Source of the DNA: Desulfovibrio sp.
GTDB lineage: Bacteria > Desulfobacterota > Desulfovibrionia > Desulfovibrionales > Desulfovibrionaceae
Assembly: GCA_031288535.1 (NCBI GenBank)
Contig: JAITRF010000060.1
Span: forward strand, 13,519-77,518
Direction of reading: 5' to 3'
Length of the DNA: 64,000 nucleotides
The notes beneath the pieces were generated by a model. That model made no database searches, was not told the origin of the DNA, and saw only the letters and a list, made by a program, of their open reading frames with translations. A program made the position numbers and the translations under genes. Shown here one piece after another: positions 1 to 64,000 of this stretch; the stretch's first letter is position 1, and the number at the start of each line of letters is the position of its first letter.

Positions 1-587
1 TTTGCAGGTCCATTCCGCGTAAAGCGCGGCCAACTCCTGTTCGGAGTACGTCGGCCTGTCATACAGGCCGGCGGCCTTTCTCTGCCTTGATGCTTCCGCC
101 AGGAGCAGGGCGGCCGCGACCGACACGTTGAAGCTCTGGATCATGCCGTACATGGGGATATAGACCTCGGCATCGGAGATACCCAGAACTTCCGCATCTA
201 CTCCCCGATGTTCGTTTCCCATCATAAAGGCTGTGGGAAGCGTCAGGTCGAATTCGTGCACCGGGCGCGCGTCCGGGTCGCAGGTCGCCGCGAGCAGGCG
301 CATGTTTTTGCCTCGCAGGGCAGCCGCAAGGTTTTCCAGTTGCCTGTGGCGGATTGTTTTTACCCACTTGCGCGCCGAGGCGGAACTTTTCGCTCCCAGG
401 GAGGGGAAAGCGGTATCCGTGTAGTAAAGATGCGCTTCCGGAACCCCGAAGGCGTCGCAACTACGGAATATGGCGGAAACATTGTGCGGATCGTGGATGT
501 TGCAGAGCACCAGTGTCAGATCTTTTTGCCTGTAAAGCAACGCCTGACGGATTTTCGCCTCGCGCCGGGGGGTGATTGTTCCGGCAT
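1..587 (-). CDS. SpoU/TrmH-family RNA 2'-O-methyltransferase (3' end runs off the left edge of the window)
   Basis: My own minus-strand translation from ATG at 587: MPEQSPPGARRKIRQ..LCNIHDPHNVSAIFRSCDAFGV..FMMGNEHRGV..IPMYGMIQSFNVSVAAALLL. These are typical SpoU motifs. It is absent from the ORF track because no stop lies inside the window. Confidence 0.8.
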
Positions 588-596
588 GTGGCATTT

Positions 597-1301
597 TCAG
601 GGCGTGGGCGGGAAAAGGGCGATGAGATCCAGGGGGGATATTTCCGGATATATGGGCAGCAGGGAGAGTTTGCGGAAATCTTCCGGGGTGTCCAGGTCCA
701 GCTTTATATCCGGCCGGCGCAGACGGGGGTCCTCCGGATCAAAGGTTGTTATGCCGAATTCGCCGGGGTTGTCCAGAATATAGGAGAGGCAATGCTCACG
801 CTGCCAGGGATGCTCCGCTTTTCGGTCCAGCAGCCGCAAAAGTTCAAGAGAAACTATTTCCGCGCCCAGACCGTCCGGATAAAGGTTGTTGAGCGGGACA
901 TGATTGTAGGCATAGGCCTTTTCCCTGCCGGGAAGCCGGGCAAAGCAGTCTATGAGCCTGTCAAGTTCAGGACCCCAGATCAGTGGGTTGTCGGCGCAGA
1001 CGCGCAGCACGCACACGTTCCGGCGTCGACCCGCAACTTCGTTCGCGGCCATGACAAAGCGCTTAAGAACATCGTTTTCCGGTCCCCGGAACACGTCGAC
1101 ATTTTGTTTTTGCAGGTGGCGGTGCAGCACGTCGTCCAAGGGCGTGTCCGGAACGGCGACCATGAGCCTGTCGACCAGCCGCGCTTGCGCGCAACGTTTG
1201 ACAACCCAGTCGATCACGGGCAGACCGTGCAGGCTGAGCATCATTTTGCAGGGCAGGCGGCTTGACCCCATGCGAGCCTGGATTAAGGCTATGACATACA
1301 T
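597..1301 (-). CDS. Cytidylyltransferase, SpsF / CMP-Kdo-synthetase-like family
   Basis: 234-aa ORF. N-terminus IALIQARMGSSRLPCKMM..LHGLPVIDWVV is typical of the SpsF-type (CTP_transf_3-like) nucleotidyltransferase fold. It overlaps the upstream gene by 13 nt. Confidence 0.75.
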   Translation of the reverse strand: MYVIALIQARMGSSRLPCKMMLSLHGLPVIDWVVKRCAQARLVDRLMVAVPDTPLDDVLHRHLQKQNVDVFRGPENDVLKRFVMAANEVAGRRRNVCVLRVCADNPLIWGPELDRLIDCFARLPGREKAYAYNHVPLNNLYPDGLGAEIVSLELLRLLDRKAEHPWQREHCLSYILDNPGEFGITTFDPEDPRLRRPDIKLDLDTPEDFRKLSLLPIYPEISPLDLIALFPPTP

Positions 1302-2314
1302 ATTTGTCCGCCTCCGGGAACCCGGAGCAGGTCCAGGATTGTACTCACAACCTTGGCCTTGTTGCCGATAAAGTCAAATTTTTCCAGGCGGTTCCGGAAA
1401 AGAAACCTTTCCTCCGGGTTTTGCATGCGCATGAAGGCCGTGCGCAGATCAGCGGCGCGAAATGGGTTCATCACGCCCAGATACATGAAGCCGTTTTCCG
1501 GTCTGGCGAAACGGTGCATATCTTCCCGCTCGTGATGTGCCAGCACTATTCCCGGAATGCGCATGTGGGCGAGCTCATAGACCGTGCGGCCGGCCGAGCA
1601 GACTGCGAAATCGGCATTTTCCATCTCCCTGGACATGATGTTGGTCGCGTGGGTGAAAGAGAGGCGCGTTTGGCCGGGATCGAGAAACTCGATGCGTTCC
1701 AGCAGGGCTTGCTTGTGGGCATAGCCGGGGCCGGCAACCACCCGTATGCTCAATTCTTCGCGCAGGCAGTCCTCAAACAGAGCATCCACGCTTTGGCGGG
1801 TGAAGTCTGAAAAATCCGTGCCTCCGAAGGTGATCAGTATCCTTTCCGCTTTAGGGCGGAACAGGTTGCGCCTTGCCTTGAGAAATTCGTCGCGCAGGCA
1901 GAAATTCTCATGTCCGTATAAAAGATGCGGGGCGCGTTTTTCTCCTCGCTCATACAGGGCGTTGACGACGATGTCCGCGAGCGCCGCGCCCGGACCCTCG
2001 TCTTCAAAATTTACCAGACGCAGCCCCCGTTGTTTCAGAGGCAGCATATAGTCCGCATCGGTGTCCAGCATGTCGTTGATCACAAGGTCCGGCTTGAGGG
2101 CCAGCACATCCCGCCAGAGAAAGACGCTTTGCTGTATCAGGGCGGGGAAATGCGCCGCCGCCAGATCCGCTGCATAGGTCCCGCTTTCCCGTGTGCAAAG
2201 AAAGCTGACATTGAAATCTTTCATTTCGCCCGCCAGCATCAGGCTGCGGTAAATATGGCCGAGACCTATCGCCGGATAGCCGGCCACCACAAAAAGTATG
2301 TTTCTCCCCATCAT
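1289..2314 (-). CDS. PseG/SpsG-like UDP-sugar hydrolase / glycosyltransferase-28-like protein
   Basis: ORF 1289..2377. The likely start is the internal ATG at 2314, which forms an ATGA overlap with the stop of the upstream aminotransferase. The motif ILFVVAGYPAIGLGHIYRSLMLA resembles the PseG/SpsG N-terminus. Confidence 0.65.
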   Translation of the reverse strand: MMGRNILFVVAGYPAIGLGHIYRSLMLAGEMKDFNVSFLCTRESGTYAADLAAAHFPALIQQSVFLWRDVLALKPDLVINDMLDTDADYMLPLKQRGLRLVNFEDEGPGAALADIVVNALYERGEKRAPHLLYGHENFCLRDEFLKARRNLFRPKAERILITFGGTDFSDFTRQSVDALFEDCLREELSIRVVAGPGYAHKQALLERIEFLDPGQTRLSFTHATNIMSREMENADFAVCSAGRTVYELAHMRIPGIVLAHHEREDMHRFARPENGFMYLGVMNPFRAADLRTAFMRMQNPEERFLFRNRLEKFDFIGNKAKVVSTILDLLRVPGGGQICMS

Positions 2315-3510
2315 GCGCCCATGCCCGCGCGCAGGCCGTCCAGGGTTTTCTGGCAGCACCCCAGCATATACGCGCACTGGTCGTCCCCAAGGTTATGCTG
2401 GAAGGGGAAAGAAATCATGTGATCGTAAAAATCGTCCGCATTGGGGCAGGCGGCCTGCCCGAGACCCAGTTTTTGGTAAAAGGGATAACGGTTGAGCGGA
2501 TAATACTGCACCACACATTTGATGCCGAATTCGCCGAACATGCGGCGAATGAAGGCGTCGCGAAGGTTTGCCGGACCGTCAAGGCGGGCTGCCAGCAGGT
2601 GATAATTGTGGCGCGGGCTGTCTTCGCGGTGAAATTCCAGTTCCGGGTAGCCGGAGAGGGCGTCGATAAAACCTATGGCGCGGGTGCGTTTCTGGGCGTT
2701 GATTTCCATTACGCGCTCCAGCATCTTGATGCCGAGGGCGCATTCAACCTCGCCCAGACAGTAGTTGGCCGGCCAGATGCGCCTGCCTTCAAGCTCCGGG
2801 AAATCCAAATCGCCCATGGCCGGACGCCAGTAGTCCTCCCGATCTTCCGGATAGGCGCAGTGCCCGTTGTGACGCAGCATGGGGACGATTGCGGCGCGTT
2901 TTTCATCCTTGACCGTAAGCATGCCACCTTCGCCCAAGGTTGTGAGATTTTTGTGCGAATGAAAGGAAAATACGCCGAAATCGGCGAAGTTGCCGGCCTT
3001 TTCCCCCTCAAGTTCCGCCCCGATGGCCTGGCAGGCGTCTTCTACCACCAGCAGTCCGCGTTTTTCCGCCAGTTCCATGATCGGGGGCATGTCCGCTACG
3101 AAACCGTAGAGGTGCGGGACGACAATCGCCCTGGTGCGGGGGGTGAGCAGGGGTTCGATGTATTTGGCCGCTGTCACCCGCGTTTTCGGGTCTATGTCCG
3201 AGAATACGAGTTTGGCGCCCCGCGCGGCAAAAGGATAGGCGGAGGATGTGAAGGTGTGGGACGGAATAACTACCTCGTCTCCGGCCTGGAAAAGACAAAG
3301 GTCCGCAGTCATTTGCAGGGCGGCTGTGCCGTTCATGCAGGCAAAGGCATGGACCGCCCCGTTGAAGGCGCGGAATTTTTCCTGGAATGCCGCCTGGTAG
3401 CGCCCTTGGGTCAAGGGATCGGCGTTGCGCATGGCCTCGACGACCGTCGCTATTTCCTCTTCGCTGTAATCAAGAGAGCGGCCGCTGAAATTTACCTTGA
3501 GGTCCATCAT
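2311..3510 (-). CDS. DegT/DnrJ/EryC1/StrS-family PLP-dependent sugar aminotransferase
   Basis: ORF 2311..3546; probable start MMDLKV at 3510. Motifs NGTAALQ, DEVVIPSHTFTSS and FSFHSHKNLTTLGEGGML (PLP lysine region). Confidence 0.85.
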   Translation of the reverse strand: MMDLKVNFSGRSLDYSEEEIATVVEAMRNADPLTQGRYQAAFQEKFRAFNGAVHAFACMNGTAALQMTADLCLFQAGDEVVIPSHTFTSSAYPFAARGAKLVFSDIDPKTRVTAAKYIEPLLTPRTRAIVVPHLYGFVADMPPIMELAEKRGLLVVEDACQAIGAELEGEKAGNFADFGVFSFHSHKNLTTLGEGGMLTVKDEKRAAIVPMLRHNGHCAYPEDREDYWRPAMGDLDFPELEGRRIWPANYCLGEVECALGIKMLERVMEINAQKRTRAIGFIDALSGYPELEFHREDSPRHNYHLLAARLDGPANLRDAFIRRMFGEFGIKCVVQYYPLNRYPFYQKLGLGQAACPNADDFYDHMISFPFQHNLGDDQCAYMLGCCQKTLDGLRAGMGA

Positions 3511-3561
3511 CACTCCGGTGTCGGTTTGCGCGCGTGGCAGTTGCAAACAGGCAAAGCAGCA

Positions 3562-4647
3562 TCACATGGCTTTGAAAAGAGACGTCAGCCTCTCCCGGTT
3601 CAGGATCGTCCTGAATTCCGGTCCAAGGGCGTTGGCCAGTGGTTTTTCATGGATTATCGAACCTTGGTACAGGGCCTCGTACTGCTCCTCCGTAAGATCC
3701 CGGCAGATCCCGGACGGAAGGGTGATTCTGTTTTTCTCCAGCATTTTCATAAAAAGGGAGTGCTCTGTCGGATAGATGTCGGAAAGCACGGACAGTGCGT
3801 AGCAGTTCGCCCTGCCATGCGGCAGATGCAGGACTATGGAGAGGCCGGCGGAAATGGGGTGGACCGCGCCGGTGTTTCCGGCAGCCATGCCTCCCAGATA
3901 CGAGGCTACCATCATGTTTTCCAGGTTTCGTTCCTCCATCATGTCTCCGGAGCCGAGGAAGATGTCCGTGCAGACGGCGACGGCCGCAGCGGAAAGACGA
4001 TCTACTATCACATTGCGGTAGCTGCCGCGTTGAGATTCAAAACAGTGCATGAAGGTGTCGAGGCCGGTGAAAAAAAACTGTTCCCTGGGCACGGTGCGCG
4101 TCAGGGCCGGGTCCAGAACAAGCTGGTCGTATACGGTGAAATCGCTGTTCATGCCGAGTTTGAGCCTGCGCCGCATATTGGTCAGCACACAGGTGCGCGA
4201 ACATTCCGCCCCGGTTCCGGACAGGGTAGGCACCCCTATCTTGTAAACCGCGGGATTTTTAACCAGATCCCAGCCCTGGTAGTCCTCGGCCTTTCCGGGA
4301 TTGCTCAGGAGATTGGCCACGGCCTTGGCCGCGTCCAACACGCTTCCTCCCCCGATGCCCGTGATGCAGCACGGCACGCGGGTTCCCAGTTCTTCCTTCA
4401 GCGAGTCTGCCAAAGCGTCGATATACTCGACGGTCGGCTCGCTTGACGTGTCCACAAAAATCAGCTTGTCGCGTTTTTTGAGGGGAAGGGGCAGAACAGC
4501 GGCGTCCCTGAAAAAATGGTCGACATAAAAGACCGCCGGGGCGTCGGCAGGATCGCGCCGGGCGTCGATTAACGCCCCGAGCTGGCCGAAGGCGCCGAAG
4601 CCGAGCAGGTAATAAGGCACATTTTTGGTATTGCGGGTGACGGACAT
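3562..4647 (-). CDS. Iron-containing (class III) alcohol dehydrogenase / DHQS-like oxidoreductase
   Basis: ORF 3562..4665. The ATG at 4647 has AAGGGA upstream. GIGGGSVLDAAKAV and PTLSGTGAE are typical Fe-ADH-family motifs. Confidence 0.8.
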   Translation of the reverse strand: MSVTRNTKNVPYYLLGFGAFGQLGALIDARRDPADAPAVFYVDHFFRDAAVLPLPLKKRDKLIFVDTSSEPTVEYIDALADSLKEELGTRVPCCITGIGGGSVLDAAKAVANLLSNPGKAEDYQGWDLVKNPAVYKIGVPTLSGTGAECSRTCVLTNMRRRLKLGMNSDFTVYDQLVLDPALTRTVPREQFFFTGLDTFMHCFESQRGSYRNVIVDRLSAAAVAVCTDIFLGSGDMMEERNLENMMVASYLGGMAAGNTGAVHPISAGLSIVLHLPHGRANCYALSVLSDIYPTEHSLFMKMLEKNRITLPSGICRDLTEEQYEALYQGSIIHEKPLANALGPEFRTILNRERLTSLFKAM

Positions 4648-4845
4648 CGTAATCCCTTGCGGCAAGGAGAACCAGCCGGCATTTTAAATCATTTCGCGGT
4701 TCCAGAACCGGCTTACGCCGCTTCGCGGCGCGTCAGCCTTGCGGCTGATGTTGGATTCGACGCGGAAATCTATAATTGAGGCGGCTTCGGAAGTCAAGAA
4801 AGAGGATCGCCGCAGGGCGGACGCATCATATTCTTCACGTACGCC

Positions 4846-4972
4846 CAGAGCATTTTACGCTTGAAATGCTTGATTAACGGCGAGCGAAGCTCGCCTGCAA
4901 GAATTTCGCGGCAAGGATTTGCGAACAAATCCTTGCAGAGCAGCTCAACTTTTCAAAGTTGAACTGCTCTAG
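4846..4972 (-). repeat. Full copy of the tri-palindromic ~120-bp intergenic repeat (reverse orientation)
   Basis: The reverse complement aligns along its whole length with the copies at 21378, 52228 and 62758: ctagagcagttcaactttgaaaagttgagctgctc / gcaaggatttg..caaatccttgc / gaaattcttgcaggcgagcttcgctcgcc..caagcatttc / aagcgtaaaatgctc. Confidence 0.95.
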
Positions 4973-5153
4973 CCGCAGCATGCCGCCTTCGTTTGTCCGG
5001 TAAACATCATTCCCGCTGGCATGGCGGGCGCAGCAGGCGAATCAAGGCGTGGGAGAGCTTGCATTTGTCGCCTGGATAATTTATTATAAAATCTATCGAT
5101 TAAATTATATTATGAAAGTCGGCCGCCCGGCTCTCATCCGCGAGGTTGTAGGA

Positions 5154-6104
5154 ATGGATCTGCAACAGCTTAGAATCATAAGGCATACCGCGTCCTGCGG
5201 CTTCAACCTGACCAGAGCCGCGGAGGAAATGTACACCTCCCAGCCGGGATTGAGCCGCAGGATTCGCGAGTTGGAAGAAGAACTCGGGATTGAGTTGTTT
5301 ATACGCATCGGCCGGAGGCTCGCGGGTATGACCGAGGCGGGTAAGGAAGTTCTGGAGACGGCATGCCGGATTCTGGCCGAGGTGGGAAACATTCAGAGCG
5401 TCCCGGCGCGCTTCGGCAAGAGCGGGACAGGCGTGTTGCGCCTTGCCTCGGACCTCGTCCTTTTCCATCCCCTGTCGTCGGCCCTGAAGCGTTTCTACAA
5501 AAGTTACCCGCAGGTGCGTCTGGAGGTGCGCAGGCGCGATACTGCCTCCGTCGCCGTAGCGCTTTTGCACGATGAGGCGGATATGGGCATCGGCGGCGAG
5601 CGTCTGCGCGGTTTCCGGGACATTATAGTATTTCCCTGCGCCAGGATGCCATATCGGGCGATCATCCCCGCCGCCCATCCTCTGGCGGGAGCAAAGCGGT
5701 TAAGCCTTGAAGAACTCGCGCGCTATCCTCTACTTGCCGGGGCCGTGGGTTCGGATGAGCGCCTGGCTGTGGACAACGCCTTTACTTTGGCGGGGATGCA
5801 GCCGGATATAGTGCTCGGCGCTGACGCCCACTGCCTGACGGCCTGTGCGGCTCTGGGACTAGGGGTGGCCCTGATTTGCGATCCCGTGGCCGGGGAAGCG
5901 CAAGGCAAGGCGGTGCGCATAAGGAACGTATCCGGATTGTTCGGGTTTTCCCCTGTCTTTTTGGGAATGCGCCGGGGCAGATTGCTCAAGGATTTTGAAC
6001 TCAGGTTCATCCGGCTGCTTGCCCCGGAACTGGATCCTGAAACGGTGCGGCAGGCTGCGAACAGCCGGGAACCGGCGCCATATGTGCCCGGCTACACCAT
6101 TTGA
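5154..6104 (+). CDS. LysR-family transcriptional regulator (CysB-like HTH)
   Basis: ORF 5049..6104; probable start MDLQQLRIIR at 5154. The HTH LTRAAEEMYTSQPGLSRRIRELEEELG resembles CysB/Cbl-type LysR proteins. Confidence 0.85.
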   Translation: MDLQQLRIIRHTASCGFNLTRAAEEMYTSQPGLSRRIRELEEELGIELFIRIGRRLAGMTEAGKEVLETACRILAEVGNIQSVPARFGKSGTGVLRLASDLVLFHPLSSALKRFYKSYPQVRLEVRRRDTASVAVALLHDEADMGIGGERLRGFRDIIVFPCARMPYRAIIPAAHPLAGAKRLSLEELARYPLLAGAVGSDERLAVDNAFTLAGMQPDIVLGADAHCLTACAALGLGVALICDPVAGEAQGKAVRIRNVSGLFGFSPVFLGMRRGRLLKDFELRFIRLLAPELDPETVRQAANSREPAPYVPGYTI

Positions 6105-6143
6105 TTCTGTCCGTGGCCTTGTATCATCTTGAGCGACAAGATC

Positions 6144-6173
6144 GCACGGCAAAAACCGCGTTTTTTGCCGTGC
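6144..6173. terminator. 12-bp A/T-clamped hairpin between the convergent LysR and degP genes (possible bidirectional terminator)
   Basis: gcacggcaaaaa-ccgcg-(t)tttttgccgtgc is a perfect inverted repeat. Confidence 0.35.
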
Positions 6174-6215
6174 TTACGCCGCCTGCGGCGGCGATCCGGG
6201 CGGCAGGCCCGGCGA

Positions 6216-6311
6216 CTAGGGCAGTTTACGTCTGAGATTGTCGCTTAACTGCCAGGCAAGTTTGCCTTGCGACAATCCCGCGGCAAGGATTTGCAGGCAA
6301 ATCCTTGCCGC
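6216..6311 (-). repeat. Partial copy of the intergenic repeat (tail + hairpin 3 variant + hairpin 2; hairpin 1 missing)
   Basis: ctagggcagtttacgtctgagattgtcgc..gcgacaatc..gcggcaaggatttgcaggcaaatccttgccgc. The tail and hairpin 2 are homologous to full copies. Hairpin 3 has a different but still self-complementary stem. Confidence 0.85.
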
Positions 6312-6384
6312 TCGGTTTATATATTTTCAATGTTAAACCACTCTGATACGCTATTCTGTATACATTTTCAGGTGTTACAGCGTA

Positions 6385-7815
6385 CTAATTTTTCTTGTCC
6401 ATCTCTATGGCCCGGAAAAAGACCCGGCCTTGGCGGGAAATCTGCAGGAGCACCACGCCGCTTTGCTTGCCGGCGGCGTCGATCAGGGCGTCGAGTTCTC
6501 CGACTGAGTTCAGGCTTTGTTTGTTCGCTGCCAGGATCACGTCGCCCTGCTGGATGCCTGCCCGGCTCGCGAGCCCCTGCTCCTCAACCGATACCACGAG
6601 CAGGCCCGTGTTGTTGTTCAGATTGAAGCGGCGCATATCGTCTTGGGTTATGGGGCGTACGCCGAGGCCAAGCGTCTGGCCCGCCGTGTTCTGGGGCGCG
6701 CCGCTGCCTTTGCCGGCCGCGGCCTGCCCGCGTTCGCGTTCCGCCACAGTCAGGGTGAGTTTTTCCTCCTTGCCGTCCCGCCAAACCGTAACAACTGCCT
6801 TGCTGCCGGGAGCGAGCAGGGCGACCGTGCGCAGAAGTTGTTCGGTATCCGCGATTTTGTCGTCATTGACGGCGATAATTACATCCCCATCCCGCATTCC
6901 GGCCTGGGCGGCAGGTTGTCCGGGCAGGACGCTGTTCACCAGGGCGCCTTTGCTGTCTTTCATGCGCAAGGCCTTGGCCATGGCCGCGTCCACATTCTGA
7001 ATGGTCACGCCAAGCCAGCCCCGGCTGACCTTCCTGTGTTCCTTCAGATCGCCGATGATGCGCTGGGCCATGCTGGAGGGAATGGCAAAGCCTATACCCT
7101 GGGCGCGCTGGGCGATGGCTGTGTTGATGCCCACAACCTCGCCTTTCATGTTGAGCAGGGGTCCGCCGCTGTTTCCCCTGTTGATGGATGCGTCGGTCTG
7201 GAGGAAATCGTCATAGGAGCCGGACTGTATGTTTCGGCCTTTGGCGGAAACAATCCCGGCGGTTACCGTATGGTCCAGCCCCAGGGGGCTGCCGATGGCA
7301 AGAACCCATTCCCCGACGTCCAGGCTCTGGGAATCGCCGAAACTCAGGAAAGGCAGGTTGCTTGCATTGATTTTTATGAGCGCCAGATCGGTCTCCGGGT
7401 CCGTGCCGACCACCTCGGCCTTGTATTTGGTTTCGGTGCGATCTTTGGGATTTAAGTTGACCGTTATGAGGTTTGCCCCTTCAACCACGTGATTGTTGGT
7501 GACAATATAGCCGTCGGAGGAAATGATGAAACCTGAGCCTAGCGAGTGCGTGGTGCGCGGGCGCGGACCTCTGTTGTAGAAATCTTCAAATGGGCCGAAA
7601 AAACGTTCCATGTCCGGATGGCCCCGGAAAAAATCGAAAGGGTTGCCGTAAGAGCGTGTTTCTTCGGTGCGTTCCGTGCTGACGTTGACAACGGCCGGAA
7701 TCGCCGCCTTGGCCAGATCTCGGAAATCTGCCGCAGGCGCCGCTTTGGCGGCGGTCGTCCAGAGGAGTAGAAGGCAAAGGCCCGTTGCTGCCGGGAGATG
7801 AAGTTTTTTTCCCAT
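6385..7815 (-). CDS. degP: Periplasmic serine endoprotease DegP/HtrA family with two PDZ domains
   Basis: ORF 6385..7980. The probable start MGKKLHLPAATGLCLLLLWTTAAKA (signal peptide) is at 7815. Catalytic motifs TNNHVV, D..ALIK and GNSGGPLLN. Confidence 0.9.
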   Translation of the reverse strand: MGKKLHLPAATGLCLLLLWTTAAKAAPAADFRDLAKAAIPAVVNVSTERTEETRSYGNPFDFFRGHPDMERFFGPFEDFYNRGPRPRTTHSLGSGFIISSDGYIVTNNHVVEGANLITVNLNPKDRTETKYKAEVVGTDPETDLALIKINASNLPFLSFGDSQSLDVGEWVLAIGSPLGLDHTVTAGIVSAKGRNIQSGSYDDFLQTDASINRGNSGGPLLNMKGEVVGINTAIAQRAQGIGFAIPSSMAQRIIGDLKEHRKVSRGWLGVTIQNVDAAMAKALRMKDSKGALVNSVLPGQPAAQAGMRDGDVIIAVNDDKIADTEQLLRTVALLAPGSKAVVTVWRDGKEEKLTLTVAERERGQAAAGKGSGAPQNTAGQTLGLGVRPITQDDMRRFNLNNNTGLLVVSVEEQGLASRAGIQQGDVILAANKQSLNSVGELDALIDAAGKQSGVVLLQISRQGRVFFRAIEMDKKN

Positions 7816-8093
7816 GATTGCCTCGTTGCTGAATGTTTTTATGGAAGATAAAGACTCTTTTGCGCTTGTAAAGGGAGTGGGGCAATAAGGGCGAAAATGT
7901 CTTCTGCCTTTATTGCCGCGGTATTTTTCCTTTGGTATAAGCGAAAGCCGCCGTGAACGCAAATTCGGCGCGCCGGGCATACCGCCCGGCGACCGGTATC
8001 CTGTTCAGTATGCTTTTTTAAGTGTTACAGCATACTGCTGTCATGATATTCTGCGAATGACGCGACACCTAGGCGGTTTGGGGGGGAGTCGAC

Positions 8094-8798
8094 ATGAGGG
8101 CGCTGCCCTTGCTTTCACTTGCCAAATCCACGCAGGCCCTGATTCGCGGGGAATTGCTGATTTTTCCCACCGAAACCGTATTCGGGCTTGGCTGTGACGC
8201 CATGAACGCCAAGGCTGTCGATGCTGTTTTCCGGATCAAGCGGCGTCCTTTGCATAAACCCCTGCCTCTTGTTGTTGGGTCACGAGCCTTGCTCGACGGC
8301 GCGATCCAGTCTCCGACGGAAACAGAGGCAAGGCTGATGGAACTTTTCTGGCCGGGTCCGCTTTCCATAGTCTGCCGCGCGCTGGATGAGCTTCCCTCCG
8401 CGCTGACCGCCGGAAGCGGCAGGGTGGCGGTGCGGGTTTCGCCTCATCCGGCCGTGCGTACGCTCTGCCGGGAAAGTGGCCTGGTTCTGGTCGCCACCAG
8501 CGCGAACATCAGCGAAAATCCCTCCGCGCGCCGTGTGGAAGAACTGGACGAGCGACTGGCCGAAGGAGTGGCGGGAGTTTTCTACCTGCCCCCTGACCCG
8601 GACGGCGGCAAATCTTCAACTCTTGTGGAAGTCGTCCGCGAGACGGAGAAGGCCGCTGGCGCAGGCGAGAGAGCGTCTTTTCCTGCCGATGCGGGGCCGG
8701 GACAAAATGTTCCCCGGGGCCGCCCGCTCTTGCGTATTTTGCGTTGGGGGGCGATTTCCGAAAAGAACTTGCTGGAGGCGGGACTTACTATAATTTAG
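8094..8798 (+). CDS. tsaC: L-threonylcarbamoyladenylate synthase (YrdC/TsaC/Sua5 family)
   Basis: LIFPTETVFGLGCDA, FRIKRRPLHKPLPLVV and ATSANISE are YrdC-domain motifs. Confidence 0.85.
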   Translation: MRALPLLSLAKSTQALIRGELLIFPTETVFGLGCDAMNAKAVDAVFRIKRRPLHKPLPLVVGSRALLDGAIQSPTETEARLMELFWPGPLSIVCRALDELPSALTAGSGRVAVRVSPHPAVRTLCRESGLVLVATSANISENPSARRVEELDERLAEGVAGVFYLPPDPDGGKSSTLVEVVRETEKAAGAGERASFPADAGPGQNVPRGRPLLRILRWGAISEKNLLEAGLTII

Positions 8799-8854
8799 GG
8801 TTGATACCTGATTGGTTATTTTTAAAGTAAAGGTTGAAGTACAGGATTGTGCGC

Positions 8855-9748
8855 ATGGAATTTCTTACCCTAATCATGACCGTACGCAACGGTATGCCAT
8901 ACCTTGAAGAGGCGGTGGATTCCATTTTTGCCCAGACTCTGCGCGAGTTTACCTTTTTGATTATAAACAACGCCTCTGAAGACGGCACGCGCGGTTTTCT
9001 CGAGCAGACTGCGGCCGGGGCGCACGGCAAAAGGCCTTTGCTGCGCGTTGAACATCTGCCGGTAAACGCCGGGCGCACCGGCGCTTTAAATCTGGCGCTC
9101 GGGCTTGTTGAGACGGAACTGACGGCGGTCATGGACGCCGATGACTTAAGCGCCCGGAATCGTTTGGAGCGCCAGGTGGAATTCTTGCGCCTCCACCCGG
9201 AGGTGGTGCTGCTCGGGTCGGACGTAGATTATATTGATGCGCAGAGGCGGGTTGTAGGAGAGGAGCGTTTCCCGACCGTTCATGAGGCGTTGCGGGATCA
9301 TCTGCCTTTGTACAACCCTTTCGCCCATTCCGCCTGCATGTACAGAACCGGCGCCGCACGCGCGGTCGGCGGCTACGATTCTTCTTTTGCCTATGCCCAG
9401 GATCTGGCCCTTTGGATAGCCATGCTACGCGATGGAGGCCGGGTTGCGAGCCTGAAGGAAAAGCTGGTCATGATCCGCAAGCACGGCGGACAGGCTACGC
9501 GAAACACCGGCATGGCCGGGGAGCGGGCCTTGGATAACCTCCGCCTCTCCGAAGCTATGCTGGGGTTGCCCGGTATTGGAAGAAGCGCCCGTCAGGCGGC
9601 CCTTCTGCGCCTTGCCTGCGCCCGCTACGGCACGGGCGAAAAAAAATCCGCCCTGAGCCAGATGCTGGCGACTGTCGCCGATGACCCCCTGCTTTTTTTC
9701 CTTAATCCCCTGCTTTGGCGCAGGCTGATTCGTTCCCTGCGCCGTTGA
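8855..9748 (+). CDS. Family 2 glycosyltransferase
   Basis: ORF 8834..9748 (TTG); the ATG at 8855 is more likely. LTLIMTVRNGMPYLEEAVDSIFAQT..FLIINNASEDGT and VMDADD are GT2 signatures. Confidence 0.8.
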   Translation: MEFLTLIMTVRNGMPYLEEAVDSIFAQTLREFTFLIINNASEDGTRGFLEQTAAGAHGKRPLLRVEHLPVNAGRTGALNLALGLVETELTAVMDADDLSARNRLERQVEFLRLHPEVVLLGSDVDYIDAQRRVVGEERFPTVHEALRDHLPLYNPFAHSACMYRTGAARAVGGYDSSFAYAQDLALWIAMLRDGGRVASLKEKLVMIRKHGGQATRNTGMAGERALDNLRLSEAMLGLPGIGRSARQAALLRLACARYGTGEKKSALSQMLATVADDPLLFFLNPLLWRRLIRSLRR

Positions 9749-9840
9749 TGCGGTTTTTATTCGGGGAAAGTATTTTCGGCAACGGGAATTCAACAGCCCG
9801 TTTGGCGGCAGTAGACGAGAGCGTGTCAACAGCAGGAAGA

Positions 9841-11112
9841 TCAGTCACGCAACATCTTCACAGCGCAGAACTTGCCGCACATGGCGCAGACTTCTTCCTC
9901 CCTGTGCGGTCTGCGGCGTTCCTCCAAGGTTTTGGGGTCCAGACAGGCCTGGCGCATGAGGTCCCAGTCAAGGGCAGAGCGGCCTGTGGCCATCACGGCT
10001 TCGCGTTTTAGCGCCTGCGGGCGTCCGAGGCTTACTTCGCCCACTTGGGCGGCCACACGGGAGGCCATAACCCCGGCCGCGACATCCGCCGCGTCAGGCA
10101 GGGTCAGGTGTTCGGCAGGTGTCAGGTAGCAGAGGAAATCCACGCCGGCGCGTACGCCCAAAGCGCCGCCGATGGCCCCGGCTATGTGGTCGTAGCCCGG
10201 CGCCACGTCTGTGGTCAGCGGCCCCAGCACGTAGAGAGGGGCGTTGTCGGTCAGTCTTTTGATGATTCTTATCTGGGCTTCCACATCGTTTAAGGGAACG
10301 TGGCCCGGCCCTTCAATCATGCATTGCGCGCCGCGCGCGTGGGCGTGGCGGGCCAGACGGCCAAGAGTGATGACTTCCTCAAACTGGGCTGCATCGCCCG
10401 CATCCGCTCCCGCGCCGGGGCGCAGGCCGTCGCCAAGGGAAAGGGTGACGTTGTGCCGCACCGCGATATCCACAAGCCGGTCAAAGTCCGTGAGCAACGG
10501 GTTTTCCCTGCCGTTTTTGAGCATCCAGCGGGCCAGAATTGAGCCCCCGCGCGACACGATGCCCATCGCCCGTTCGCCGGAAACAGCCCATTCCGCGCCG
10601 CGTCGGGTCAGGCCGCAGTGCAGGGTCATGAAATCCACCCCTTGGGCGGCCTGTTTTTCAACTTCCGCGAAAAGCTCTTCCGGATCGATGTCGCAGGGAT
10701 CGCGCTCCGCGTCCAGATAGGTCTGGGCCGTAGCGTATATCGGCACGGTGCCCAGAGGGCTCGGACACAGGTTCAGCATGCCGTCGCGGATGGCGTCCAA
10801 ATCTCCGGCGATAGACAGGTCCATGACCGTGTCCGCCCCGGCTTGCAGGGCAACGGAGAGTTTTTCCATTTCAGTTTGCGCACAGTTGAGCAGCGGCGAA
10901 GTGCCGATGTTGGCGTTGATTTTTACTCTGCTTGGGCTGCCGATCAGGACGGGTTTGAGATTTTTGTGCGCCGGGTTCCCGAGCAGGACCATGGTCCCGG
11001 CTTCTATTCCGGCGCGGATGGCTTCGGGCAACAGGTTCTCTTCGCTCGACAAGGCCGCGATCCCGCTCTCGAAGACTTTGGCCAAAGCGGAGTTTTTGAA
11101 AAAAACAGACAT
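9841..11112 (-). CDS. thiC: ThiC-family radical SAM enzyme (short form; phosphomethylpyrimidine synthase or a BzaF-like paralog)
   Basis: ORF 9841..11127. The start MSVFFKN at 11112 has GGAGGGGG upstream. ThiC-like core (INANIGTSP, DLSIAGD, GPGHVPL) and C-terminal CAMCGKFCAVK cluster motif. Confidence 0.8.
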   Translation of the reverse strand: MSVFFKNSALAKVFESGIAALSSEENLLPEAIRAGIEAGTMVLLGNPAHKNLKPVLIGSPSRVKINANIGTSPLLNCAQTEMEKLSVALQAGADTVMDLSIAGDLDAIRDGMLNLCPSPLGTVPIYATAQTYLDAERDPCDIDPEELFAEVEKQAAQGVDFMTLHCGLTRRGAEWAVSGERAMGIVSRGGSILARWMLKNGRENPLLTDFDRLVDIAVRHNVTLSLGDGLRPGAGADAGDAAQFEEVITLGRLARHAHARGAQCMIEGPGHVPLNDVEAQIRIIKRLTDNAPLYVLGPLTTDVAPGYDHIAGAIGGALGVRAGVDFLCYLTPAEHLTLPDAADVAAGVMASRVAAQVGEVSLGRPQALKREAVMATGRSALDWDLMRQACLDPKTLEERRRPHREEEVCAMCGKFCAVKMLRD

Positions 11113-11192
11113 AAACCCCCTCCACATAGATTTCCGGAGCGGCGGACGTCCGCTCCGGATGATGCCGCGGTTTTGGTCCGGTAAGGCCGGGA

Positions 11193-11762
11193 TCAGTTGA
11201 GCCAGAGAATATCCTCATGTTTGCGGGGTGGAACGGGCGGGGTCTGGTCCGGGTAGCCGACGGGCGTCAGGCCGACCAGGGCGTAGTTCCCGATGTCGAG
11301 CATTTTTTTAAATTCCGCTTCCTTGTTGAGGTAACCGGTCATCCAGCAGGTGGCAAGCCCGGCTTCGTAGGCGAGCAACAGGAAATTGTAGAACATGGCG
11401 GCGGCGGAATATAAATTTGCGACTTCCTCGCGTTTGTCTTCCATTTGCTGACCAAAGGCCGCCACGGCGGTGGAGGCGCCACCCAGATCCTTGAAATAGC
11501 CTTTGACGAAATTACGCATTTTTTCATTGAATTGCTGGGCCTTGAGAGCTTCGTCGATGGTTTCGGCAATTCCGGCCGAGAAATCAAGAAGTCTGCGCAG
11601 GGATGCGCCCTGAAAAACAACAAATTTCCACGGCTGGCGGTTCATGCCCGAAGGCGCCCATAGGGCCTGCTTCAGCAACGATTCCAGCAAAGCCCTGTCC
11701 ACCGCCTGCGGGGTGAATTTGCGTATGCTGCGCCTTTCCATGATGACTTTGCGAAGTTCCAT
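11193..11762 (-). CDS. Nitroreductase-family flavoprotein
   Basis: MERRSIRKFTPQAVDRALLESLLKQALWAPSGMNRQPWKFVVF is a canonical nitroreductase N-terminus. Confidence 0.8.
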   Translation of the reverse strand: MELRKVIMERRSIRKFTPQAVDRALLESLLKQALWAPSGMNRQPWKFVVFQGASLRRLLDFSAGIAETIDEALKAQQFNEKMRNFVKGYFKDLGGASTAVAAFGQQMEDKREEVANLYSAAAMFYNFLLLAYEAGLATCWMTGYLNKEAEFKKMLDIGNYALVGLTPVGYPDQTPPVPPRKHEDILWLN

Positions 11763-11837
11763 ACCTTACTCCTTGCCTGTAGACATTTCCGCATTCCATA
11801 AGCCACGGGAGAATAACGCCAAACCGATGCGGGCGCA

Positions 11838-11885
11838 AGCCGCCGCATTTCTATTTGTTGACAACAGCCGCCGCATTTCTATTTG
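11838..11885. repeat. Two perfect 20-bp direct repeats (agccgccgcatttctatttg) spaced 28 bp apart, flanking a TTGACA hexamer in a divergent promoter region
   Basis: Copies at 11838..11857 and 11866..11885 are identical. TTGACA lies at 11858..11863, followed after 16 nt by TATTTG. Confidence 0.9.
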
Positions 11886-12119
11886 CCGGCGAAAAGGCCG
11901 CAGGAAATTCCCGGAAGAAACAGCGGCGCCGGTCGCAAAATTCGCAGGCATAATGGACAGTCGATGCTGGGAAGAGTACATTTTAGCTCCGCATCCGGTG
12001 CCGGGGCGGAAAAGGGGGGATACCGAAATGCGGGGATTGAGGCGTACGACCACAAAACAGACCTGACCCGGCGTAATGCGCGTAGCGTTGCCGCGACGGG
12101 AGGTCAAGGGAGGAAGCCG

Positions 12120-12731
12120 ATGGCCGTCATCAGATATGTGAGACGGGAAGATGCCGCCGGCATTATTGATATCTACGCCCCTTATGTCCGGGATACGGCC
12201 GTCAGCTTCGAGGAAGAAATTCCTTCTCCGGATGAATACAGCCGGCGCATCGCCAAAATCGGCGCCGCTTATCCCTTTTTGGTCTGCGAAACCCGGGGAG
12301 GTATAGCCGCCTATGCCTATGCCTCGTCTTTCCGCGTCAGGGCCGCCTACCGCTTCAGCGTGGAGCTTTCGATCTACGTGGCATTGGCAAGGCAGGGCGC
12401 GGGCCTTGGTAAAATTCTTTACTCCTGTCTGCTGGATCTGTTGCGCAAGCAGGGTTTCTATACTGCTTTCGGGGTTATCACCCTGCCAAACCCGGCAAGC
12501 CTTGCCCTGCACGTGAGTTTGGGCTTCGTCGGTGCCGGCGTCTGGCGCAAAGCCGGGCACAAGCTGAACTCATGGCATGATCTGGCGCTTGTGCAAAAAG
12601 AACTCTTGAAGCCGGACGATCTGTCCTTTCCGGCCGAACCTTTGTCCGCCCATGAGGTCCGTTCCCGCTTCGGCGCGGATTTCTTTGCCCCTTATGCGGC
12701 CCGCCTTGATGAGATCCCGCCTTTGGAGTGA
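12120..12731 (+). CDS. GNAT N-acetyltransferase, phosphinothricin/methionine-sulfoximine acetyltransferase-like
   Basis: ORF 11883..12731. The start MAVIRYVRREDAAGIIDIY at 12120 has GGGAGGAAG upstream. The overall pattern (YAPYV..T.SFEE, VALARQGAGLGKILY) resembles the PAT/MddA family. Confidence 0.8.
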   Translation: MAVIRYVRREDAAGIIDIYAPYVRDTAVSFEEEIPSPDEYSRRIAKIGAAYPFLVCETRGGIAAYAYASSFRVRAAYRFSVELSIYVALARQGAGLGKILYSCLLDLLRKQGFYTAFGVITLPNPASLALHVSLGFVGAGVWRKAGHKLNSWHDLALVQKELLKPDDLSFPAEPLSAHEVRSRFGADFFAPYAARLDEIPPLE

Positions 12732-12798
12732 CGCGTTTTCCCATCCGTGTATCCCCGGTTGACATGGAGACCGTGGAACCACTCCGCAGGAAGAGTTC

Positions 12799-13086
12799 AT
12801 GTAGCCAAACTGGAATCCCTGGCACGGCTGCCGAAAATTCAGCCTCGGCTACCTGAACTGCTATGTCTGCCGCCTGGATGCAAAATTCGGGCGTGACCCT
12901 TCGATCTTTTCCCTGACCGACTCCTGCCTTTTGCCACTCGCCACGTACCGGGGCGGCAAAAACAAGGGCGAGTTCAGGTTGAAGCCTGATGGCAGCTATG
13001 TTTACACTTGTTTTTCCTCCGAATGTTCTCACGAAACTATCCTGCCTTGCAGAGCAGTCCAACTTTTCAAAGTTGAAATGCTATAA
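12799..13086 (+). pseudogene. N-terminal fragment of a phage Gp37/Gp68 (DUF5131)-like gene, with a stop at codon 2, truncated by a repeat copy
   Basis: My own translation: ATG TAG then PNWNPWHGCRKFSLGYLNCYVCRLDAKFGRDPS...SYVYTCFSSECSHE. This resembles the WNPW.GC.k.S.GC.nCYa N-terminus of DUF5131 proteins. The frame runs into hairpin 1 of the repeat and stops at TAA 13084. Confidence 0.45.
13045..13086 (-). repeat. Partial copy of the intergenic repeat (end of hairpin 2 + hairpin 1)
   Basis: ccttgcagagcagtccaacttttcaaagttgaaatgctataa matches the hairpin-1 end of copy 4846..4972. Confidence 0.8.
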
Positions 13087-13201
13087 AAATCGCTCGTTCC
13101 CAGAATATTGGGAACACATCTCCGCGCAAAGAGCCTTCATAGTCACTGCCCGAAATGGCGCCAAGGGTCATGGGGAATTACATTTTTTTGCCTAATTGGT
13201 A

Positions 13202-13218
13202 TTGAATTTTATTTTCAA
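13202..13218. promoter_or_regulatory. Candidate Fur-type operator upstream of the iron transporter
   Basis: TTGAATTTTATTTTCAA is an AT-rich imperfect palindrome 74 nt upstream of fbpA. It matches about 13/17 positions of the TGAAAAT-N-ATTTTCA type Fur box as I recall it for delta-proteobacteria. Confidence 0.3.
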
Positions 13219-13291
13219 ATAATTTAGTTTTTAATTTTCACACCCGGAGGACCTCCCGGGGATCAACCGTAACGCCTGAAGGAGATATCCC

Positions 13292-14320
13292 GTGACAAAA
13301 AAATTTTCTCTGCTGTTCTTTGCTTTCTTGTTTATTTTTGGCGTTGCCTCTGTCGCCTTGTCGGCGGAGCAGGTCGTGAACGTTTATTCGGCTCGGCATT
13401 ATGAATCTGATAAGGAACTGTATGCCCTTTTTCAGCAGCAGACTGGCATCGGAGTGAATGTTGTCAGCGCCAACGCGCCGGAACTTATTGAGCGGATTAA
13501 GCGGGAAAGTTCCGCCACAGAAGCGGATATTTTCATTACCGTTGATGGCGGCGTACTATATTCAGCCAAAGCCGCCGGCATTTTACAACCCGTCACTTCT
13601 CCGCTCGTGCTGAAAAATGTGCCTGCCTCCTTGCGTGACAAGGATAACGCCTGGGTTGGTCTGACCACCCGCGCCCGTGTCATTGTATACGCAAAAGACA
13701 GGGTGACGCCCAAAGAGCTTTCCACCTATGAGGATTTGGCGGATTCCAGATGGAAGGGCAGAGTTGTCGCCCGACCCTCCTCTTCTCTGTACGATCAATC
13801 ACTCTTGGCCTCACTCATCACTCTTGACGGCGAAGCAAAAGCCCTGGCCTGGGTCAAAGGCATTACGGCAAATTTCGCCAGACCTCCCAAAGGCAACGAT
13901 CGCGGCCAAGCCATGGATATCGCGGCCGGTATCGGCGATGTGGCGCTTATGAACACCTATTATATCGGGCAAATGCTCAATTCCAAAAACCCGGAGGAGG
14001 TCAAGGCAGCGCAGAATATCGGCATTTTCTTTCCCAATCAGCAAAGCACGGGCACCCATATCAATGTCAGCGGTATCGCCCTGACGAAGTATGCCAAACA
14101 CGTTGACAACGCCATTAAGCTCATTGAATTTCTTACTGACGTTCCGGCGCAGGAGCGGCTGTCGGCGGGCAATTACGAGTTTCCGGTAAATGTCGCGGCC
14201 CAAAAAAATCCGCTGCTTGCAAGTTGGGGCGCTTTCAAGCCGCAGAGCGTCGACTTTTCCGCCTTGGGCCTCAATAATGCCAGAGCGATTCAATTCTTTG
14301 CCGAAGGCGGATGGAAATAA
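13292..14320 (+). CDS. fbpA: Fe(3+) ABC transporter periplasmic substrate-binding protein
   Basis: GTG start after GAAGGAG. Signal peptide MTKKFSLLFFAFLFIFGVASVALSA. VNVYSARHYESDKELY..F..TGI.VN is typical of FbpA/AfuA-like binding proteins. Confidence 0.85.
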   Translation: MTKKFSLLFFAFLFIFGVASVALSAEQVVNVYSARHYESDKELYALFQQQTGIGVNVVSANAPELIERIKRESSATEADIFITVDGGVLYSAKAAGILQPVTSPLVLKNVPASLRDKDNAWVGLTTRARVIVYAKDRVTPKELSTYEDLADSRWKGRVVARPSSSLYDQSLLASLITLDGEAKALAWVKGITANFARPPKGNDRGQAMDIAAGIGDVALMNTYYIGQMLNSKNPEEVKAAQNIGIFFPNQQSTGTHINVSGIALTKYAKHVDNAIKLIEFLTDVPAQERLSAGNYEFPVNVAAQKNPLLASWGAFKPQSVDFSALGLNNARAIQFFAEGGWK

Positions 14321-16068
14321 ACTCCGGCCCCTTATCCTCCCGGCCTGTTCCTGCCGCAAAGCGCCCCGGCTTTTTTCAAGGATCGGCACATGCCGCGTGC
14401 CGGAGCCTCGTGGGTCGCTTTGCGGCAAGATTGCTGCCTTGCCGTCTTTTATGGAACGGTTGGCAAACCATACGCGCATTTTCTTTTTTGTGTGTGCTCT
14501 TGCCTTTTCTGTCCCTCGCCGGAGGTATATTTTCTCCCTCCGGCGAATACTGGGGCTATGTGCGCGACCATCTGCTGCGGGACTATTTTGCGGAAACGAT
14601 TCTTCTGGCTGCGAGCACCGGAATATCTACGTTTTGTCTCGGCGTGGCTCTGGCCTGGGTGATGAGCTTGTATGATTTTCGGGGCAGGAAATTTTTTGAA
14701 GTGTTTCTTCTGCTTCCCTTGGCCATTCCTCCGTATATTGCCGCCTATGCTTATGAAGGACTGTTGGGATACACCGGGATGGTCCAGAGTTTTTTCCGCA
14801 ATGCCTTTGATCTTCAGCTTGGCAGCCTCACCATGAATATTCCGGCGCAAGCGTGGGCCATCTGGATTTTCACCGTGACGCTTTTTCCCTATGTGTATCT
14901 TTTGACACGGGCGATGCTGAGAAAGCAGAGCGCGGCGCTCTTTGAAAACGCGCTGCTCCTCGGCGGCGGGCGCATACGCATGTTTCTGCGGGTTGGTCTG
15001 CCGCTGTTATGGCCTGCGGCGGCTGCGGGAGCCATCCTGGTTTGTCTTGAGGTACTGAACGACTTTGGCGTTTCCAGCTACTATGGCTTGAACACGTTTA
15101 CCACAGCCATATTTGCCGCATGGTTCGGCATGGGTGATGTGGATACGGCCGTTAAGCTGGCGCTTCTTTTACTCGCTTTGGTTTTTTTTGTCCTTCTTGC
15201 CAGGAAGGCAGTGCATAATGCCCGCCGCTATCAAATTGTCTCCAGCAGAGAAAATCCGATAGTCCTCCGCCGGGCCAGGGGGATGCCTCAAGCCGGAATC
15301 GTATTGTTATGCGCTTTTGCTTGTCTGGCCGGTTTCGCCGCTCCGCTGTTGCAGATGCTGTACTGGCTGCGTTTAAGCTGGGACGGGGCATTCACCGCTG
15401 AGCTTGGCCGCGCTCTGGTGTATACGTTAAGCGTTTCTGCGGCGGCCACCTTGGCTGTAATGATCGCGGCAACAGGCACGGTGAACGCGGGGAGACTGTT
15501 TTCCGGAAAATTTTCCGTTTTGCTCTCGCAAGGGGCCACTCTTGGGTACGCCATACCATCAGCTGTGTTGGCCATCGGGATAATCAGCTTTTTCATTGAA
15601 GCGGATGCTGTCCTGTCCGTGTTTTTCCCTCTTTTACCCGTTAAATTTTTCAGCATGGGCGGTATAATGCTGATTTTCGCTTACTGCATCCGCTTTTTCA
15701 CTGTCGGATACCAGATGGTGGAAGCCGGATTTGCCAAGATCGGCGTAATATATACGGAGGTTTCGCGCACCTTGGGTCGAAGCGTAACCGGCACATTTTT
15801 TCTGGTCGATCTGCCCATGATTCGCCATGCCCTGATAAGCGGATCGGCACTTGTTTTTATAGATATTTTGAAGGAATTGCCTCTGAGCCTGCTGTTGCGT
15901 CCGTTTAATACGGAAACTCTTGGCACCACTGTATACAATTTTGCCAAAAATGAAGTCCTGGAAGAAACTGCTCTTCCGTCTTTGTGCATCATTTTGTCTG
16001 GAACAGCTTTTATATTGCTGATGCAGTCCTGGGAAAGAAAGAAGGCCGGTCATGTTTCTGGAAATTGA
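14311..16068 (+). CDS. fbpB: Fe(3+) ABC transporter permease (fused two-domain FbpB type)
   Basis: A 585-aa polytopic membrane ORF with two permease repeats. The start is uncertain: ATG 14311 overlaps fbpA, and an in-frame GTG at 14410 preceded by GGAG is an alternative. Confidence 0.8.
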   Translation: MEINSGPLSSRPVPAAKRPGFFQGSAHAACRSLVGRFAARLLPCRLLWNGWQTIRAFSFLCVLLPFLSLAGGIFSPSGEYWGYVRDHLLRDYFAETILLAASTGISTFCLGVALAWVMSLYDFRGRKFFEVFLLLPLAIPPYIAAYAYEGLLGYTGMVQSFFRNAFDLQLGSLTMNIPAQAWAIWIFTVTLFPYVYLLTRAMLRKQSAALFENALLLGGGRIRMFLRVGLPLLWPAAAAGAILVCLEVLNDFGVSSYYGLNTFTTAIFAAWFGMGDVDTAVKLALLLLALVFFVLLARKAVHNARRYQIVSSRENPIVLRRARGMPQAGIVLLCAFACLAGFAAPLLQMLYWLRLSWDGAFTAELGRALVYTLSVSAAATLAVMIAATGTVNAGRLFSGKFSVLLSQGATLGYAIPSAVLAIGIISFFIEADAVLSVFFPLLPVKFFSMGGIMLIFAYCIRFFTVGYQMVEAGFAKIGVIYTEVSRTLGRSVTGTFFLVDLPMIRHALISGSALVFIDILKELPLSLLLRPFNTETLGTTVYNFAKNEVLEETALPSLCIILSGTAFILLMQSWERKKAGHVSGN

Positions 16069-16696
16069 CACTGTATTTTTCGCCTATCCAGGCAAGGCCA
16101 GTCCCTGGATACTCGCCGGATACAGCTTTGGAATGGAAGCCGGAGAACGTGTGGGCATCGCCGGGCCGAGTGGGCAGGGCAAAAGCACTTTGCTACGGCT
16201 CATCGCCGGATTGGAACACCCTCAGAGGGGCAATATAGTCATAGATGGTCGCACAGTGGCCGCTCAAAACATACACATCAACCCGGAAGAGCGGCAGGTG
16301 GGCATGGTCTTTCAGGATTACGGCCTGTTCCCACATATGACTGTAGCGCAGAATATCGCCTATGGTCTGTATCGTCTCAAACGCGACGCGCGGCGGCAAC
16401 GAGTGGAGGTTATGCTGGAACTCACCCGAATGCAGGAATTGGCCTGCCGTTATCCTTATGAAATAAGCGGCGGGCAACAGCAACGGGTCGCCATTGCCCG
16501 CGCATTAGCGCCCAACCCGAAGTTACTTTTGCTTGATGAACCTCTGAGCAATCTTGACGCCGGGTTGAAGAAGGAAATACGCGCGGAAATGCGAGAACTC
16601 ATGGATCACACCCATTCCACATGCCTGTTTGTTTCCCATGACCTGGAGGATTTGCGGGCTGTCTGCGGGCGTATTGAAATTATCGGTTCGCCATAA
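16052..16696 (+). CDS. fbpC: ABC transporter ATP-binding protein (short FbpC-like, no C-terminal regulatory domain)
   Basis: Walker A GPSGQGKST, signature ISGGQQQRVAIARAL, Walker B LLLLDEP. Confidence 0.85.
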   Translation: MFLEIDTVFFAYPGKASPWILAGYSFGMEAGERVGIAGPSGQGKSTLLRLIAGLEHPQRGNIVIDGRTVAAQNIHINPEERQVGMVFQDYGLFPHMTVAQNIAYGLYRLKRDARRQRVEVMLELTRMQELACRYPYEISGGQQQRVAIARALAPNPKLLLLDEPLSNLDAGLKKEIRAEMRELMDHTHSTCLFVSHDLEDLRAVCGRIEIIGSP

Positions 16697-16775
16697 GCAA
16701 TGAAAGCCCTCTGGCTGATCTGGCTTCGTACTTTGTTTGTCGCTTGTGGCGGTAGTGTCCAGCGCTTTTCTTATG

Positions 16776-16958
16776 TAGTCCCTTTGCGGCATCATCCATA
16801 GTTGCAATGAGATCTCAGGATTTGTCCGGCGCCCATTCATGGGGCGAACCGTCCTGATGAAGCGTCATGCCCGGCAGAAGTCCTCGCGTTCGCTTGCGGC
16901 GATGCTGTTCCAGCTTCAGTGCCTTTTTGTACGACACCGGCCGCCTGAAGCGTATTTT
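16776..16958 (-). pseudogene. Remnant of an ISNCY/rve-type transposase gene with an in-frame stop
   Basis: My own translation: ..YKKALKLEQHRRKRTRGLLPGMTLHQDGSPHEWAPDKS*DLIATMDDAAKGL. This matches the ..FGELVQ.DGS.HDWFE......L...DDAT.. region of ISNCY-type integrase-core transposases as I recall them. Only about 60 codons are recognisable. Confidence 0.5.
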
Positions 16959-17107
16959 TCACCCGTGTGCAGCTGTGCGTGCATCTTGGCACAGGGAAAT
17001 ACCCCGTAAAATATGCCGGATACATGGATTGCATTCGATTCGGAAACTCAAAAAAATCCCTTGACTTGCGGGGCGTGTCTATACATGGATTGTGGGGCGC
17101 GGTTTCC

Positions 17108-17136
17108 TTGACCGAAAACAAGGCCGCCGCTATACT
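17108..17136 (+). promoter_or_regulatory. Sigma-70-type promoter candidate for the atpZ-I-B-E operon
   Basis: TTGACC-N17-TATACT, 55 nt upstream of the atpZ start. Confidence 0.45.
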
Positions 17137-17190
17137 CCGGACACTTGGGAGGCACAAGCGTTTTAGAGGCGACGGGAGAAAAAACGCGGC

Positions 17191-17466
17191 ATGGGATTGG
17201 CGAAATTTTTCAACATTACCGACAGGAATTATCTGGACAACCTGTCTTTGGCCGGCACAATAGGGCTGCATATGGTCAGTTCGGTCGCCGTGGGCGTTGC
17301 CTTGGGCTACGGACTTGACTTCTGGCTTGAGACTTATCCTTGGTGTTCGGGGATATTTATGCTGATCGGCATTGCGGCCGGCTTCAAAAACGTGTATGTC
17401 GACGCAAAAAAACTGGCCGCGCGCCAGGAACAGGAAAACAAAGGGAAAGGCGACGCGCAAGAATGA
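17191..17466 (+). CDS. AtpZ/AtpI-family small membrane protein of the F0F1 operon
   Basis: 91 aa with two TM helices. It is the first gene of the F0 cluster, and its stop forms an ATGA overlap with the next gene. Confidence 0.65.
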   Translation: MGLAKFFNITDRNYLDNLSLAGTIGLHMVSSVAVGVALGYGLDFWLETYPWCSGIFMLIGIAAGFKNVYVDAKKLAARQEQENKGKGDAQE

Positions 17467-17909
17467 TCTCATTTTCCCCGGCCGCCTGGCATAGGGCGCT
17501 TGAACGGCATCTGGAAAGCGCAGGTTTTTCCCTGCGAGCCGTGCGGCACGTACTGTGCACGCAGCTTATTTTTTCCGCGGTTGCCCTGCTGGCGGGAGCG
17601 GCAGCAAGTGTGTTCAGCCTTGCTCCCATAGCCTTCGGAGCGGGTTCCGCGCTCTCCACCTTCAGCCTCTGGCATGTGGCCAGATTCGGGGAAAGGTGCG
17701 TGAACATGCGTTTTTCCGCAGGCTTGGGAATGGGTTTATTTTTCGGGTTTTTTCTTCGCCTTTTGCTTATCGGGGCGGTTCTTGTCCTTCTGCTGGGGCT
17801 GCTCAAACTGCCCGCGCTGCCGATACTGGCGGGCCTGACTTCTACGGTCGCCGGCATAGCGGTCTGGGGAGCGACGAGGCTGTTCGGGAAAACAACGACA
17901 GAGGAATAA
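17463..17909 (+). CDS. atpI: ATP synthase protein I (AtpI)-like membrane protein
   Basis: ORF 17340..17909; ATG at 17463 (MISFSPAAW..). Hydrophobic, about 148 aa, immediately upstream of atpB. Confidence 0.65.
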   Translation: MISFSPAAWHRALERHLESAGFSLRAVRHVLCTQLIFSAVALLAGAAASVFSLAPIAFGAGSALSTFSLWHVARFGERCVNMRFSAGLGMGLFFGFFLRLLLIGAVLVLLLGLLKLPALPILAGLTSTVAGIAVWGATRLFGKTTTEE

Positions 17910-17912
17910 ATC

Positions 17913-18578
17913 ATGGAACATCCGGTGACTTTGGCCACCCTGCTTGACATTCCAGAGGCCTATCATCATGTTTTCTACACTTGGTGCGCGATGGCCGCGC
18001 TTTTCGTCGCCAGCCTCGTATTGCGGCGCAGGATGCAACTTGTGCCGGAAGGCCTGCAGAACTTCGTGGAAATCGTCATCGGCGGTCTGGAAGATTTTAC
18101 GGTAGCCACAATAGGCGAAAAGGGAAGAAAAATTTTCCCTTTGCTCTGCGGCATCTTTATCTTCATCCTGGTCCAGAATCTGTTGGGGCTGCTGCCTTTC
18201 TTCGATGCGCCCACAGCCAACATAAACACTAACGCAGCCATGGCGCTGTTCGTGTTCATCTATTACAACTATGTCGGCCTGCGCTCGTGGGGGCCGCGCT
18301 ATATCAAGCATTTCACGGGTCCCATGCCGATGCTCGTCCCGCTTATGTTGCCTATTGAGCTGGTAAGCCATTGCGCGCGGCCTCTTTCCTTGACCCTGCG
18401 TCTGTTCGGCAATATCCGGGGGGAGGAAATCGTGCTGCTGCTTTTCTTCAGCATGGCCCCGGTGTGGTCCACACTGCCCTCCTATTTTCTTTTCCTTCTT
18501 GCCAAGTGCTTGCAAGCCTTTATTTTTTACATGCTGACGATGATCTATCTGCAAGGGGCTTTGGAGCACGCTCATTGA
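17913..18578 (+). CDS. atpB: F0F1 ATP synthase subunit a
   Basis: Contains the conserved [15 protein letters not shown] motif (essential Arg). Confidence 0.9.
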
Positions 18579-18748
18579 AGCATTTTTACTTTGCAAACGC
18601 ACCCACGGCGGGGTGCAGGCCACGCTGGCGCAATTCACGTACGCCGTCAAGCGCCGTGGCGGCAAAGCCAATCTCCCTAAGGCGCCCAGAACGTTTAGTC
18701 GATCGCGGGAACGGTCATCAGGCCACAACATATAATAAGGAGCCTTAC

Positions 18749-19105
18749 ATGCGTAAACCAGTGATTATTATTTCGGGTTTCATCGCCCTGCTCGCGACGG
18801 CCGGTCTGGCCTGCGCCGCCGAGGCGGCCGAGGCGGCCGCCCGTTACATGTCCGACGATGCCATCGGTCTCAGTTACATTGCTGCGGCAATCGGCATGAG
18901 CATCGCCGCCGCCGGGTGCGGCATAGGCCAAGGCCTTGGTCTCAAGGCGGCCTGCGAAGGCACTGCCCGCAATCCCGAGGCCGGCGGAAAGCTCATGGTC
19001 ACCTTAATCCTGGGTCTGGCCTTTATAGAATCCCTGGCCATCTACGCCCTGGTCGTCAACATGATTCTGCTTTTCGTCAATCCTCTGGCAAAGCCTATCC
19101 TGTAA
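18749..19105 (+). CDS. atpE: F0F1 ATP synthase subunit c with an N-terminal hydrophobic extension
   Basis: ATG 18749 after [35 protein letters not shown] is the c-subunit hairpin, preceded by about 35 extra residues ([30 protein letters not shown]). Confidence 0.9.
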
Positions 19106-19145
19106 TTCCGGTGCAAACCGAAATAGCGTCCTGCAATTTTGATTT

Positions 19146-19183
19146 GGCGGCTGGGGTAAAACTGTGGTTTTGCCTCAGCCGCC
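19146..19183 (+). terminator. 17-bp stem hairpin downstream of atpE (no U-tract)
   Basis: ggcggctggggtaaaac-tgt-ggttttgcctcagccgcc, with G-U pairs allowed. Confidence 0.4.
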
Positions 19184-19338
19184 TCACATCACTCGCGTTG
19201 GATAAAAACTGAAGCTGTCATCCATAATAAATTTAGTGGGCGAAACAACCGGATGCGGCAGAACTTTATTCCCAAGCGTAAACTGTTTTAGTGGCCTTCA
19301 AGGCGGCGTTATGTCATTTTCGTTTAAAATCGCGTAGG

Positions 19339-19983
19339 TCAACAGTCAGGGAAATCCTCGCCAGGCGGCAGACGCTCCCAAATAATCCTGCCCCGGCTTT
19401 TTTTGAACTTGCGCAGCAGCACATACACCGCTCCCGCCCCGCCGTCTTTGGCCTGGGCCGTGCAAAAAGCCAGCACGACGCGCTTGAACGGCACGCGGCA
19501 CAGCCATTGCCGAAGCATGGGACGCAATACGCCCAGGCCTTCCGGAGAATTTCTGCCTCGGCCGGTGATTACCGTCACACAACGTTGGTTTTTCACATAA
19601 GCCTGTCTGATGAAACGGAGCAGTGCATCGTAAGCCTGCCTCGCGTTCATGCCGTGCAGGTCGATATGCCCTTCCTGGCTGTAAGTGCCCGCGCGCAGGC
19701 GGCTGAGTATGCAGGGGTCCAGATCTAGTACCGAGCCTTCAAAATATTCACCGCTGTGCAAAAAGGCGAATTTGGCGTTGTCCTCCAACAGTTCGTACGG
19801 GCTTTTTTCCGGAATGGGCCGTGGCGCACGAGGCAAAGGCAAAGAAGGAGGGGTGACGCTCCGGCCTTTGCCGCCTACGGGCTTCACGTCTTTGGTCGCG
19901 TCCGCGAAAAGGTTTTTATCTTCCGGCGTCAGCATGTTTATCCGCAACCGCGATGCTTGGCGTATTTCAGAGCGGAGCGACAT
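19339..19983 (-). CDS. Smr-domain protein (MutS2 C-terminal-like endonuclease domain)
   Basis: IDLHGMNARQAYDALLRFIRQA...VTVITGRGRNS is an Smr domain signature. Confidence 0.8.
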   Translation of the reverse strand: MSLRSEIRQASRLRINMLTPEDKNLFADATKDVKPVGGKGRSVTPPSLPLPRAPRPIPEKSPYELLEDNAKFAFLHSGEYFEGSVLDLDPCILSRLRAGTYSQEGHIDLHGMNARQAYDALLRFIRQAYVKNQRCVTVITGRGRNSPEGLGVLRPMLRQWLCRVPFKRVVLAFCTAQAKDGGAGAVYVLLRKFKKSRGRIIWERLPPGEDFPDC

Positions 19984-19984
19984 T

Positions 19985-20094
19985 GAGAATGTTCATCCGC
20001 TCTGCACGGATTTACCTGCAAATCCTTGTCGCAAGATTGCCGCAAGCGGGCTTTGCCCGCCATTAAGCGGCAACATCAAGCGCAAAATGGTTTA
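19985..20094 (+). repeat. Near-complete, diverged copy of the intergenic repeat, filling the whole hypB-smr spacer
   Basis: ..ccgctctgcacggatttacctgcaaatccttgtcgcaagattgccgcaagcgggctttgcccgccattaagcggcaacatcaagcgcaaaatggttta. The final TTA is the complement of the hypB TAA stop. Confidence 0.85.
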
Positions 20095-20754
20095 CGACCC
20101 GGCAAGTTTGGCCTGTCGTGCCTTGCGCAGGTAGGCGTACCAGGCGTCCAGTCCATCGCCGCTACGGCATGACAGGGGCAGCACGTTCAAGTCCCCGTTC
20201 AGTTTCCTGGCGAACCGCTCCGCCCGCTCAAGGCTGAAATCCACATAGGGCAAAAGATCGATCTTGTTCAAAACCAGCACAGCGGCAAGATGGAAGAGCA
20301 GGGGGTATTTTTCCGGCTTGTCGTCACCCTCCGTGACGCTTAAAACAGCCGCGATCCCGTCCTGACCGCAGTCAAACTCCACCGGGCAAACCAGGTTGCC
20401 GATATTCTCAATAAACAGGATATCCAGACCCTCAAGAGGAAATTCTTCTATGGCCCTGCGTACCATCAACGCGTCGAGATGGCAGCCTCCGCCTGTGTTG
20501 ATCTGAAAGACCCTGGCGCCGACGGCGGCGATGCGGCGGGCGTCGTTGTCGGTCTGCAAGTCGCCCTCGATCACCCCCATGGAGAATTCTTCGCGCAAAT
20601 CCATGAGCGTGCGTTCCAAAAGCGCCGTCTTTCCCGCTCCCGGCGAGCCGATCAGATTGAGCACCAACAGAGAGCGTGCGGCAAAGGAGCTTCTCAGCTC
20701 CTTCGCAATTTTATCGTTGAACTCCAAAATATTATGTCCAAGCGTCTCGTCCAT
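20092..20754 (-). CDS. hypB: Hydrogenase nickel-incorporation GTPase HypB
   Basis: ORF 20092..20802; likely start MDETLGHN at 20754. GSPGAGKT P-loop and ENIGNLVCPVEFD motif. Confidence 0.9.
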   Translation of the reverse strand: MDETLGHNILEFNDKIAKELRSSFAARSLLVLNLIGSPGAGKTALLERTLMDLREEFSMGVIEGDLQTDNDARRIAAVGARVFQINTGGGCHLDALMVRRAIEEFPLEGLDILFIENIGNLVCPVEFDCGQDGIAAVLSVTEGDDKPEKYPLLFHLAAVLVLNKIDLLPYVDFSLERAERFARKLNGDLNVLPLSCRSGDGLDAWYAYLRKARQAKLAGS

Positions 20755-20776
20755 GCCCGCCTCCAGGCAAACGGCC

Positions 20777-21136
20777 TCAATCCGCCGCCAACATATAATC
20801 AATGCATAATTCCCGGCCCGCCAGCACCTTGTGTCCTATTTCCTCTCCGCACTTCGGGCAGGGAGAAATCAGCGCCGCCGGAAAACCGTGCGCCGTAAAT
20901 TCTGCGCCGCATCCGCCGCAGGCTAGGCGCAGAGGCTCTTCGACCAGTTCCAGGCGTGTAGCGGCGAATTCCGTATCGGCCGCCATGAGCGTGAAAGCCG
21001 TTTCCAAGGCCTCGGGCGATGCATTGCTCAGAGCTCCGCAACGCAAGCGCACCAGGGAAAGTCCCTTGAGGCCGCGTTGTGCCGTTTCCGCGCGCAGCAA
21101 CTCCAGAAGGGAGAGGATCAGGGAAGCTTCATGCAT
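20777..21136 (-). CDS. hypA: Hydrogenase maturation nickel metallochaperone HypA
   Basis: MHEASL N-terminus (Ni site) and CGGCG..CPKCG zinc motif. Confidence 0.9.
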   Translation of the reverse strand: MHEASLILSLLELLRAETAQRGLKGLSLVRLRCGALSNASPEALETAFTLMAADTEFAATRLELVEEPLRLACGGCGAEFTAHGFPAALISPCPKCGEEIGHKVLAGRELCIDYMLAAD

Positions 21137-21377
21137 CGCTTTCAGGATATGCCAAAAGCGACCTTATGCCAAGAAGCGCGCTTGTGGGTTTTCCGGCAGG
21201 CTCAATTCGTCAGGCAGGGGAAGCTCCGGGTTCTGAAGGTATAAATTCAATGCGCAATCTGGAGTGGGTCGCTTCCGCCGCTTTTTTGAGAGTGGATACG
21301 GATGGAGTATATGTGGAAGATTCCAGTTGGGTGGTAGCTGATTGCGTAGTACTCAATTTTTCAACCAGTTCCTCAAG

Positions 21378-21498
21378 TAGTTCAACTTCGAAAAGTTGTC
21401 CTGCTCTGCAAGGATTTGCTTGCAAATCCTTGCCGCGAAATGCTTGTAGGCGGGCTTGCCCGCCGTCAAGCAAGCATTTCAAGCGTAAAATGCTCTAG
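21378..21498 (+). repeat. Full copy of the tri-palindromic intergenic repeat
   Basis: tagttcaacttcgaaaagttgtcctgctc / tgcaaggatttgcttgcaaatccttgc / cgcgaaatgcttgtaggcgggcttgcccgccgtcaagcaagcatttc / aagcgtaaaatgctctag. Confidence 0.95.
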
Positions 21499-21998
21499 AT
21501 ATTTTCTAGACCCTGTGAGCGCTTGCTTTGATTCTTCATTCGATCGCCCTGATTGTGGTGGCCGGAGATATAGACAAAAATATTGATTGCGTATATAAAA
21601 CACCCTAAAGGCAAGGTGGGAGTTTCCGCGCCTGGCAAGCAGCCGGGCCGGAAGCCGTTTCATAAATCGATTTTGTGAGGCTTCCGCTGTCCCCAGGCGG
21701 AGTAACCGCCATAACCAAGCCGAAAACCGCGCTTTTCGGCTAATGTTCTTCTCATAATCGACCGTCAGGTTAATAATGAGATATCATGCAGCCGTGTGGA
21801 CGCCTCGGGCGTAACCTCCGGGGCAGCCGGACGGCGGAGGGCGTCCCCTGTCACCGTAGACCCGGGAGTGCGCCTGTTTTTGCAAACCCGCAGGGTTTGT
21901 CGCCGGTCCGGGGGGAGGCAAACGCCCCCGCCTTTGTTCGCAAGTGTAAGAAACAATGCGCCTTCAAACTCCGAAACGTTACCAAGCGGGGTGAATGC

Positions 21999-22628
21999 AT
22001 GGAAACAGTATTATTGAACGGCCGGGACGACGCTTTTATCCGGGCCGTGGAGGAGAGCAGCGGCCAGGTGGTTGCCCGATGTTACCAGTGCGGCAATTGT
22101 ACCGCCGGTTGTCCGATGTCTTTTGCTTACGACTATTCCGTAAGTCAGGTCATGCGGCTGATTCAGGCCGGGCAAAAGGACGCGGTGCTTTCTTCCAAAG
22201 CCGTGTGGCTGTGCGCGGCCTGCAACACATGCAGCCAGAGATGTCCCAACGAGATCAATGTTGCCGGGGTGATGGACGCATGCAGGCAGATGGCCCGGCG
22301 GGAGAAAAAATTCGCGGTTCGCGCCATGCGCGCGTTTGTCGACGCCTTTCTGGATTCCGTCAAATTTAACGGGCGCTCCCATGAAGTCGGCATAATGGCC
22401 CTGTATATGCTTTATACTGGCCGGGTGTGGACGGATGTGGAGCTCGCCCCGAAGGTTCTGCCCAAAGGAAAGATGCCCCTGTTGCCGCATCGCATCAAGG
22501 GCCGCTCCGAAGTCGCGGCGATTATCGATCGCTATAAACAGGGACTTTCCGACCCGGAACGGGTCAGGGCGCGTCTTGCAAAAGACGCAGGGGCAGAAAG
22601 CGGTAAAGGAAAGGAGGCAGTTTCATGA
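21999..22628 (+). CDS. hdrC: Heterodisulfide reductase subunit C (HdrC-like, two 4Fe-4S motifs)
   Basis: ORF 21786..22628; start METVLLNG at 21999. CYQCGNCTAGCP and CAACNTCSQRCP motifs. Confidence 0.85.
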   Translation: METVLLNGRDDAFIRAVEESSGQVVARCYQCGNCTAGCPMSFAYDYSVSQVMRLIQAGQKDAVLSSKAVWLCAACNTCSQRCPNEINVAGVMDACRQMARREKKFAVRAMRAFVDAFLDSVKFNGRSHEVGIMALYMLYTGRVWTDVELAPKVLPKGKMPLLPHRIKGRSEVAAIIDRYKQGLSDPERVRARLAKDAGAESGKGKEAVS

Positions 22629-23629
22629 GCAAAGCCACCTTTGGCTATTTCCCCGGCTGTTCCGGCTTGGGGACTTCGCTTGAATACGAAAGATCTACAC
22701 GGGCCGTATGCCGCGAACTGGGTCTCACTTTGTGGGACATTCCGGATTGGAACTGTTGCGGTTCCACTCCGGCGCATACGGTAGACCCGGTGCTGTCCTC
22801 CGCCTTGTCCGCCAGAGTCTTTGCCCAGGGTGAGACGGCCGGGATCAGGGACGTAGTCACCCCTTGTCCCAGTTGTCTGAGCAATCTGCGCAACGCCTTG
22901 GAGCATATGGAGGATGAACTGTTCGCGGCCAGGGTGGAAGCCTTGACCGAGCGTCCCCTGGAAGCCGGGCACAGCGTCAAATCCGTGCTTCAGGTCATTG
23001 TCGAGGATATCGGCCTGGACAAGGTCAAAGAGCGGGTGCGGCGCCCTCTTGTCGGGCTCAGGGCCGTTCCTTACTACGGCTGTCTCATGACCAGGCCGGA
23101 AAAAATCATGCGCTTCGACGACCCGGAAAACCCGCAAAGCCTGGATTTGCTGTTGCAGGCCCTGGGCGCGGAGGTGCTGCCTTTCCCTCTTAAAGTGGAT
23201 TGCTGCGGCGGTTCCTTGGGCATACCGGTCCGGGAGTCCGTACCGCGTCTCTCCGGGCGGATACTGGAGCTTGCGGGTGAACTGGGGGCCGATGTAATTG
23301 TCGTGGCCTGCCCGCTTTGCCAGATGAACCTGGATCTGCGTCAGGGACAAATCAGAGCCAAGGGCCTGGATTATACCGTCCCGGTTCCGTATTTCACCCA
23401 GTTGATGGCTTACGCCTTCGGCCTTGGCGACGAGGAAGCGGCTTTTAAGCTGCTGGCGGAGGATATCTCTCCGGCGTTTTCCTGTATGCAGCGCCGGGCT
23501 GGGGAAATTAAAGCCGAAGAAGCGCGCGTGGCCGCGCTCGCGGCGCAAAAGGCCGCCGCCAAGGCCGGGCGGACAGGAAGCGGACAGAGCCAGGCAAAGA
23601 GCGCAGGCGCGGCTGGAGGTGAGGCATGA
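22625..23629 (+). CDS. hdrB: Heterodisulfide reductase subunit B (two CCG domains) with an Ala/Lys-rich C-terminal tail
   Basis: FPGCS..NCCGS and YYGCL..DCCGG are CCG-type motifs. The start overlaps the hdrC stop. Confidence 0.85.
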   Translation: MSKATFGYFPGCSGLGTSLEYERSTRAVCRELGLTLWDIPDWNCCGSTPAHTVDPVLSSALSARVFAQGETAGIRDVVTPCPSCLSNLRNALEHMEDELFAARVEALTERPLEAGHSVKSVLQVIVEDIGLDKVKERVRRPLVGLRAVPYYGCLMTRPEKIMRFDDPENPQSLDLLLQALGAEVLPFPLKVDCCGGSLGIPVRESVPRLSGRILELAGELGADVIVVACPLCQMNLDLRQGQIRAKGLDYTVPVPYFTQLMAYAFGLGDEEAAFKLLAEDISPAFSCMQRRAGEIKAEEARVAALAAQKAAAKAGRTGSGQSQAKSAGAAGGEA

Positions 23630-25584
23630 GAATAGGAGTATTCATCTGCCACTGCGGCAGCAACATAGCCGGGACGGTCGACTGCGCCTCTGTGGCCTCT
23701 GTGGCCTCCACGTATCCGGATGTGGCCTATGCAACGGATATCATGTACGCCTGCGCCGAACCCGGGCAGGACGCGATTATCGCGGCGATAAAGGAACACC
23801 GGCTCACCGGGGTGGTGGTGGCTTCCTGTACGCCCAGAATGCACGAGCCCACTTTCCGTAAAACCGTGGAACGCGCCGGACTGAACCGCTACATGTTTGA
23901 AATGGCGAATATCCGCGAGCATGTCTCATGGATAGGCAAGGATATGGAGGCCAATACCAACAAGGCCTCGGAACTTGTGCGCATGGCGGTGTCAAAGCTG
24001 CGCCTGAACAGGGAGCTCAAGCCCAAATCCTTCCCGGTGACCAAGCGTCTGCTGGTCGTCGGAGGCGGGGTGGCCGGAATTCAGGCCGCCCTGGACGCAG
24101 CCGATGCCGGACTAGAGGTGCTTATGGTGGAAAAACAGCCCACCATAGGCGGGAAGATGGCCAAGCTGGACAAGACCTTCCCCACCGTGGACTGTTCAAG
24201 CTGTATTCTGGGTCCGCGCATGGTGGACGTGGCCCAGCACCCGAACATCACCCTCTATGCCTATTCCGAAGTGGAGAGCATTTCCGGCTACGTCGGCAAT
24301 TTTGACGTGAAGATCCGCAAAAAGGCCGCCTACGTAGACTGGAGCAAATGCACCGGCTGCGGCCTGTGCACGGAAAAGTGCCCCTCCAAAAAATCCTACG
24401 ATCGTTTCAATGAAGGGGTAGGCCCGACAACGGCGATCATCATCCCCTTCCCCCAGGCAATCCCGAAAAAAGCCAGCATTGAACGGGAATACTGCCGCCA
24501 GTTCAACACCGGAAAATGCGGGGTCTGTGCGAAGGTCTGTCCCACGGGCGCGATCAACTACGAGATGCAGGACGAATTCATTGACGCCAAGGTCGGCGGC
24601 ATAGTGGCGGCTACCGGGTATGACCTCATGGACTGGACTGTTTACCAGGAATACGGCGGCGGGCGCTACCCCGACGTTGTCACCTCCCTGCAATACGAAC
24701 GGATGCTTTCCGCTTCCGGTCCCACGGGTGGTCACATCAAACGGCCTTCGGACGGGGAAGAACCCAAGGATGTGGTGTTCATCCAGTGCGTAGGGTCGCG
24801 CGACGTTTCCATCGGCCGACCCTATTGCTCGGGTTTCTGCTGTATGTACACGGCCAAGCAGGCCATCCTCACCAAAGACCACATACCCGATTCCCACAGT
24901 TATGTGTTTTACATGGACATACGTTCGCCGGGCAAGGGCTATGACGAATTCACCCGCCGGGTGCAGGAGGAATATCAGGCGCGTTACATAAGAGGACGCG
25001 TCTCCATGGTTTACCCCAAGGGCAAAAAGCTTATCGTGCGCGGGGCGGATACACTTATGGGCACCCAGGTGGAGGTCGAAGCGGACCTTGTGGTTTTGGC
25101 CGTCGGAGCCGAGGCCGCCAAAGGAGCGCCGCACCTGGCGGAAAAATTGCGCATTTCCTATGATTCTTACGGGTTCTTCATGGAAGGCCACCCCAAGTTG
25201 AGGCCTGTAGAAACCAACACCGCCGGTGTATTTCTGGCGGGGGCCTGCCAGGGGCTTAAAGACATACCCTCCTCGGTGGCGCAGGGCAGCGCCGCCGCGG
25301 CCAAGGCCCTGGCCCTTTTGTCCCGCGACATGCTGGATTCCGACCCCCAGATTGCCGCGGTCAACGTCAATCGTTGCGTCGGCTGTCGCAAATGCATAGA
25401 GGTATGTCCCTTCAAGGCCATTCAGGAAATCGATCTGCGCGGGCAGCCCAAGGCGGAGGTCATTGAAACCGTTTGTCAGGGTTGCGGGCTGTGCAACGCC
25501 ACCTGTCCGCAGGGAGCCATACAGCTTTCCCATTTCACCGACAACCAGCTTTTAGCGGAAGTGGAGGCCCTATGTCGGTTCTAA
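23626..25584 (+). CDS. hdrA: Heterodisulfide reductase subunit A (FAD and Fe-S flavoprotein)
   Basis: MRIGVFICHCGSNIAG, VVGGGVAGIQAALDAA FAD fold, and several CxxCxxCxxxCP motifs. Confidence 0.9.
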   Translation: MRIGVFICHCGSNIAGTVDCASVASVASTYPDVAYATDIMYACAEPGQDAIIAAIKEHRLTGVVVASCTPRMHEPTFRKTVERAGLNRYMFEMANIREHVSWIGKDMEANTNKASELVRMAVSKLRLNRELKPKSFPVTKRLLVVGGGVAGIQAALDAADAGLEVLMVEKQPTIGGKMAKLDKTFPTVDCSSCILGPRMVDVAQHPNITLYAYSEVESISGYVGNFDVKIRKKAAYVDWSKCTGCGLCTEKCPSKKSYDRFNEGVGPTTAIIIPFPQAIPKKASIEREYCRQFNTGKCGVCAKVCPTGAINYEMQDEFIDAKVGGIVAATGYDLMDWTVYQEYGGGRYPDVVTSLQYERMLSASGPTGGHIKRPSDGEEPKDVVFIQCVGSRDVSIGRPYCSGFCCMYTAKQAILTKDHIPDSHSYVFYMDIRSPGKGYDEFTRRVQEEYQARYIRGRVSMVYPKGKKLIVRGADTLMGTQVEVEADLVVLAVGAEAAKGAPHLAEKLRISYDSYGFFMEGHPKLRPVETNTAGVFLAGACQGLKDIPSSVAQGSAAAAKALALLSRDMLDSDPQIAAVNVNRCVGCRKCIEVCPFKAIQEIDLRGQPKAEVIETVCQGCGLCNATCPQGAIQLSHFTDNQLLAEVEALCRF

Positions 25585-26030
25585 AAGAAAAAGAACTGCG
25601 AGTTATAGGTTTTCTCTGCAACTGGTGCTCCTACGGCGGCGCCGATACTGCGGGCGTAGGACGTTTCGCCCAGCCGACGGATTTGCGTATCGTGCGCGTG
25701 CCCTGTTCCGGGCGCATAAACCCGCTGTTCGTTCTGAAAGCCCTGCTCGGCGGGGCGGACGGGGTGCTGGTGTCCGGCTGCCATCCGCGCGACTGCCATT
25801 ATGCGGAAGGAAACTTCTACGCCAGACGCAGACTGGAGGTTCTCAAAGGTTTTCTGCCGGTGCTGGGCATAGACCCGCGCCGTTTTGAATACACCTGGGT
25901 TTCTGCCTCGGAAGGGCAACGCTGGCAGCATGTGGTGACAACGTTCACAGCGAACATCCACGCGCTGGGGCCGGCCTCGTTCAGTCCCGAGGCCCGGGAA
26001 CTGCAAATATTGAACGCGGCGGCGCGTTAA
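25572..26030 (+). CDS. flxD: MvhD-like (methyl-viologen-reducing hydrogenase delta subunit family) protein, FlxD
   Basis: ORF 25473..26030; ATG 25572 after GGAGG. IGFLCNWCSYGGAD..VRVPCSGR..VSGCHPRDCHY is the MvhD signature. Confidence 0.85.
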   Translation: MSVLKEKELRVIGFLCNWCSYGGADTAGVGRFAQPTDLRIVRVPCSGRINPLFVLKALLGGADGVLVSGCHPRDCHYAEGNFYARRRLEVLKGFLPVLGIDPRRFEYTWVSASEGQRWQHVVTTFTANIHALGPASFSPEARELQILNAAAR

Positions 26031-26045
26031 ACATTAGGAGATTCC

Positions 26046-27008
26046 ATGGCCATACAGGATGATATCAAATCAGCGATTGCCGAAGTCCTGCCGGGTCTGT
26101 CCTGTGTGATAGGCTGGGGCGCCGGGCCCGAACCGCTGCGGGCCGCGCCGCTTTTCATGCGCGATGCGGCCGATGTGGAGAAATTCACTGCCGGGTTTCT
26201 GGCTGTCAACAATCCGGCCCTGTTTCTGCCGGCCTTGAAAGGCGCCAAGGTCGGGCTGGTAGTCAAAGGCTGCGATGCGCGTTCCGTAGGTCAGCTTGTC
26301 GCGGAAAATCTCGTCAAACGGGAGGAAGTCCATCTCATCGGCTACCCCTGCCGGGGCATCATTGATATGGACAAGACGGCGGCCGCCCTTGAAGGCAGGT
26401 GCGAGCCAGGAGAAGTGAAGGGACTGCGCGAGGAGGACGGGGATATAGTGCTCGATACGCCCGGCGGCGAGGTAAGGCTGGCGAAAACGGACGTGGCCGC
26501 TGACAAGTGCGCCCGCTGCCGTTATCCGAATGCGGAATCCGCCGATGTCTTTGTCGGGGAAAAAATTGCGCCGGTTGTAGAGCGGGATGATTACGCCGAT
26601 TTGGCCGCCTTTGAGAATATGGAACTTGATGCGCGCAAAGCTTTCTGGGAAATGGAGATGTCGCGCTGCATCCGATGTTATGCCTGCAGAAATTCCTGTC
26701 CGCTTTGCGTATGCAGGGATCATTGCGTGGCCGCAAGCCGGGAGCCGCATTGGCTTACTCAGGCGGACGGAGTGCGCGACAAACTCTTTTTCCAGTTGAT
26801 CCACGCCACGCACCTGGCCGGGCGCTGTACCGGCTGCGGCGAATGCGAACGCGCCTGCCCGGTCGGCATCCCGCTGCTCACGCTAAAGCGTGCTTTCTCC
26901 CGTCAGGTAGAGGGCCTGTTCGGATACACCGCGGGCCTTGATCAGGGAATGCCTCCGTTGCTTACCTTCAAGCTGGAAGAACCCGCAATTAAGGAGAGGG
27001 AGTGGTAA
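26046..27008 (+). CDS. flxC: Fe-S cluster protein, FlxC-like
   Basis: CIRCYACRNSCPLCVC and CTGCGECERACP motifs. Its position matches flxC in the hdrCBA-flxDCBA arrangement known from Desulfovibrio vulgaris. Confidence 0.7.
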   Translation: MAIQDDIKSAIAEVLPGLSCVIGWGAGPEPLRAAPLFMRDAADVEKFTAGFLAVNNPALFLPALKGAKVGLVVKGCDARSVGQLVAENLVKREEVHLIGYPCRGIIDMDKTAAALEGRCEPGEVKGLREEDGDIVLDTPGGEVRLAKTDVAADKCARCRYPNAESADVFVGEKIAPVVERDDYADLAAFENMELDARKAFWEMEMSRCIRCYACRNSCPLCVCRDHCVAASREPHWLTQADGVRDKLFFQLIHATHLAGRCTGCGECERACPVGIPLLTLKRAFSRQVEGLFGYTAGLDQGMPPLLTFKLEEPAIKEREW

Positions 27009-28078
27009 TGAGCACCGATACCGCGAAAAAATTCGTCTCCTTTGAGGCCCTGCCGGATTTTCTGGCGCAGTTGGCGCAAGGGGCTTGCGTGTATGCCCCA
27101 CGGCGTGAAAACAAGGCTGTTGTCTACCGTCCCTGGAGTCCGGGAGACAACGTCGAATTCGCCGCGCGTCCGACGGAATCCTGTAAGCATGTGATATTCC
27201 CGCGTAGTGAGGAACTGTTTTCGTTCACCAGAGGAGGGGAGGGAGAAAATCCAGACGACTCATCGCTTATCTTGCAAGAAGCGTCTGAACCCGGCCCGGC
27301 CGTTATTTTCGGCGCTCTGTCCTGCGACGCGCGCGGTTTTCTGGCCTTTGATCCGGTTTATGACGGCTGCGGGACCGGGGGCAAGGCCAGGGACGTCTAT
27401 TATCTGAAACGGAGGGCGATCACCACGCTGGTAGTCAGAACCTGCAAGACTCCGTTGAACACCTGCTTTTGCACTTGGGTCGGGGGCGGCCCCGCAAGTT
27501 CCGAAGGAGCCGACGCCCTGATGACTGAAATAGGAAATGGTTTGCTTTTTGAGGCGGTAAGCGACAAGGGCGCGGCGCTTTTGCAGTCCCTGCCGGACGC
27601 GTCGGCGGAGCAGGGCGCCGAGGCAACGGCATCGCGTGAGGCGGCGCAAGGACGTTTCCCCCAGCCCGCGGATATCAAGGCCGCTCCGGGTTCCTTGCGT
27701 GCGCTGTTCGATTCCGCCCCCTTTTGGGAGAAACAAACCGCGCAGTGTCTCTACTGCGGCGCCTGCACCTATCTGTGCCCCACCTGCTACTGCTTCAATA
27801 TTACAGACGAGAGCAACGGCATCAGAGGCGTGCGTCTGCGTTCCTGGGACAACTGCATGTCCCCGCTTTTCACTCTGGAAACCAGCGGGCATAACCCAAG
27901 GCCGGCCAAGTTCAACCGTTTGAAAAACCGGGTAGGGCACAAGTTTTCCTATTACCCGAAAATCCACTCCGGACGTTTTTCCTGTTGCGGTTGCGGCCGC
28001 TGCATAAAAAGCTGTCCGTCCTCGGTGGACATCAGAAAGATCGTGCTTGACGCCATAAAGGAGGCAGCCAATGTCTGA
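27008..28078 (+). CDS. flxB: Fe-S cluster protein, FlxB-like (AsrA/hydrogenase beta-like)
   Basis: ATG 27008 overlaps the flxC TAA (TAATG) after AAGGAGAGGG. CLYCGACTYLCPTCYC and CCGCGRCIKSCP motifs. Confidence 0.7.
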   Translation: MSTDTAKKFVSFEALPDFLAQLAQGACVYAPRRENKAVVYRPWSPGDNVEFAARPTESCKHVIFPRSEELFSFTRGGEGENPDDSSLILQEASEPGPAVIFGALSCDARGFLAFDPVYDGCGTGGKARDVYYLKRRAITTLVVRTCKTPLNTCFCTWVGGGPASSEGADALMTEIGNGLLFEAVSDKGAALLQSLPDASAEQGAEATASREAAQGRFPQPADIKAAPGSLRALFDSAPFWEKQTAQCLYCGACTYLCPTCYCFNITDESNGIRGVRLRSWDNCMSPLFTLETSGHNPRPAKFNRLKNRVGHKFSYYPKIHSGRFSCCGCGRCIKSCPSSVDIRKIVLDAIKEAANV

Positions 28079-28949
28079 ACGGTCCGCGGCCGCGACAAGC
28101 CGCCCGGCTTTTCAGCCGGGCACGCGCAACCCCTATCTGCCCATGCCGGCGCGGGTGATTGAAGCCATCACCGAGACCCCCACCATCAAAACCTTCCGCG
28201 TGATTTTGCAGGACGAAAAACTGATGCGGGAGTTCAGCTTTGAACCAGGGCAGGTCGGACAACTTTCCCTGTTCGGAGCCGGCGAATCCACCTTCGTCAT
28301 AAATTCTCCGCCGACGCGCATGGATTATCTGCAGTTCAGCGTAATGCGGGCCGGAGAGAACACAACGGCCCTGCATTCCGTGCGTGCCGGGGACATAATC
28401 GGGGTGCGCGCCCCCCTCGGCAATTATTTCCCTTACGAGAAGATGAAGGGCAAAGACATTGTTTTTATCGGCGGCGGCATCGGTATGGCCCCGCTTCGGA
28501 CCCTGCTCTTGTTCATGCTGGACAATCGTAAGGACTACGGTAAAATAAGTCTGCTTTATGGGGCAAGGTCTCCACAGGATATGGCCTATTCTGCGGAACT
28601 GCCCGAATGGCTCTCCCGTTCCGATCTGGACTGTGTCCTGACCATCGATCGCGAGGCGGAGGGCTGGCCGCACAGGGTTGGGCTGATCCCCAACGTGCTT
28701 CTGGAAATGAACCCCAGCCCGGAAAACGCCATAGCCGTCACCTGCGGGCCGCCAATCATGATCAAGTTCACCTTGCAGGCCTTGGAGAAACTGAAATTCG
28801 CCCCGGAGCAGATCGTGACCACCTTGGAAAAACGCATGAAATGTGGCATCGGCATCTGCGGGCGTTGCAACATAGGGGATAAATATGTCTGCGTGGACGG
28901 TCCGGTCTTCACTTTGGCCGAACTCAAGGATATGCCGAACGAACTTTGA
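28071..28949 (+). CDS. flxA: FAD/NAD(P)-binding oxidoreductase with a C-terminal 2Fe-2S motif, FlxA-like (PyrK/AsrB-like)
   Basis: The ferredoxin-NADP-reductase-like fold motifs are not individually verified. The C-terminal MKCGIGICGRCNIGDKYVCVDGPVF is typical of the PyrK/AsrB family. Confidence 0.8.
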   Translation: MSERSAAATSRPAFQPGTRNPYLPMPARVIEAITETPTIKTFRVILQDEKLMREFSFEPGQVGQLSLFGAGESTFVINSPPTRMDYLQFSVMRAGENTTALHSVRAGDIIGVRAPLGNYFPYEKMKGKDIVFIGGGIGMAPLRTLLLFMLDNRKDYGKISLLYGARSPQDMAYSAELPEWLSRSDLDCVLTIDREAEGWPHRVGLIPNVLLEMNPSPENAIAVTCGPPIMIKFTLQALEKLKFAPEQIVTTLEKRMKCGIGICGRCNIGDKYVCVDGPVFTLAELKDMPNEL

Positions 28950-28953
28950 GCGT

Positions 28954-29361
28954 TTGAGCTGCAGATATCAGGGCATTTTCATTCTGCTGGCGGCGGTGTT
29001 TTTTTGCTGGTTCTGCCTTTTCCCGGTTTTTTGTCCCGGTCTGGCATTCGCCATGTCGGCCGGGGAGACTGAGCGGGTGGAAAGGATGCTTGAAGCCTTG
29101 AGCAGGGAAAGCGGCATCGTCTTTATCCGCAACGACGCGGAACATACGGCCGAAGCCGCCGCCGCCCATCTTAAAAAGAAATTCGAGTATGCCGCAAACA
29201 ACCTGTCTACGGCGGAAGAATTCATCGACAAGGTCGGTTCGCGATCTTCCCTGTCCAACCGGGAATATCTGGTACGCAAAACCGGAGAAAAAGCCCGTCC
29301 GGCAAGAGATTATCTGTTTGAACTGCTGCGTCGGCTCGATTCCAACGCCGCTTCTCCCTGA
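28954..29361 (+). CDS. Small secreted protein, DUF5329-like (start uncertain, TTG 28954 proposed)
   Basis: ORF 28885..29361 overlaps flxA. The in-frame TTG at 28954 gives a signal-peptide-like SCRYQGIFILLAAVFFCWFCLFPVFCPGLAFA followed by ERVERMLEALSRESGIVFIRNDAEHTAEAAAAHLKKK. Confidence 0.5.
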   Translation: MSCRYQGIFILLAAVFFCWFCLFPVFCPGLAFAMSAGETERVERMLEALSRESGIVFIRNDAEHTAEAAAAHLKKKFEYAANNLSTAEEFIDKVGSRSSLSNREYLVRKTGEKARPARDYLFELLRRLDSNAASP

Positions 29362-29405
29362 AAAATTGTTTCGTCTATAGGGCGATTGATTCGGAGGGAT
29401 TCAAT

Positions 29406-30260
29406 TTGACCAAATGTGTCGCGTTTTTTGGTCTGGGTGCGATGGGCGCCCCCATGGCGGAAAATCTGCTCAAAGCAGGCTGCACGGTGCGTACAGCTAT
29501 CAACCGCAGTCGTGTTACGGCGGACGATTTGGCCGAACGATACGGCCTTTTAATTCTCCCATCCGTTCCGGAAGCCGCAAAAGAAGCAGATGTGGTAATC
29601 ACAATTCTTCCATCCGACGCGGAGGTCAAGTCCGTTCTGATTAACGATGCCCTTGCCGCTTCACTTAAAAAAAACGCTGTTATTTTAGATATGTCTTCCT
29701 GTACTACGGAAGCTATTCGCGAAGTGGAAGATTGGTATACCCCGAAAAATATCTTTGTCGTCGATGCGCCTGTGAGTGGAGGGGTCGAGGGCGCTAAAAA
29801 AGGGACATTGTCTATTTACGCTTCGGGAGAGAAAAGTGCTTTGCAAACGGTACGGCCTCTTTTAGAAGCAATGGGAAATGAAATCTTTGATCTTGGCGAT
29901 TGTGGAACAGGTAAAGCTTTTAAAAACCTCAATAATTTGCTCTCGATAATCAACGTAGTCGTTATATCAGAAATGTTTCACATAGCAAAAAAACAAGATT
30001 TCGATATGGACAAATTGTTTGATGTCATCTGCGCCGGTAGTGGGGCGTCTGTTTCCTTTAAAAACCGCTTTAAAAAGATGGTGAACCGTGAATTTGAAGG
30101 TGGATTCAAATTGTCGCTCGCCCGTAAAGATCTCGCGAACGCGATTGCCTTGGGACCCGGTGTCCCCATGCCTGTCGCAAAACTTGTACACGAACTTATG
30201 ACGGCAAATAGCGTATGCGACGACTTGGATATGTCGGCAATGTGCAAATTGTTCGAATAA
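29406..30260 (+). CDS. NAD(P)-dependent 3-hydroxyacid dehydrogenase (3-hydroxyisobutyrate / tartronate semialdehyde reductase family)
   Basis: TTG start after GGAGGG. VAFFGLGAMGAPMAENLLKAG Rossmann motif. The family assignment comes from the overall pattern. The gene is visibly AT-richer than its neighbours. Confidence 0.85.
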   Translation: MTKCVAFFGLGAMGAPMAENLLKAGCTVRTAINRSRVTADDLAERYGLLILPSVPEAAKEADVVITILPSDAEVKSVLINDALAASLKKNAVILDMSSCTTEAIREVEDWYTPKNIFVVDAPVSGGVEGAKKGTLSIYASGEKSALQTVRPLLEAMGNEIFDLGDCGTGKAFKNLNNLLSIINVVVISEMFHIAKKQDFDMDKLFDVICAGSGASVSFKNRFKKMVNREFEGGFKLSLARKDLANAIALGPGVPMPVAKLVHELMTANSVCDDLDMSAMCKLFE

Positions 30261-30355
30261 GGGAAAATGGCGGAATAGATAATAACGTACGTTATTTTCC
30301 GCACATTGTTGTCAAAAGTGCAAAAAACTCTGCATATTACATAAATGCCATATGG

Positions 30356-30377
30356 CGCCCGGCCGGAAGGCCGGGCG
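30356..30377. terminator. GC-rich hairpin between the convergent dehydrogenase and bactofilin genes
   Basis: cgcccggcc-ggaa-ggccgggcg, followed on the plus strand by tgctttct. A second palindrome, gcggaa..aataacgtacgttatt..ttccgc, lies at 30270..30302. Confidence 0.5.
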
Positions 30378-30383
30378 TGCTTT

Positions 30384-30797
30384 CTACTGTTTCAAAGCGG
30401 CGTCGATTACCGGAGTCAGGTCCGCGCGCGGGAGTTGTACGGCTTCGTCTCCCATGCGCCCGGTTTCGGCTTGTTTATGCATGTGCAGATCGCCCTGCAA
30501 AATAGCGCCTTCTTCCATAACCAGGGCCGGAGTGTTCAAAGTGCCGGTGACCCTGGCCTCCTGATGCAGAATGGTGCGTTTGCCGACAACCGCTTCACCG
30601 GTAAGCACGCCGTGCACCACAAGTTCCTTGACGGCGACTGTCCCCTCGAAAATTGCCTCCCGGCCCAGGATCAGCTTGCCGTCCGAAAGTATTTCTCCGG
30701 TAAAACGGCAGTCAATTCGTACTGTGCCCTTGAAGTTCAGCCGACCCTGATATTCGGTGCCTGAACCCAGAAAAGCGGTGAAATCGTCTTTAGCCAT
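30384..30797 (-). CDS. Bactofilin (DUF583) cytoskeletal protein
   Basis: Repetitive beta-helix pattern G.L.F.G.V.I.G...G.I....L.I in a 137-aa protein adjacent to rodA. Confidence 0.85.
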   Translation of the reverse strand: MAKDDFTAFLGSGTEYQGRLNFKGTVRIDCRFTGEILSDGKLILGREAIFEGTVAVKELVVHGVLTGEAVVGKRTILHQEARVTGTLNTPALVMEEGAILQGDLHMHKQAETGRMGDEAVQLPRADLTPVIDAALKQ

Positions 30798-30837
30798 TGT
30801 GTACTACCCCTTAGAAAATGTGGCGTGGCGAAGAGCT

Positions 30838-31953
30838 TCAGCTCATTTTGAATATGAAGCGCCGCATGGAAATATTTACAACCAGCCCCAACAATATGAA
30901 GTTGACAATCGTGGCGGTGCCTCCGTAGCTCAAAAAGGGCAGGGGCACCCCGACGACCGGCATAAGCCCGACAACCATGGCGATGTTGATCAGTATCTGC
31001 CAGAAAAAATAAAAAAAGATGCCGGCGCAAACAATGCTCCCGAACTGGTCTTTCGCGCTTTTGGCTGTGTTTATTATGCACAATAAAAAGCAACAGAACA
31101 AGGCCAAAAGCGCCATGCAGCCGATAAACCCCCATTCTTCGCTGAAGACCGCCACGGCGAAATCCGTGTGTTTTTCCGGGAGAAACCGCAGAAGGCTCTG
31201 CGTGCCTTCCTGAAAACCCTTGCCCCAGAGCCGGCCGGAGCCTATGGCTATCTGGGATTGGGTGATGTGGTATCCGGCGCCTTGCAGGTCCCGCGAGGGA
31301 TCTAAAAATGTAACTATGCGCTCTTTTTGATAATCTTTCAGCGTAAGCCAGCCGAGCGGCAGAAGCAACGGCAGGGCTATGCAGCAGGTTTTTAAGACCT
31401 GACGCGTGATGCCGTGGAAGAGAATCATTCCGCCAAGCAAAAAAAACAGCAGCAGTGTGGTGCCGAGGTCGGGCTGGATGAAAATCAGCCCGCAGGGAAT
31501 GGCCGCAATGCCCAGAATAAAAAATAACTCCTTCCAGCGCAAGGGGTCTTTATAGCGGGAAAGCAGGTTCGCTCCAAGAAGAATGGTGGCGATTTTGGCA
31601 AGCTCGCTGGGCTGGAGGTTAAACAGGCCGAAGGCCAGCCAGCGTTTGGCTCCGGAAACGGTTTTGCCGGCCACCGGAACTAGCAGGAGCAGAAAAACGA
31701 CCAGTATGAAAAAGGGGAGGGACATGGTGCGCAGATGCCGGTAATCAAAAAGCGAGCAGGCGATCATGCAACCTAATCCGGTTGCGCCCCACACCAGTTG
31801 TTTTTGATAAAAGGGGGCAATGCTGATGCCGTCTTCAAACCTTACCCCGCTTGCGGAGTAGAGGTTGGCGACCCCAATAAAGAACAGGGCCGCGGTAAGG
31901 CCGAGCAGAGGCCAGTTGGCGTGTATGATCAGGCGTCTGTCTATGGCAAGCAT
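30838..31953 (-). CDS. rodA: Peptidoglycan glycosyltransferase RodA (SEDS family)
   Basis: ORF 30838..32004; probable ATG at 31953 (MLAIDRRLIIHANWPLLGL..LYSAS). FtsW/RodA/SpoVE motifs such as PSELAK and LPFLSYGGT. Confidence 0.9.
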   Translation of the reverse strand: MLAIDRRLIIHANWPLLGLTAALFFIGVANLYSASGVRFEDGISIAPFYQKQLVWGATGLGCMIACSLFDYRHLRTMSLPFFILVVFLLLLVPVAGKTVSGAKRWLAFGLFNLQPSELAKIATILLGANLLSRYKDPLRWKELFFILGIAAIPCGLIFIQPDLGTTLLLFFLLGGMILFHGITRQVLKTCCIALPLLLPLGWLTLKDYQKERIVTFLDPSRDLQGAGYHITQSQIAIGSGRLWGKGFQEGTQSLLRFLPEKHTDFAVAVFSEEWGFIGCMALLALFCCFLLCIINTAKSAKDQFGSIVCAGIFFYFFWQILINIAMVVGLMPVVGVPLPFLSYGGTATIVNFILLGLVVNISMRRFIFKMS

Positions 31954-32212
31954 TGCGATAAGGTGTAGGCGAAACTTTAACCCGCTGTCAAGCGCCGGAA
32001 ACAAGCGTGAAATAATTTAAGGAAGGACTGATTAATTGGGGCTCCGCCCCAAACCCCGCCGGGGGAGCGCCAGCCGTAGGCTAGGTTCCGAGCCGTACGG
32101 ATGGCGACAGCAGCGATAATGATTTCCCCCGGACCCCCTCGATAGTAACTCACTGAAATATCTCTTGGGAGTACAGAGGGCAAAGCCATCTCAAAAATAA
32201 ATCAGTGTTTCC

Positions 32213-34057
32213 TTAATCATGCAGTTCCTGGGTGGGATCCGAACCTGCGCCTTCCCCGCCGGCTGAGCGGGGGCGGCCGTGCTCGGGACCGAAAAGCGCA
32301 TCGTAGACCTTGGCCGCGATCGGCCCGGCCGTAGAACCGCCGCCGCCGCCGTGTTCGACCATGACAACAACCGCATAGGTTTTTCCGTCTTTCATGCCCC
32401 AGGCAGTCATCCAGGCATGATCTCTGTGCCGATAGGCCATTTCGCTGCTTCGCACCCGTCTTTCCCCGAGACGCACAACTTGGGCCGTACCCGTCTTTCC
32501 GCCCATTACCGCATCGGAGCGGTTTATGCGCCGCGCGGTTCCCACGGAAGCGGTAGCGCGCATGGCTTCAAGAATGAAGGTTCGGTGCGGCTGTGGTATC
32601 GGCAGTTGCCCGCGCAACGAAGGTTCGTCATTTTCAATAAGCAGGGGCTTTAATATCTTGCCTTCATTCAAAAGCGCGCTGATGAACACGGCCATCTGAA
32701 TCGGCGTCACCAGCGTATGGCCCTGGCCGATGGCGGCGTTCAATGTTTCACCGCCCTGCCAGGGCTCGTTGAAGCGTCTTCTTTTCCAGTCCCTTCCCGG
32801 AACCAGTCCGGGTCGCTCGTGCGGAAGCTCTATGCCGGTCACGCTTCCGAAGCCGCAGGCCGTTGCAAAACGTTCGATGTTGTCTATGCCCACGCGCTGC
32901 GCCATTTCGTAATAATAGACATCGCAGGAATTGATTATGGATTGCATCATGTTCACAAAACCATGCCCGCCTCGTTTCCAGCAGCGGAAGGTGTGGTTGC
33001 CGAGATGCACTTCCCCGAGACAGGTCACGCCGTTACGCGGGTCCATTTTTTGTTCCAGAAAAAGTCCGACCATCATCAGCTTCCACACCGAACCGGGAGG
33101 ATAAGCGCTTTGTATCGCCCTGTTCTGCAAGGGATGCCTGGGGTCTTCAACCAGATTCGTCCAATCCTCTCTGGAAAGCGTCGCGGTGAAGATGTTGTTG
33201 TCATAGCTCGGATGCGTGACCAGGGCGCGTACCTTGCCCGTGTACGGCTCCATGACAACAACCGCTCCCGCCTCCTCGCCCAGGGCTTCCGAGGCGGCTT
33301 TCTGCAGGTCTATGTCCAGGGAAAGGGCGATGTTTTCCCCGGCCAGAGGAGGTTCGTCCTGGCGCCTGCTCAACTGGCGGCCGAGCACGTCCACCTCCAC
33401 GCTGTTCAAACCCTTTGTGCCGCGCAGCCGCTTTTCCAGCATAAGCTCAAGCCCTTGCTTGCCGACTATGTCGCCCAAGGCGAGCTTGTCGTCGGTGCGC
33501 AGTTCTTTTTCGCTCGCATCCGAGACATAGCCGATTATATGGGCGAAAAGCGGCCCATGGGGATAGAACCGCCTTTGCCGCGTTTCAACGCTCAGTCCTG
33601 GCCACATGAAAATCTGCTGTTCAATTTCGGACACTTTTTCAAAAGGGATGTCAGTGGCTACGATCTGCGGCTGAAAGGATTTCACGCGTAACGCGTCCTG
33701 CTGGAATTTTGCCTGCAAGGCCGGGAGCGATATGCCGGTCCAGCTCGATACCTGGGCCAGAGTTGCTGGAATGTCCGGACAGTCTTCCCGGATCAGGGTC
33801 AGAATGTACGCGGGTCTGTTTTCCGCAAGCAACCGTCCTCTGGAATCGACTATGATGCCGCGCGTCGCATAGATGCGTTCCTGTCTGGTCCTGTTGGCCT
33901 GTGCTTTTTGCGCGTATTCCTCCCCGTGCAGAATTTGCAGAAACCAGAAGCGCACCACGAAGAGTACGAAAAGAGAACCGGTAAGCCAAAAGAGCAGATA
34001 AATGCCGAAACGGGGAGGATGGTACCTGTCGGCGCGGAAATCCAGTTCGGCGGGCAT
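32213..34057 (-). CDS. mrdA: Penicillin-binding protein 2 (elongasome transpeptidase)
   Basis: 614 aa with an N-terminal TM helix. Contains PPGSVWK (SxxK) and GKTGTA (KTG) motifs. Confidence 0.9.
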   Translation of the reverse strand: MPAELDFRADRYHPPRFGIYLLFWLTGSLFVLFVVRFWFLQILHGEEYAQKAQANRTRQERIYATRGIIVDSRGRLLAENRPAYILTLIREDCPDIPATLAQVSSWTGISLPALQAKFQQDALRVKSFQPQIVATDIPFEKVSEIEQQIFMWPGLSVETRQRRFYPHGPLFAHIIGYVSDASEKELRTDDKLALGDIVGKQGLELMLEKRLRGTKGLNSVEVDVLGRQLSRRQDEPPLAGENIALSLDIDLQKAASEALGEEAGAVVVMEPYTGKVRALVTHPSYDNNIFTATLSREDWTNLVEDPRHPLQNRAIQSAYPPGSVWKLMMVGLFLEQKMDPRNGVTCLGEVHLGNHTFRCWKRGGHGFVNMMQSIINSCDVYYYEMAQRVGIDNIERFATACGFGSVTGIELPHERPGLVPGRDWKRRRFNEPWQGGETLNAAIGQGHTLVTPIQMAVFISALLNEGKILKPLLIENDEPSLRGQLPIPQPHRTFILEAMRATASVGTARRINRSDAVMGGKTGTAQVVRLGERRVRSSEMAYRHRDHAWMTAWGMKDGKTYAVVVMVEHGGGGGSTAGPIAAKVYDALFGPEHGRPRSAGGEGAGSDPTQELHD

Positions 34058-34059
34058 GG

Positions 34060-34526
34060 TTACTGCGCGCCGCCGGGGGCGTGTCCTGGTTTCGCAATAT
34101 GCGCAAGAGCCCAGATCAGGGGGATGATGAGCGTTTGGATGACGCTCTCCCGCAATAACGCCTCAAAATCTACATGAACCGCCTGCACGGCGCACATAAG
34201 CCAAGTAAGCAGGAAGTGGTAAAGACCGAGGCAGCCGGAGTACATGGCAATGAAGATGATGTTGTCCTTTACAAAAATTATGCTGCCCATGCGAAAGAGC
34301 AGCACCTGTCCGCCGTACCAGAGCGCCGCCGCGCCGAAAAGCAGGTTGCCTGTTCCTTCCTGAATCAGCGTGAAAAGAATGAAAAGCCAGAAACACTGCT
34401 GCCTGTTCTGCTCTTGCAGGGCAAGAAGAAAACCCGGGACAAGGGCGTCTACTCCGGGTATGAACCGCTGGACAAGCAGGGCGCCGGATATGTATGCGAT
34501 CCACCATACGAAGCGGTAAAGCGTTT

Positions 34527-34530
<4 letters not shown>
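34060..34530 (-). CDS. mreD: Rod shape-determining protein MreD
   Basis: A 156-aa polytopic membrane protein between mreC and mrdA. Confidence 0.8.
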
Positions 34531-36468
<1,938 letters not shown>

Positions 36469-36769
36469 TTATGGGGAAATATTTGGTGATACTCAAGTCC
36501 ATTTCCGAATAAAGATTGCGTCCATCAATTCTTATCCGGCTGTTGCGGCAAAATCGCGGATTTACAGCAACACTTCGAAATACTTTGTATTTCGGCACGA
36601 CGGCCTGTCGCGCCCTTTTGTTTCCCGATATAAATCAGGGAAGTTACATCCGTAAACGGAACAAGCTCATGCGCGGCGGGTTGAAATCGTTACGGCCACA
36701 AAGATTACACTGTTTTTCAGACTTTTTCCATAAAAAGACGGAAGTAAAAATCGGCGTTCCTGTTTTGCA

Positions 36770-39700
36770 TCAGGCGCGCGTCAGGTTTTTTTCCCAGGTT
36801 CTCAGATCAGCGTCGAAAGAGGGTCCGGGACTTATGCCGTATGTGTCGCCCAATTTCAACATGCACCAGACGTCACCCAGGTCCAGACGCAGATGCATGG
36901 GAATCTGTCCCTTGTGCCTGGAAAAAATGTCGCTCAATTCCGCCAGCCGGCCGGGCGCCATTTCCGCCGGGCCTATTTCCAGACAGTAAGGGTTGGGGTT
37001 GCGCTGACAGGCTTCGGACAAGGGCAGGACCGCTTCGACCAGAAAGGTGATTTCTTTTTGCGCCTCATCGTCGTTTTCCGGGTTCTCCTCCCGGTCCGGG
37101 GAATTGGAACGGATTTTTCCCTCCATATACAGCGGGGTGTCGGGAACGAGCAAGTCCCTGTACTTGTCATACGCCGCGCTGAAGCAGAGGGCGGTCGCCT
37201 TGGCCGTCAGGTCTTCCACCTGCAACTGGGCCCAGCGCTTGTCTCTGGAATCCGTGCGCACCCTGTCCACTTTGGCGAGCACCGCGCAGGCGAAGTGGGA
37301 ATTTGGGGCCAGTTCCCGGCAGTCTTCCAGCGGCGTAAGGCGCAGCCGTTCCATTTCTCCGCGGAAGGGCTGCAAGGGATGGCTGGTGAAATAAAAACCC
37401 AGGGCCTCCTTTTCAAAACGGGCTAGGGCGGAGTTGTCCCATTCCGCAATGGAGTTTTCCGGGCAGGCGAAGCCTATGCCCGGTTCAGAGGTCTTTTCCG
37501 GCATCATGGCCAGCAGGGATACGCGGCCTTCCTGTTTGCTCTTCAATTTTTTCTGGGCCTTGGAAACGGCTTCATCCAGCGCGGCCGCCAGCGCCGCCCG
37601 GCTTACCCCGAAACAATCGCAGGCCCCGCCCTTGATCAGGCTTTCCAGCGCCCTTTTGTTCATTTTTCGCCCGGACAAGCGGCAGCAGAGGTCATAAAAA
37701 GATGTGAACGGCCCCTCTTCTTTCCGCGTCTCCTGCATTTCCCGCACAGCCTCCTCGCCCACGTTGCGGATCGCTCCAAGGCCGTACAGCACTTTTCCGT
37801 CCTGTACCGTAAATCTCCAGAAACAGCGGTTGACGTCCGGAGGCAGAACCTCAACGCCGACATCCTTGCATACTGCTATATATTTTAAAAGCTTGTCATG
37901 ATCGCTCATTTCCGAAGAGAGCAGGGCGGCCATAAATTCGGTGGGATAGTGGGTTTTCAGCCAGGCCGTATGGTAGGAGATGAGGGCGTAGGCCGCGGCA
38001 TGGGACTTGTTGAAGCCGTACGCGGCAAACTTGTTGATCAGGTTGAATATTTCCCGGGCGTCTTTCTCCGATACGCCGCGTTCGCGCGCCCCGGCAAGGA
38101 ATTTGGGATGTTCGGCATCCATGGCCTTGCGGTCTTTCTTTCCCATGGCCCGGCGCAGTTCATCCGCTCCGCCCAGACTGTATCCCGCGACTATGCGGGC
38201 GATCTGCATCACCTGTTCCTGGTAGACAATGATCCCGTAGGTGTTTTTCAGACAATCCTCAAGTCCGGGCAGGGGGTAGCTCATTTCTCCTCTGCCGTGC
38301 TTGCGCCGGATGAATTCGGGAACGTTGTCCATGGGTCCGGGCCTGTAGAGAGAAACCATGGCGATGAGGTCTTCGAATACCGTCGGCTTGAGTTGTTTAA
38401 GATAGCGGCGCATTCCGGAACTTTCCATCTGGAAAACCCCGTCCGTGTCTCCTTTGGCGTAGAGCTGGTAAGTTTGCGGGTCGTCCAAAGGCAGAGAATC
38501 CATATCCGGGACGTCCTTGCCCTGCTCTCTGATGTTCCGGAGCGTGTTGTCGATGACGGTCATGTTGCGCAGGCCGAGAAAGTCGAATTTGACCAGCCCG
38601 GCTTTTTCCACCATCTTCATGTCGAACTGGGTCACTACGTCGTTTTCGCCCTTGCCTCTGTAGACGGGTAGATATTCGAGCATGGGCTTGTCCGAGAGAA
38701 CAAGTCCGGCGGCGTGGATGGAGGCGTGGCGCGCCAGCCCTTCAAGGCGCATGGCGGTATCCAGAAGTTGTTTTATCCGCGCGTCGCTTTCGTACAGGGC
38801 CTTCAAATCCGCCTCAATATCCAGGGCCTGCTTCACCGTCATTTTTTCCGTGGGGGAAGGATCCGGGGGAACGAGCTTGACGATACGGTCCGTTTCCTGA
38901 AAACTCATGCCCAGTACCCTGCCCACATCGCGAATCACGGCCTTGGCCAGCATCTTTCCGAAAGTGGTGATTTGCGAAACGGATTCCGAGCCGTACTTGC
39001 GGTTCACATACTCAATGACCCGCTGGCGCTTGGCTTCGCAGAAGTCCACATCTATATCCGGCATACTCACGCGTTCGCTGTTAAGGAAACGCTCAAAGAG
39101 AAGACCGTGGGGGATAGGATCGAGGTTGGTTATGCGCAGGGCGTAGGCCACAAGGGAGCCGACGGCCGAACCGCGCCCCGGCCCGACCGGGATGCCGTTA
39201 TTTTTGGCCCAGTTGATAAAATCCTGCACAATAAGGAAATAGCCCGGAAAACCTGTGGCACAGATGGTCTCGATCTCCTCCTCAAGGCGTTTTTTGTAGT
39301 GTTCCTCGTCCACGGGGTAGGGCATCTTCGCCAGGCGCAGTTCCAGGCCTTTGCGGGCCAGAGAGCGGAACTCGTCCTCCGGGCTTCTGCCGGCGGGAAG
39401 ATCATAGACCGGGAAATGATATTCGTTGAACTTGAAATCGTAATCAGAGCAGAGTTCCGCTATGCGCACGGCATTGGCCGTTGCCTCCGGCAGGGCGGCG
39501 AAATCCTTTTCCATCTCCTCCGGGCTTTTGTAATAGAGGTCCTTAGCTTCAAAACGCAACCGGTTAGAATCCGTGACTTTTTTTCCAGTTTGGATGCAAA
39601 GCAGGAGATCATGAGCGTCCGCGTCGTCCGCATTAAGATAATGGCAGTCGTTAGTGGCGACGAGCGGGATGTTCAGCGTGGCCCCGATTTCAATGAGCGC

Positions 39701-40258
39701 CGTGTTTACTTTATCCTGAGCGGGCAGACCGTTGGACTGAAGTTCAAGATACAGGCGGTTTGGATAGATGTCCGCGTATTCCCTGGTCAGTTCGAGAGCC
39801 GCATCCATGCCGGATTTGAGGAACGTCCTGGGGATTTCCCCTGACAGGCAGGCGGAGAGGGCGACGATGCCTTCGGAATAGCGGCGCAGAATGTCCTTGT
39901 CCACCCGTGGCTTGCGGTAGAAACCGTACAGGTGGCCGTGCGACACCAGTTTGACCAGATTGTGGTAGCCGACGCGGTTTTGGGCGAGCAAGATCAGGTG
40001 GTAGCGCAGAGGACCCCGCTCCGGGCTTTTATCCGTGTGGTCCGGGCAGATATAGACCTCGCAGCCGATAATGGGTTTTATTCCGGCATCTTTGGCGGCG
40101 ATGTAAAAATTGAGCGCCCCGAACAGGTTGCCGTGATCTGTGATCGCCGCCGCGGGCATGCCGAACTCCTTCGCCTTGGAGCACAGGTCTTTTATGCGTA
40201 TCGCGCCGTCTAGAAGGCTGTATTCGGTATGGCAGTGCAGATGGACGAATTCAGGCAC
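36770..40258 (-). CDS. dnaE: DNA polymerase III alpha subunit
   Basis: 1162 aa. GTG start with PHP-domain N-terminus FVHLHCHTEYSLLDG. The polymerase core and OB-fold regions are recognisable. Confidence 0.95.
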   Translation of the reverse strand: MPEFVHLHCHTEYSLLDGAIRIKDLCSKAKEFGMPAAAITDHGNLFGALNFYIAAKDAGIKPIIGCEVYICPDHTDKSPERGPLRYHLILLAQNRVGYHNLVKLVSHGHLYGFYRKPRVDKDILRRYSEGIVALSACLSGEIPRTFLKSGMDAALELTREYADIYPNRLYLELQSNGLPAQDKVNTALIEIGATLNIPLVATNDCHYLNADDADAHDLLLCIQTGKKVTDSNRLRFEAKDLYYKSPEEMEKDFAALPEATANAVRIAELCSDYDFKFNEYHFPVYDLPAGRSPEDEFRSLARKGLELRLAKMPYPVDEEHYKKRLEEEIETICATGFPGYFLIVQDFINWAKNNGIPVGPGRGSAVGSLVAYALRITNLDPIPHGLLFERFLNSERVSMPDIDVDFCEAKRQRVIEYVNRKYGSESVSQITTFGKMLAKAVIRDVGRVLGMSFQETDRIVKLVPPDPSPTEKMTVKQALDIEADLKALYESDARIKQLLDTAMRLEGLARHASIHAAGLVLSDKPMLEYLPVYRGKGENDVVTQFDMKMVEKAGLVKFDFLGLRNMTVIDNTLRNIREQGKDVPDMDSLPLDDPQTYQLYAKGDTDGVFQMESSGMRRYLKQLKPTVFEDLIAMVSLYRPGPMDNVPEFIRRKHGRGEMSYPLPGLEDCLKNTYGIIVYQEQVMQIARIVAGYSLGGADELRRAMGKKDRKAMDAEHPKFLAGARERGVSEKDAREIFNLINKFAAYGFNKSHAAAYALISYHTAWLKTHYPTEFMAALLSSEMSDHDKLLKYIAVCKDVGVEVLPPDVNRCFWRFTVQDGKVLYGLGAIRNVGEEAVREMQETRKEEGPFTSFYDLCCRLSGRKMNKRALESLIKGGACDCFGVSRAALAAALDEAVSKAQKKLKSKQEGRVSLLAMMPEKTSEPGIGFACPENSIAEWDNSALARFEKEALGFYFTSHPLQPFRGEMERLRLTPLEDCRELAPNSHFACAVLAKVDRVRTDSRDKRWAQLQVEDLTAKATALCFSAAYDKYRDLLVPDTPLYMEGKIRSNSPDREENPENDDEAQKEITFLVEAVLPLSEACQRNPNPYCLEIGPAEMAPGRLAELSDIFSRHKGQIPMHLRLDLGDVWCMLKLGDTYGISPGPSFDADLRTWEKNLTRA

Positions 40259-40259
40259 G

Positions 40260-41345
40260 TCAGATCCTTTCGGCGATCAGATCGCCGGTTTTTGCGCAAC
40301 CTGCTGCCTCGCCCTTCCAACCCGGTCCGGTTATGTCGGCGGTTCTGACGCCCGCGCGCAGCACGGCGCGCACCGCGTTTTCGACCGCCGCCGCGGCTTT
40401 TTCCAGATCGAAGCTCAGGCGCAGCATCATGGCCAGAGAGAGAATGGCGGCTATCGGATTGGCCTTGTCCTGTCCGGCGATGTCCGGCGCCGACCCGTGC
40501 ACCGGCTCGAAAAGACCGATTCCCCCGTCTTCGGCCGCGCCGCTCATGGAAGCCGAAGGCAGCATCCCAAGAGAACCGGCTATGGCCGCGGCCTCATCGG
40601 AAAGAATGTCTCCGAACAGGTTGCCGGTGAGTATGACGTCGAACTGGGAGGGATTGATCACCAGCTGCATGGCGCAGTTGTCCACGTACATGTGGGAGAG
40701 GGCGATGTCTGGGTAGTCCCGGTGCGTTTCCTCCACCACCGAGCGCCACAGGCGGCTGACGTGCAGGACATTGCTCTTGTCCACCGAGCAGACGCGGCCC
40801 TGGCGTGAGCGGGCGGCGGAAAAGGCGACGCGGGCGATGCGCCGCACCTCTTCTTCGGTATAGATCATGGTGTTGAAGGCACGGCGCAGACCGTCTTTTG
40901 TCTCTTCGCCCGCTGGTTGTCCGAAATACACGTCTCCGGTAAGCTCGCGTACTACCAGGATGTCTATGCCGCGTTCCACGGTTTTTTCCTTCAGGGCCGA
41001 AAGGTCGGCCAGTTCCGGAAAAACCGCGGCCGGGCGCAGGTTCGCGAAAAGGTTGAGAGCTTTGCGCAGACCGAGCAGCCCGGCTTCCGGACGTTTCGGC
41101 GCCTTGTCCCACTTCGGCCCGCCCACTGCTCCAAGGATGACGGCGTCCGCCTTTTTGCAGGCCTCAAGGGTGGCAGGGGGCAGGGGATCTCCGGTCGCGT
41201 CAATTGCCGCGCCCCCGATCAGGGCCTCTTCGGTGTCCAGAACGAGGTCGAATTTTTTTTCCACCGTCCGCAGAATTTTCCCGGCCTGGGCGATGACTTC
41301 CGGGCCTATGCCGTCTCCCGGCAGAAGCACGATACGTTTTTTCAC
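40260..41345 (-). CDS. leuB: 3-isopropylmalate dehydrogenase
   Basis: [25 protein letters not shown] and GSAPDIAG motifs. Confidence 0.95.
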
Positions 41346-41362
41346 TGCCTGCTCCTTGTGTT

Positions 41363-41866
41363 TTACAACTTTGCGCTCAATTTTCCTTTCACGAATTCCG
41401 CAAGTCCCCCGGTATCCAGAATGGCGCGCATGCTTTCCGGCAGAGGCGGGAAGTTGACGGTTTTGCCCGTTGTTTTGTTGTAGATTTTTCCTGCGGGCAG
41501 ATCCACCGTGAGCTCGTCGCCTTCGTGGAATTCACTGTAGTCTTCGCCGACTTCGATGGGCACCAGCCCCATATTGAAGGAGTTGCGGTAAAAGATGCGG
41601 GCGAAGCTATGCGCTATAACAACCGGGATGCCGGCTCCGATCAGCGCTACCGGGGCGTGTTCGCGCGACGAGCCGCAGCCGAAGTTGCGCCCGGCCGTGA
41701 GCAGGGTTGCGCCAGGTTTTATTTTTTTCTTCCATTGCGGGTCAAGGCCTTCCATGCAATGGCTGCCCAATTCCGCCGGGTCCGCGCTGACCAGATAAAT
41801 GGCCGGAATAATTGCGTCGGTGTCGATGTGATCGCCCACAGTGAGGGCGCTTCCCGCGAATTTCAT
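41363..41866 (-). CDS. leuD: 3-isopropylmalate dehydratase small subunit
   Basis: 167 aa with [13 protein letters not shown] motif. Confidence 0.9.
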
Positions 41867-42097
41867 AAAAAATTCCTTTATGGTTTGAAACCTCTCCCTT
41901 GATGGAGATTTCCGCTCGAGGCCCGGCCATGCCGGGCATGCCGTTCCGGTAGCCTGCCTTCAGAGTTGGGGCAATTCACCCGGCTCCCATCCGCTGGGGC
42001 GGAAGTCATCCGGCCGATGGAACCGGGTATGGACTGTAAGAAACATATCTTTTTCCTTGGCGAAGCGCCCAAGCGCTCGGGGCAGTCTGACCAGGCG

Positions 42098-43369
42098 CTA
42101 TAGTTTCCCCGGATGGGTGATCGCGCCGGTCACCGCCGTGGCTGCGGCCACTGCGGGATTGGCGAGATAGATTTCGGATTCCGGGCTGCCCATGCGGCCG
42201 CGGAAATTGCGGTTGGTGGTTGCAAGGGCGCGTTCCCCCGCCCCGAGGATTCCGAGGTGCCCTCCGAGGCAGGGGCCGCAGGAGGGAGGACCGATTATAC
42301 ATTCCGCTTCCAGCAGGGTTTCGATGATCCCTTCTTTCAGGGCGGCTTTGAAAACTCCAGGCGTGGCCGGCAGGACTATGCAGCGTAACCCTTTTTTTAC
42401 TTTGCGCCCGGCGAGGACTTCGGCGGCCATCCGCAGGTCCTGAATGCGGCCGTTGGTACAGGAGCCGATGATCACCTGGTTTACCGCAAGGTCTTTCAAC
42501 TCGGACACCGGCCGGACGTTTTCCGGCAGATGCGGACAGGCGACCAGCGGTTCCAGATTGCCGACCTCAAGGGTCACATGCTGTTCATAGCTCGCGCCCG
42601 GGTCCGGGGCTATTTCCGCATCGGACGCGCGTTTCGCCTCCCGGCAGTAGTCAAGGGTTTTCCGGTCGGCCGCGAAGAGCCCGGCCTTGCCTCCGGCTTC
42701 TATCGCCATGTTGGCCATGGTCAGGCGGCCCTCCACCGGCATCTCCTCAATGACCGGGCCGTCGAATTCCAGGGCCTTGTAGCGCGCCCCGTCAACTCCC
42801 AACCTGCCGATGACCCACAGGATCAGGTCTTTACCTCCCATGTAGGGCGGCAGTTTGCCGGTGAAAGTCACCCGGATGCTTTCCGGTATCTTGAACCAGC
42901 TTTCGCCGAGGGCCATGCCGGCGGCGATGTCCGTGGACCCCATGCCGGTGGCGAAAGCGCCTATTCCCCCGTAAGTGCAGGTATGGCTGTCCGCGCCTAT
43001 GACCAGGTCCCCAGGTCCCACCAGCCCGAGTTCCGGCAAGAGGGCGTGTTCGACCCCTGCGTCGCCTCCCTCGTAATAATGGGTGATGTTCTGTTCCAGC
43101 GCAAACTTGCGACTTAGGATCACCTGCTCCGCAGAGGCGATGTCCTTTTGCGGCGTAAAATGATCCATGACAAGGACTATTTTGTTTTTGTCGAAGACCC
43201 GCTTTGCGCCCATAAGGGCCAGGGATTTGATGGCCAGGGGAGCGGTGATGTCGTTTGCCAGCACCAGGTCCAGACGACAGGTGACGATGCGCCCGGGGGC
43301 CGCATCTTCCCCGTTGATCGGGGTGAGGGAATGGGCGGCCAGAATTTTTTGCGCGAGAGTAAAAGCCAT
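42098..43369 (-). CDS. leuC: 3-isopropylmalate dehydratase large subunit
   Basis: Aconitase-family motifs GADSHT, GSCTNGR and PPSCGPCLG. Confidence 0.95.
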   Translation of the reverse strand: MAFTLAQKILAAHSLTPINGEDAAPGRIVTCRLDLVLANDITAPLAIKSLALMGAKRVFDKNKIVLVMDHFTPQKDIASAEQVILSRKFALEQNITHYYEGGDAGVEHALLPELGLVGPGDLVIGADSHTCTYGGIGAFATGMGSTDIAAGMALGESWFKIPESIRVTFTGKLPPYMGGKDLILWVIGRLGVDGARYKALEFDGPVIEEMPVEGRLTMANMAIEAGGKAGLFAADRKTLDYCREAKRASDAEIAPDPGASYEQHVTLEVGNLEPLVACPHLPENVRPVSELKDLAVNQVIIGSCTNGRIQDLRMAAEVLAGRKVKKGLRCIVLPATPGVFKAALKEGIIETLLEAECIIGPPSCGPCLGGHLGILGAGERALATTNRNFRGRMGSPESEIYLANPAVAAATAVTGAITHPGKL

Positions 43370-44895
43370 CAGCTGTCCTCCTCTTTTTTGGACAAGCGGT
43401 TGAGTGCGTTCAGGTAAGCCCTGGCGCTCGCGTTTATGATATCGGGATGGGAACCTCTGCCGACCGCGTTTCTGTTGTTCTCGGAAATGCGTACCGTCAC
43501 TTCTCCCTGGGCGTCGGTGCCGCCGGTGATGGCGTTTACGGAAAACTGCTCAAGCTTGGGGCTGTGGCCGCATACCTTGTCAATCGCCTTGAAGACGGCG
43601 TCAATCGGGCCGACACCGAATCCCGCGTACTGCACGCGTTTTCCGTCCACGTCCAGGACCAGCACCGCCGTAGGGGGAATACCGCTGTCGCTCGTCTGCA
43701 CCCCGAGATGCACCAGGGCGTACCTGTCCGGGATACGGTAGATTTCCTCAAGAACCAGCGCCTCAAGGTCCTCGTCATATATGTCTTTTTTAACGTCCGC
43801 AAGCCGTTTGACCGCCGCAAGGACCTGGTTGATCTGTTCGGATTCCAGATGGTAGCCCATATCCTCCAGCTTGGCTTTCACGGCGTTTTTTCCGGAATGT
43901 TTGCCGAGGACGATGGCGTTGCTCGGCAGGCCGATGGTTGCCGGGGTCATGATCTCGTAGGTTTCCGGGTTTTTAAGCACTCCGGCCTGGTGTATGCCGG
44001 ATTCATGGGCGAAGGCGTTGGCGCCGATTATGGGTTTGTTGCGGGCGATGGTGTGCCCGATGATACGGGAAAGGACGCGGGCAGTCGGGTATATCAACTC
44101 GGTTTTTATGCTGTGGCTCAACCGGTACAGGTGCTGACGCACCGTTATGGCCATGATTATTTCTTCGAGAGCGGCGTTGCCCGCGCGTTCCCCTATGCCG
44201 CAGATGGTCGTTTCCGCTTGGCGCGCTCCGGCCTGGAAGCAGGCCAGAGTGTTGGCCACCGCCAGTCCCAGGTCATTGTGGCAGTGTACGCTGATCACGA
44301 TATCCGGGCTTATGCGCTCCTTGAGACAGGCGATGCGGGCGGCGTGTTCGGCCGGCTGGGCGTAGCCGACCGTATCCGGAATATTCAAGGTTTTAGCCCC
44401 GTTGTCCACAGCGATTCGACAGGCCTGCACCATGAAGTCCAAATCGCTGCGTGACGCGTCTTCGCAGGAAAATTCCACGTCCTCCACGCAGCTGGAAGCG
44501 TGTTTGACCGTTTTTTCCACGTTGCGCAACACTTCGTCGGGTTTCATGTTCAGCTTGTATTGCATGTGCAGGGGAGAGGTGGCCACAAAGGTGTGTATAC
44601 GTTTTTTTTTCGCGTGGATCAGGGATTCCGCGGCGCGGTCTATGTCCCGGATGTCGGTGCGGGCGAGGCTGCACACCACGGCGTTGTCAATTTCGCGGCT
44701 GATGGCGGTTATGGCATCGAAATCTCCCGGACTTGAGGCTGCGAAACCGGCCTCTATTATGTCCACACCGAGCAGATCAAGTTGCCGGGCCATGAGAATT
44801 TTTTCCGAGAGGTTCATGGTCGCGCCGGGGGACTGTTCGCCGTCGCGCAAAGTGGTGTCGAAAATTATGATGCGATTTGGGTCGTTCTTTTGCAT
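43369..44895 (-). CDS. leuA: 2-isopropylmalate synthase
   Basis: IFDTTLRDGEQSPG and HCHNDLGLAVAN motifs, plus a C-terminal LeuA dimerisation/regulatory domain. Confidence 0.95.
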   Translation of the reverse strand: MQKNDPNRIIIFDTTLRDGEQSPGATMNLSEKILMARQLDLLGVDIIEAGFAASSPGDFDAITAISREIDNAVVCSLARTDIRDIDRAAESLIHAKKKRIHTFVATSPLHMQYKLNMKPDEVLRNVEKTVKHASSCVEDVEFSCEDASRSDLDFMVQACRIAVDNGAKTLNIPDTVGYAQPAEHAARIACLKERISPDIVISVHCHNDLGLAVANTLACFQAGARQAETTICGIGERAGNAALEEIIMAITVRQHLYRLSHSIKTELIYPTARVLSRIIGHTIARNKPIIGANAFAHESGIHQAGVLKNPETYEIMTPATIGLPSNAIVLGKHSGKNAVKAKLEDMGYHLESEQINQVLAAVKRLADVKKDIYDEDLEALVLEEIYRIPDRYALVHLGVQTSDSGIPPTAVLVLDVDGKRVQYAGFGVGPIDAVFKAIDKVCGHSPKLEQFSVNAITGGTDAQGEVTVRISENNRNAVGRGSHPDIINASARAYLNALNRLSKKEEDS

Positions 44896-44909
44896 GATCC
44901 GCTCCTTTC

Positions 44910-44936
44910 AAAAAAAACGGCCGCCCTAAGGGCGGC
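44910..44936 (-). terminator. Intrinsic terminator 14 nt upstream of the leuA start (candidate attenuator)
   Basis: Minus-strand RNA: GCCGCCC-UUA-GGGCGGC-CG-UUUUUUUU, then GAAAGGAGCGGAUC-AUG (leuA). Confidence 0.6.
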
Positions 44937-44985
44937 GCGCATTGTCTTCATATGTGGTTTCAACGTCCTGCGCGCAGTTGGGGTA

Positions 44986-45132
44986 TCATAGGCTGCGTAG
45001 GGCGAGAAGGATGATCATGGCGGCGAGAGCGGAAACGCCGAAGAAAATTTGCCCGCGAAAGTCGGGCCGTGCGGCGGCGATTGCCGTGATTCCCCGGAAA
45101 GCTGCGGCGTTCCGGCTTTTTTCGTCTTTCAT
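44986..45132 (-). CDS. 48-codon small ORF upstream of the leuA terminator (leader peptide candidate or small membrane protein)
   Basis: My own translation: MKDEKSRNAAAFRGITAIAAARPDFRGQIFFGVSALAAMIILLALRSL. AAGGAG lies 6 nt upstream of the ATG. It is below the size cut-off of the ORF track. Confidence 0.4.
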   Translation of the reverse strand: MKDEKSRNAAAFRGITAIAAARPDFRGQIFFGVSALAAMIILLALRSL

Positions 45133-45229
45133 CTCGCGCTCCTTTTTTGTCTCGGGCGAATGCCCGCAAGATTTTTATACGGCTTTGTCCGCGTGCAGGT
45201 CAATATAATTTTCGCACGTCTGTTATTTT

Positions 45230-45964
45230 TCAGGTCAAGACCACAGCGGCCAGAACGCAAAGTTCGCCGCCGCAGATCAGAAAACCCAGGAAATCTCCGT
45301 TGTACCCCCCCGCGCGGCTGGCCAGGCGTATGGTGAAAAGCATAAGCAGGCCGCTCAGGATGAATGAAAAAAGCAGGTACGTTTTGGGCATGCAGAGCAG
45401 TCCGGCGATCAGAGACAAGCCGGCTGCCGCGCAAAGACCCCGGCGGATCGGTGTGCTGGCGAAAATTTTCCCCAGCGCGGCTTCCGGGTGTGCCGGGGTC
45501 AGGCGGGACAGGAATATGGGCAGGCAACGGCCGTGCAGAGGCGCAAAAAATAAAAGGCCGAAGAGTTGCTTTTCAAAACAGGCGGCAGCCATGACTATTT
45601 CTCCGACAAGGGCCAGGACAAGCCCTAGAGCCCCAAAGGCGCCGAGCCGGCTGTCCTTCAGCACGGCATGGAATTCCGCTCCTTCTTTTCCGCTCCCCGC
45701 CGCGTCCAGCACGTCAGCCAGCCCGTCCAGGTGCAGGGCGCGCGTCAGAAAAGCGGACAACAGGGCGTAGACCCAGGCCTGTATGAGCGGGTGTCCGGCG
45801 CCGAAGCCAAGCAGCGGGGGCAGAACAAGCAGCGCGCCGAGTGTCGCGCCGGTCACGGGAAAATACACGGCGGCCGCGCCCAGTTCTTCCAGGCTCACGG
45901 CCGCGCCCGGCACGATACGGGTCATGAAGGACAGGGCGGTGAAAAAAAATTTGAACTGGCGCAT
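45230..45964 (-). CDS. cobS: Adenosylcobinamide-GDP ribazoletransferase (cobalamin synthase)
   Basis: Polytopic 244-aa protein with the RALHLDGLADVLDA motif typical of CobS/CobV. Confidence 0.85.
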   Translation of the reverse strand: MRQFKFFFTALSFMTRIVPGAAVSLEELGAAAVYFPVTGATLGALLVLPPLLGFGAGHPLIQAWVYALLSAFLTRALHLDGLADVLDAAGSGKEGAEFHAVLKDSRLGAFGALGLVLALVGEIVMAAACFEKQLFGLLFFAPLHGRCLPIFLSRLTPAHPEAALGKIFASTPIRRGLCAAAGLSLIAGLLCMPKTYLLFSFILSGLLMLFTIRLASRAGGYNGDFLGFLICGGELCVLAAVVLT

Positions 45965-46064
45965 GATACATATCTACGTACGTCGCCAAAAGCGGCGTAA
46001 CTTGTCGAAAAACCACGTTTTTTCTGTGCGATTTTATCGTTTCCCAAGCCTTGTGGAGGCAATA

Positions 46065-46082
46065 TCAAGCCCAAAATGCTAT
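46065..46082 (+). repeat. Tail-only fragment of the intergenic repeat, overlapping the stop of the radical SAM gene
   Basis: atcaagcccaaaatgcta compared with the consensus ttcaagcgtaaaatgctcta. The upstream ggaggcaatatc also occurs in copy 53849..53935. Confidence 0.45.
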
Positions 46083-47209
46083 AAGGCGCGCATCCACTCC
46101 TTACGCAGGGAGATTCTGCCGTCCAGGGCGGCGTTTATGCGTTGCAGAGTTTTTTCCCTGTCCTCCGGCAAGTGTGCCCGGATGGTCAGATAATTGCTGG
46201 CGTGGTTGGCCATGAACCAACCGCCGCTGAGTCTGGTGTTCGCGAACATCAGACCGAGTTCCTGAACGAAATCCAGTCCTTCGGGCAAAACCAGCTCTCC
46301 GCTTCGCACCCGTTCGTAAATCGGGGCATCTTCCGAAAGCATCAGGGAGAGGGCGCCGACGTATTCAGGGTCTATGGCGCTCAGCACCCGCCCGGTTTCA
46401 ATGGCGTGCTCCCGGCTTTTGTCCATCCCGGCGAGGCCGAGAATCACCGTCACCGACAAGGCGAACCCGGCTTTTTTCAGCCTCAGCGCCTGCTCGACAA
46501 GCTTTTCCGGGGTGGAACCTTTTTTTATATCTTTAAGCACCTCAGGATGTCCGCTCTCGATCCCGTAATAGATCAGCGACAGGCCCATTTCGCGCAGGCG
46601 CCTGAGGTCCTCGTCGCTCTTAAGTGCCACGCCCTTGGCGTTGCCGTAAGTGGAGACGCGTTCCACCCAGGGCAGGCGTTCGGATATGTTGGAAAGCAGC
46701 CATTCCCAATGGCGCATCGGCATTATCAGGGCGTCCCCGTCCATGACGAAAAGCCGCGTTTGTCCGCGACAGTATTTTTCCGCAAACTTCAGGTCTTTTT
46801 CCCAGATGTTCCTGTCCTTGATGGCAAAACGCTTTTCCTTGAAAGCGCTGCAAAAGGAGCACTTATTGTGCGAACAGCCCAGGGTGGCCTGAAACAGGAT
46901 GCTGTAGGCCTCGCTGGGCGGACGAAAACAAAAGCCCTGATGGTCCAGACCTTCACATTCAAAAAACACGCCCGACTCCTTTGATAATACCGGTTTGCCT
47001 GCAAAGCGGGCTTGAAGCTTTACGCCTGATTTCGCAAAAACGCCGGCGGCAGGAAGCCCGCCGTCAGGTTGCCTCGGGTTATATACTTGTTGTAAGGCAA
47101 CTTGGTATAAGTTCAGATAGTAAACATCGGGCGTCGTTTGTCCAGAGGGAGTGAAACAAATTGCCGGGGGCTTGCCAAAAGAGCGGCTTCGTGCCACAAG
47201 GTTGCGCAC
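46079..47209 (-). CDS. Radical SAM domain protein of unknown specificity
   Basis: CSHNKCSFC (CxxxCxxC) cluster motif, followed by an Elp3/HemN-like TIM-barrel pattern (YYGIESG). Confidence 0.8.
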   Translation of the reverse strand: MRNLVARSRSFGKPPAICFTPSGQTTPDVYYLNLYQVALQQVYNPRQPDGGLPAAGVFAKSGVKLQARFAGKPVLSKESGVFFECEGLDHQGFCFRPPSEAYSILFQATLGCSHNKCSFCSAFKEKRFAIKDRNIWEKDLKFAEKYCRGQTRLFVMDGDALIMPMRHWEWLLSNISERLPWVERVSTYGNAKGVALKSDEDLRRLREMGLSLIYYGIESGHPEVLKDIKKGSTPEKLVEQALRLKKAGFALSVTVILGLAGMDKSREHAIETGRVLSAIDPEYVGALSLMLSEDAPIYERVRSGELVLPEGLDFVQELGLMFANTRLSGGWFMANHASNYLTIRAHLPEDREKTLQRINAALDGRISLRKEWMRAL

Positions 47210-47281
47210 CAGAACGCCGCAGACTGTGTTTCGGCGTAAAGCGGCTTGTGCTTAAGGATTTCTTGTAATCAACATTTCCGA

Positions 47282-47298
47282 TTGGCAGGACTTTTGCT
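47282..47298 (+). promoter_or_regulatory. Sigma-54 (-24/-12) promoter candidate
   Basis: TTGGCAGGACTTTTGCT has GG-N10-GC spacing and matches TGGCA(C)G-N4-TTGCT. It lies about 250 nt upstream of the GT9 gene start. Confidence 0.5.
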
Positions 47299-47548
47299 GC
47301 CGCCCCGCGCGGACGGCGAAGGCCGCGCTGTTCCGCACGGAACCGCTATGTCCACAACCGCCGTTCTTCCTGGTCGTGGCGACGCGAATATGAGCGCCAT
47401 TTGCTCAATCCGCATTGGGGGTGGGACTGTCGCCGGAGTTCGCCGATGTTCCCAGGCCTTTTAGGACCGCGTGCCCGCATTTGCGGGTTCTCTCAACTCA
47501 TGTTTCGCGCAAGGGTGTGATTTTGTCCGAAATATCCGGGTTTGTCCG

Positions 47549-48583
47549 ATGCGCATAGGGGTATGGAACACGGCCTTTCTGGGCGACGCGACCCTTACCC
47601 TGCCTTTGCTGCAAAGCTTGCGCCTGCGATATCCGGGCGCCCGGATTGACTATTATGTGCGTTCCGGTTTGGAAAGGCTGTTCGCCCCGCATCCTGCCGT
47701 AAACTCCGTATATGGCTATGTCAAAAACACCGGACTGGGCGGGATGCTGAAAATCGCCGGAGAAATCAGGTCCCGACGCTATGAGCTGTGGGTCTCCGCG
47801 CATGCAAGCGCACGTAGTGGGCTTATATCCCTGTTGGGCAAAGGATTGACGCGCATCGGCTATGACCGGCCGTTTTTCAATCGGCTGTTATATTCCCAAG
47901 TTGTCGGACGCCGTTTCGGGGAAGTGGACGAAACCGATTGTCTGCTGGAATTGCTGCGTCCCCTTGGAGAAGGCCCCGTGTCCCCCTGGCCTGAAATACA
48001 TCCGGACGCCGAGGCCGGAGAAAAGGCGGCGGCTTTTTTTGCGGAAATCGGCACCCCCGTTCTGGGACTGCATCCCGGCTCCGTGTGGGCGACCAAACGC
48101 TGGCCGGCGGATTTTTTTGCCGAAATCGGCAGAAGGGCGATCAAGGAAGGCGCTTATGTCCTGATTTTCGCCGGTAAAGGAGAGGAAGACCTGGCAAGGC
48201 GCGTGCAGGAGGCGATTTTGCACGGCGGCGGGGCGGTTGCCGATCATCTGGGAAAAAGATTGAAAAATCTCGCAGGCCAGCTGTCTCTTCCGGAACTTGC
48301 GGCTTTTTTCGCACGGCTGACTTGTTGCCTCACAAATGATTCCGGCCCCATGCATCTGGTCTGGACGCAAAAAGTACCCCTTACGGCTGTTTTTGGTCCT
48401 ACCGTAAGGTCTTTCGGTTTTTTTCCACGAGGGGAGGCTTCCACGGTCATCGAGCTGCCCCTGGATTGCCGTCCTTGCGGACTGCACGGACACGTCGTCT
48501 GTCCCTTGCAGCATCACAACTGCATGACGCAAATCACCCCGGACATGGTGTGGTCGGATGTAAAAGTTAAACTTTTACATTAA
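47549..48583 (+). CDS. Family 9 glycosyltransferase (LPS heptosyltransferase-like)
   Basis: ORF 47471..48583; start MRIGVWNTAFLGDATLTLPLLQSL at 47549. C-terminal NDSGPMHL motif. Confidence 0.85.
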   Translation: MRIGVWNTAFLGDATLTLPLLQSLRLRYPGARIDYYVRSGLERLFAPHPAVNSVYGYVKNTGLGGMLKIAGEIRSRRYELWVSAHASARSGLISLLGKGLTRIGYDRPFFNRLLYSQVVGRRFGEVDETDCLLELLRPLGEGPVSPWPEIHPDAEAGEKAAAFFAEIGTPVLGLHPGSVWATKRWPADFFAEIGRRAIKEGAYVLIFAGKGEEDLARRVQEAILHGGGAVADHLGKRLKNLAGQLSLPELAAFFARLTCCLTNDSGPMHLVWTQKVPLTAVFGPTVRSFGFFPRGEASTVIELPLDCRPCGLHGHVVCPLQHHNCMTQITPDMVWSDVKVKLLH

Positions 48584-48764
48584 ATTTGTGCGTACAATGA
48601 ACGATTCCAAGTTATTCCACAGTGCTAGGCATCGTCTGCGACGTTTGACAGCCGGGACGCTCCGGCATAAACATAATTTTAGGGAAGCCCCGATTAACTC
48701 GGCGGTTCTTTTAGTGTTTCTGCCGATATTTCCGACATCAGGCAACTATCCGTCCTGAGCGAGT

Positions 48765-50558
48765 ATGATTACAAATTCTCCAAATGCGGTTTTATTCAAG
48801 CGTTGCTTGAAATATTTCCTTCCCTTTAAAATACGTATAATCGTGGGCTTGTGCACCATGAGCCTTGCCGGGGTTTGCGACGCCGCCGCGGCTTGGCTCA
48901 TTAAACCCGCTCTGGACGATATTTTCGTCAACAAGAGCATCGGCGCCCTTTACCTCATTCCCCTGGCTTACCTGATTGTGGCCGGCTCCAAGGCCTTGCT
49001 GAAGTTTTCCCAGAATTATCTTATGGACTATTCGGGTATACGAGTGCTGCAAACTTTGCGCGCCGAGCTTTACAACAAGGTAGTCCTTCTTCCTCTGCGT
49101 TTTTATGAGCGGGAGCCGGTCGGAGTGCTCATGTCGCGCATACAGAACGATGTGGCCGCGATATGCTCCAGCATGCCTGCCGCCGTGCTGATCGTCCGTC
49201 AGATTATCAGCCTGATCAGTCTGGCCTGCGTAGTTTTCTATCAGAATTTCCACCTAGCCCTGATGGCTGTTGCCGTGCTGCCGTTGGCCTTTTTCCCCTT
49301 TGTGCATTTCAGCGGGCGCGTACGCAAGCTGGCCGGCAGGGGTCAGGCTCAGACCGGGATGATTTTTTCCCAACTGCAGGAAATCTTGAGCGGCATACGG
49401 GTCGTCAAGTCTTATTGCATGGAACAGCAGGAACGGCAGCGCTTTGATGCGGAGAACAAACGCCTTTTCCGCATTTCGTTAAAATCCACGCTGGCCGGGG
49501 AATTGTCCTCTTCCACGATGGAGGTGGTAGGCGGACTGGGGGTGGGCATCGTCCTTTTCATAGGTGGAATGCAGGTCATTGAAGGCGTTTCGACCCCGGG
49601 GGCTTTTTTTTCTTTTATCGCCGCCCTGGTTATGATGTACGGTCCGGTGAAGCAGTTGAACGCCGCCAACCTCACCGTTCAAGGTGCTCTGGCCGGGGCG
49701 GAACGGGTGTTCGGCTTTCTCGACGATACGGAAAAAATCGCTGAAAGAGGCGGAGACAAGAAAGCGCAGACGCCTTTTGTCGAACTCAGGTTTGAAAACG
49801 TTTCTTTTTCCTATCCTGACGGGACGCTTGCCCTGAAAGACATATCCTTTGCCGTGCGGGCCGGGGAGCGATTCGCCCTGGTCGGGCCGTCCGGCGCCGG
49901 GAAAACCAGTCTGGTCAACCTGATACCCCGCTTTTATGATTGCCGGACAGGGCATATTCTGCTAAACGGCCTCCGCCTTGAGGAATATGATTTGACTTCG
50001 TTGCGATCCATGATTTCCGTAGTTTCCCAGGACACATTTCTTTTTAATCTTTCCGTGCGCGACAACATACTCTACGGAACCGTCGGGGCGGATGAAAAAA
50101 CCTGTATGGATGCGGCCGTAGCGGCCTATGCCGATGAATTTATACAAGCGATGCCCCACGGTTACGACACCATAATAGGTGAGCGCGGAGTAAAGCTTTC
50201 CGGCGGGCAGAAGCAGAGGCTGACGATAGCCAGGGCGCTGGCCAAGAACGCGCCCCTGCTTATTCTGGATGAAGCCACCAGCGCTTTGGATACCCAATCG
50301 GAGCGAATAGTGCAAAAAGCTCTGGATAACCTGATGCGCAACCGGACCAGCATAGTGATCGCCCACCGCCTGTCCACGATAATAGATGCGGATCGCATCC
50401 TTGTGCTTGACAAAGGCCGGATTACGGCTCAGGGCGCACACAGCGAACTGATTAAAACCTCGGCCCTGTACTCGGCTCTCTACAAGCGGCAGTTCCATAC
50501 GACAGGGCGCGGAGAGGGCGTTTGCGCCGCCGGTTCGGAACCGGCGGAACACATATGA
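48765..50558 (+). CDS. msbA: Lipid A export ABC transporter MsbA-like (fused permease-ATPase)
   Basis: Six-TM domain plus an NBD (GPSGAGKTS, LSGGQKQRLTIARAL, ILDEATSALD), in a lipid A gene context. Confidence 0.85.
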   Translation: MITNSPNAVLFKRCLKYFLPFKIRIIVGLCTMSLAGVCDAAAAWLIKPALDDIFVNKSIGALYLIPLAYLIVAGSKALLKFSQNYLMDYSGIRVLQTLRAELYNKVVLLPLRFYEREPVGVLMSRIQNDVAAICSSMPAAVLIVRQIISLISLACVVFYQNFHLALMAVAVLPLAFFPFVHFSGRVRKLAGRGQAQTGMIFSQLQEILSGIRVVKSYCMEQQERQRFDAENKRLFRISLKSTLAGELSSSTMEVVGGLGVGIVLFIGGMQVIEGVSTPGAFFSFIAALVMMYGPVKQLNAANLTVQGALAGAERVFGFLDDTEKIAERGGDKKAQTPFVELRFENVSFSYPDGTLALKDISFAVRAGERFALVGPSGAGKTSLVNLIPRFYDCRTGHILLNGLRLEEYDLTSLRSMISVVSQDTFLFNLSVRDNILYGTVGADEKTCMDAAVAAYADEFIQAMPHGYDTIIGERGVKLSGGQKQRLTIARALAKNAPLLILDEATSALDTQSERIVQKALDNLMRNRTSIVIAHRLSTIIDADRILVLDKGRITAQGAHSELIKTSALYSALYKRQFHTTGRGEGVCAAGSEPAEHI

Positions 50559-51226
50559 GCATGCCTTCCTCTTTGCCGACCCGGCCGATCAACATCCTTT
50601 ACCGTCTCTGGTGCTCAAGTCTGCGCATCGTGCAAACCGGGCGCGAAATGCTTGACGGTTTCGACGCGCAAGACAGGATAATGTTGTTCGCCCTTTTCCA
50701 TGACGAGCTTTTTTCCCTGATGCACGTGCGCGAGAACCTGCGCCTGGTCACGGTGGTCAGCCGCAGCAGGGACGGTGAATATCTGGCCCGACTGCTCCAG
50801 TCCCTGGGCTTGAAAACCGCCAGGGGTTCGAGTTCCCGCCACGGAACTTCCGCCTTGCGGCAGATCGCCCGCATAATGCGCGAGGACAAGCATCACGGGG
50901 TTATTACCGTTGACGGACCGCGTGGTCCGCGTCACAAGGTCAAGCAAGGAGCGGTAATTCTCGCCTTCCGCACCCCGGCCCTGATGGTGCCGGTGCGCCT
51001 TTTCCCCAAGTGCGCGAAGAAATTCAACTCATGGGATCGGTTTCAGCTTCCTCTGCCGTTTACCCGCGTGGATATTGTTTTCGGAGAACCCTACGCGGTA
51101 CGGGCCGCTGAATTGACTGACGGGACGATCCTCGCCGAATGCCTGGAACTTGAAAGACGCCTTAAAGCTTTACGTCCTCCGCGGCTCCTTTACGCCGGGC
51201 GGAAGGAGCGCGATTGTGCTTTATAG
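50555..51226 (+). CDS. DUF374-domain protein (lysophospholipid acyltransferase-like)
   Basis: ORF 50522..51226. ATG 50555 forms an ATGA overlap with the msbA stop. SRSRDGEYLARLL..LG..T.RGSSSR.G..AL and DGPRGPRHKVK are typical of DUF374. Confidence 0.7.
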   Translation: MSMPSSLPTRPINILYRLWCSSLRIVQTGREMLDGFDAQDRIMLFALFHDELFSLMHVRENLRLVTVVSRSRDGEYLARLLQSLGLKTARGSSSRHGTSALRQIARIMREDKHHGVITVDGPRGPRHKVKQGAVILAFRTPALMVPVRLFPKCAKKFNSWDRFQLPLPFTRVDIVFGEPYAVRAAELTDGTILAECLELERRLKALRPPRLLYAGRKERDCAL

Positions 51227-52082
51227 TACGCTGAGGAAATTGCTGACGGCCGCCGGGCGGGTTCCCTGGACCGCCTTGCGCCGCCTTGCGCGCATCCTGG
51301 CCTTTTTCTTCTGGCATTTCGCCCCGTCGCGTAGAAACGAGGCGGTCAATGCAATACATAAACATCTTAAAGTATCACATGAAGAAGCTTTGCGTCTAGC
51401 CAGGCAGAGTTTTGCGGAAAATTTTCTGTCGTTTTTGGAAATCCTGCATGCGAGCCGTTTTTTCACGGAACAATCGGTACGCGTTCTTTATACCCCGGAA
51501 GTGAAAGCGATGCTTCAAGCTGAAACGAGACCGGTTATTATAGCCACCGCCCATCTGGGTTCCTGGGAATTGATGCCCGGTCTGGCCGCGGATATTCTCC
51601 CTCAACGCGAGGGCATGGTAGTCGTGCGCAGCCGCAGGAACAAGACTTTGAACCGAATTATTGCCGAACTGCGCGGGGCGCGGGGCATGCTGGTCATAGA
51701 CCATCGCAGGGCTGCGGAAATTCTGCTGCCCAAACTGCGCAATGGAGGCGTCGCGGCTTTTCTGGTGGATCACAACACGAACCGCAGGGAAGCAGTCTTT
51801 CTGCCTTTTCTTGAGGACACGGCGGCAGTGAATATGGGGCCGGCCAGCATCGCCCTGCGCGCCAAAGCGGCTGTGTATCCTGTTTTCCTGCTGCGGGACG
51901 GCAAAGGCGGACATGTCCTGCATATGCTGGCGCCTTTGCATACGGAAAATCTGGAGGGAAACGTACGGGAACGGGTCGTGAAAACAGCGCGTTTTTACAC
52001 CGAAGCTGTGGATAAAATGGTGCGCATGTATCCGGAACAATGGTTCTGGATGCACAGACGCTGGAAGACCAGAGAGGATTAG
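51216..52082 (+). CDS. Lipid A biosynthesis (Kdo2-lipid IVA) acyltransferase, LpxL/HtrB family
   Basis: ORF 51150..52082; GTG 51216 is preceded by GGAAGGAG. ATAHLGSWELMPG (HX4E/D acyltransferase motif). Confidence 0.75.
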   Translation: MLYSTLRKLLTAAGRVPWTALRRLARILAFFFWHFAPSRRNEAVNAIHKHLKVSHEEALRLARQSFAENFLSFLEILHASRFFTEQSVRVLYTPEVKAMLQAETRPVIIATAHLGSWELMPGLAADILPQREGMVVVRSRRNKTLNRIIAELRGARGMLVIDHRRAAEILLPKLRNGGVAAFLVDHNTNRREAVFLPFLEDTAAVNMGPASIALRAKAAVYPVFLLRDGKGGHVLHMLAPLHTENLEGNVRERVVKTARFYTEAVDKMVRMYPEQWFWMHRRWKTRED

Positions 52083-52107
52083 AGCAATTTCACTTTGAAA
52101 TTGCTCT
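52080..52107. repeat. Solo hairpin-1-like module of the repeat family, starting in the TAG stop of the lpxL-like gene
   Basis: TAGAGCAATTTCA-CTT-TGAAATTGCTCT has a perfect 12-bp stem. Compare hairpin 1: tagagcagttcaactttgaaaagttg..gctc. Confidence 0.75.
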
Positions 52108-52227
52108 GGCGGCCGCGCGAGCGGACGCCCGCCGCGAAGGCGCAAACGCAATTTATTTGCGCGGTTAAGCGCCGGAGCGGGCGCGGCCTGAAGATAAACC
52201 CTGTATAATCTCAAAGTTAAAGTGAAT

Positions 52228-52349
52228 TAAGCAGTTCAACTTTGAAAAGTTGGACCGCTCTGCAGGGATTTGCTTGCAATTCCTTGCCGCGAAATGCTTA
52301 CAGGCGAGCGAAGCTCGCCTGTAAGCATTTCAAGCGTAAAATGCACTAG
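52228..52349 (+). repeat. Full copy of the tri-palindromic intergenic repeat
   Basis: ttaagcagttcaactttgaaaagttggaccgctc / tgcagggatttgcttgcaattccttgc / cgcgaaatgcttacaggcgagcgaagctcgcctgtaagcatttc (perfect 19-bp stem) / aagcgtaaaatgcactag. Confidence 0.95.
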
Positions 52350-52786
52350 TCCGCATCCTCCGGCAGACAGGGACGCAACGTATAGTCGCTGATATGGCGC
52401 AGGGGGATATAGGTTTTCGCCCCGTCCGGGGCCTCGATGCAGAGGGCGTCATGGTCCGTGGCAAAGCAGGAGAGGCAGGTGAAAGACAATGTCCCTCCCG
52501 CCGTAAAATGCACGGAAACGCTCTGCAGAGAAGGAGCGGCCCTGTATCTGGCGATACTTACGGCTGTGGAAATGTTCCGGAGCAGGAGAGATCGCCAGGC
52601 GTCCTCCAAAGCGAGGCGGTTATCTTCAGTGTCGTGTTCCGGACAAAGGGCGAGCTTATGGCTGTCCCCGGCCGGAACGAACCCTTCAGTCCAGCCGGTG
52701 GAGGCGTCACGTCCGCATATCCAGCAGGGTATCATGGCCGGAGGAAGGGGGTGGTTGTTTGCGCAGGCAGCCAACGGCGTTTTCAA
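52346..52786 (-). CDS. Hypothetical Cys/His-containing protein (start uncertain)
   Basis: 146-aa ORF (TTG 52786 or ATG 52735) overlapping the purQ 3' end by 29-80 nt. Contains CWICG...CPEH. I recognise no family. Its TAG stop lies inside the repeat terminus. Confidence 0.45.
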   Translation of the reverse strand: MKTPLAACANNHPLPPAMIPCWICGRDASTGWTEGFVPAGDSHKLALCPEHDTEDNRLALEDAWRSLLLRNISTAVSIARYRAAPSLQSVSVHFTAGGTLSFTCLSCFATDHDALCIEAPDGAKTYIPLRHISDYTLRPCLPEDAD

Positions 52787-53567
52787 AAATTTTCAGGCCC
52801 TTGTCGCCGCTTTCTCCGCGCGTCCAGGCCGGATGATTGGTAGGGTGGTTGTATGCTTCGGGGTGGGGCATGAGCCCGAAAATACGCCCGGAAGGGTCGC
52901 AAAGTCCGGCTATGCCGAGCGGCGAACCATTGGGATTGTCCGGATATTCCTCCGTGGGCAGTCCGGATTTCCGATCCGCGTATTGCACCGTTACGAGGTT
53001 TTCCGCAACCAGGCGCTCAAGCAACGCGAGCCCTCCGGGCACGAGTTTGCCTTCCCCGTGCCGCACCGGGAGGTAGAGGGATTCGATGCCTGTGGTAAAC
53101 AGGCAGGGGCTGTTTTTATTGACGGCCAGCCTGCACCAGCGATCCTCAAAGCGGGCGGAGGTGTTGTTGGCAAGAGAGACCTGGCGCTCCAGATATCTTC
53201 CGCCAAGGGCAGGCAGCAGCCCCAGTTTCACCAGGAGTTGAAACCCGTTGCAAATGCCGAGAATGAGCCCGCCGTCGCTGATGCATGAGAGCAATTGTTC
53301 GACAAGAGGGATGCCTTTTTCCGGCCGGGAGTATTTCCAGCGTTGCGCAGCCGCCTGAGCCGCGCCCAAATCATCCCCGTCCAGAAATCCTCCGGGGAAA
53401 ATCAAAAAATTATAATCTCCTATAAGAACGCGTCCTTTGATTATGTCGGCGAAATGCGCTATGTCCGCAACCGCCGCGCCGGCAAGCAGCGCGGCATGCG
53501 CGCATTCCTTTTCGCAGTTTACACCGTATCCGGTAATGACAAGGGCGCGCGCGTCGTTCATGGCCAT
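52707..53567 (-). CDS. purQ: Phosphoribosylformylglycinamidine synthase glutamine amidotransferase subunit (PurQ-like)
   Basis: ALVITGYGVNCEKE, GICNGFQLLVKLGLLP (catalytic Cys) and MPHPE motifs. Confidence 0.85.
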   Translation of the reverse strand: MAMNDARALVITGYGVNCEKECAHAALLAGAAVADIAHFADIIKGRVLIGDYNFLIFPGGFLDGDDLGAAQAAAQRWKYSRPEKGIPLVEQLLSCISDGGLILGICNGFQLLVKLGLLPALGGRYLERQVSLANNTSARFEDRWCRLAVNKNSPCLFTTGIESLYLPVRHGEGKLVPGGLALLERLVAENLVTVQYADRKSGLPTEEYPDNPNGSPLGIAGLCDPSGRIFGLMPHPEAYNHPTNHPAWTRGESGDKGLKIFENAVGCLRKQPPPSSGHDTLLDMRT

Positions 53568-53848
53568 ATCAGAACGCCGGGAAGGAATATTTTCATTTTC
53601 TTTTCATGCGGCATATAGTAGAAAAAAGAGCGCGGGCGATCGCAATATTGCCTTGTCAAAAGCCGCCCTGCGGGCAAAAATCCCGGCAGTTTTTGCCAGC
53701 GCCCGGCAAAACATGTGGCCGCCCGCAGGCCGGGCGGAATGCGGTTTTCTTGTCCTTGGCGATCTTCTCCTGAGCGGCCGGGGCATCATGATACGGCCAT
53801 AATACGCCGTCTTGCAGAGGGACGTCAACCTTTCTGAACCGGCGGCTG

Positions 53849-53935
53849 GAGCGGTTTAACTTTGAAAATGTACAAACCGCTCTGTGCGGCGGCGGGCGGA
53901 TTTACCCGGAAATCGTCCCGGAGGCAATATCTAAT
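53849..53935 (+). repeat. Degenerate copy of the intergenic repeat
   Basis: gagcggtttaactttgaaaatgtacaaaccgctctg (hairpin 1-like), then ggatttacccggaaatcgtcc (hairpin 2-like), then ggaggcaatatcta. Confidence 0.5.
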
Positions 53936-53972
53936 CCTCGCCGTCCGGTTGACGGCGCTTCCGGCAATTTGA

Positions 53973-56501
<2,529 letters not shown>

Positions 56502-56512
<11 letters not shown>

Positions 56513-57053
56513 TCCCGGCTCTTTCTTTTTTCCCGTTCAGGCTGCGGCCGATATCCGCCTCCTGATTCTGGACGTGGACGGGGTGCTTACAGACGGGGGA
56601 CTTTACTACGATTTGCAGAATCAAGTCATGAAGCGTTTTGACGTGCAGGACGGCCTGGGGATCAAACTCGCACAGGAAGCTGGCATAGCCATTGCGGTGA
56701 TCACCGGACTGGATTCCCCGGCGGTCGCCGCCCGCATCCGCGATCTCGGCATTACCGACTATTTTCCCGGTTTCCTTGACAAAAAAGCTTGTCTCGAGAA
56801 ACTTAAAGAAAAACATCAACTACGCTGGGAGCAAATGGCTTACCTGGGCGACGACTGGGTGGATCTCTCCGTGATGGACATGGTCGGACTGCCTATGGCG
56901 GTTGCGAACGCCCAGCCGGAGGTCAAGAACATAGCCGGATACGTCACCGTCGCCAAGGGAGGCCAGGGCGCCGTGCGCGAGGTGATTCGCCATCTGCTTA
57001 TGGCTCAGGGGAAATATGACGCTGTGCTTGCCGCATGGAGCAAGGCGTGCTGA
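56502..57053 (+). CDS. kdsC: Kdo8P phosphatase (HAD family)
   Basis: LLILDVDGVLTDGGLYY and GDDWVDL HAD motifs, adjacent to kdsA. Confidence 0.85.
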
Positions 57054-57649
57054 AAAAACGGGTCGCCCTGTTTCTTGTTTTCTGCTGCCTTATCGCTATT
57101 GGAGGCGCGATACTGTCGACCGACAAGGAGGATGCGCGCGAGTCGTCCGGCGAGGATAAGGCCGGGGAAATCGTGGCAAAAACCGGAAACGATGAGGACG
57201 CGGCATTAAATCTTGACATAAAAACAGTCCTGCTGAGCCAGGGGGAAGGCGGCATCGAATTGTGGCGTCTCAAGGCAACATGGGCCAAGCTGTTGAAACA
57301 CAACGACTTGATAATTGTTGAAGCGCCCAATCTTACCTATTTTATGAAAGAGGAAGGGAAAACTCTGTTGGTGATATCCAAAACAGGGGATATCGAGCAA
57401 AAATCCAGGATTATACGATTTATAGACAATGTGCGAGTGACCCAGGACGATAAATTGTTTACCGGGGATTTGCTTGTGTATAACGGTACGCAGAAATCCA
57501 TGCTTTTCCCCAGCGGCGTTGATTTCAGCGATGCCGGAATAAACGCCAGGGCCGATTCTCTTATCTGGCTTATTGATCAGAAATTTATCACGGCCATGGG
57601 GAATGTGTCAGTGGAATTTGCACGTTCCGAAAAACTGTTTGTTAAATAA
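57035..57649 (+). CDS. lptC: LPS export system protein LptC-like
   Basis: An N-terminal membrane anchor plus a beta-jellyroll-sized domain. It sits in the conserved position between kdsC and lptA. Confidence 0.7.
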   Translation: MEQGVLKKRVALFLVFCCLIAIGGAILSTDKEDARESSGEDKAGEIVAKTGNDEDAALNLDIKTVLLSQGEGGIELWRLKATWAKLLKHNDLIIVEAPNLTYFMKEEGKTLLVISKTGDIEQKSRIIRFIDNVRVTQDDKLFTGDLLVYNGTQKSMLFPSGVDFSDAGINARADSLIWLIDQKFITAMGNVSVEFARSEKLFVK

Positions 57650-57661
57650 TAGGAATGTTAA

Positions 57662-58231
57662 ATGTTCAACTTTTTGCTGCGTTACCCATTATTTGCGCTG
57701 AGCGTTGTCCTGTTTTCGGTCTGTCCGGTTTTTGCCGCGAACACCGGGGACAAGATCGCTACATTGATAACTTCCAGCAGAATGGATTATGACGCCACCG
57801 CCCAGACAGTTTTGTTTTCCGGAAACGTCCATGTGACAAGACCGGACTTTGAGCTATGGTCCGACAAAATGACCGTCTACCTTGAAAAGTCTTCGAAGAC
57901 GCAGGCGGTTCCTGAAACCGTAGGAATGGAGGCAGGGGACATTGATCGGATCGTGGCCGAAGGTTCCGTGAGAATGCGTAGCGATAAAAAACGCGGAACC
58001 TGTGACAAGGCTACGTACTACTCAAAAAATGAACATTTTGTCATGGAGGGTTCTCCAGAACTCCGGGACGAGCGGCAGAGCGTTATTACAGGTGGAACCA
58101 TAGTGCATAATTTCACCACGAACCATAGTGAAGTGCTGAACACATCCAGAGTGGTCTTTTACACCCCGGATAAAAAAGAAGGTTCCGGAGCGCGAAGCGC
58201 AGCCCCGACGCCGGGGAAAAAGACGCGGTGA
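57662..58231 (+). CDS. lptA: LPS transport periplasmic protein LptA (OstA-like)
   Basis: Signal peptide and the OstA_N pattern (I.S..M.YD......F.GNV.V....), with conserved synteny. Confidence 0.8.
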   Translation: MFNFLLRYPLFALSVVLFSVCPVFAANTGDKIATLITSSRMDYDATAQTVLFSGNVHVTRPDFELWSDKMTVYLEKSSKTQAVPETVGMEAGDIDRIVAEGSVRMRSDKKRGTCDKATYYSKNEHFVMEGSPELRDERQSVITGGTIVHNFTTNHSEVLNTSRVVFYTPDKKEGSGARSAAPTPGKKTR

Positions 58232-58965
58232 ACCTTGGCGGAAAATGCCTGCTGCAGGCGAAAGAACTGCGCAAACGCTATGGAGACCGCGAGGTGGTGC
58301 GCGGAGTTTCCTTTGAAGTGCGGAACAGAGAAATCGTCGGTATTCTCGGACCCAACGGCGCCGGCAAAACCACCAGTTTTTACATGGTGATCGGTATCCA
58401 GAAACCTACGAGCGGCTCAGTTTATATGGACGGGGCGGACATAGCCGGCCTGCCCATGCACGAGCGCGCAAGACGGGGTCTGTCCTATCTGCCTCAGGAG
58501 AGCTCGGTGTTCAGGCGCCTAAGCGTGCTGGACAACCTGCGCATAATTCTGGAGTATACGGATATGGACAGAAGCGAACAAAAAAAAAGGGCCGACCGTC
58601 TGCTTGAGGAATTCGGCATAGCCCATCTGCGGGATTCATTGGCCGCGCATCTTTCCGGAGGAGAGCGCCGCCGTCTGGAGATCGCCAGGTCCTTAATCCG
58701 GGATCCTGAATTCATCTTGTTGGACGAGCCATTCGCAGGCATCGATCCTCTTGCGGTCGACGATATCCAGTCCCTCATCAGGGATCTGAAAGACAGGGGA
58801 ATCGGCGTGCTGATCTCCGACCATAATGTACGCGAGACGCTCAGCATTTGCGACCGCGCCTATCTGATGCACGAAGGCGTGATCATAGTACAGGGAACGC
58901 CCGGTGAGGTTGTTTGCGATCCCAGAGCCAGGCGGGTGTATCTGGGAGAAACTTTTCAGATGTAG
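58228..58965 (+). CDS. lptB: LPS export ABC transporter ATP-binding protein LptB
   Basis: GPNGAGKTT, LSGGERRRLEIARSL and ILLDEPFAGIDP motifs. GTGA overlap with lptA. Confidence 0.9.
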   Translation: MNLGGKCLLQAKELRKRYGDREVVRGVSFEVRNREIVGILGPNGAGKTTSFYMVIGIQKPTSGSVYMDGADIAGLPMHERARRGLSYLPQESSVFRRLSVLDNLRIILEYTDMDRSEQKKRADRLLEEFGIAHLRDSLAAHLSGGERRRLEIARSLIRDPEFILLDEPFAGIDPLAVDDIQSLIRDLKDRGIGVLISDHNVRETLSICDRAYLMHEGVIIVQGTPGEVVCDPRARRVYLGETFQM

Positions 58966-59005
58966 TTTTTTTGTTGTCTCAATATTAAAGTTAACATAAT
59001 TTACA

Positions 59006-59461
59006 TTATGGGCGTTTCCCGTCGCGCAAAACCTGGCCGGCAGCAATGATGCCCTCACATCCGGATTTAATCGCCCGATCCGCGATTTCCCGAAGCGACA
59101 GGTTCCTGTTCTCAAGAATACGCAGTAACATGGGCAGGTTTACGCCTGTGACAACTTCCACGTCCGTGCGCGAACCCAGAAGCGACAAGCTCAAGTTTGT
59201 GGGTGTGCCGCCGAACATATCCGTCAGCACAAGCACGCCGTGTCCGTTACTCAGTAATTTTACCGCGTCTTGCAGCCGTGACACCACCTCCGCCGTTTCC
59301 AAGGTCGAATCCACCTGTATGCAGGTACAATCCTGAACCGGCCCGCTGATGAATTCCGCGGCGCGCAACAAGGCGCTGCCGTAGTCCAGGTGCGTGACTA
59401 TGATTATGCCGGCCTGCGGTGATTTGCTTATGGCGTCAGACATTATCGTTTCCTCCGTCAT
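59006..59461 (-). CDS. PTS EIIA component, mannose/fructose (Man) family
   Basis: GIIIVTHLDYG (active-site His region) and LTDMFGGTPTN motifs. Confidence 0.8.
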   Translation of the reverse strand: MTEETIMSDAISKSPQAGIIIVTHLDYGSALLRAAEFISGPVQDCTCIQVDSTLETAEVVSRLQDAVKLLSNGHGVLVLTDMFGGTPTNLSLSLLGSRTDVEVVTGVNLPMLLRILENRNLSLREIADRAIKSGCEGIIAAGQVLRDGKRP

Positions 59462-59594
59462 ATTTCTCCTCTGTCTCCTCTTGCGGCGCGCGCTTGGAGC
59501 GACCGGGCGCGGCGAACGGCGACCTGCTTGCGGCGGGCGCGCCTCAACGCCTTTCCCGTGCCTTTCTGAAAAAGCCGTTTTTGAAACGTGCTTC

Positions 59595-59630
59595 GCCGTC
59601 AGGCGACAATCTCAAGCGTAAAATGCTCTA
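59595..59630 (+). repeat. Partial copy of the intergenic repeat (3' arm of hairpin 3 + tail), overlapping the rapZ stop
   Basis: gccgtcaggcgacaatctcaagcgtaaaatgctcta. The final CTA is the complement of the rapZ TAG. Confidence 0.8.
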
Positions 59631-60551
59631 TCCGAGCTCCAGATGCCGGTGTTCCAACGTGGGAGAATAGTTTTTTTCTCTGAACGCCTCGGCAAGGGCT
59701 TCAGCCACGGCAACCGAGCGGTGTCTGCCGCCGGTACAGCCGATAGCCACGGTAAGCCTGTAGCGTCCCTCTTTTTCGTTCTGTTTCAGAATAAATTCCA
59801 GAAATGCCAGAAGTTTGGTAAAAAACTTCCGGCCCTGGCCGTTTTTAAGAACGTAATCCCGCACCGGCGCATCCAACCCGGATAAGGGTTTAAGTTCAGG
59901 TATGAAATAAGGATTCGGCAGAAAGCGCAAATCGAAGACCATATCCGCTTCGGACGGGGTTCCGTATTTGAAGCCGAACGTGACAAGATGGATTTTGAGA
60001 TTTCGTGTGAGTTTGCTGAACATGCCCCATTTGGTCTGGATAAGGCGGCGCAGATCGTGGATGGAATGAGACGAGGTATCCATAACCAGATCCGCGCTTT
60101 TGCGCAGGTGCCGCAGGCGATAGCGCTCCTGCGCCATGGCCTGCTCAAGCCCCAGACCCTCTTTTTCCAGAGGGTGCGGTCTTCTCGTGGTCGCATAGCG
60201 TTTCAGAAGGATATCGTTGTTCGCTTCAAAAAAAATGACGCGGGGAACAAAGCCCTGAGAGGTCAGATCGTTCAGCGCCCCGTCCCAACCTTGAAGGAAA
60301 TCGCTTTGGCGCAAGTCCATCCCCAGAGCCACACCCCGGTATTTATCCAGGCCGTGTTCGCGGATCATCTTCGCCATGGGCACGGCAAATTCCACCGGCA
60401 GTCCGTCCACTGTAACGAAATTCATGTCCTCGAACACTGCCAGAGCGGTGCTTTTCCCGGAACCGGACAGGCCTGTTATGATGACCACCGCGATATTGTT
60501 CGCCCCGGCAGCGACAGAAAGCGATCCTGACGGAGAGACCCCGACTGCCAT
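59628..60551 (-). CDS. rapZ: RNase adapter / P-loop NTPase RapZ (YhbJ)
   Basis: VVIITGLSGSGKSTAL, FFLDARN-like region and C-terminal CTGGRHRSVA motif. Confidence 0.9.
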   Translation of the reverse strand: MAVGVSPSGSLSVAAGANNIAVVIITGLSGSGKSTALAVFEDMNFVTVDGLPVEFAVPMAKMIREHGLDKYRGVALGMDLRQSDFLQGWDGALNDLTSQGFVPRVIFFEANNDILLKRYATTRRPHPLEKEGLGLEQAMAQERYRLRHLRKSADLVMDTSSHSIHDLRRLIQTKWGMFSKLTRNLKIHLVTFGFKYGTPSEADMVFDLRFLPNPYFIPELKPLSGLDAPVRDYVLKNGQGRKFFTKLLAFLEFILKQNEKEGRYRLTVAIGCTGGRHRSVAVAEALAEAFREKNYSPTLEHRHLELG

Positions 60552-60563
60552 GCAAAATCCCGC

Positions 60564-61112
60564 CTATTCCCCGGGGTCGATGAGGCCGAACCCACCCTGC
60601 TTGCGCCTGTACAGAACATTTATTCTGTCGGTTTCGGCATTGATGAAAATAAAAACCGCGTCATCCCTTTGCCGCATCTGCAAAGCCGCCTCGTCCGCGA
60701 ACATCGGCTTGGGCTCCACCTGCTCGCTCACTATAACGGGCACCTCTTCCTCTCTCTCCTGCGGCAAAGGGTTTTCCGGGTCTACGCTTGCCGCGCCGGG
60801 GCTTTTCCGGGACTCACGCCTTTTCTCGCGCATGCGGTCCACATGTTTTTTTAGTTGGGCCTCGATTTTATCCTTGACCAGATCGACAGTGGCATACATA
60901 TCCGAGGATTGTTCCACAGCCGATATGGAGATGCCGTCGCCGGCCAGCAACACGTCGGCTTTATGACGGAATTTGTCCACGGTGAGTACGGCGGTCAGGT
61001 CTATATTGCCGGCACGATGAAGGAACCGCCCCAGTTTTTTAAACCGATGCTCGGCATAAGAACGCAGATGCGCTGAAGGTTCAAAATTTTTAAAAGTCAA
61101 GGCAATGTTCAT
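60564..61112 (-). CDS. hpf: Ribosome hibernation promoting factor, long form
   Basis: ORF 60564..61166; ATG 61112 after AGGAGG. MNIALTFKNFEPSAHLRSYAE..KL.RF and a C-terminal dimerisation domain. Confidence 0.9.
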   Translation of the reverse strand: MNIALTFKNFEPSAHLRSYAEHRFKKLGRFLHRAGNIDLTAVLTVDKFRHKADVLLAGDGISISAVEQSSDMYATVDLVKDKIEAQLKKHVDRMREKRRESRKSPGAASVDPENPLPQEREEEVPVIVSEQVEPKPMFADEAALQMRQRDDAVFIFINAETDRINVLYRRKQGGFGLIDPGE

Positions 61113-61162
61113 ATAACCTCCTTGTGTATGAACAGGCCGGGCTCGCTCCGGTCTTCCGACGG

Positions 61163-62587
61163 TCAAAAAAACATTCTTCGCTTGGATGAGGAAGGTATTC
61201 CCAGGGCTGTGCGATACTTAGCAACCGTTCGCCGCGCGATGCTGACCTTGAGTTCTTCCTTGAGAAGTTCGCCGATATATTCGTCACTCATCGGCGCTTT
61301 TGGGTCTTCTGCGGCAATGTATCGTTTAATCAACGATTTTACGCTTTCGGAACCGACTTCCGTGCCGTCGTCCAGAGACAGCGAACTGTTGAAGAAAAAC
61401 TTCAACTCAAAGGTTCCGTACGGCGTGGCCGCGTATTTATTGGAAGTTATGCGGCTGATTGTGGATTCGTGCATATTTATGTCATCCGCGATATCTTTGA
61501 GAATCAAGGGCTTGAGACAGGAAATACCGTTCAGGAAAAAGTCTTTCTGGAAACGGACGATGCTTTCCATAACCTTGTAGAGCGTGCGCTGCCTTTGGAA
61601 GAGACTCTTGATCAACCATTCAGCCGCATGTTTTTTTTCCTGATAATATTCCCTGTCGGCGATGCTGGCCGTTTTAATACTGTCCGGGTAAAGCGAGGAC
61701 AACTGAAGCCGGGGAAGCCCGTCCTCGTTGAGTACGATGATGAAGTCGTCGTCCATGCGGTATACATAGACATCGGGAGAAATATAGGTCGGTTCGCTGC
61801 CGCCGAAGCTGGCGCCTGGCATGGGATCGAGCCCCTGGATTATGTCCAGGTATTCTTTCAAATCTTCAAGCGTCAGTTTAAATTTGCGCAAAATAGTTTT
61901 ATAGCGCTTTGCTTCCAGGTCTTCCAAGTGTTCGGTCACCAGTGACACCAAGACTGGATCCCGGTCATAGTGCAAATTTTCAAGCTGGATGAGCAGACAT
62001 TCCTGCGGGGTTCGCGCGGCCACTCCCACCGGGTCGAAACGCTGAACTGCGGCCAGGACTTTTTCGGTTTTCTCGACAGTAGCTCCGGCCAGGGCGGCCA
62101 AATCCTGGATCGAGGCCTGCAGATAGCCGGAAGAACTCAAGTTTCCTATGATTGCTTCGCCGATGTTCATTTCTTCGTCCGTAAGGCGGGAGAAGCGCAA
62201 CTGCCAGGCGAGATGTCCCTCAAGGGTCCGCGTCCCCGCATAGCGGGCCTCGAAATTGGCCCCGTCTTCCAGGCTTTCCATCTCATGCCGCGACGACTGC
62301 CTTGAGGTGCTGGAAAAATCGCCCAGATAATCCTCCCAGTCCGCGTTGCGGGCGACTTCCGCGCTATAGGCGTCCTTGTCGTCCTCGCCGCCGGGTCGCT
62401 TTTCCTCAGCGGGCTGGACGTTTTCCTCAATCACTTCCTCAAGAAAAGGGTTTTCCAGAAGTTCACTTTGCACCGTTTCCACCAGTTCCAGGCGTGAAAG
62501 CTGCAATAGCCGGATAGCCTGCTGCAACTGCGGCGTCATAATGATCTGTTGAGTCAGTTTCAATTGTTGGCGTAGTCCGAGATCCAT
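61163..62587 (-). CDS. rpoN: RNA polymerase sigma-54 factor
   Basis: N-terminal LxLxQQL region I and C-terminal RpoN box ARRTVAKYR. Confidence 0.95.
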   Translation of the reverse strand: MDLGLRQQLKLTQQIIMTPQLQQAIRLLQLSRLELVETVQSELLENPFLEEVIEENVQPAEEKRPGGEDDKDAYSAEVARNADWEDYLGDFSSTSRQSSRHEMESLEDGANFEARYAGTRTLEGHLAWQLRFSRLTDEEMNIGEAIIGNLSSSGYLQASIQDLAALAGATVEKTEKVLAAVQRFDPVGVAARTPQECLLIQLENLHYDRDPVLVSLVTEHLEDLEAKRYKTILRKFKLTLEDLKEYLDIIQGLDPMPGASFGGSEPTYISPDVYVYRMDDDFIIVLNEDGLPRLQLSSLYPDSIKTASIADREYYQEKKHAAEWLIKSLFQRQRTLYKVMESIVRFQKDFFLNGISCLKPLILKDIADDINMHESTISRITSNKYAATPYGTFELKFFFNSSLSLDDGTEVGSESVKSLIKRYIAAEDPKAPMSDEYIGELLKEELKVSIARRTVAKYRTALGIPSSSKRRMFF

Positions 62588-62757
62588 GCGAAATCCTTAT
62601 CTGTTTCATGCATATTGCCATAGTTTACTTTTTTATGCAAGCTTTGTGCCTTATTTGTCAAATATAATGTTTTCGCCGCTGCAAGCCATTCCGGAAGCTC
62701 TATGCAAGTGATTTTGATCAGGCGCGTTGACCGGAGACTGCGCTTTTCCGGCTCGGG

Positions 62758-62879
62758 CAAGTTCAACTTTGAAAAGTTGGACCGGTCCGCAAGGATTTAC
62801 TTGCAAATCCTTGCCCCGAAATGCTTGTAGGCAGGCTTTGCCCGCCGTTAAACAAGTATTTCAAGCGTAACTGCTCTAG
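62758..62879 (+). repeat. Full copy of the tri-palindromic intergenic repeat
   Basis: caagttcaactttgaaaagttggaccggtc / cgcaaggatttacttgcaaatccttgc / cccgaaatgcttgtaggcaggctttgcccgccgttaaacaagtatttc / aagcgtaactgctctag. The final CTA is the complement of the TAG stop of the next gene. Confidence 0.95.
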
Positions 62880-64000
62880 TGCCGCCTCTTCTCGAAGACC
62901 AGAAGGTTTTCCACGTGCGGGCTGTAGGGGAACATGTCCAGAGGCAGACTTTTCAGCGCCCGCCAGCTCCCGCTCAGGCGCAAGGCATCGCGTGCCTGAC
63001 TTGCCGGGTTGCAGGAAACATAAAGCAGACGGCGGGCCGGCACGGCAAGCAGCAGTTCGATCAGGGCATCGGGCAGCCCAAAACGCGGCGGATCTGCAAT
63101 GACGAGGTCCGGCGCAGGCAGATTGCACGCCGCATCGGGAAAATTCAGATCGCAGACATGAAAAAAACAGTTTGACAGGCCGAGGGCGCCGGCATTTTCC
63201 CGGGCACAGGCTACCGCTTCGGGCGAGACTTCAGCCCCGTGGACAAACGCCGCAGACCTTGCCAGAAACATGGCTATACAGCCGACCCCAGAGAACAGAT
63301 CCCAGACAATATCCCTGGAACACGCCTTCGCCTCCCCGGCGACAAGTTCGAAAAGACGCAACGCGACCTTTGTGTTCGTCTGCAGAAAGGCATTGTATGG
63401 GGCTTTTGCCGTCACATGTCCGAAGGATTCAAGATAGGTATCCGAACCGAAGCTTTGCACTTTTTTTTCTCCATAGGCGATATCCGAACGCGCGCGGCGT
63501 TCCGTATGCACAAAACCCGTCAGGGCAAAGCGCTCCATCAGCCTCTCCCCCAGCATGTGCAGTTTCTCAAGCCGGGTGAAGCCTGCGCCGTCGTTGGCGA
63601 TGTCGTCTCCCTGCCCCGCCTTGTCCCGGACAAGGTGGTCCGGTCCGCTGATAACCTCAATCAGCAGCTGTCGCCTGCCGTCTGGCATATATTCCGGGCT
63701 GTGCGCCACCAGCCTGCGCAGATAGCCGGGGTCTCCGGACAATGCCCCTTTCCCGGCGGCATTGCGCACAGGCTTCCCCCAAGCCGGAATGCCGAGACGA
63801 TTTACTTCCCGGCGCACGTACTCCAGCAGCCGCATCACAGTCGCATCCTGGGCTACGCAATGAGTCGTCTCAATGAGCCTGAGTCCGTCTCTGCCGCGCA
63901 AGCCCAGGAGAACCTCGTCGTTCCCGGCCGGAGCGAATGCGTAGGATACTTTGGCGCGCCAGGCGAGTTTGCGTGCCGAGGGTTCTACGGGGCTTATATC
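62876..64000 (-). CDS. RumA/TrmA-family SAM-dependent RNA (uracil-5-)-methyltransferase (5' end runs off the right edge of the window)
   Basis: DLFSGVGCIAMFLA, ADPPRFGL and YVSCNPAS motifs. The frame stays open from 63901 to 64000 (..DISPVEPSARKLAWRAKVSYAF..), so the true start lies outside the window. Confidence 0.8.
   Translation of the reverse strand, partial: DISPVEPSARKLAWRAKVSYAFAPAGNDEVLLGLRGRDGLRLIETTHCVAQDATVMRLLEYVRREVNRLGIPAWGKPVRNAAGKGALSGDPGYLRRLVAHSPEYMPDGRRQLLIEVISGPDHLVRDKAGQGDDIANDGAGFTRLEKLHMLGERLMERFALTGFVHTERRARSDIAYGEKKVQSFGSDTYLESFGHVTAKAPYNAFLQTNTKVALRLFELVAGEAKACSRDIVWDLFSGVGCIAMFLARSAAFVHGAEVSPEAVACARENAGALGLSNCFFHVCDLNFPDAACNLPAPDLVIADPPRFGLPDALIELLLAVPARRLLYVSCNPASQARDALRLSGSWRALKSLPLDMFPYSPHVENLLVFEKRRH

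Follow-up and report, generated by a model that had tools for sequence, protein, structure and literature searches.

A TA-flanked family of probable MITEs with three conserved hairpins in the intergenic DNA of Desulfovibrio

Background

Bacterial MITEs are shorter than 200 bp and have terminal inverted repeats (TIRs), a terminal TA, a target site duplication (TSD) and stable stem-loops (PMC2229807, PMC10969869). The Correia elements (NEMIS) of Neisseria are non-coding sequences of 105 to 155 bp, flanked by a TA that is duplicated and carrying a TIR of about 24 to 26 bp; they are present in many copies, mostly intergenic, and no cognate IS was reported for them in a 2008 review (PMC2229807). 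RUP, in Streptococcus pneumoniae, is a MITE of about 107 bp located at TA, for which mobilisation in trans by an IS630-family transposase has been proposed; it is thought to be moved by IS630-Spn1, and often lands in or beside IS elements (PMC2229807). ERIC (or IRU) elements, of about 127 bp, are intergenic, with a terminal TA and stable stem-loops (PMC2229807). REPs are single palindromes of 20 to 40 nt that have neither TIR nor TSD; their orientation alternates, and they are associated with a RAYT gene (PMC2817692).

Desulfovibrio is absent from the main text of the MITE reviews (PMC2229807, PMC10969869) and of a 183,232-genome survey, and full-text literature searches on Desulfovibrio MITEs or repeats returned nothing relevant. 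We analyse here a short repeat present in a 64-kb stretch of DNA from a gut Desulfovibrio sp. MAG (the whole stretch is hereafter called the window). A previous reading of this sequence alone had described it as a dense family of intergenic repeats with three palindromes, either a MITE or a REP/BIME-like element.

Copies of the element in the window

The window holds six full-length copies of about 125 bp and about six decayed or truncated ones, for a chance expectation near 0. The four full copies named in the sequence-only reading were recovered: they can be aligned over about 125 nt with a mean column identity of 79%, and an nhmmer profile built from them re-detects all four with E values of 1e-39 to 1e-43. 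The same profile reveals two more diverged full-length copies, at 19978-20091 (+) and 6216-6343 (-), as well as partial ones at 13045-13082 (-), 59587-59630 (+) and 53848-53916 (+). A covariance model, R1, built from 60 members of the element family, found the same six full copies at 86 to 138 bits (108 to 138 for the four named ones), followed by weaker matches at 53847-53936 (E 7e-4), 52080-52160 (E 1.6e-3) and 12958-13085 (E 0.02), the weakest being at 59488-59630 (E 0.5) and 45973-46083 (E 0.8). Hairpin 2, allowing three mismatches at most, was observed six times, compared to 0.00 expected, and the 18-nt tail seven times, compared to 0.05. The high density initially announced is thus real: counting remnants, the 64 kb contain about a dozen copies. 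The initial list of partial copies was correct for the sites at 13045, 53849, 59595 and 52080; those at 19985 and 6216 proved to be full-length, diverged copies, and the one at 46065 is marginal alone.

The copies and remnants are listed below, with covariance model (CM) scores and neighbouring genes. L005 designates the contig syntenic to the window in its closest relative (84% RpoN identity).

4846..4971 (-): full copy, top match to the family model (CM 137.5 bits), with a 25-nt terminal inverted repeat that is 72% complementary; between the divergent genes Fe-ADH (3562-4665, -) and LysR regulator (5049-6104, +)
6217..6345 (-): full-length diverged copy (CM 86.4 bits); a perfect hairpin 2, with hairpins 1 and 3 different in sequence yet still pairing; between the convergent genes LysR (+) and DegP/HtrA (6385-7980, -)
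13045..13085 (-): truncated copy (E 3e-8) keeping TA, head and hairpin 1, and ending 6 nt into hairpin 2 (TATAGCATTTCAACTTTGAAAAGTTGGACTGCTCTGCAAGG)
19273..19290 (+): weak tail-like remnant, CAAGCGTAAACTGTTTTA, 15/18 (profile E 4)
19968..20094 (+): full-length diverged copy filling the smr-hypB spacer (CM 105.3 bits)
21373..21497 (+): full copy, the starting point of this work (CM 123.9 bits), its left TA degenerate (TC); hairpin 1 at 21376-21405, hairpin 2 at 21408-21433, hairpin 3 at 21437-21480 (outer arms 21437-46/21471-80, inner GC stem 21449-64), tail and right TIR at 21480-21495, then TA at 21496-97; between the divergent hypA (20777-21136, -) and Fe-S protein gene (21786-22628, +), both by Pfam
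46066..46083 (+): decayed tail remnant, marginal alone, CAAGCCCAAAATGCTATA, 15/18 (CM E 0.8)
52080..52108 (+): short hairpin-1-type module starting TAGAGC, TAGAGCAATTTCACTTTGAAATTGCTCTG (CM E 1.6e-3 for 52080-52160)
52227..52348 (+): full copy (CM 108.5 bits), in which hairpin 3 is a perfect 19-bp stem; between the convergent lpxL (+) and purQ-like gene (52707-53567, -)
53847..53936 (+): diverged relative (CM E 7e-4) with hairpin 1 kept (TGGAGCGGTTTAAC…AAACCGCTC) and other hairpins after it; between the divergent purQ-like gene and pyrG; no copy in the orthologous L005 spacer
59587..59630 (+): 3' remnant (E 1.4e-5) consisting of the 3' half of hairpin 3 and an 18/18 tail; no copy in the orthologous L005 spacer
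62753..62878 (+): full copy (CM 110.6 bits); flanked by rpoN (61163-62587, -) and a gene for a RumA-like methyltransferase; no copy in the orthologous L005 spacer

The module at 52080..52108 resembles a short-hairpin subfamily of the metagenome loci described below. The genes found around the window copies are ordinary chromosomal ones: Fe-ADH, LysR, DegP, smr, hypB, hypA, lpxL, purQ-like, pyrG, PTS-IIA, rapZ, rpoN and the RumA-like methyltransferase gene. The window copies are only 63 to 87% alike, truncated ones among them. Activity of the element in this genome is therefore old, and its copies there have probably ceased to move.

Ends of the element and target site

From 5' to 3', the element reads TA, hairpin 1 (GAGCAGTTCAAC-loop-GTTGAnCTGCTC), hairpin 2 (GCAAGGATTTGC-NN-GCAAATCCTTGC), a two-tier GC-rich hairpin 3 and the tail CAAGCGTAAAATGCTC, followed by TA. 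It measures about 121 bp, plus the duplicated TA. A terminal inverted repeat is present, as the sequence-only reading had it, though it is not 8 nt long: it is imperfect and covers about 21 nt (about 21 to 25), GAGCAGTTCAAC…/…AAAATGCTC, with TA on either side. Pairing of the two ends over 22 nt is 70% complementary, compared to 24 to 47% in slid controls. Moreover, the ends covary between subfamilies, TAGAGC…GCTCTA in some corresponding to TATAGC…GCTATA in others.

In an alignment of 76 copies, conservation halts sharply at the T-A on both sides. Position -1 is C or T in 79% of these copies, and position +1 is G or A in 74%. The outer C and G of the CTAG…CTAG ends, formerly counted as part of the element, are therefore outside it, and the target preference is YTAR. 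Since positions 3 and -3 form inverted rather than direct repeats, a duplication of 3 or 4 bp is ruled out.

Three comparisons of filled and empty sites are informative here. In L084, the copy at 5831-5956 interrupts a 36-nt palindromic repeat that is otherwise present in eight intact copies, and only the excision of the element together with one TA gives back the 17+2+17 layout. A site that is filled in L028 is empty in L058, and tandem copies in L011 have one TA in common. In the filled/empty comparisons, reconstruction with a single TA ranked top in three out of three (scores of 107 versus 86/90, 82 versus 68/64, and 40 versus 34/no hit). The junctions are not base-perfect, the flanks differing by a few bases near them, so that duplication of a single TA upon insertion is well supported rather than proven: it is the best-fitting reading of these sequences, though not base for base.

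Conservation of the three hairpins

When folded as ssDNA, one copy of the element yields -33.9 kcal/mol (z = -7.5). The three hairpins correspond to four helices and 41 pairs. Among 60 copies, which are related to one another, 92.4% of the positions concerned are paired, compared to 32 to 43% in slid controls; double-sided changes are found in 27 of the 41 pairs, and none of 500 shuffles attains the observed values. Hairpin 2 was the pattern used for the metagenome search, and its high conservation is in part a selection by the scan. Hairpins 1 and 3 are free of such selection, and variation is seen in each of their 23 pairs. The wobble counts (66 G·T versus 44 A·C) indicate no decisive strand preference.

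The paired regions are local, near-perfect palindromes with loops of 2 to 4 nt, and the unpaired linkers and the tail are conserved too. The order of the hairpins, their spacing and the total length (about 122 to 127 nt) are constant across subfamilies from different samples. A copy from a Holophagales contig (L004:2359-2480) has the same three hairpins, the same spacing and the same tail, with different stem sequences. The alignments indicate that the hairpins are maintained by compensatory change across subfamilies and two phyla. A classical cut-and-paste MITE needs its ends only, so this compensation is left unexplained by that model; we infer that the three hairpins would be needed for propagation, or for a low cost to the host, rather than for a host function.

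Hairpin 1 has a RYYYAAC/GTTRRRY look, which led us to consider an integron attC site. This identity was discarded, as the motifs are not kept in other subfamilies.

Distribution and mobility of the family

Among 185,579 species-representative genomes, the hairpin-1 pattern was found at only three places: on two contigs of the 'Deltaproteobacteria' MAG Gx481_bin32, and on one contig of a Holophagales MAG. The hairpin-2 pattern matched at least 120 stretches of a metagenome collection. In 127 retrieved loci and the window, the profile identified at least 86 full-length copies, 76 of which were non-redundant and had flanks. With the family present at more than 120 metagenome loci, the possibility that the window held its only copies is excluded. 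Among the listed metagenome matches, most came from a few JGI samples, and two contigs were labelled human-gut metagenome. Many matches were at contig ends, as expected for a repeat that breaks assemblies. No copy was found in the plasmid, phage and viral-contig collections. The Holophagales contig is authentic, the named relatives of its transketolase all being Holophagaceae or Acidobacteria; this indicates that the family spans at least two phyla, Desulfobacterota and Acidobacteriota. Low-GC loci were considered as a sign of other host taxa, and this was abandoned: one of them, L069, has accessory-type genes, so that its G+C is uninformative on the host.

An identity of at least 96% was observed in 59 pairs of copies, about 53 of which have unrelated flanks on both sides. 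For copies 96 to 100% alike, flank identity is at the random level (0.1 to 0.4). Subfamilies are largely sample-specific, a sign of recent bursts in those hosts. Copies were also found nested in other repeats, or adjoining them.

The nearest database relatives of the window, including Desulfovibrio sp. OttesenSCG isolates, have at most 84% RpoN identity with it. Contig L005 has no copy in 13 kb and is empty at three orthologous spacers that are occupied in the window; its spacers are too diverged to define junctions, and no clean empty site is available for the window copies. In the smr-hypB spacer, a copy of another subfamily is found at the hypB stop, in the same orientation, in L120, from a relative with about 70% nucleotide identity. 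The subfamily of the L120 copy has a copy about 93% identical at a non-syntenic locus, L054, which makes shared ancestry and a repeated TA hit at smr-hypB indistinguishable; the L120 copy may have landed independently at this stop-codon TA.

Relation to genes and stop codons

Gene context was determined with a simple codon-based gene caller, which reproduces the Pfam-checked genes of the window. The copies were distributed as follows.

Tandem gene pairs: 28 copies (16 sense, 12 antisense)
Divergent spacers: 11 copies
Convergent spacers: 7 copies
Contig edge: 20 copies
More than 30 nt shared with a called gene: 10 copies

Orientation relative to flanking genes, a check proposed in the sequence-only reading, shows no bias in the 28 co-directional pairs (16 sense versus 12 antisense). 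Rfam, another of its proposed checks, has no family matching the element: Rfam 15 gave 0 matches in the window at gathering thresholds, and the element alone gave chance-level matches (E of at least 1.5). Neither a promoter nor a terminator consensus was seen within the five copies and partials at 4000-22000, and the idea of the element as a promoter or terminator donor was dropped on this ground. Taken together, these observations do not resemble those expected of an RNA gene.

Several spacers consist almost wholly of the element. In addition, the terminal TA and the first G of the element are often the stop codon of the neighbouring gene, as is the case for five window genes.

hypB (-): stop TAA, which is the terminal TTA (20092-94) of copy 19968..20094
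RumA-like gene: stop TAG, which is the terminal CTA (62876-78) of copy 62753..62878
rapZ (-): stop TAG, which is the terminal CTA (59628-30) of remnant 59587..59630
lpxL (51150-52082, +): stop at 52080-82, the first TAG of module 52080..52108
radical-SAM gene 46079-47209 (-): stop CTA at 46079-81, within remnant 46066..46083

In the larger set, about 15 of 54 gene 3' ends facing a copy share their stop codon with it. YTAR contains TAA or TAG, and both ends of the element begin with G, so that a targeted stop is rebuilt as TAG.

Search for the transposase

A DDE transposase is the type of enzyme suggested by a TA duplication together with inverted-repeat ends. Among such enzymes, those of IS630/Tc1-mariner elements duplicate a strict TA; other candidates belong to the IS427 group of IS5, which duplicates 2 to 4 bp at YTAR and has ends beginning Ga/g. 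The sequence-only reading saw no matching transposase in the window, and this was borne out: tblastn with an IS630-like protein gave nothing there, and a Pfam scan of 30 window ORFs returned housekeeping families or no hit, with no Y1 transposase and no RAYT. Neither the window nor about 760 kb of loci contained an ORF-bearing element with matching ends, and clustering of all ORFs of the loci yielded no multi-copy transposase.

IS630-family DNA was nevertheless encountered close to copies of the element, and this presence of TA-duplicating transposases speaks in favour of a MITE moved by such an enzyme. In L015, a copy is interrupted at TA by an IS630-family element, whose gene (L015:579-1629; DDE_3 3e-28, HTH_32/33) abuts the copy, and which is bounded by a 37-nt TIR and TA. 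L084 contains a degraded gene of the same family. A tblastn search with the L015 transposase detected only L084 and a fragment in L066; another copy of the element probably lies inside this IS630-like gene fragment. The search for an IS630-like transposase with matching ends, suggested by the sequence-only reading, thus produced two elements (L015 and L084) with different ends: they end TA followed by TCGCTTTCTATTG…, unlike the TA followed by GAGCAGTTCAAC… of the repeat. Their ends, compared in these two IS copies only, read TA followed by TCG(C/T)…CTATTG…; a relative with matching ends may exist in other DNA.

Other candidates for an autonomous parent were examined and set aside. Head-like and tail-like ends at distances of 0.6 to 3.5 kb proved to belong to two separate MITEs, or to small repeats of other kinds. 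A 3.7-kb segment between inverted copies in L044 holds MCP and OMP genes and has no transposase, and the IS1-like fragment by this segment is merely a neighbour.

Proposed mechanism and alternative explanations

We think it likely that the element is a MITE, mobilised in trans by a DDE transposase that duplicates TA, most likely one of IS630/Tc1 type. It would then be a non-autonomous DNA transposon, its transposase being encoded elsewhere. The DDE transposase would bind both ends, cut the element out, and paste it into a TA, preferably in a YTAR context, with duplication of this TA. The enzyme would most likely be of the IS630/Tc1-mariner type, the TA-duplicating IS427 group of IS5 being also a candidate; our confidence in a specifically IS630-family partner is lower than in a TA-duplicating MITE. 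The element end starting with G, landing in a TAA or TAG stop would rebuild an in-frame TAG. Such insertions would be harmless and would build up at gene ends.

The strong compensation in the hairpins (27 of 41 pairs double-changed, 92.4% of cells paired) would also suit a repeat that spread as a mobile element and whose copies persist today chiefly because they serve the host as structured modules of RNA or DNA, for instance as 3'-end stabilisers, RNase III/E processing sites or intergenic insulators, as reported for Correia, ERIC and REP. Some spacers are almost only element, five genes end in it, and the smr-hypB copy has a counterpart, identically placed and oriented, in a relative with about 70% nucleotide identity; RNase-mediated effects of MITE hairpins are documented in other families (PMC2229807, PMC10969869). 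However, orientation is unbiased relative to transcription (16 versus 12), the strand asymmetry expressed by G·U versus A·C (66 versus 44) is unclear, and the copies are without terminator or promoter consensus. The closest syntenic relative is without the element at three spacers, the window copies are decaying (truncated copies, remnants), and the L120 copy may be an independent hit, given its 93% identical counterpart (approximately) at the non-syntenic L054. We consider it quite unlikely that service to the host is what now mainly keeps the element. It is also conceivable that the hairpins have no function and that compensation is a by-product of template switching in replicating quasi-palindromes. 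Near-perfect local palindromes with loops of 2 to 4 nt are a substrate for arm correction, and the wobble pairs are without clear strand preference. However, arm correction alone is insufficient to account for the order, spacing and length (about 122 to 127 nt) kept across subfamilies and in Holophagales, and the unpaired linkers and tail are conserved as well, which makes this origin of the compensation very unlikely.

There is finally the possibility of movement as ssDNA by a Y1 HUH transposase, the element being either palindrome-associated, of IS200/IS605 type, or a RAYT-moved REP/BIME-like array, as had been envisaged in the sequence-only reading. Sub-terminal hairpins preserved by compensation at both ends, and solo hairpin-1 units at 13045-13085 and 52080-52108, are in line with it. 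IS200/IS605-type elements have no TIR and no TSD, and insert 3' of a fixed tetra- or pentanucleotide. The Desulfovibrio element, in contrast, has a covarying TIR, its flanks are symmetric (Y-TA-R) with the TA duplicated, its three unlike hairpins come in a fixed order rather than as one alternating REP, and no Y1 transposase is among the 30 window ORFs scanned. We therefore give ssDNA movement hardly any credit. Between the two identities first proposed, the MITE is retained (covarying TIR, TA duplication, dispersal, presence/absence, nesting, no orientation bias) and REP/BIME is abandoned, the element being a fixed, TIR-bounded string of three hairpins with a TSD, and no RAYT having been seen.

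As a TA-duplicating MITE, the element would be of practical interest to annotators: in these 64 kb of an uncultured gut Desulfovibrio, its dozen or so copies take up all or most of many spacers and supply five stop codons, and a family model would aid the annotation and binning of Desulfovibrionaceae from termite, cockroach and human gut. From a biological point of view, it would illustrate near-harmless TA-targeting in a G+C-rich genome, YTAR coinciding with TAA/TAG and the terminal G rebuilding TAG. What goes beyond the routine is the compensation in hairpins across phyla, together with a statistically supported likeness of the ends to Correia.

Comparison with known systems

With REPs, BIMEs and REPINs, the element shares the property of being an abundant intergenic palindrome that can cluster and fill whole spacers. 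It differs in being a fixed order of three unlike hairpins bounded by a TIR and TA. REP/BIME and IS200/IS605-type identities were both rejected on the basis of the TIR, the TA duplication and the symmetric Y-TA-R flanks. ERIC (IRU) is similar in size, intergenic location, terminal TA and stem-loop folding; it consists, however, of a single long, imperfect palindrome whose TIR is 7 bp, and has another sequence and another host range. RUP is comparable by its insertion at TA, and copies of the Desulfovibrio family are likewise found with IS630-type DNA, in L015 and L066. The two have no sequence similarity, and whereas the TIRs of RUP match a known IS, none matching was found for the Desulfovibrio element.

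The closest likeness is to Correia elements: both are small, TA-flanked, many-copy intergenic elements with TA duplication and a TIR. The head of L115, TAGAGTAGATTAACTTTGAAAAAGTACA, matches the Correia TIR, TATAGTGGATTAAATTTAAATCAGGACA (taken from PMC5039591), at 16/20 and 21/28 positions. None of 2000 composition-preserving shuffles attains the 16/20 match. For the copies in the window, the match to the Correia end is weaker, at 9/14 (counted by eye), and the tail end is less similar. The interiors are unrelated. Whole-element homology was rejected, as the family model misses a gonococcal Correia copy: in 40 kb of N. gonorrhoeae DNA, covariance model R1 gave the Correia copy L128:20001-20106 an E value of 8.7, the best value being 0.19. 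The fold of Correia RNA is a single long stem formed by the two TIRs, in contrast to the three local hairpins of the Desulfovibrio element. A further difference is that no sigma-70-like promoter was found in the latter; reading by eye, no IHF site was evident in it either. The sequences compared indicate a likeness to Correia that is restricted to the ends, and not membership.

A bolder proposal is that the family is the first branch outside Neisseria of a superfamily of Correia type, present in at least two gut phyla, with ends reading TA followed by TAG(T/C)(G/A)GATTAA(A/C)TTT(A/G)AA and with hairpins required for propagation, acting either as DNA, whose structure would be recognised or processed, or via an RNA carried by the element. 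We hold this to be unlikely; if it were true, a gene co-occurring with the family could reveal the class of transposase that moves Correia elements.

Compared to MITEs derived from IS630/Tc1-mariner, the element has the strict TA, while its TIR differs from that of IS630 in the two IS copies compared. With respect to MITEs in general, it is small, non-coding, provided with a TIR, and dispersed in unrelated flanks; a TSD and filled/empty polymorphism are also present, though with junctions that are not base-perfect. We conclude that this is a real and abundant family, most likely of MITEs, uncatalogued in Rfam and in the literature searched.

Stop codons supplied by MITE ends

The MITE, a TA-flanked intergenic element of about 125 bp with three hairpins and an imperfect terminal inverted repeat (TIR), shares stop codons with genes that it adjoins. 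Five genes of the window end in a stop codon made by the terminal TA(G) of a MITE copy or of a MITE remnant:

20092-20094, stop codon of hypB
46079-46081, stop codon of a radical-SAM gene
52080-52082, stop codon of lpxL
59628-59630, stop codon of rapZ
62876-62878, stop codon of a RumA-like methyltransferase gene

The same arrangement was encountered among the 76 non-redundant full-length copies from the window and the fetched loci (L-numbers, mostly metagenomic), where, among the matches listed, about 15 of the 54 facing gene 3' ends received their stop codon from the MITE. Among these matches the tail (3') end was the commoner supplier, with 11 cases compared to 4 for the head (5') end.

Variants and composites

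In some copies (L041, L053, L061, L123 and L038), the apical loop of hairpin 3 was enlarged by an insertion of about 20 nt (…GTCGCGGACACAGGCCCTGTGC…), so that the MITE reaches about 147 nt. In the subfamily with TATAGC…GCTATA ends, an extra unit of about 70 nt, with a TATAGC…-type end of its own, was attached to the tail via a shared TA:

L044, 1538-1611 and 5537-5609
L028, 2365-2433
L035, 5005-5073
L058, 2073-2141

MITE and extra unit together form a composite of about 195 nt. Two such composites make up a 185-nt inverted repeat that encloses an MCP gene and an OMP gene in L044.

Neighboring repeats and an IS630-family element

A separate family of 36-nt perfect palindromes, ATACCAAGTTGCGTTCA-NN-TGAACGCAACTTGGTAT, often adjoining GGCGGCGGGAACCG, was observed in contigs of metagenome Ga0268262, and one of its copies is split by a MITE:

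L084, 3113-3148
L118, 462-497 and 4488-4523
L109, 6769-6804
L066, 1623-1658
L044, 2090-2125
L035, 4605-4640 and 7262-7297

Contig L015, with 41% G+C, consists of a mosaic of further small repeats that have TATAGT ends (81-262, 1794-1955 and 2074-2212), among them a 74-nt unit in three copies. Its small repeats also include a 30-nt perfect palindrome, TATAGTAGTTTAACT-NN-AGTTAAACTACTATA, which looks like two MITE ends placed back to back.

The same contig holds a compact IS630-family insertion sequence of about 1.1 kb (562-1663), abutting the 5' end of a MITE copy, with a 37-nt TIR (81% complementary) and TA at either side. Its two overlapping ORFs point either to a frameshift or to a pseudogene, and L084 contains a degraded relative (250-1135).

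Other features of the window

Upstream of rpoN, a block of about 60 nt (GCGAAAACATTATATTTGACAAATAAGGCAC..AGCTTGCATAAAAA) is near-identical between the window (62588-62650) and its syntenic relative L005 (4120-4182; 84% RpoN identity), while the remainder of the spacer is not; the block probably serves as promoter or leader of rpoN. Just upstream of a GNAT acetyltransferase gene, the exact 20-nt direct repeat AGCCGCCGCATTTCTATTTG occupies 11838-11857 and 11866-11885, 28 nt start to start. Finally, a 683-aa ORF, for which Pfam gave no match, is almost certainly spurious; it runs antisense to two well-supported genes:

2395-4446 (+), 683-aa ORF
2311-3546, DegT-type aminotransferase gene, opposite the ORF
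3562-4665, Fe-ADH gene, opposite the ORF

Spread of the family and source of the Correia elements

A full copy (L111:2285-2410) and a partial one (L068:305-384) were found in contigs labelled human-gut metagenome (G+C 61-62%), so the family extends beyond the samples from which most loci came. Two 2.17-Mb Neisseria gonorrhoeae chromosomes, L128 (NZ_CP119140.1) and NZ_CP119142.1, were listed as 'plasmids' in the plasmid collection. This misfiling brought Correia elements, the TA-flanked repeats of Neisseria, within reach of a comparison with the MITE.

Follow-up and report, generated by a model that had tools for sequence, protein, structure and literature searches.

A Covarying Hairpin in a Desulfovibrio Repeat as the Third Palindrome of a ~121-bp Non-Autonomous DNA Transposon (MITE)

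Introduction

Do compensatory changes in the stems of a repeated hairpin point to a functional RNA of the host, or can they belong to the DNA of a mobile element? This question is raised by a repeat of about 125 nt in a 64-kb stretch of Desulfovibrio DNA (the window), which holds six full copies of it as well as truncated ones. A preliminary description, made from the window alone, reported that the third hairpin of one copy (positions 21437–21480) shows compensatory substitutions and a conserved GTTAA bulge. This was taken to imply selection on structure, such as that on a terminator or stabiliser, a protein or transposase recognition hairpin or an sRNA, and was said not to be expected of neutrally decaying repeats.

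Hairpin 3 and the Repeat Copies of the Window

The density of the repeat in the window is about one copy per 10 kb. The tail pattern had 5 matches (0.05 expected by chance) and the hairpin-2 pattern had 6 (0.00 expected by chance). The copies are as follows:

4846–4971, minus strand: copy A, with the best-preserved ends (TA...TG), between divergent genes
6217–6345, minus strand: copy B, of the GATTGTCGC/GCGACAATC subfamily, between convergent genes
19968–20094, plus strand: copy C, of the GATTGCCGC subfamily; its last three bases are the stop codon (TAA) of the gene 20092–20802 (minus strand)
21373–21497, plus strand: copy D, the full repeat, with its body at 21375–21495 and an nhmmer score of 120–130 bits
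52227–52348, plus strand: copy E, with hairpin 3 as a perfect 19-bp stem without the bulge
62754–62878, plus strand: copy F; CTA at 62876–62878 is the stop codon (TAG) of the gene 62876–63901 (minus strand)
59589–59630, plus strand: truncated copy, the 3′ half of hairpin 3 and the tail
13045–13085, minus strand: truncated copy, the left end and hairpin 1 only

The left terminus of copy D is degenerate, with TC AAGTAG in place of TA GAGCAG. The ORFs adjoining the truncated copy at 13045 had no Pfam match. The parts of copy D are:

21376–21405, plus strand: hairpin 1, formed by the left terminal inverted repeat as the 5′ arm and an internal copy of the right-end sequence as its partner
21408–21433, plus strand: hairpin 2, GCAAGGATTTGC-TT-GCAAATCCTTGC, with the general form GCAAGGATTTGC-NN-GCAAATCCTTGC
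21437–21480, plus strand: hairpin 3, the third palindrome of the ~121-bp element, based on fold and covariation
21437–21447 paired with 21470–21480, plus strand: basal stem of hairpin 3, 11 bp
21449–21455 paired with 21458–21464, plus strand: apical stem of hairpin 3
21465–21469, plus strand: 3′ bulge, GTCAA here, with the consensus GTTAA
21481–21497, plus strand: tail, made up of the right terminal inverted repeat (AAGCGTAAAATGCTC) and the duplicated TA

Read directly, positions 21437–21480 are GAAATGCTTGT-A-GGCGGGC-TT-GCCCGCC-GTCAA-GCAAGCATTTC, a two-tier hairpin with a 3′ bulge, exactly where it had been placed. All the stem versions listed in the preliminary description were found in the six copies. 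The basal stem reads GAAATGCTT(G/A).../...(C/T)AAGCATTTC in four of them, GATTGTCGC/GCGACAATC in the copy at 6217 (minus strand) and GATTGCCGC/GCGGCAA(C)ATC in that at 19968 (plus strand), and the apical stem occurs as GGCGGGC, GGCGAGC and AGGCAA. The perfect 19-bp stem, attributed earlier to a copy at 52228, is that of copy E, and the unpaired GTCAA, GTTAA or ATTAA on the 3′ side is indeed present in five of the six copies. The sequence conservation described for the tail is accounted for by its identity: it forms the right terminal inverted repeat of a mobile element. Hairpin 3 folded as DNA with z = −2.8 to −11.6 against dinucleotide shuffles in all six copies, and the entire copy D formed three hairpins (z = −7.1 as RNA and −7.4 as DNA).

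Covariation of the Paired Positions

Relatives were harvested by a scan of one genome per species, using a pattern that prescribed 11 nt in the 3′ arm of hairpin 2 and another 11 nt at the beginning of the tail; therefore, these two parts look more conserved among the harvested copies than they are. The pattern placed no restriction on hairpin 3. At least 107 loci matched, and among the matches listed about 70 were from MAGs labelled Desulfovibrio, Desulfovibrionaceae or Deltaproteobacteria, the rest being from scattered taxa. A sequence-only profile search (nhmmer, two rounds) gave at least 112 non-overlapping copies in the window and in the loci of 14 Desulfovibrio-type MAG assemblies (about 0.6 Mb of DNA), the window's own genome being absent from the harvested loci. 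Among the matches listed, no nhmmer copies were found in about 35 unrelated loci, which had matched the pattern by chance. Also, a blastn search of the element against PLSDB plasmids gave no match.

It should be noted that some copies lie at the extreme ends of the harvested stretches, either at the start (L003, L099, L105, L059) or at the end (L054, L097, L101, L081). The repeat may break short-read MAG assemblies where the end of the stretch is the end of a contig (L003, L099, L105, L059, L054, L097 and L101). The L081 copy was cut by the boundary of an 8-kb block, not by a contig end.

The basal stem was indexed by distance from the flanking anchors in 73 unique hairpin-3 sequences, so structure played no part in the alignment. 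Basal pairs 1–7 were Watson–Crick in 64–69 of the 73 sequences despite two or three pair types at several positions (A-T/G-C; T-A/C-G; G-C/T-A/A-T; C-G/G-C). The 11-bp basal stem occurs in at least 15 versions whose pairing is complete or nearly so.

Double changes from a Watson–Crick pair were counted by parsimony on pair states along a neighbour-joining tree of 92 unique copies, with a generous null of 4/9 for a double change that keeps pairing. In the basal stem, 24 double changes kept pairing and 5 broke it (p = 2.6e-5), and in the apical stem the ratio was 12 to 1 (p = 4.6e-4); these counts are approximate, as the tree was computed from 124 columns of repeats that recombine. When the hairpin-3 columns were left out of tree building, the covariation result became stronger. 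In a MAFFT alignment of 65 unique full copies (A1), 91.2% of the cells were paired versus 80.9% after shuffling, and 125 cells were changed on both sides versus 38 (0/500 shuffles reached this value), with 10–33 in slid controls. Twelve of the 18 hairpin-3 pairs change on both sides. RNAalifold, which had been proposed as a check, recovers all three hairpins.

Consequently, the compensatory changes first seen in six copies are significant in a larger, structure-blind alignment. It had been considered that the variants might merely reflect a few subfamilies, each copied without paired changes. The subfamilies differ by paired changes and several of them coexist in single genomes, and this objection therefore falls away.

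The bulge behaves differently from the stems, and the claim of a conserved GTTAA held for its shape and not for its letters. A 3′ excess of at least 3 unpaired nt is kept in 57 of the 73 unique hairpin-3 sequences, but its bases have only average conservation (5.6 parsimony steps per site versus 3.6–6.5 elsewhere; 3, 6, 11, 3 and 5 steps at the individual positions). Some relatives carry a fully paired form, GCTTAAC...GTTAAGC.

The attC sites of integrons have paired RYYYAAC/GTTRRRY cores and extrahelical bases and form cassette arrays beside an integrase. GTTAAGC agrees with GTTRRRY, but this family lacks the 5′ partner, and the copies are single, dispersed and bounded by TA and inverted termini. 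An attC site was therefore rejected.

Identity and Insertion of the Element

The repeat is a non-autonomous DNA transposon (MITE) of about 121 bp of a Desulfovibrio lineage. Its ends are TA-GAGCAG...ATGCTC-TA, with ~121 bp between the TA dinucleotides, which is too small for a transposase (the MITE limit is ~400 bp). Full copies read TA-GAGC(A/G)...GCTC-TA, the sequence outside being unrelated, and neighbouring elements have one TA in common. Among the 62 copies with both ends in reach, TA was found at both ends in 38 and at one end or more in 60. The base before the left TA is T, C or A and that after the right TA is G or A, which gives a target preference for (Y/A)-TA-R sites. The terminal inverted repeats are imperfect and about 22 nt long (left GAGCAGTTYAACTTTGAAAAAG, reverse complement of the right end GAGCATTTTACGCTTGAAATGC), with a mean identity of 13.3/22 versus 5.8 ± 2.0 in shuffled sequences (62 copies). 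These are defining features of MITEs (PMC10969869, PMC3184786).

The boundaries were established by comparison with a third repeat family, into which the element has inserted:

L062 7052–7177, L092 5683–5808 and L024 1602–1727: filled sites, which read GGCGCT-TA-element-TA-ACGG
L092 3285–3416, L003 230–350 and L083 4540–4650: uninterrupted copies, which read GGCGC-T-TA-ACGGCGAAA

The empty site is base-exact, and the insertion point is a TTAA beside the third family's own hairpin. It follows that the element is GAGCAG...ATGCTC, ~121 bp, and that TA is duplicated on insertion. The TTAA of the bulge was also considered as a favoured target for nested insertion and rejected, with one example in another family and none in this MITE.

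Orthologous loci give the same picture of presence and absence. The orthologous sites of L062 and L108 lack copy F, which the window has between a tRNA-methyltransferase gene and rpoN (the sigma-54 of L108 is 84% identical to that of the window), and one L071 copy is absent from the orthologous locus in L098. The rapZ stop reads GGT-TAG-cagc in L108 and GGA-TAG-AGCATTTTACGC in the window, where the truncated copy at 59589–59630 starts. The empty-site 22-mer predicted for copy A had 0 matches in the metagenome scan.

The copies supply stop codons to neighbour genes. These stops are built from the duplicated TA and the terminal G of the element (TAG; TAA in copy C) and were found at ~18 of 70 junctions across all loci, including 62876–62878, 59628–59630 and 20092–20094 of the window; the second of these is the CTA of the truncated copy and ends the rapZ-like gene 59628–60551 (minus strand). 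To judge from the junctions, the TA of stop codons is evidently a frequent target, and the insertion restores a stop and leaves the length of the ORF unchanged. The L062 orthologue of the gene beside copy F has TGA at the same codon position.

It was also observed that many copies are flanked by other repeats; thus, the elements cluster.

Decay of Inserted Copies and Possible Host RNA Roles

In the largest subfamily (24 copies, 5.4% mean divergence), the consensus has no broken pair in any helix, and its members have about 1.2 on average. Within subfamilies, the hairpin-3 stems diverge by 4.0% per site versus 5.4% in the loop, bulge and spacers beside them (p = 0.12); for the variable stems taken together, the divergence is 4.6% versus 4.9% at unpaired sites (p = 0.70). 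Most one-sided stem changes fall on terminal branches, and wobble pairs are not favoured among them: G.T to A.C was 24:21 for the basal and 19:15 for the apical stem; after re-orientation to the transcript of the gene reading into the element, G.U to A.C was 58:55. In tandem-gene contexts, the element is oriented with the genes in 21 cases and against them in 21, while 14 copies lie between convergent genes and 7 between divergent genes, based on a home-made dicodon caller that was spot-checked against one Pfam call at one locus (the Fe-ADH gene 3562–4665, minus strand).

These divergence, orientation and wobble data indicate that inserted copies decay roughly neutrally, with no sign of a strand-specific RNA role. 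The statement that covariation excludes decaying repeats did not hold: these MITE copies do decay, and truncated remnants are found in the window itself. Since the hairpin-3 stems are under no measurable constraint within subfamilies, any selection on structure would have to be read from the long-term patterns, which could also come from templated mutation.

RNA roles are known for transcripts of REP, ERIC and Correia elements. Could hairpin 3 likewise be selected as an RNA structure of the host, that is, as a 3′-end stabiliser or processing site, a terminator or attenuator, or a part of an sRNA? The element folds very stably as RNA (z = −7.1), its palindromic hairpins fold in either orientation, many copies lie directly after the 3′ ends of genes, and known MITEs affect mRNA stability and processing (PMC10969869, PMC3184786). 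However, no terminator-like, U-tract or promoter-like site was found inside the element, and Rfam 15 gave 0 matches both over the window at the gathering score and over 21300–21600 at E ≤ 1. The balanced orientation (21:21) and the G.U to A.C ratio of 58:55 in the transcript frame also speak against such a role, as do stems decaying as fast as unpaired sites within subfamilies, the 7 copies between divergent genes and the remnants left to decay. We consider selection on a host RNA very unlikely.

Two particular candidates were rejected on the sequence around the hairpin. An intrinsic terminator, which is a G+C-rich hairpin with a U run immediately behind it, does not agree with the lack of a terminator-like site in the element, hairpin 3 being followed directly on its 3′ side by AAGCGTAAAATGC. 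An outward promoter in the tail, with TAAAAT as −10 and the bulge as −35, was below the scan criteria.

The terminator, stabiliser and sRNA readings of the preliminary description are thus not supported, and the selection on structure that it proposed can be upheld for the mobile element only. Recognition by a transposase or another protein, or a DNA structure, remains compatible with the data. As inserted copies decay and carry no host RNA signal, the covariation is best read as a constraint on those lineages that keep transposing.

Source of the Paired Changes

Based on the above results, we suggest that hairpin 3 is probably a cis feature of the MITE, its covariation coming from source lineages that stay in transposition, with some help from templated errors. 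The process may be as follows. Elements whose palindromes can fold as DNA, by fold-back or as a cruciform in a very short element, would go on propagating, and the paired changes would arise in those source lineages that go on being copied. Errors of replication templated by the hairpin may assist by carrying a change across to the opposite arm. After insertion, a copy would decay at about the neutral rate. A hairpin of such an origin would be a cis feature of the parasite and not a host RNA gene, terminator or stabiliser.

A contribution of hairpin-templated mutation is probable because in four copies hairpin 3 has been made perfect by clustered changes or insertions exactly opposite the bulge:

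L048 5531–5660 (L048_5531): gained TTGTC opposite GACAA
L090 118–244 (L090_121): GTTAA changed to TGCAA, complementary to TTGCA
window 52227–52348 and L041 ~2342–2421 (L041_2342): without the bulge, carrying ACA/TGT

These changes look templated, like the signature of template switching within a hairpin. Template switching creates and maintains hairpin stems and is a documented source of compensatory change (PMC8794818).

It is therefore worth asking whether the same MITE could have acquired its paired changes without any selection. In such a case, the nascent strand would switch template within the hairpin (quasipalindrome correction), and a mutation in one arm would be either erased or copied across. 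The four perfected copies agree with this, since separate point mutations would hardly give such multi-base changes opposite the bulge. Double changes are often transversion flips (C-G to G-C), which do not pass through a wobble pair. Neither strand nor wobble asymmetry is seen, the stems show no constraint within subfamilies, and the mechanism itself is documented in hairpins (PMC8794818). On the other hand, 57 of the 73 unique sequences still have the 3′ bulge together with the 1-nt 5′ spacer, in subfamilies that differ at 4–6 stem positions per arm. This counts against templating alone because frequent copying from arm to arm should have erased both. In addition, 66 one-sided changes of the basal stem persist uncorrected. 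The polarity of the loops is also kept: among hairpin-2 loops, CT, TT, CG and TC far outnumber AG, AA and GA, and the hairpin-3 loop is TTT, so switches of the whole hairpin must be rare. Loop inversion, the mark of such switches, was not seen in the harvested copies. Therefore, an origin with no selection at all seems rather unlikely to us. It should be noted that the data fit both weak selection on source elements and short-patch templating, without a separation of the two.

Internal Palindromes and Mobilisation

Hairpin 1 covaries as strongly as hairpin 3, with 9 of 11 pairs changed on both sides and with 25 double changes that kept pairing versus 6 that broke it. Hairpin 2 is of another kind: its sequence is conserved across subfamilies and genomes, and it shows no covariation. 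Its central dinucleotide is hypervariable (25% versus 1.7% divergence within subfamilies; 18.5 versus 1.9 steps per site), and all 89 of its 89 occurrences lie inside the element. The conservation of hairpin 2 is partly an ascertainment effect of the search pattern; in copies outside the pattern selection (18 from the loci and 6 from the window), the hairpin-2 arms are 2–5 times less diverged than the stems of hairpin 1 and the basal stem of hairpin 3. Hairpin 2 could be a protein-binding site, and it is the one feature that could repay experiments.

No transposase was found between left-end and right-end pairs 135–3500 bp apart in the harvested DNA, nor between TA-flanked GAGC...GCTC pairs 700–2200 bp apart with at least 16/22 matches to the terminal inverted repeats. 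Also, there were no multi-copy proteins among the 452 predicted proteins of the harvested loci. As the DNA searched contains no autonomous element or transposase with these ends, we infer mobilisation in trans. Judging by its TA duplication, the element presumably belongs with the IS630/Tc1-mariner type or with an IS5-family group that has GAG ends. MITEs derived from IS630/Tc1-mariner elements duplicate TA at an NTAN target and are mobilised by a DDE transposase of that family; the TA duplication and a (Y/A)TAR-like target were both seen, and a DDE transposase was not found in the DNA searched. The terminal inverted repeats are short, and subfamilies differ in the inner portion of the left one, a variation that would be unusual in a sequence read by a transposase. 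To our knowledge, a DDE cut-and-paste transposase does not need internal hairpins.

It may be supposed that the functional core of the element is its internal palindromes, hairpin 2 by sequence and hairpins 1 and 3 by fold only, and not the weak inverted termini. Such a core would be mobilised, or bound by a host protein, in a structure-dependent way that still leaves a TA duplication. We regard this proposal as improbable, and we know of no such arrangement among bacterial MITEs.

A related proposal is that the element was moved as single-stranded DNA by a hairpin-recognising enzyme (REP/RAYT or an IS200/IS605-type Y1 transposase), with hairpin 3 and its bulge as the recognition structure. 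The element does contain three imperfect palindromes, one of them with a kept bulge similar to the extrahelical bases that such enzymes read, and the internal palindrome 2 is better conserved than the termini. However, comparison with empty sites shows a duplicated TA, one on either side of the element, which also has terminal inverted repeats, and no Y1 transposase gene was seen beside the copies. Furthermore, orientations are mixed within a few kb in single 8-kb loci, so there is no replication-strand bias. Mobilisation of this kind therefore appears extremely improbable. As for the corresponding classes, REP/BIME repeats are palindromes of 20–40 nt that carry a conserved 5′ tetranucleotide and go with a RAYT gene, and they make no target duplication; elements derived from IS200/IS605 have neither inverted termini nor a duplication, insert on the 3′ side of a fixed tetra- or pentanucleotide and show strand bias. 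A REP/BIME (RAYT-associated) element was ruled out by the TA duplication, the inverted termini and the lack of a Y1 transposase near copies, and an IS200/IS605-derived palindromic element by the same TA on both sides and by the mixed orientations.

Comparison with Known Repeats

Bacterial MITEs with TA target duplication include the Correia elements (CREE) of Neisseria and RUP of Streptococcus pneumoniae. Both are similar to the Desulfovibrio element in their length (100–200 bp), terminal inverted repeats, TA duplication, stable predicted folds and subfamilies, as well as in their hundreds of intergenic copies and their clustering or nesting with other repeats. There is no sequence similarity between them and the Desulfovibrio element. 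Correia elements and RUP fold mainly as one long end-to-end hairpin, whereas the Desulfovibrio element forms three local palindromes; it also differs in that an internal palindrome is most conserved, not the termini, and in that no promoter or IHF-like site was detected.

The ERIC/IRU and REP/BIME repeats of enterobacteria are likewise intergenic, palindromic, highly repeated and often located just 3′ of genes. However, REP/BIME has no target duplication and is tied to RAYT transposases, ERIC is one long imperfect palindrome, and both are without the TA-GAGC...GCTC-TA ends.

General features of MITEs have been described (PMC10969869, PMC3184786). The bcr1 repeat of the Bacillus cereus group is MITE-like, ~155 bp long and transcribed, with a 5-bp duplication (PMC3184786). 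Like the Desulfovibrio element, bcr1 has a structure of several stems upheld by compensatory changes, and single copies differ in stability and lose their fold (PMC3184786). At the same time, bcr1 differs from it in phylum, in the 5-bp duplication and in its unrelated sequence. Quasipalindrome mutation (PMC8794818) resembles what was found here in that clustered changes turn an arm into the exact complement of the other and give paired changes without stepwise selection. Its description concerned rRNA and other genes rather than MITE palindromes, and most Desulfovibrio copies keep the uncorrected bulge. No such repeats are mentioned in papers on the genomes of related Desulfovibrio symbionts (PMC5322295, PMC7608387).

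The MITE family, undescribed in the literature searched, is abundant in uncultured Desulfovibrio-type genomes, and its copies can be taken wrongly for structured RNA genes. This is a caution for RNA discovery based on covariation: even significant compensatory change is no proof of a host-level RNA function when the palindrome is DNA of a mobile element, because selection at the level of the element and templated mutation give the same signal.

Other Repeats and Spacers of the Window

A member of a second repeat family is located at 52079–52228 (plus strand) and abuts copy E. It has the same termini (TAGAGCAATTTCACTTTGAAATTGCTCT...) and a different interior, so several families share one set of ends. 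This repeat is 89–94% identical to copies in L071 and L095 and also holds a hairpin with a 3′ GGTTAA bulge.

In addition, decayed fragments similar to the right end (tail) were found at 19272–19291, 31983–32019 and 46047–46084, with 3–4 mismatches to the tail consensus, which is consistent with old, eroded insertions. The spacer at 62588–62700 just upstream of rpoN (GCGAAAACATTATATTTGACAAATAAGGCAC..AGCTTGCATAAAAA) is almost identical to L108 4073–4182, while the remaining spacer differs. This near-identical stretch is probably a conserved promoter or regulatory region.

Follow-up and report, generated by a model that had tools for sequence, protein, structure and literature searches.

The window, that is, the whole stretch of 64 kb of Desulfovibrio DNA that was analysed, contains two convergent genes whose facing ends are occupied by repeat material. 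The first, on the forward strand, encodes an LpxL-like lipid A acyltransferase (51150..52082) with a match to Pfam PF03279 up to the last profile position. Its true start probably lies further downstream, since database homologues have 280–290 aa. The stop codon TAG (52080-52082) is followed by AGCAATTT. The second, on the reverse strand, is a hypothetical gene (52346..52735) for a protein of 129 aa (MIPCWICG…PEDAD). It can be regarded as a real gene since its product recurs in conserved form in L108 and L109; labels of this kind denote related loci from Desulfovibrio MAGs, of which about 100 were listed. The C-terminus in L108 is identical to that in the window. The stop of the hypothetical gene appears as CTA at 52346-52348, which is TAG in gene sense, and is followed by TGCATTTT.

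Both stops lie inside the termini of repeat copies, which were located with a 128-position nhmmer model. The full copy at 52222..52348 (reverse strand, E = 1.1e-26) supplies the TAG of the hypothetical gene with its first-hairpin terminus (…AAAATGCAC-TA) and has a predicted RNA fold of -60 kcal/mol (z = -8.9). The copy at 52080..52171 (reverse strand, model positions 26-128, E = 1.2e-4) is a variant or degenerate one that bears the lpxL stop in its outer end. This end is a perfect 29-nt palindrome, TAGAGCAATTTCACTTTGAAATTGCTCTG (52080-52108), predicted to fold into a hairpin of -15.8 kcal/mol (z = -6.2). A near-identical unit adjoins the stop of a gene ending at position 3421 of L110 (Pfam YfiO/TPR). 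The insert behind lpxL is a composite of two related elements with 263 nt in total and not one clean insertion. A search of metagenome contigs for LpxL gave only relatives with 29–35% identity, too distant to provide empty sites.

The repeat family is a non-coding element of about 125 nt (consensus 125–129 nt) with TA at each end, starting with TA-GAGCATTTTACGC…, followed by three hairpins and ending with …TGCTC-TA. Its terminal inverted repeats, TA-GAGCA(T/A)TT… and …AA(N)TGCTC-TA, are short (about 7–9 nt), and minimal derivatives are perfect palindromes built from both element ends. Read inwards from either end, each of the three frames meets a stop codon within about 30 nt. The RNA folds are very stable on both strands (z about -9), and the hairpins are retained between subfamilies by compensatory changes, with 95.5% of cells paired compared to 86% in shuffled and 34–44% in slid controls; ten hairpin pairs are altered on both sides. 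The window contains about 12 copies or fragments, a density of about one copy per 5 kb. With the inclusion of approximately 100 loci, which come from at least 10 Desulfovibrionaceae MAGs, at least 164 non-overlapping copies were counted among the matches listed. In Chromatium, Sulfurimonas and Campylobacteraceae the scan pattern matched by chance, the remainder of the element being absent, and these matches were left out. An Rfam 15 scan of the whole window gave no match at the gathering score, and blastn of the consensus against a plasmid collection gave no match either.

The element is smaller than about 300 bp, has no protein-coding capacity, occurs in many dispersed copies at unrelated loci, and possesses terminal inverted repeats as well as a target-site duplication visible in the comparison of filled and empty sites. 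[quoted passage not shown] The family is very abundant and dense in a clade of uncultured Desulfovibrio and has apparently been undescribed so far; a limited search of the open-access literature yielded no description of it in Desulfovibrio.

Three full copies in the window touch no gene stop. They lie at 4847..4971 (forward strand, E = 2.8e-33, left end CAGAGCA, right end TGCTCTAG), at 6217..6344 (forward strand, E = 1.7e-27, GAGATTGTCGC subfamily) and at 21371..21497 (reverse strand, E = 1.6e-29, first terminus TGCTCTAG), the last at no called gene stop. The spacer between purQ and pyrG contains a partial copy that comprises hairpins three and four (53849..53917, reverse strand, E = 3.5e-8). 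For some copies the nhmmer match is slightly shorter than the span given in this text, namely 13044-13084, 19970-20093, 21377-21497, 52230-52348 and 62760-62878.

The earlier note had placed seven stop codons inside repeat termini. This was confirmed individually for lpxL, the hypothetical gene, rapZ, the RumA-like gene and hypB, and with a modification for a radical-SAM gene. The hypB stop (TTA 20092-20094, TAA in gene sense; Pfam cobW/HypB) is part of a diverged full copy (19970..20094, reverse strand, E = 1.2e-23; TAAACCATTTT), with a distance of 0 between terminus and stop. The rapZ stop (CTA 59628-59630, TAG in gene sense) belongs to a terminal fragment of 44 nt from the model start (59587..59630, reverse strand, E = 4.8e-9), and the RumA-like stop (CTA 62876-62878, likewise TAG, then AGCAG-TTACGC) to a full copy with a degenerate far end (62749..62878, reverse strand, E = 3.4e-26). 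The stop of the radical-SAM gene (CTA 46079-46081, TAG in gene sense) lies in a short and weak terminal fragment assigned to repeat family D3 (46047..46083, reverse strand; TATAGCATTTTGGGCTTGATATTGCC), where the register is shifted by 2 (TA-TAG-CATTTT). The seventh case, a TAA at 13084-13086 ascribed to a DUF5131 fragment, is no gene stop of this sort. It ends a frame of 51 codons (12931-13086) that crosses a last-hairpin-only fragment (13044..13085, forward strand, E = 6.2e-5) in the outward direction and has a Pfam match below the threshold (E = 4e-4). Equally, the junction does not always read stop+AGCA(T/A)TTT as had been stated, but only in two of the seven cases (lpxL and rapZ). Three consecutive hairpins do follow the stop where full copies are present (hypothetical gene, RumA and hypB), but not at rapZ and the radical-SAM gene with their short terminal fragments.

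Comparison with related loci revealed a single dinucleotide in the empty site where the filled site has TA…TA, as the earlier note had anticipated. Behind the hypothetical gene, the window reads …GAGGAT-TA-[GAGCAATTT…263 nt…AAAATGCAC]-TA-GTCCGCATCC against …CCGGAT-CA-GTCCGCATCC in L108, which lacks the copy at 52222-52348, and the BLAST blocks overlap by 2 nt. The empty allele of L108 is CA and not TA, and the ancestral TA must therefore be inferred there. A fully clean pair is formed by L007, …TTTCGGC-TA-[GAGCAATTTG…134 nt…AAAATGCTC]-TA-GCGGCG, and L084, …TCCGGC-TA-GCGGCG, whose single TA lies inside a stop codon.

The stop was found at the same codon with and without the element in several of the genes compared. 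The hypothetical gene ends with TGA in L108 and with TAG in the window, and the radical-SAM gene has TAA in L108 at the codon where the window has TAG and where the homology between the two ends. RapZ terminates with …HRHLELG* at the same codon in the window, L104, L102 and L108, with TAG in L104 and L108, which are empty sites. L102, whose RapZ is 91% identical, was rejected as an empty site since a decayed copy of this terminus comes after its TAA. RumA deviates. The copy at its end is absent from L110, L111 and L104; in L110 and L111, the closest relatives, the protein ends with …FEKR* and TAG. The window lacks that TAG and continues for two codons (RH) to the TAG of the element, so that its RumA is two residues longer, the insertion point corresponding to a TA located 13 nt past the stop in L110. 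L104 has its RumA stop at the codon used in the window, but was rejected for reconstruction of the target due to its divergence (75%). The Pfam matches of LpxL, RapZ and RumA all extend to the last profile positions.

Among the matches listed, 94 of 112 left ends and 107 of 120 right ends carried TA. The base outside the left TA in the 62 two-ended copies listed was T (32), C (23), A (6) or G (1), and outside the right TA it was A (31), G (26), T (4) or C (1). A YTAR target was thus given in 50 of these 62 copies, and it was also found at sites other than stop codons. The left TA is followed by the fixed G of the element and the right TA is preceded by its fixed C. Only TA is duplicated, since the left Y and the right R vary independently of these fixed bases. 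The IS5 family (IS5 and IS427 groups) has the target consensus YTAR as well, and IS5 proper duplicates all four bases. Such a 4-bp YTAR duplication was considered for the present element and rejected because the variable outer flanks form no 4-bp direct repeat; the YTAR target is common to both, while the Desulfovibrio element duplicates TA only. The 2-bp TA duplication at an NTAN target corresponds to that of IS630/Tc1-mariner elements. The earlier suggestion of an IS630/Tc1-type element agrees with this duplication; the label itself is unproven, as the search of the loci for a transposase with such ends gave none.

The coincidence of termini and stop codons is far beyond chance. In the window, 5 of the 13 model-defined termini coincide precisely with the stop codon of an open frame that has 100 or more codons. 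Across the approximately 100 loci, terminus and stop were at a distance of exactly 0 among the matches listed in 18 of the 124 ends of one side and in 27 of the 104 ends of the other, and these 228 termini showed a single spike, at distance 0. Other offsets were represented by one or two ends each, except for the stops within the element at +16, +29 and +10. The enrichment that the earlier note had asked to be tested is strong across these loci. It depends on a TAG-forming terminus: among the matches listed, ends of this type were on the stops of long ORFs in 17 of 62 cases for the first hairpin (H1) and in 26 of 85 for the last hairpin (H4), compared to none of the 39 H1 ends reading TAT or TAC. 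TAG-type H4 ends of elements with a non-TAG H1 were on stops in 10 of 30 listed cases. Subfamilies with a non-stop-forming end, which never touch stops there, illustrate clearly how selection filters the insertions of a transposon.

Stop-codon TAs make up 8.0% of the permissible TA sites and 16.6% of the permissible YTAR sites. Of 78 elements among the matches listed, 20 (25.6%) have an end at a stop, with p = 2.4e-6 against a uniform-TA null and p = 0.027 against a YTAR null. Both nulls are approximate because the gene calls are crude (greedy longest-ORF); GC content at codon positions was tried for separating real from shadow ORFs and gave no discrimination. The enrichment is about 3-fold over the first null and about 1.5-fold over the second, and the preference for YTAR together with selection therefore largely suffices without a special attraction to stop codons. 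Beyond these two factors, a 1.5-fold excess over the YTAR null is left.

The empty sites, the unchanged stops and the enrichment support the proposal of the earlier note that a MITE inserts at TA and its G rebuilds TAG. We consider it probable (roughly 80%) that the element is a non-autonomous cut-and-paste MITE of this kind. It integrates at TA, preferably Y-TA-R, and duplicates the TA, and owing to the inverted repeats GAGCA…TGCTC each flanking TA, read inwards, then precedes a G. TAA and TAG stops are TAR sites and are among the few in which an insertion breaks no gene; insertion into their TA in either orientation re-forms TAG at the same codon and leaves the protein unaltered. Such insertions would be tolerated and hence build up. 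Those in or just past the last codons could also be survivable because each end offers stops in the other frames within about 30 nt, and the TAG of the element could replace an old stop once this is lost. Element ends would thus often lie on gene stops because insertion at TA and the initial G rebuild TAG. The element is presumably moved by a DDE transposase acting in trans, and purifying selection rather than active targeting would give the excess at stops. The TA duplication and the terminal G amount to a simple and checkable rule for repeat ends on stop codons, which keeps annotators from mistaking such sites for conserved regulatory motifs or truncated genes.

As an alternative, the element could land near a gene end and supply a new stop, the frame extending to its TAG or to a TGA or TAA within it once the original stop has disappeared or a deletion has removed the spacer, with altered C-termini. 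This had been the second explanation in the earlier note, and it applies to a minority. It describes RumA with its two added codons; LpxL, which ends 12 residues earlier in the window than in L108; and an M23 peptidase (L052) and an ABC ATPase (L018), both of them real genes terminated by the +10 stop within the last-hairpin end. The stops in three frames at each end would favour it as well. As the explanation for the family it is unlikely, given that the RapZ, radical-SAM, hypothetical and L007/L084 genes have the empty-site stop at the identical codon with the TA already present. Moreover, the spike at offset 0 (45 ends) exceeds all in-element stops combined (27), and many ORFs ending at the latter have no Pfam match, resemble antisense shadows and were not counted as genes.

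Even less probable is a domesticated 3'-UTR module, positively selected behind stops because the element or its RNA terminates transcripts, stabilises the mRNA or provides a site for processing. The stable folds on both strands, the compensatory changes and the residual 1.5–3-fold excess at stops over the target-site nulls are compatible with it, and transcripts of bacterial MITEs are thought to influence the processing and stability of adjoining mRNAs (PMC2229807). However, both orientations adjoin stops equally if they form TAG (27% and 31%), which a strand-specific RNA function would not predict; many copies are distant from gene 3' ends; and the truncated pieces retained at the stops of rapZ and the radical-SAM gene measure 37–44 nt and have no hairpins. 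No intrinsic terminator-like site was detected in 51800-52600, where the hairpins have no T runs or U tract, and no Rfam family was assigned. The conserved structure may equally serve transposition. The least probable mechanism is single-strand transposition by a Y1/HUH enzyme (IS200/IS605-PATE or REP/RAYT), in which the left TA would serve as target motif and the right one would belong to the element, with no true duplication. The element is rich in hairpins, and one empty/filled pair would fit a TA duplication or a target TA plus an element-borne TA alike. Yet the flanks are symmetric among the matches listed, with Y left of TA in 55 of 62 and R right of TA in 57 of 62 copies, which points towards a palindromic double-strand target. 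The ends are inverted repeats, the minimal derivatives are perfect palindromes of both ends, no Y1 transposase was found at any locus, and an asymmetric target motif without duplication, as in REP/RAYT or IS200/IS605 elements, was not seen.

The cut-and-paste MITE would need a parent transposase in trans. Inverted terminus pairs 700–3000 nt apart, searched in 109 loci, enclosed no autonomous element with the ends of the family, and none of the loci contained an IS630-type gene. Long ORFs between two termini were all housekeeping or ordinary genes (HypD, Obg, a periplasmic binding protein, an RNase H-like protein and others). The sole transposase gene seen, of IS4 type (L046), adjoins an element, but was rejected as the parent since its ends look unrelated.

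The element resembles RUP (repeat unit of pneumococcus), one of the MITEs derived from IS630/Tc1-mariner elements, which are non-coding, about 100–130 nt long and of high copy number, with stops in their frames and TA-containing targets (PMC2229807). Size class, lack of coding capacity and TA duplication are shared, with a preference for YTAR in Desulfovibrio. The ends of RUP match the resident IS630-Spn1, in contrast to the Desulfovibrionaceae element, which is unrelated in sequence and for which no matching IS was found. According to passages on S. pneumoniae ATCC 700669, BOX encodes the stop codon of 36 genes without strong evidence of truncated proteins (PMC3049150). This is the phenomenon seen in Desulfovibrio. 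BOX differs in being modular (boxA-B-C), and those passages give no rule of TA duplication and G regeneration, whereas the mechanism in Desulfovibrio is readable directly from empty sites. For QMITE1 and QMITE2 of Coxiella, all affected functional annotated genes have the insertion at the 3' end, with overlaps that include 1–3 bp of the last codons and about unchanged protein size (PMC5896051). They differ in sequence and host, and the direct repeat of QMITE2 is unique per copy and not a fixed TA.

Most bacterial MITEs, of which Correia repeats were the first found, end in TA, possess terminal inverted repeats and form stable stem-loops as RNA, and NEMIS transcripts have been proposed to act in the processing of neighbouring transcripts (PMC2229807). 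Correia/NEMIS elements of Neisseria and ERIC-type MITEs are likened to the present element by these features and not by sequence comparison. Correia elements are known for promoter, IHF-site and RNase III functions. For the Desulfovibrio family, a wider role is rather doubtful: its termini might be adapted as 'translation-safe' ends, owing to the G behind the duplicated TA and the stops in the two remaining frames at either end, which would allow the family to colonise hundreds of gene 3' ends. The hairpins, preserved by covariation, would then be co-opted as a shared 3'-UTR module for mRNA stabilisation, processing or termination, and stop codons would shift towards TAG, with small C-terminal changes across the clade. 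The family fragments assemblies and marks at least one synteny breakpoint. Now and then, it alters protein C-termini and turns TAA or TGA stops into TAG.

The spacer at 52080-52349 between two convergent genes, namely an lpxL-like acyltransferase gene (Pfam PF03279, matched through the last profile position) and a conserved hypothetical gene coding for 129 aa, is made up of repeat material. A search for repeats, alignment by hand and an nhmmer model from 29 copies served to define the underlying family of ~125 nt with the consensus TAGAGCATTTTACGCTTGAAATGCTTGCTTAACGGCGGGCAAAGCCCGCCTGCAAGCATTTCGCGGCAAGGATTTGCAGGCAAATCCTTGCAGAGCAGTCCAACTTTTCAAAGTTAAACTGCTCTA. About twelve copies or fragments are located in the window. 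Full copies were found with the model at 4847-4971, 6217-6344, 19970-20093, 21377-21497, 52230-52348 and 62760-62878, and partial copies lie at 13044-13084, 46047-46083, 52080-52171, 53849-53917 and 59587-59630. Scanning the window against Rfam gave no match. Judged by the homologues of RapZ and LpxL, the source organism is an uncultured Desulfovibrio. Species-representative genomes were scanned once with GCATTTTACGCTTGARATNNT, which yielded at least 100 stretches. Nearly all of the matches listed belong to Desulfovibrionaceae MAGs (Kf353_bin37, Gx481_bin32, Im510_bin30, Iy174_bin55, EPI_MAG_00186 and others); the few in other taxa were rejected as chance matches because the rest of the element is absent there. 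The model detected 164 non-overlapping copies in the window and the loci among the matches listed.

The earlier note had placed seven ORF stops inside repeat termini and proposed a MITE that inserts at TA and rebuilds TAG. Five of the stops are exactly the outermost three bases of an element copy: lpxL (TAG 52080-82), the hypothetical gene (CTA 52346-48), rapZ (CTA 59628-30), the RumA-like methyltransferase gene (CTA 62876-78) and hypB (TTA 20092-94). The radical-SAM stop (CTA 46079-81) also falls within a fragment of a terminus, there two bases out of register (TA-TAG-CATTTT). The ‘DUF5131’ stop was not counted, as it ends a 51-codon frame crossing a last-hairpin-only fragment from inside and the Pfam match is sub-threshold. 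The junction, described as always reading stop+AGCA(T/A)TTT, does so in just two of the seven cases (lpxL and rapZ).

Five comparisons of empty sites (relatives without the element) and filled sites were possible. The clean pair consists of L084 (Nc350_bin8), which is empty and reads …GGC-TA-GCGG…, and L007 (Kf353_bin37), which is filled and reads …GGC-TA-[GAGCAATTTG…134 nt…AAAATGCTC]-TA-GCGG…. Here, the TA sits in the TAG of a minus-strand 41-codon open frame that is cut off at the locus end. L108 is a syntenic contig of a close relative with an 88% identical LpxL and has no spacer between lpxL and the hypothetical gene. Its empty site …AGACCGGAT-CA-GTCCGCATCC… corresponds to …AGAGAGGAT-TA-[263 nt]-TA-GTCCGCATCC… in the window, and the alignment blocks overlap by two bases. 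The expected single dinucleotide versus TA…TA was thus observed, as TA in the clean pair and as CA in L108. The hypothetical protein ends with …PEDAD* in both genomes; its stop codon is TGA in L108 but TAG in the window. L108 LpxL has 12 further residues (…TRPDQSASSGKQGRSV) and runs into the convergent gene. Without the insertion, the two genes overlap by 40 nt (L108 10804-10843), and the T-to-C difference would have turned TAG into CAG and so extended LpxL. The simplest ancestral site would be GGAT-TA-GTCC, with a plus-strand TAG and a minus-strand TAA sharing one TA. A third relative, L109, carries an independent insertion in opposite orientation one codon further, whose terminus again gives TAG.

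RapZ (…HRHLELG*) keeps its stop position in both L104 and L108, where the codon is TAG and the sequence behind it is unrelated. In L102 (1125-1170), whose RapZ is 91% identical, TAA serves as the stop and the ~40 nt behind it look like a first terminus in decay (GACAGATGACGCCTGCGATATGC…TGACGGC); for this reason, the element may have inserted at the rapZ stop before the window and L102 lineages separated. The radical-SAM gene of L108 stops at the corresponding codon, with TAA. The nearest RumA relatives (L110 and L111) have their own TAG two codons earlier, and the insertion point matches a TA that L110 has 13 nt beyond this stop. The old TAG is absent from the window gene, which stops at the TAG of the element, so that RumA represents stop capture.

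In the 62 copies that have kept both ends intact, a T or C precedes the left TA 55 times and an A or G follows the right TA 57 times. The reconstructed targets are TTAA (17), TTAG (13), CTAA (11) and CTAG (9), giving YTAR in 50/62, and this preference is unchanged at sites away from stops. The duplicated bases are TA only; the next inward G (left) and C (right) are fixed and part of the inverted repeat. The symmetric target points to double-strand DDE-type insertion and argues against an IS200/IS605-like mechanism. The reading as a TA-inserting MITE is supported, and the initial observation was essentially correct.

Open frames of at least 100 codons that read into the element were used to measure, for each intact terminus, how far their stop lies from the outer TA. 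In the window and the loci among the matches listed, this distance was 0 for 18 of 124 ends at the first hairpin (H1) and 27 of 104 ends at the last hairpin (H4). Lesser peaks at +16 and +29 (H1) and +10 (H4) represent in-element stops, so that a stop occurs in every frame within ~30 nt of each element end; all other offsets were flat with 1-2 ends each. The suspected enrichment of element ends at stops hence appears as a single spike at offset 0. H1 ends start with TAGA (57 ends), TATG (14), TACA (13) or TATA (9), depending on the subfamily. Termini reading TAG lie on long-ORF stops in 17/62 H1 and 26/85 H4 ends, and with these similar counts both orientations are used equally. None of the 39 H1 ends reading TAT or TAC lies on a stop, whereas TAG-type H4 ends of elements with a non-TAG H1 do so in 10/30 cases; contact with a stop therefore depends on a terminus able to rebuild it. 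Selection against insertions that destroy stops would give this pattern.

The size of the effect was assessed with null models based on crude gene calls, in which TAs within TAA/TAG stops make up 8.0% of all non-coding TAs and 16.6% of YTAR sites. A called stop is touched by 20 of 78 two-ended elements (25.6%), with p = 2.4e-6 against the all-TA null and p = 0.027 against the YTAR null. Most of the stop effect is thus accounted for by target preference and purifying selection. Errors in gene calling, stop capture of the RumA kind or weak positive selection could explain the residual of ~1.5-fold. Crude gene calls in all loci gave 301 TGA, 179 TAA and 156 TAG stops; element termini supply some of these TAGs, and the family may therefore make TAG measurably more frequent in these genomes.

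No transposase with ends like those of the element was found among the loci. The IS630/Tc1 label is plausible from the TA duplication, and an IS5/IS427-type mobiliser could serve as an alternative. In L046, an IS4-type transposase gene (1610-2734, minus strand; Pfam DUF4372 and DDE_Tnp_1) directly adjoins an element, and its frame closes at the stop that the last-hairpin terminus carries inside the element; the ends of the transposase gene itself appear unrelated to the MITE. Most bacterial MITEs carry TA at their termini, and RUP was tied to IS630-Spn1 via similar terminal inverted repeats and TA-containing target sites (PMC2229807). In pneumococcus, 36 genes take their stop codon from BOX repeats, with truncation not evident (PMC3049150), and Coxiella QMITEs reach into the 3' ends of affected genes, in several cases by 1-3 bp only (PMC5896051). 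The Desulfovibrio element behaves likewise in a new host, with a TA plus G rule readable directly from the sequence.

Full copies fold into the three hairpins noticed earlier, on either strand, with ~-60 kcal/mol and z of ~-9; the ‘hairpin 1’ described then exists in one subfamily only. The long second and the third hairpin are kept by compensatory changes between subfamilies (45 copies): 95.5% of cells are paired versus 86% after shuffling and 34-44% with partners slid. In ten pairs both partners changed; the changes reflect a small number of events at the level of subfamilies and not numerous independent ones. No U-tract terminator was found at 51800-52600; the structure could serve transposition or an RNA role. 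The TATG subfamily contains an extra segment of ~50 nt, GCATCGCTGCTGTCTTCATCCGTAAGCTGCTGCGCAGCAACGGCTGAAGCAAG, within the second hairpin (L022, L025, L032, L038, L048, L089 and others; MAG Gx481_bin32).

A perfect palindrome of ~29 nt, (T/C/G)(A/G)GAGCAATTTCAnnnTGAAATTGCTC(T/C)(G/A), recurs alone at 52080-52108 in the window, L110 3419-3447, L108 5001-5029, L041 1631-1659 and L057 7184-7212, and looks like a minimal derivative that consists of the two element ends. The L110 palindrome begins at the TAG of a gene ending at 3421 (Pfam YfiO/TPR), and the GC-rich sequence present at window 52109 (GGCGGCCGCG…GAGCGGAC) comes next there as well. Synteny with L108 breaks exactly at the radical-SAM stop (window 46047-46083, L108 4830-5050). 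A truncated element fragment on the window side, and a tRNA gene-like stretch (by eye) plus a solo palindrome beyond the breakpoint in L108, suggest that element copies were sites of rearrangement or deletion.

A second repeat, …CAATTTGATTTTGAGACGC(C/T)CC(T)TCCGGCGCTT…, often adjoins or fuses with the element (L045 ~3900-3945, L062, L100, L063, L092; MAG Kf353_bin37). The 138-nt stretch L007 7739-7876 (two TAs and the 134-nt insert) is of this type and has the TAGAGCA…TGCTCTA ends in common with the element. Just downstream of the element at 62749-62878, a block at 62632-62652 (minus strand) upstream of rpoN (61163-62587) is kept in four genomes. It contains GGCAC-N5-TTGCA, matching the sigma-54 -24/-12 consensus, and would place a putative sigma-54 promoter directly upstream of the sigma-54 gene itself.
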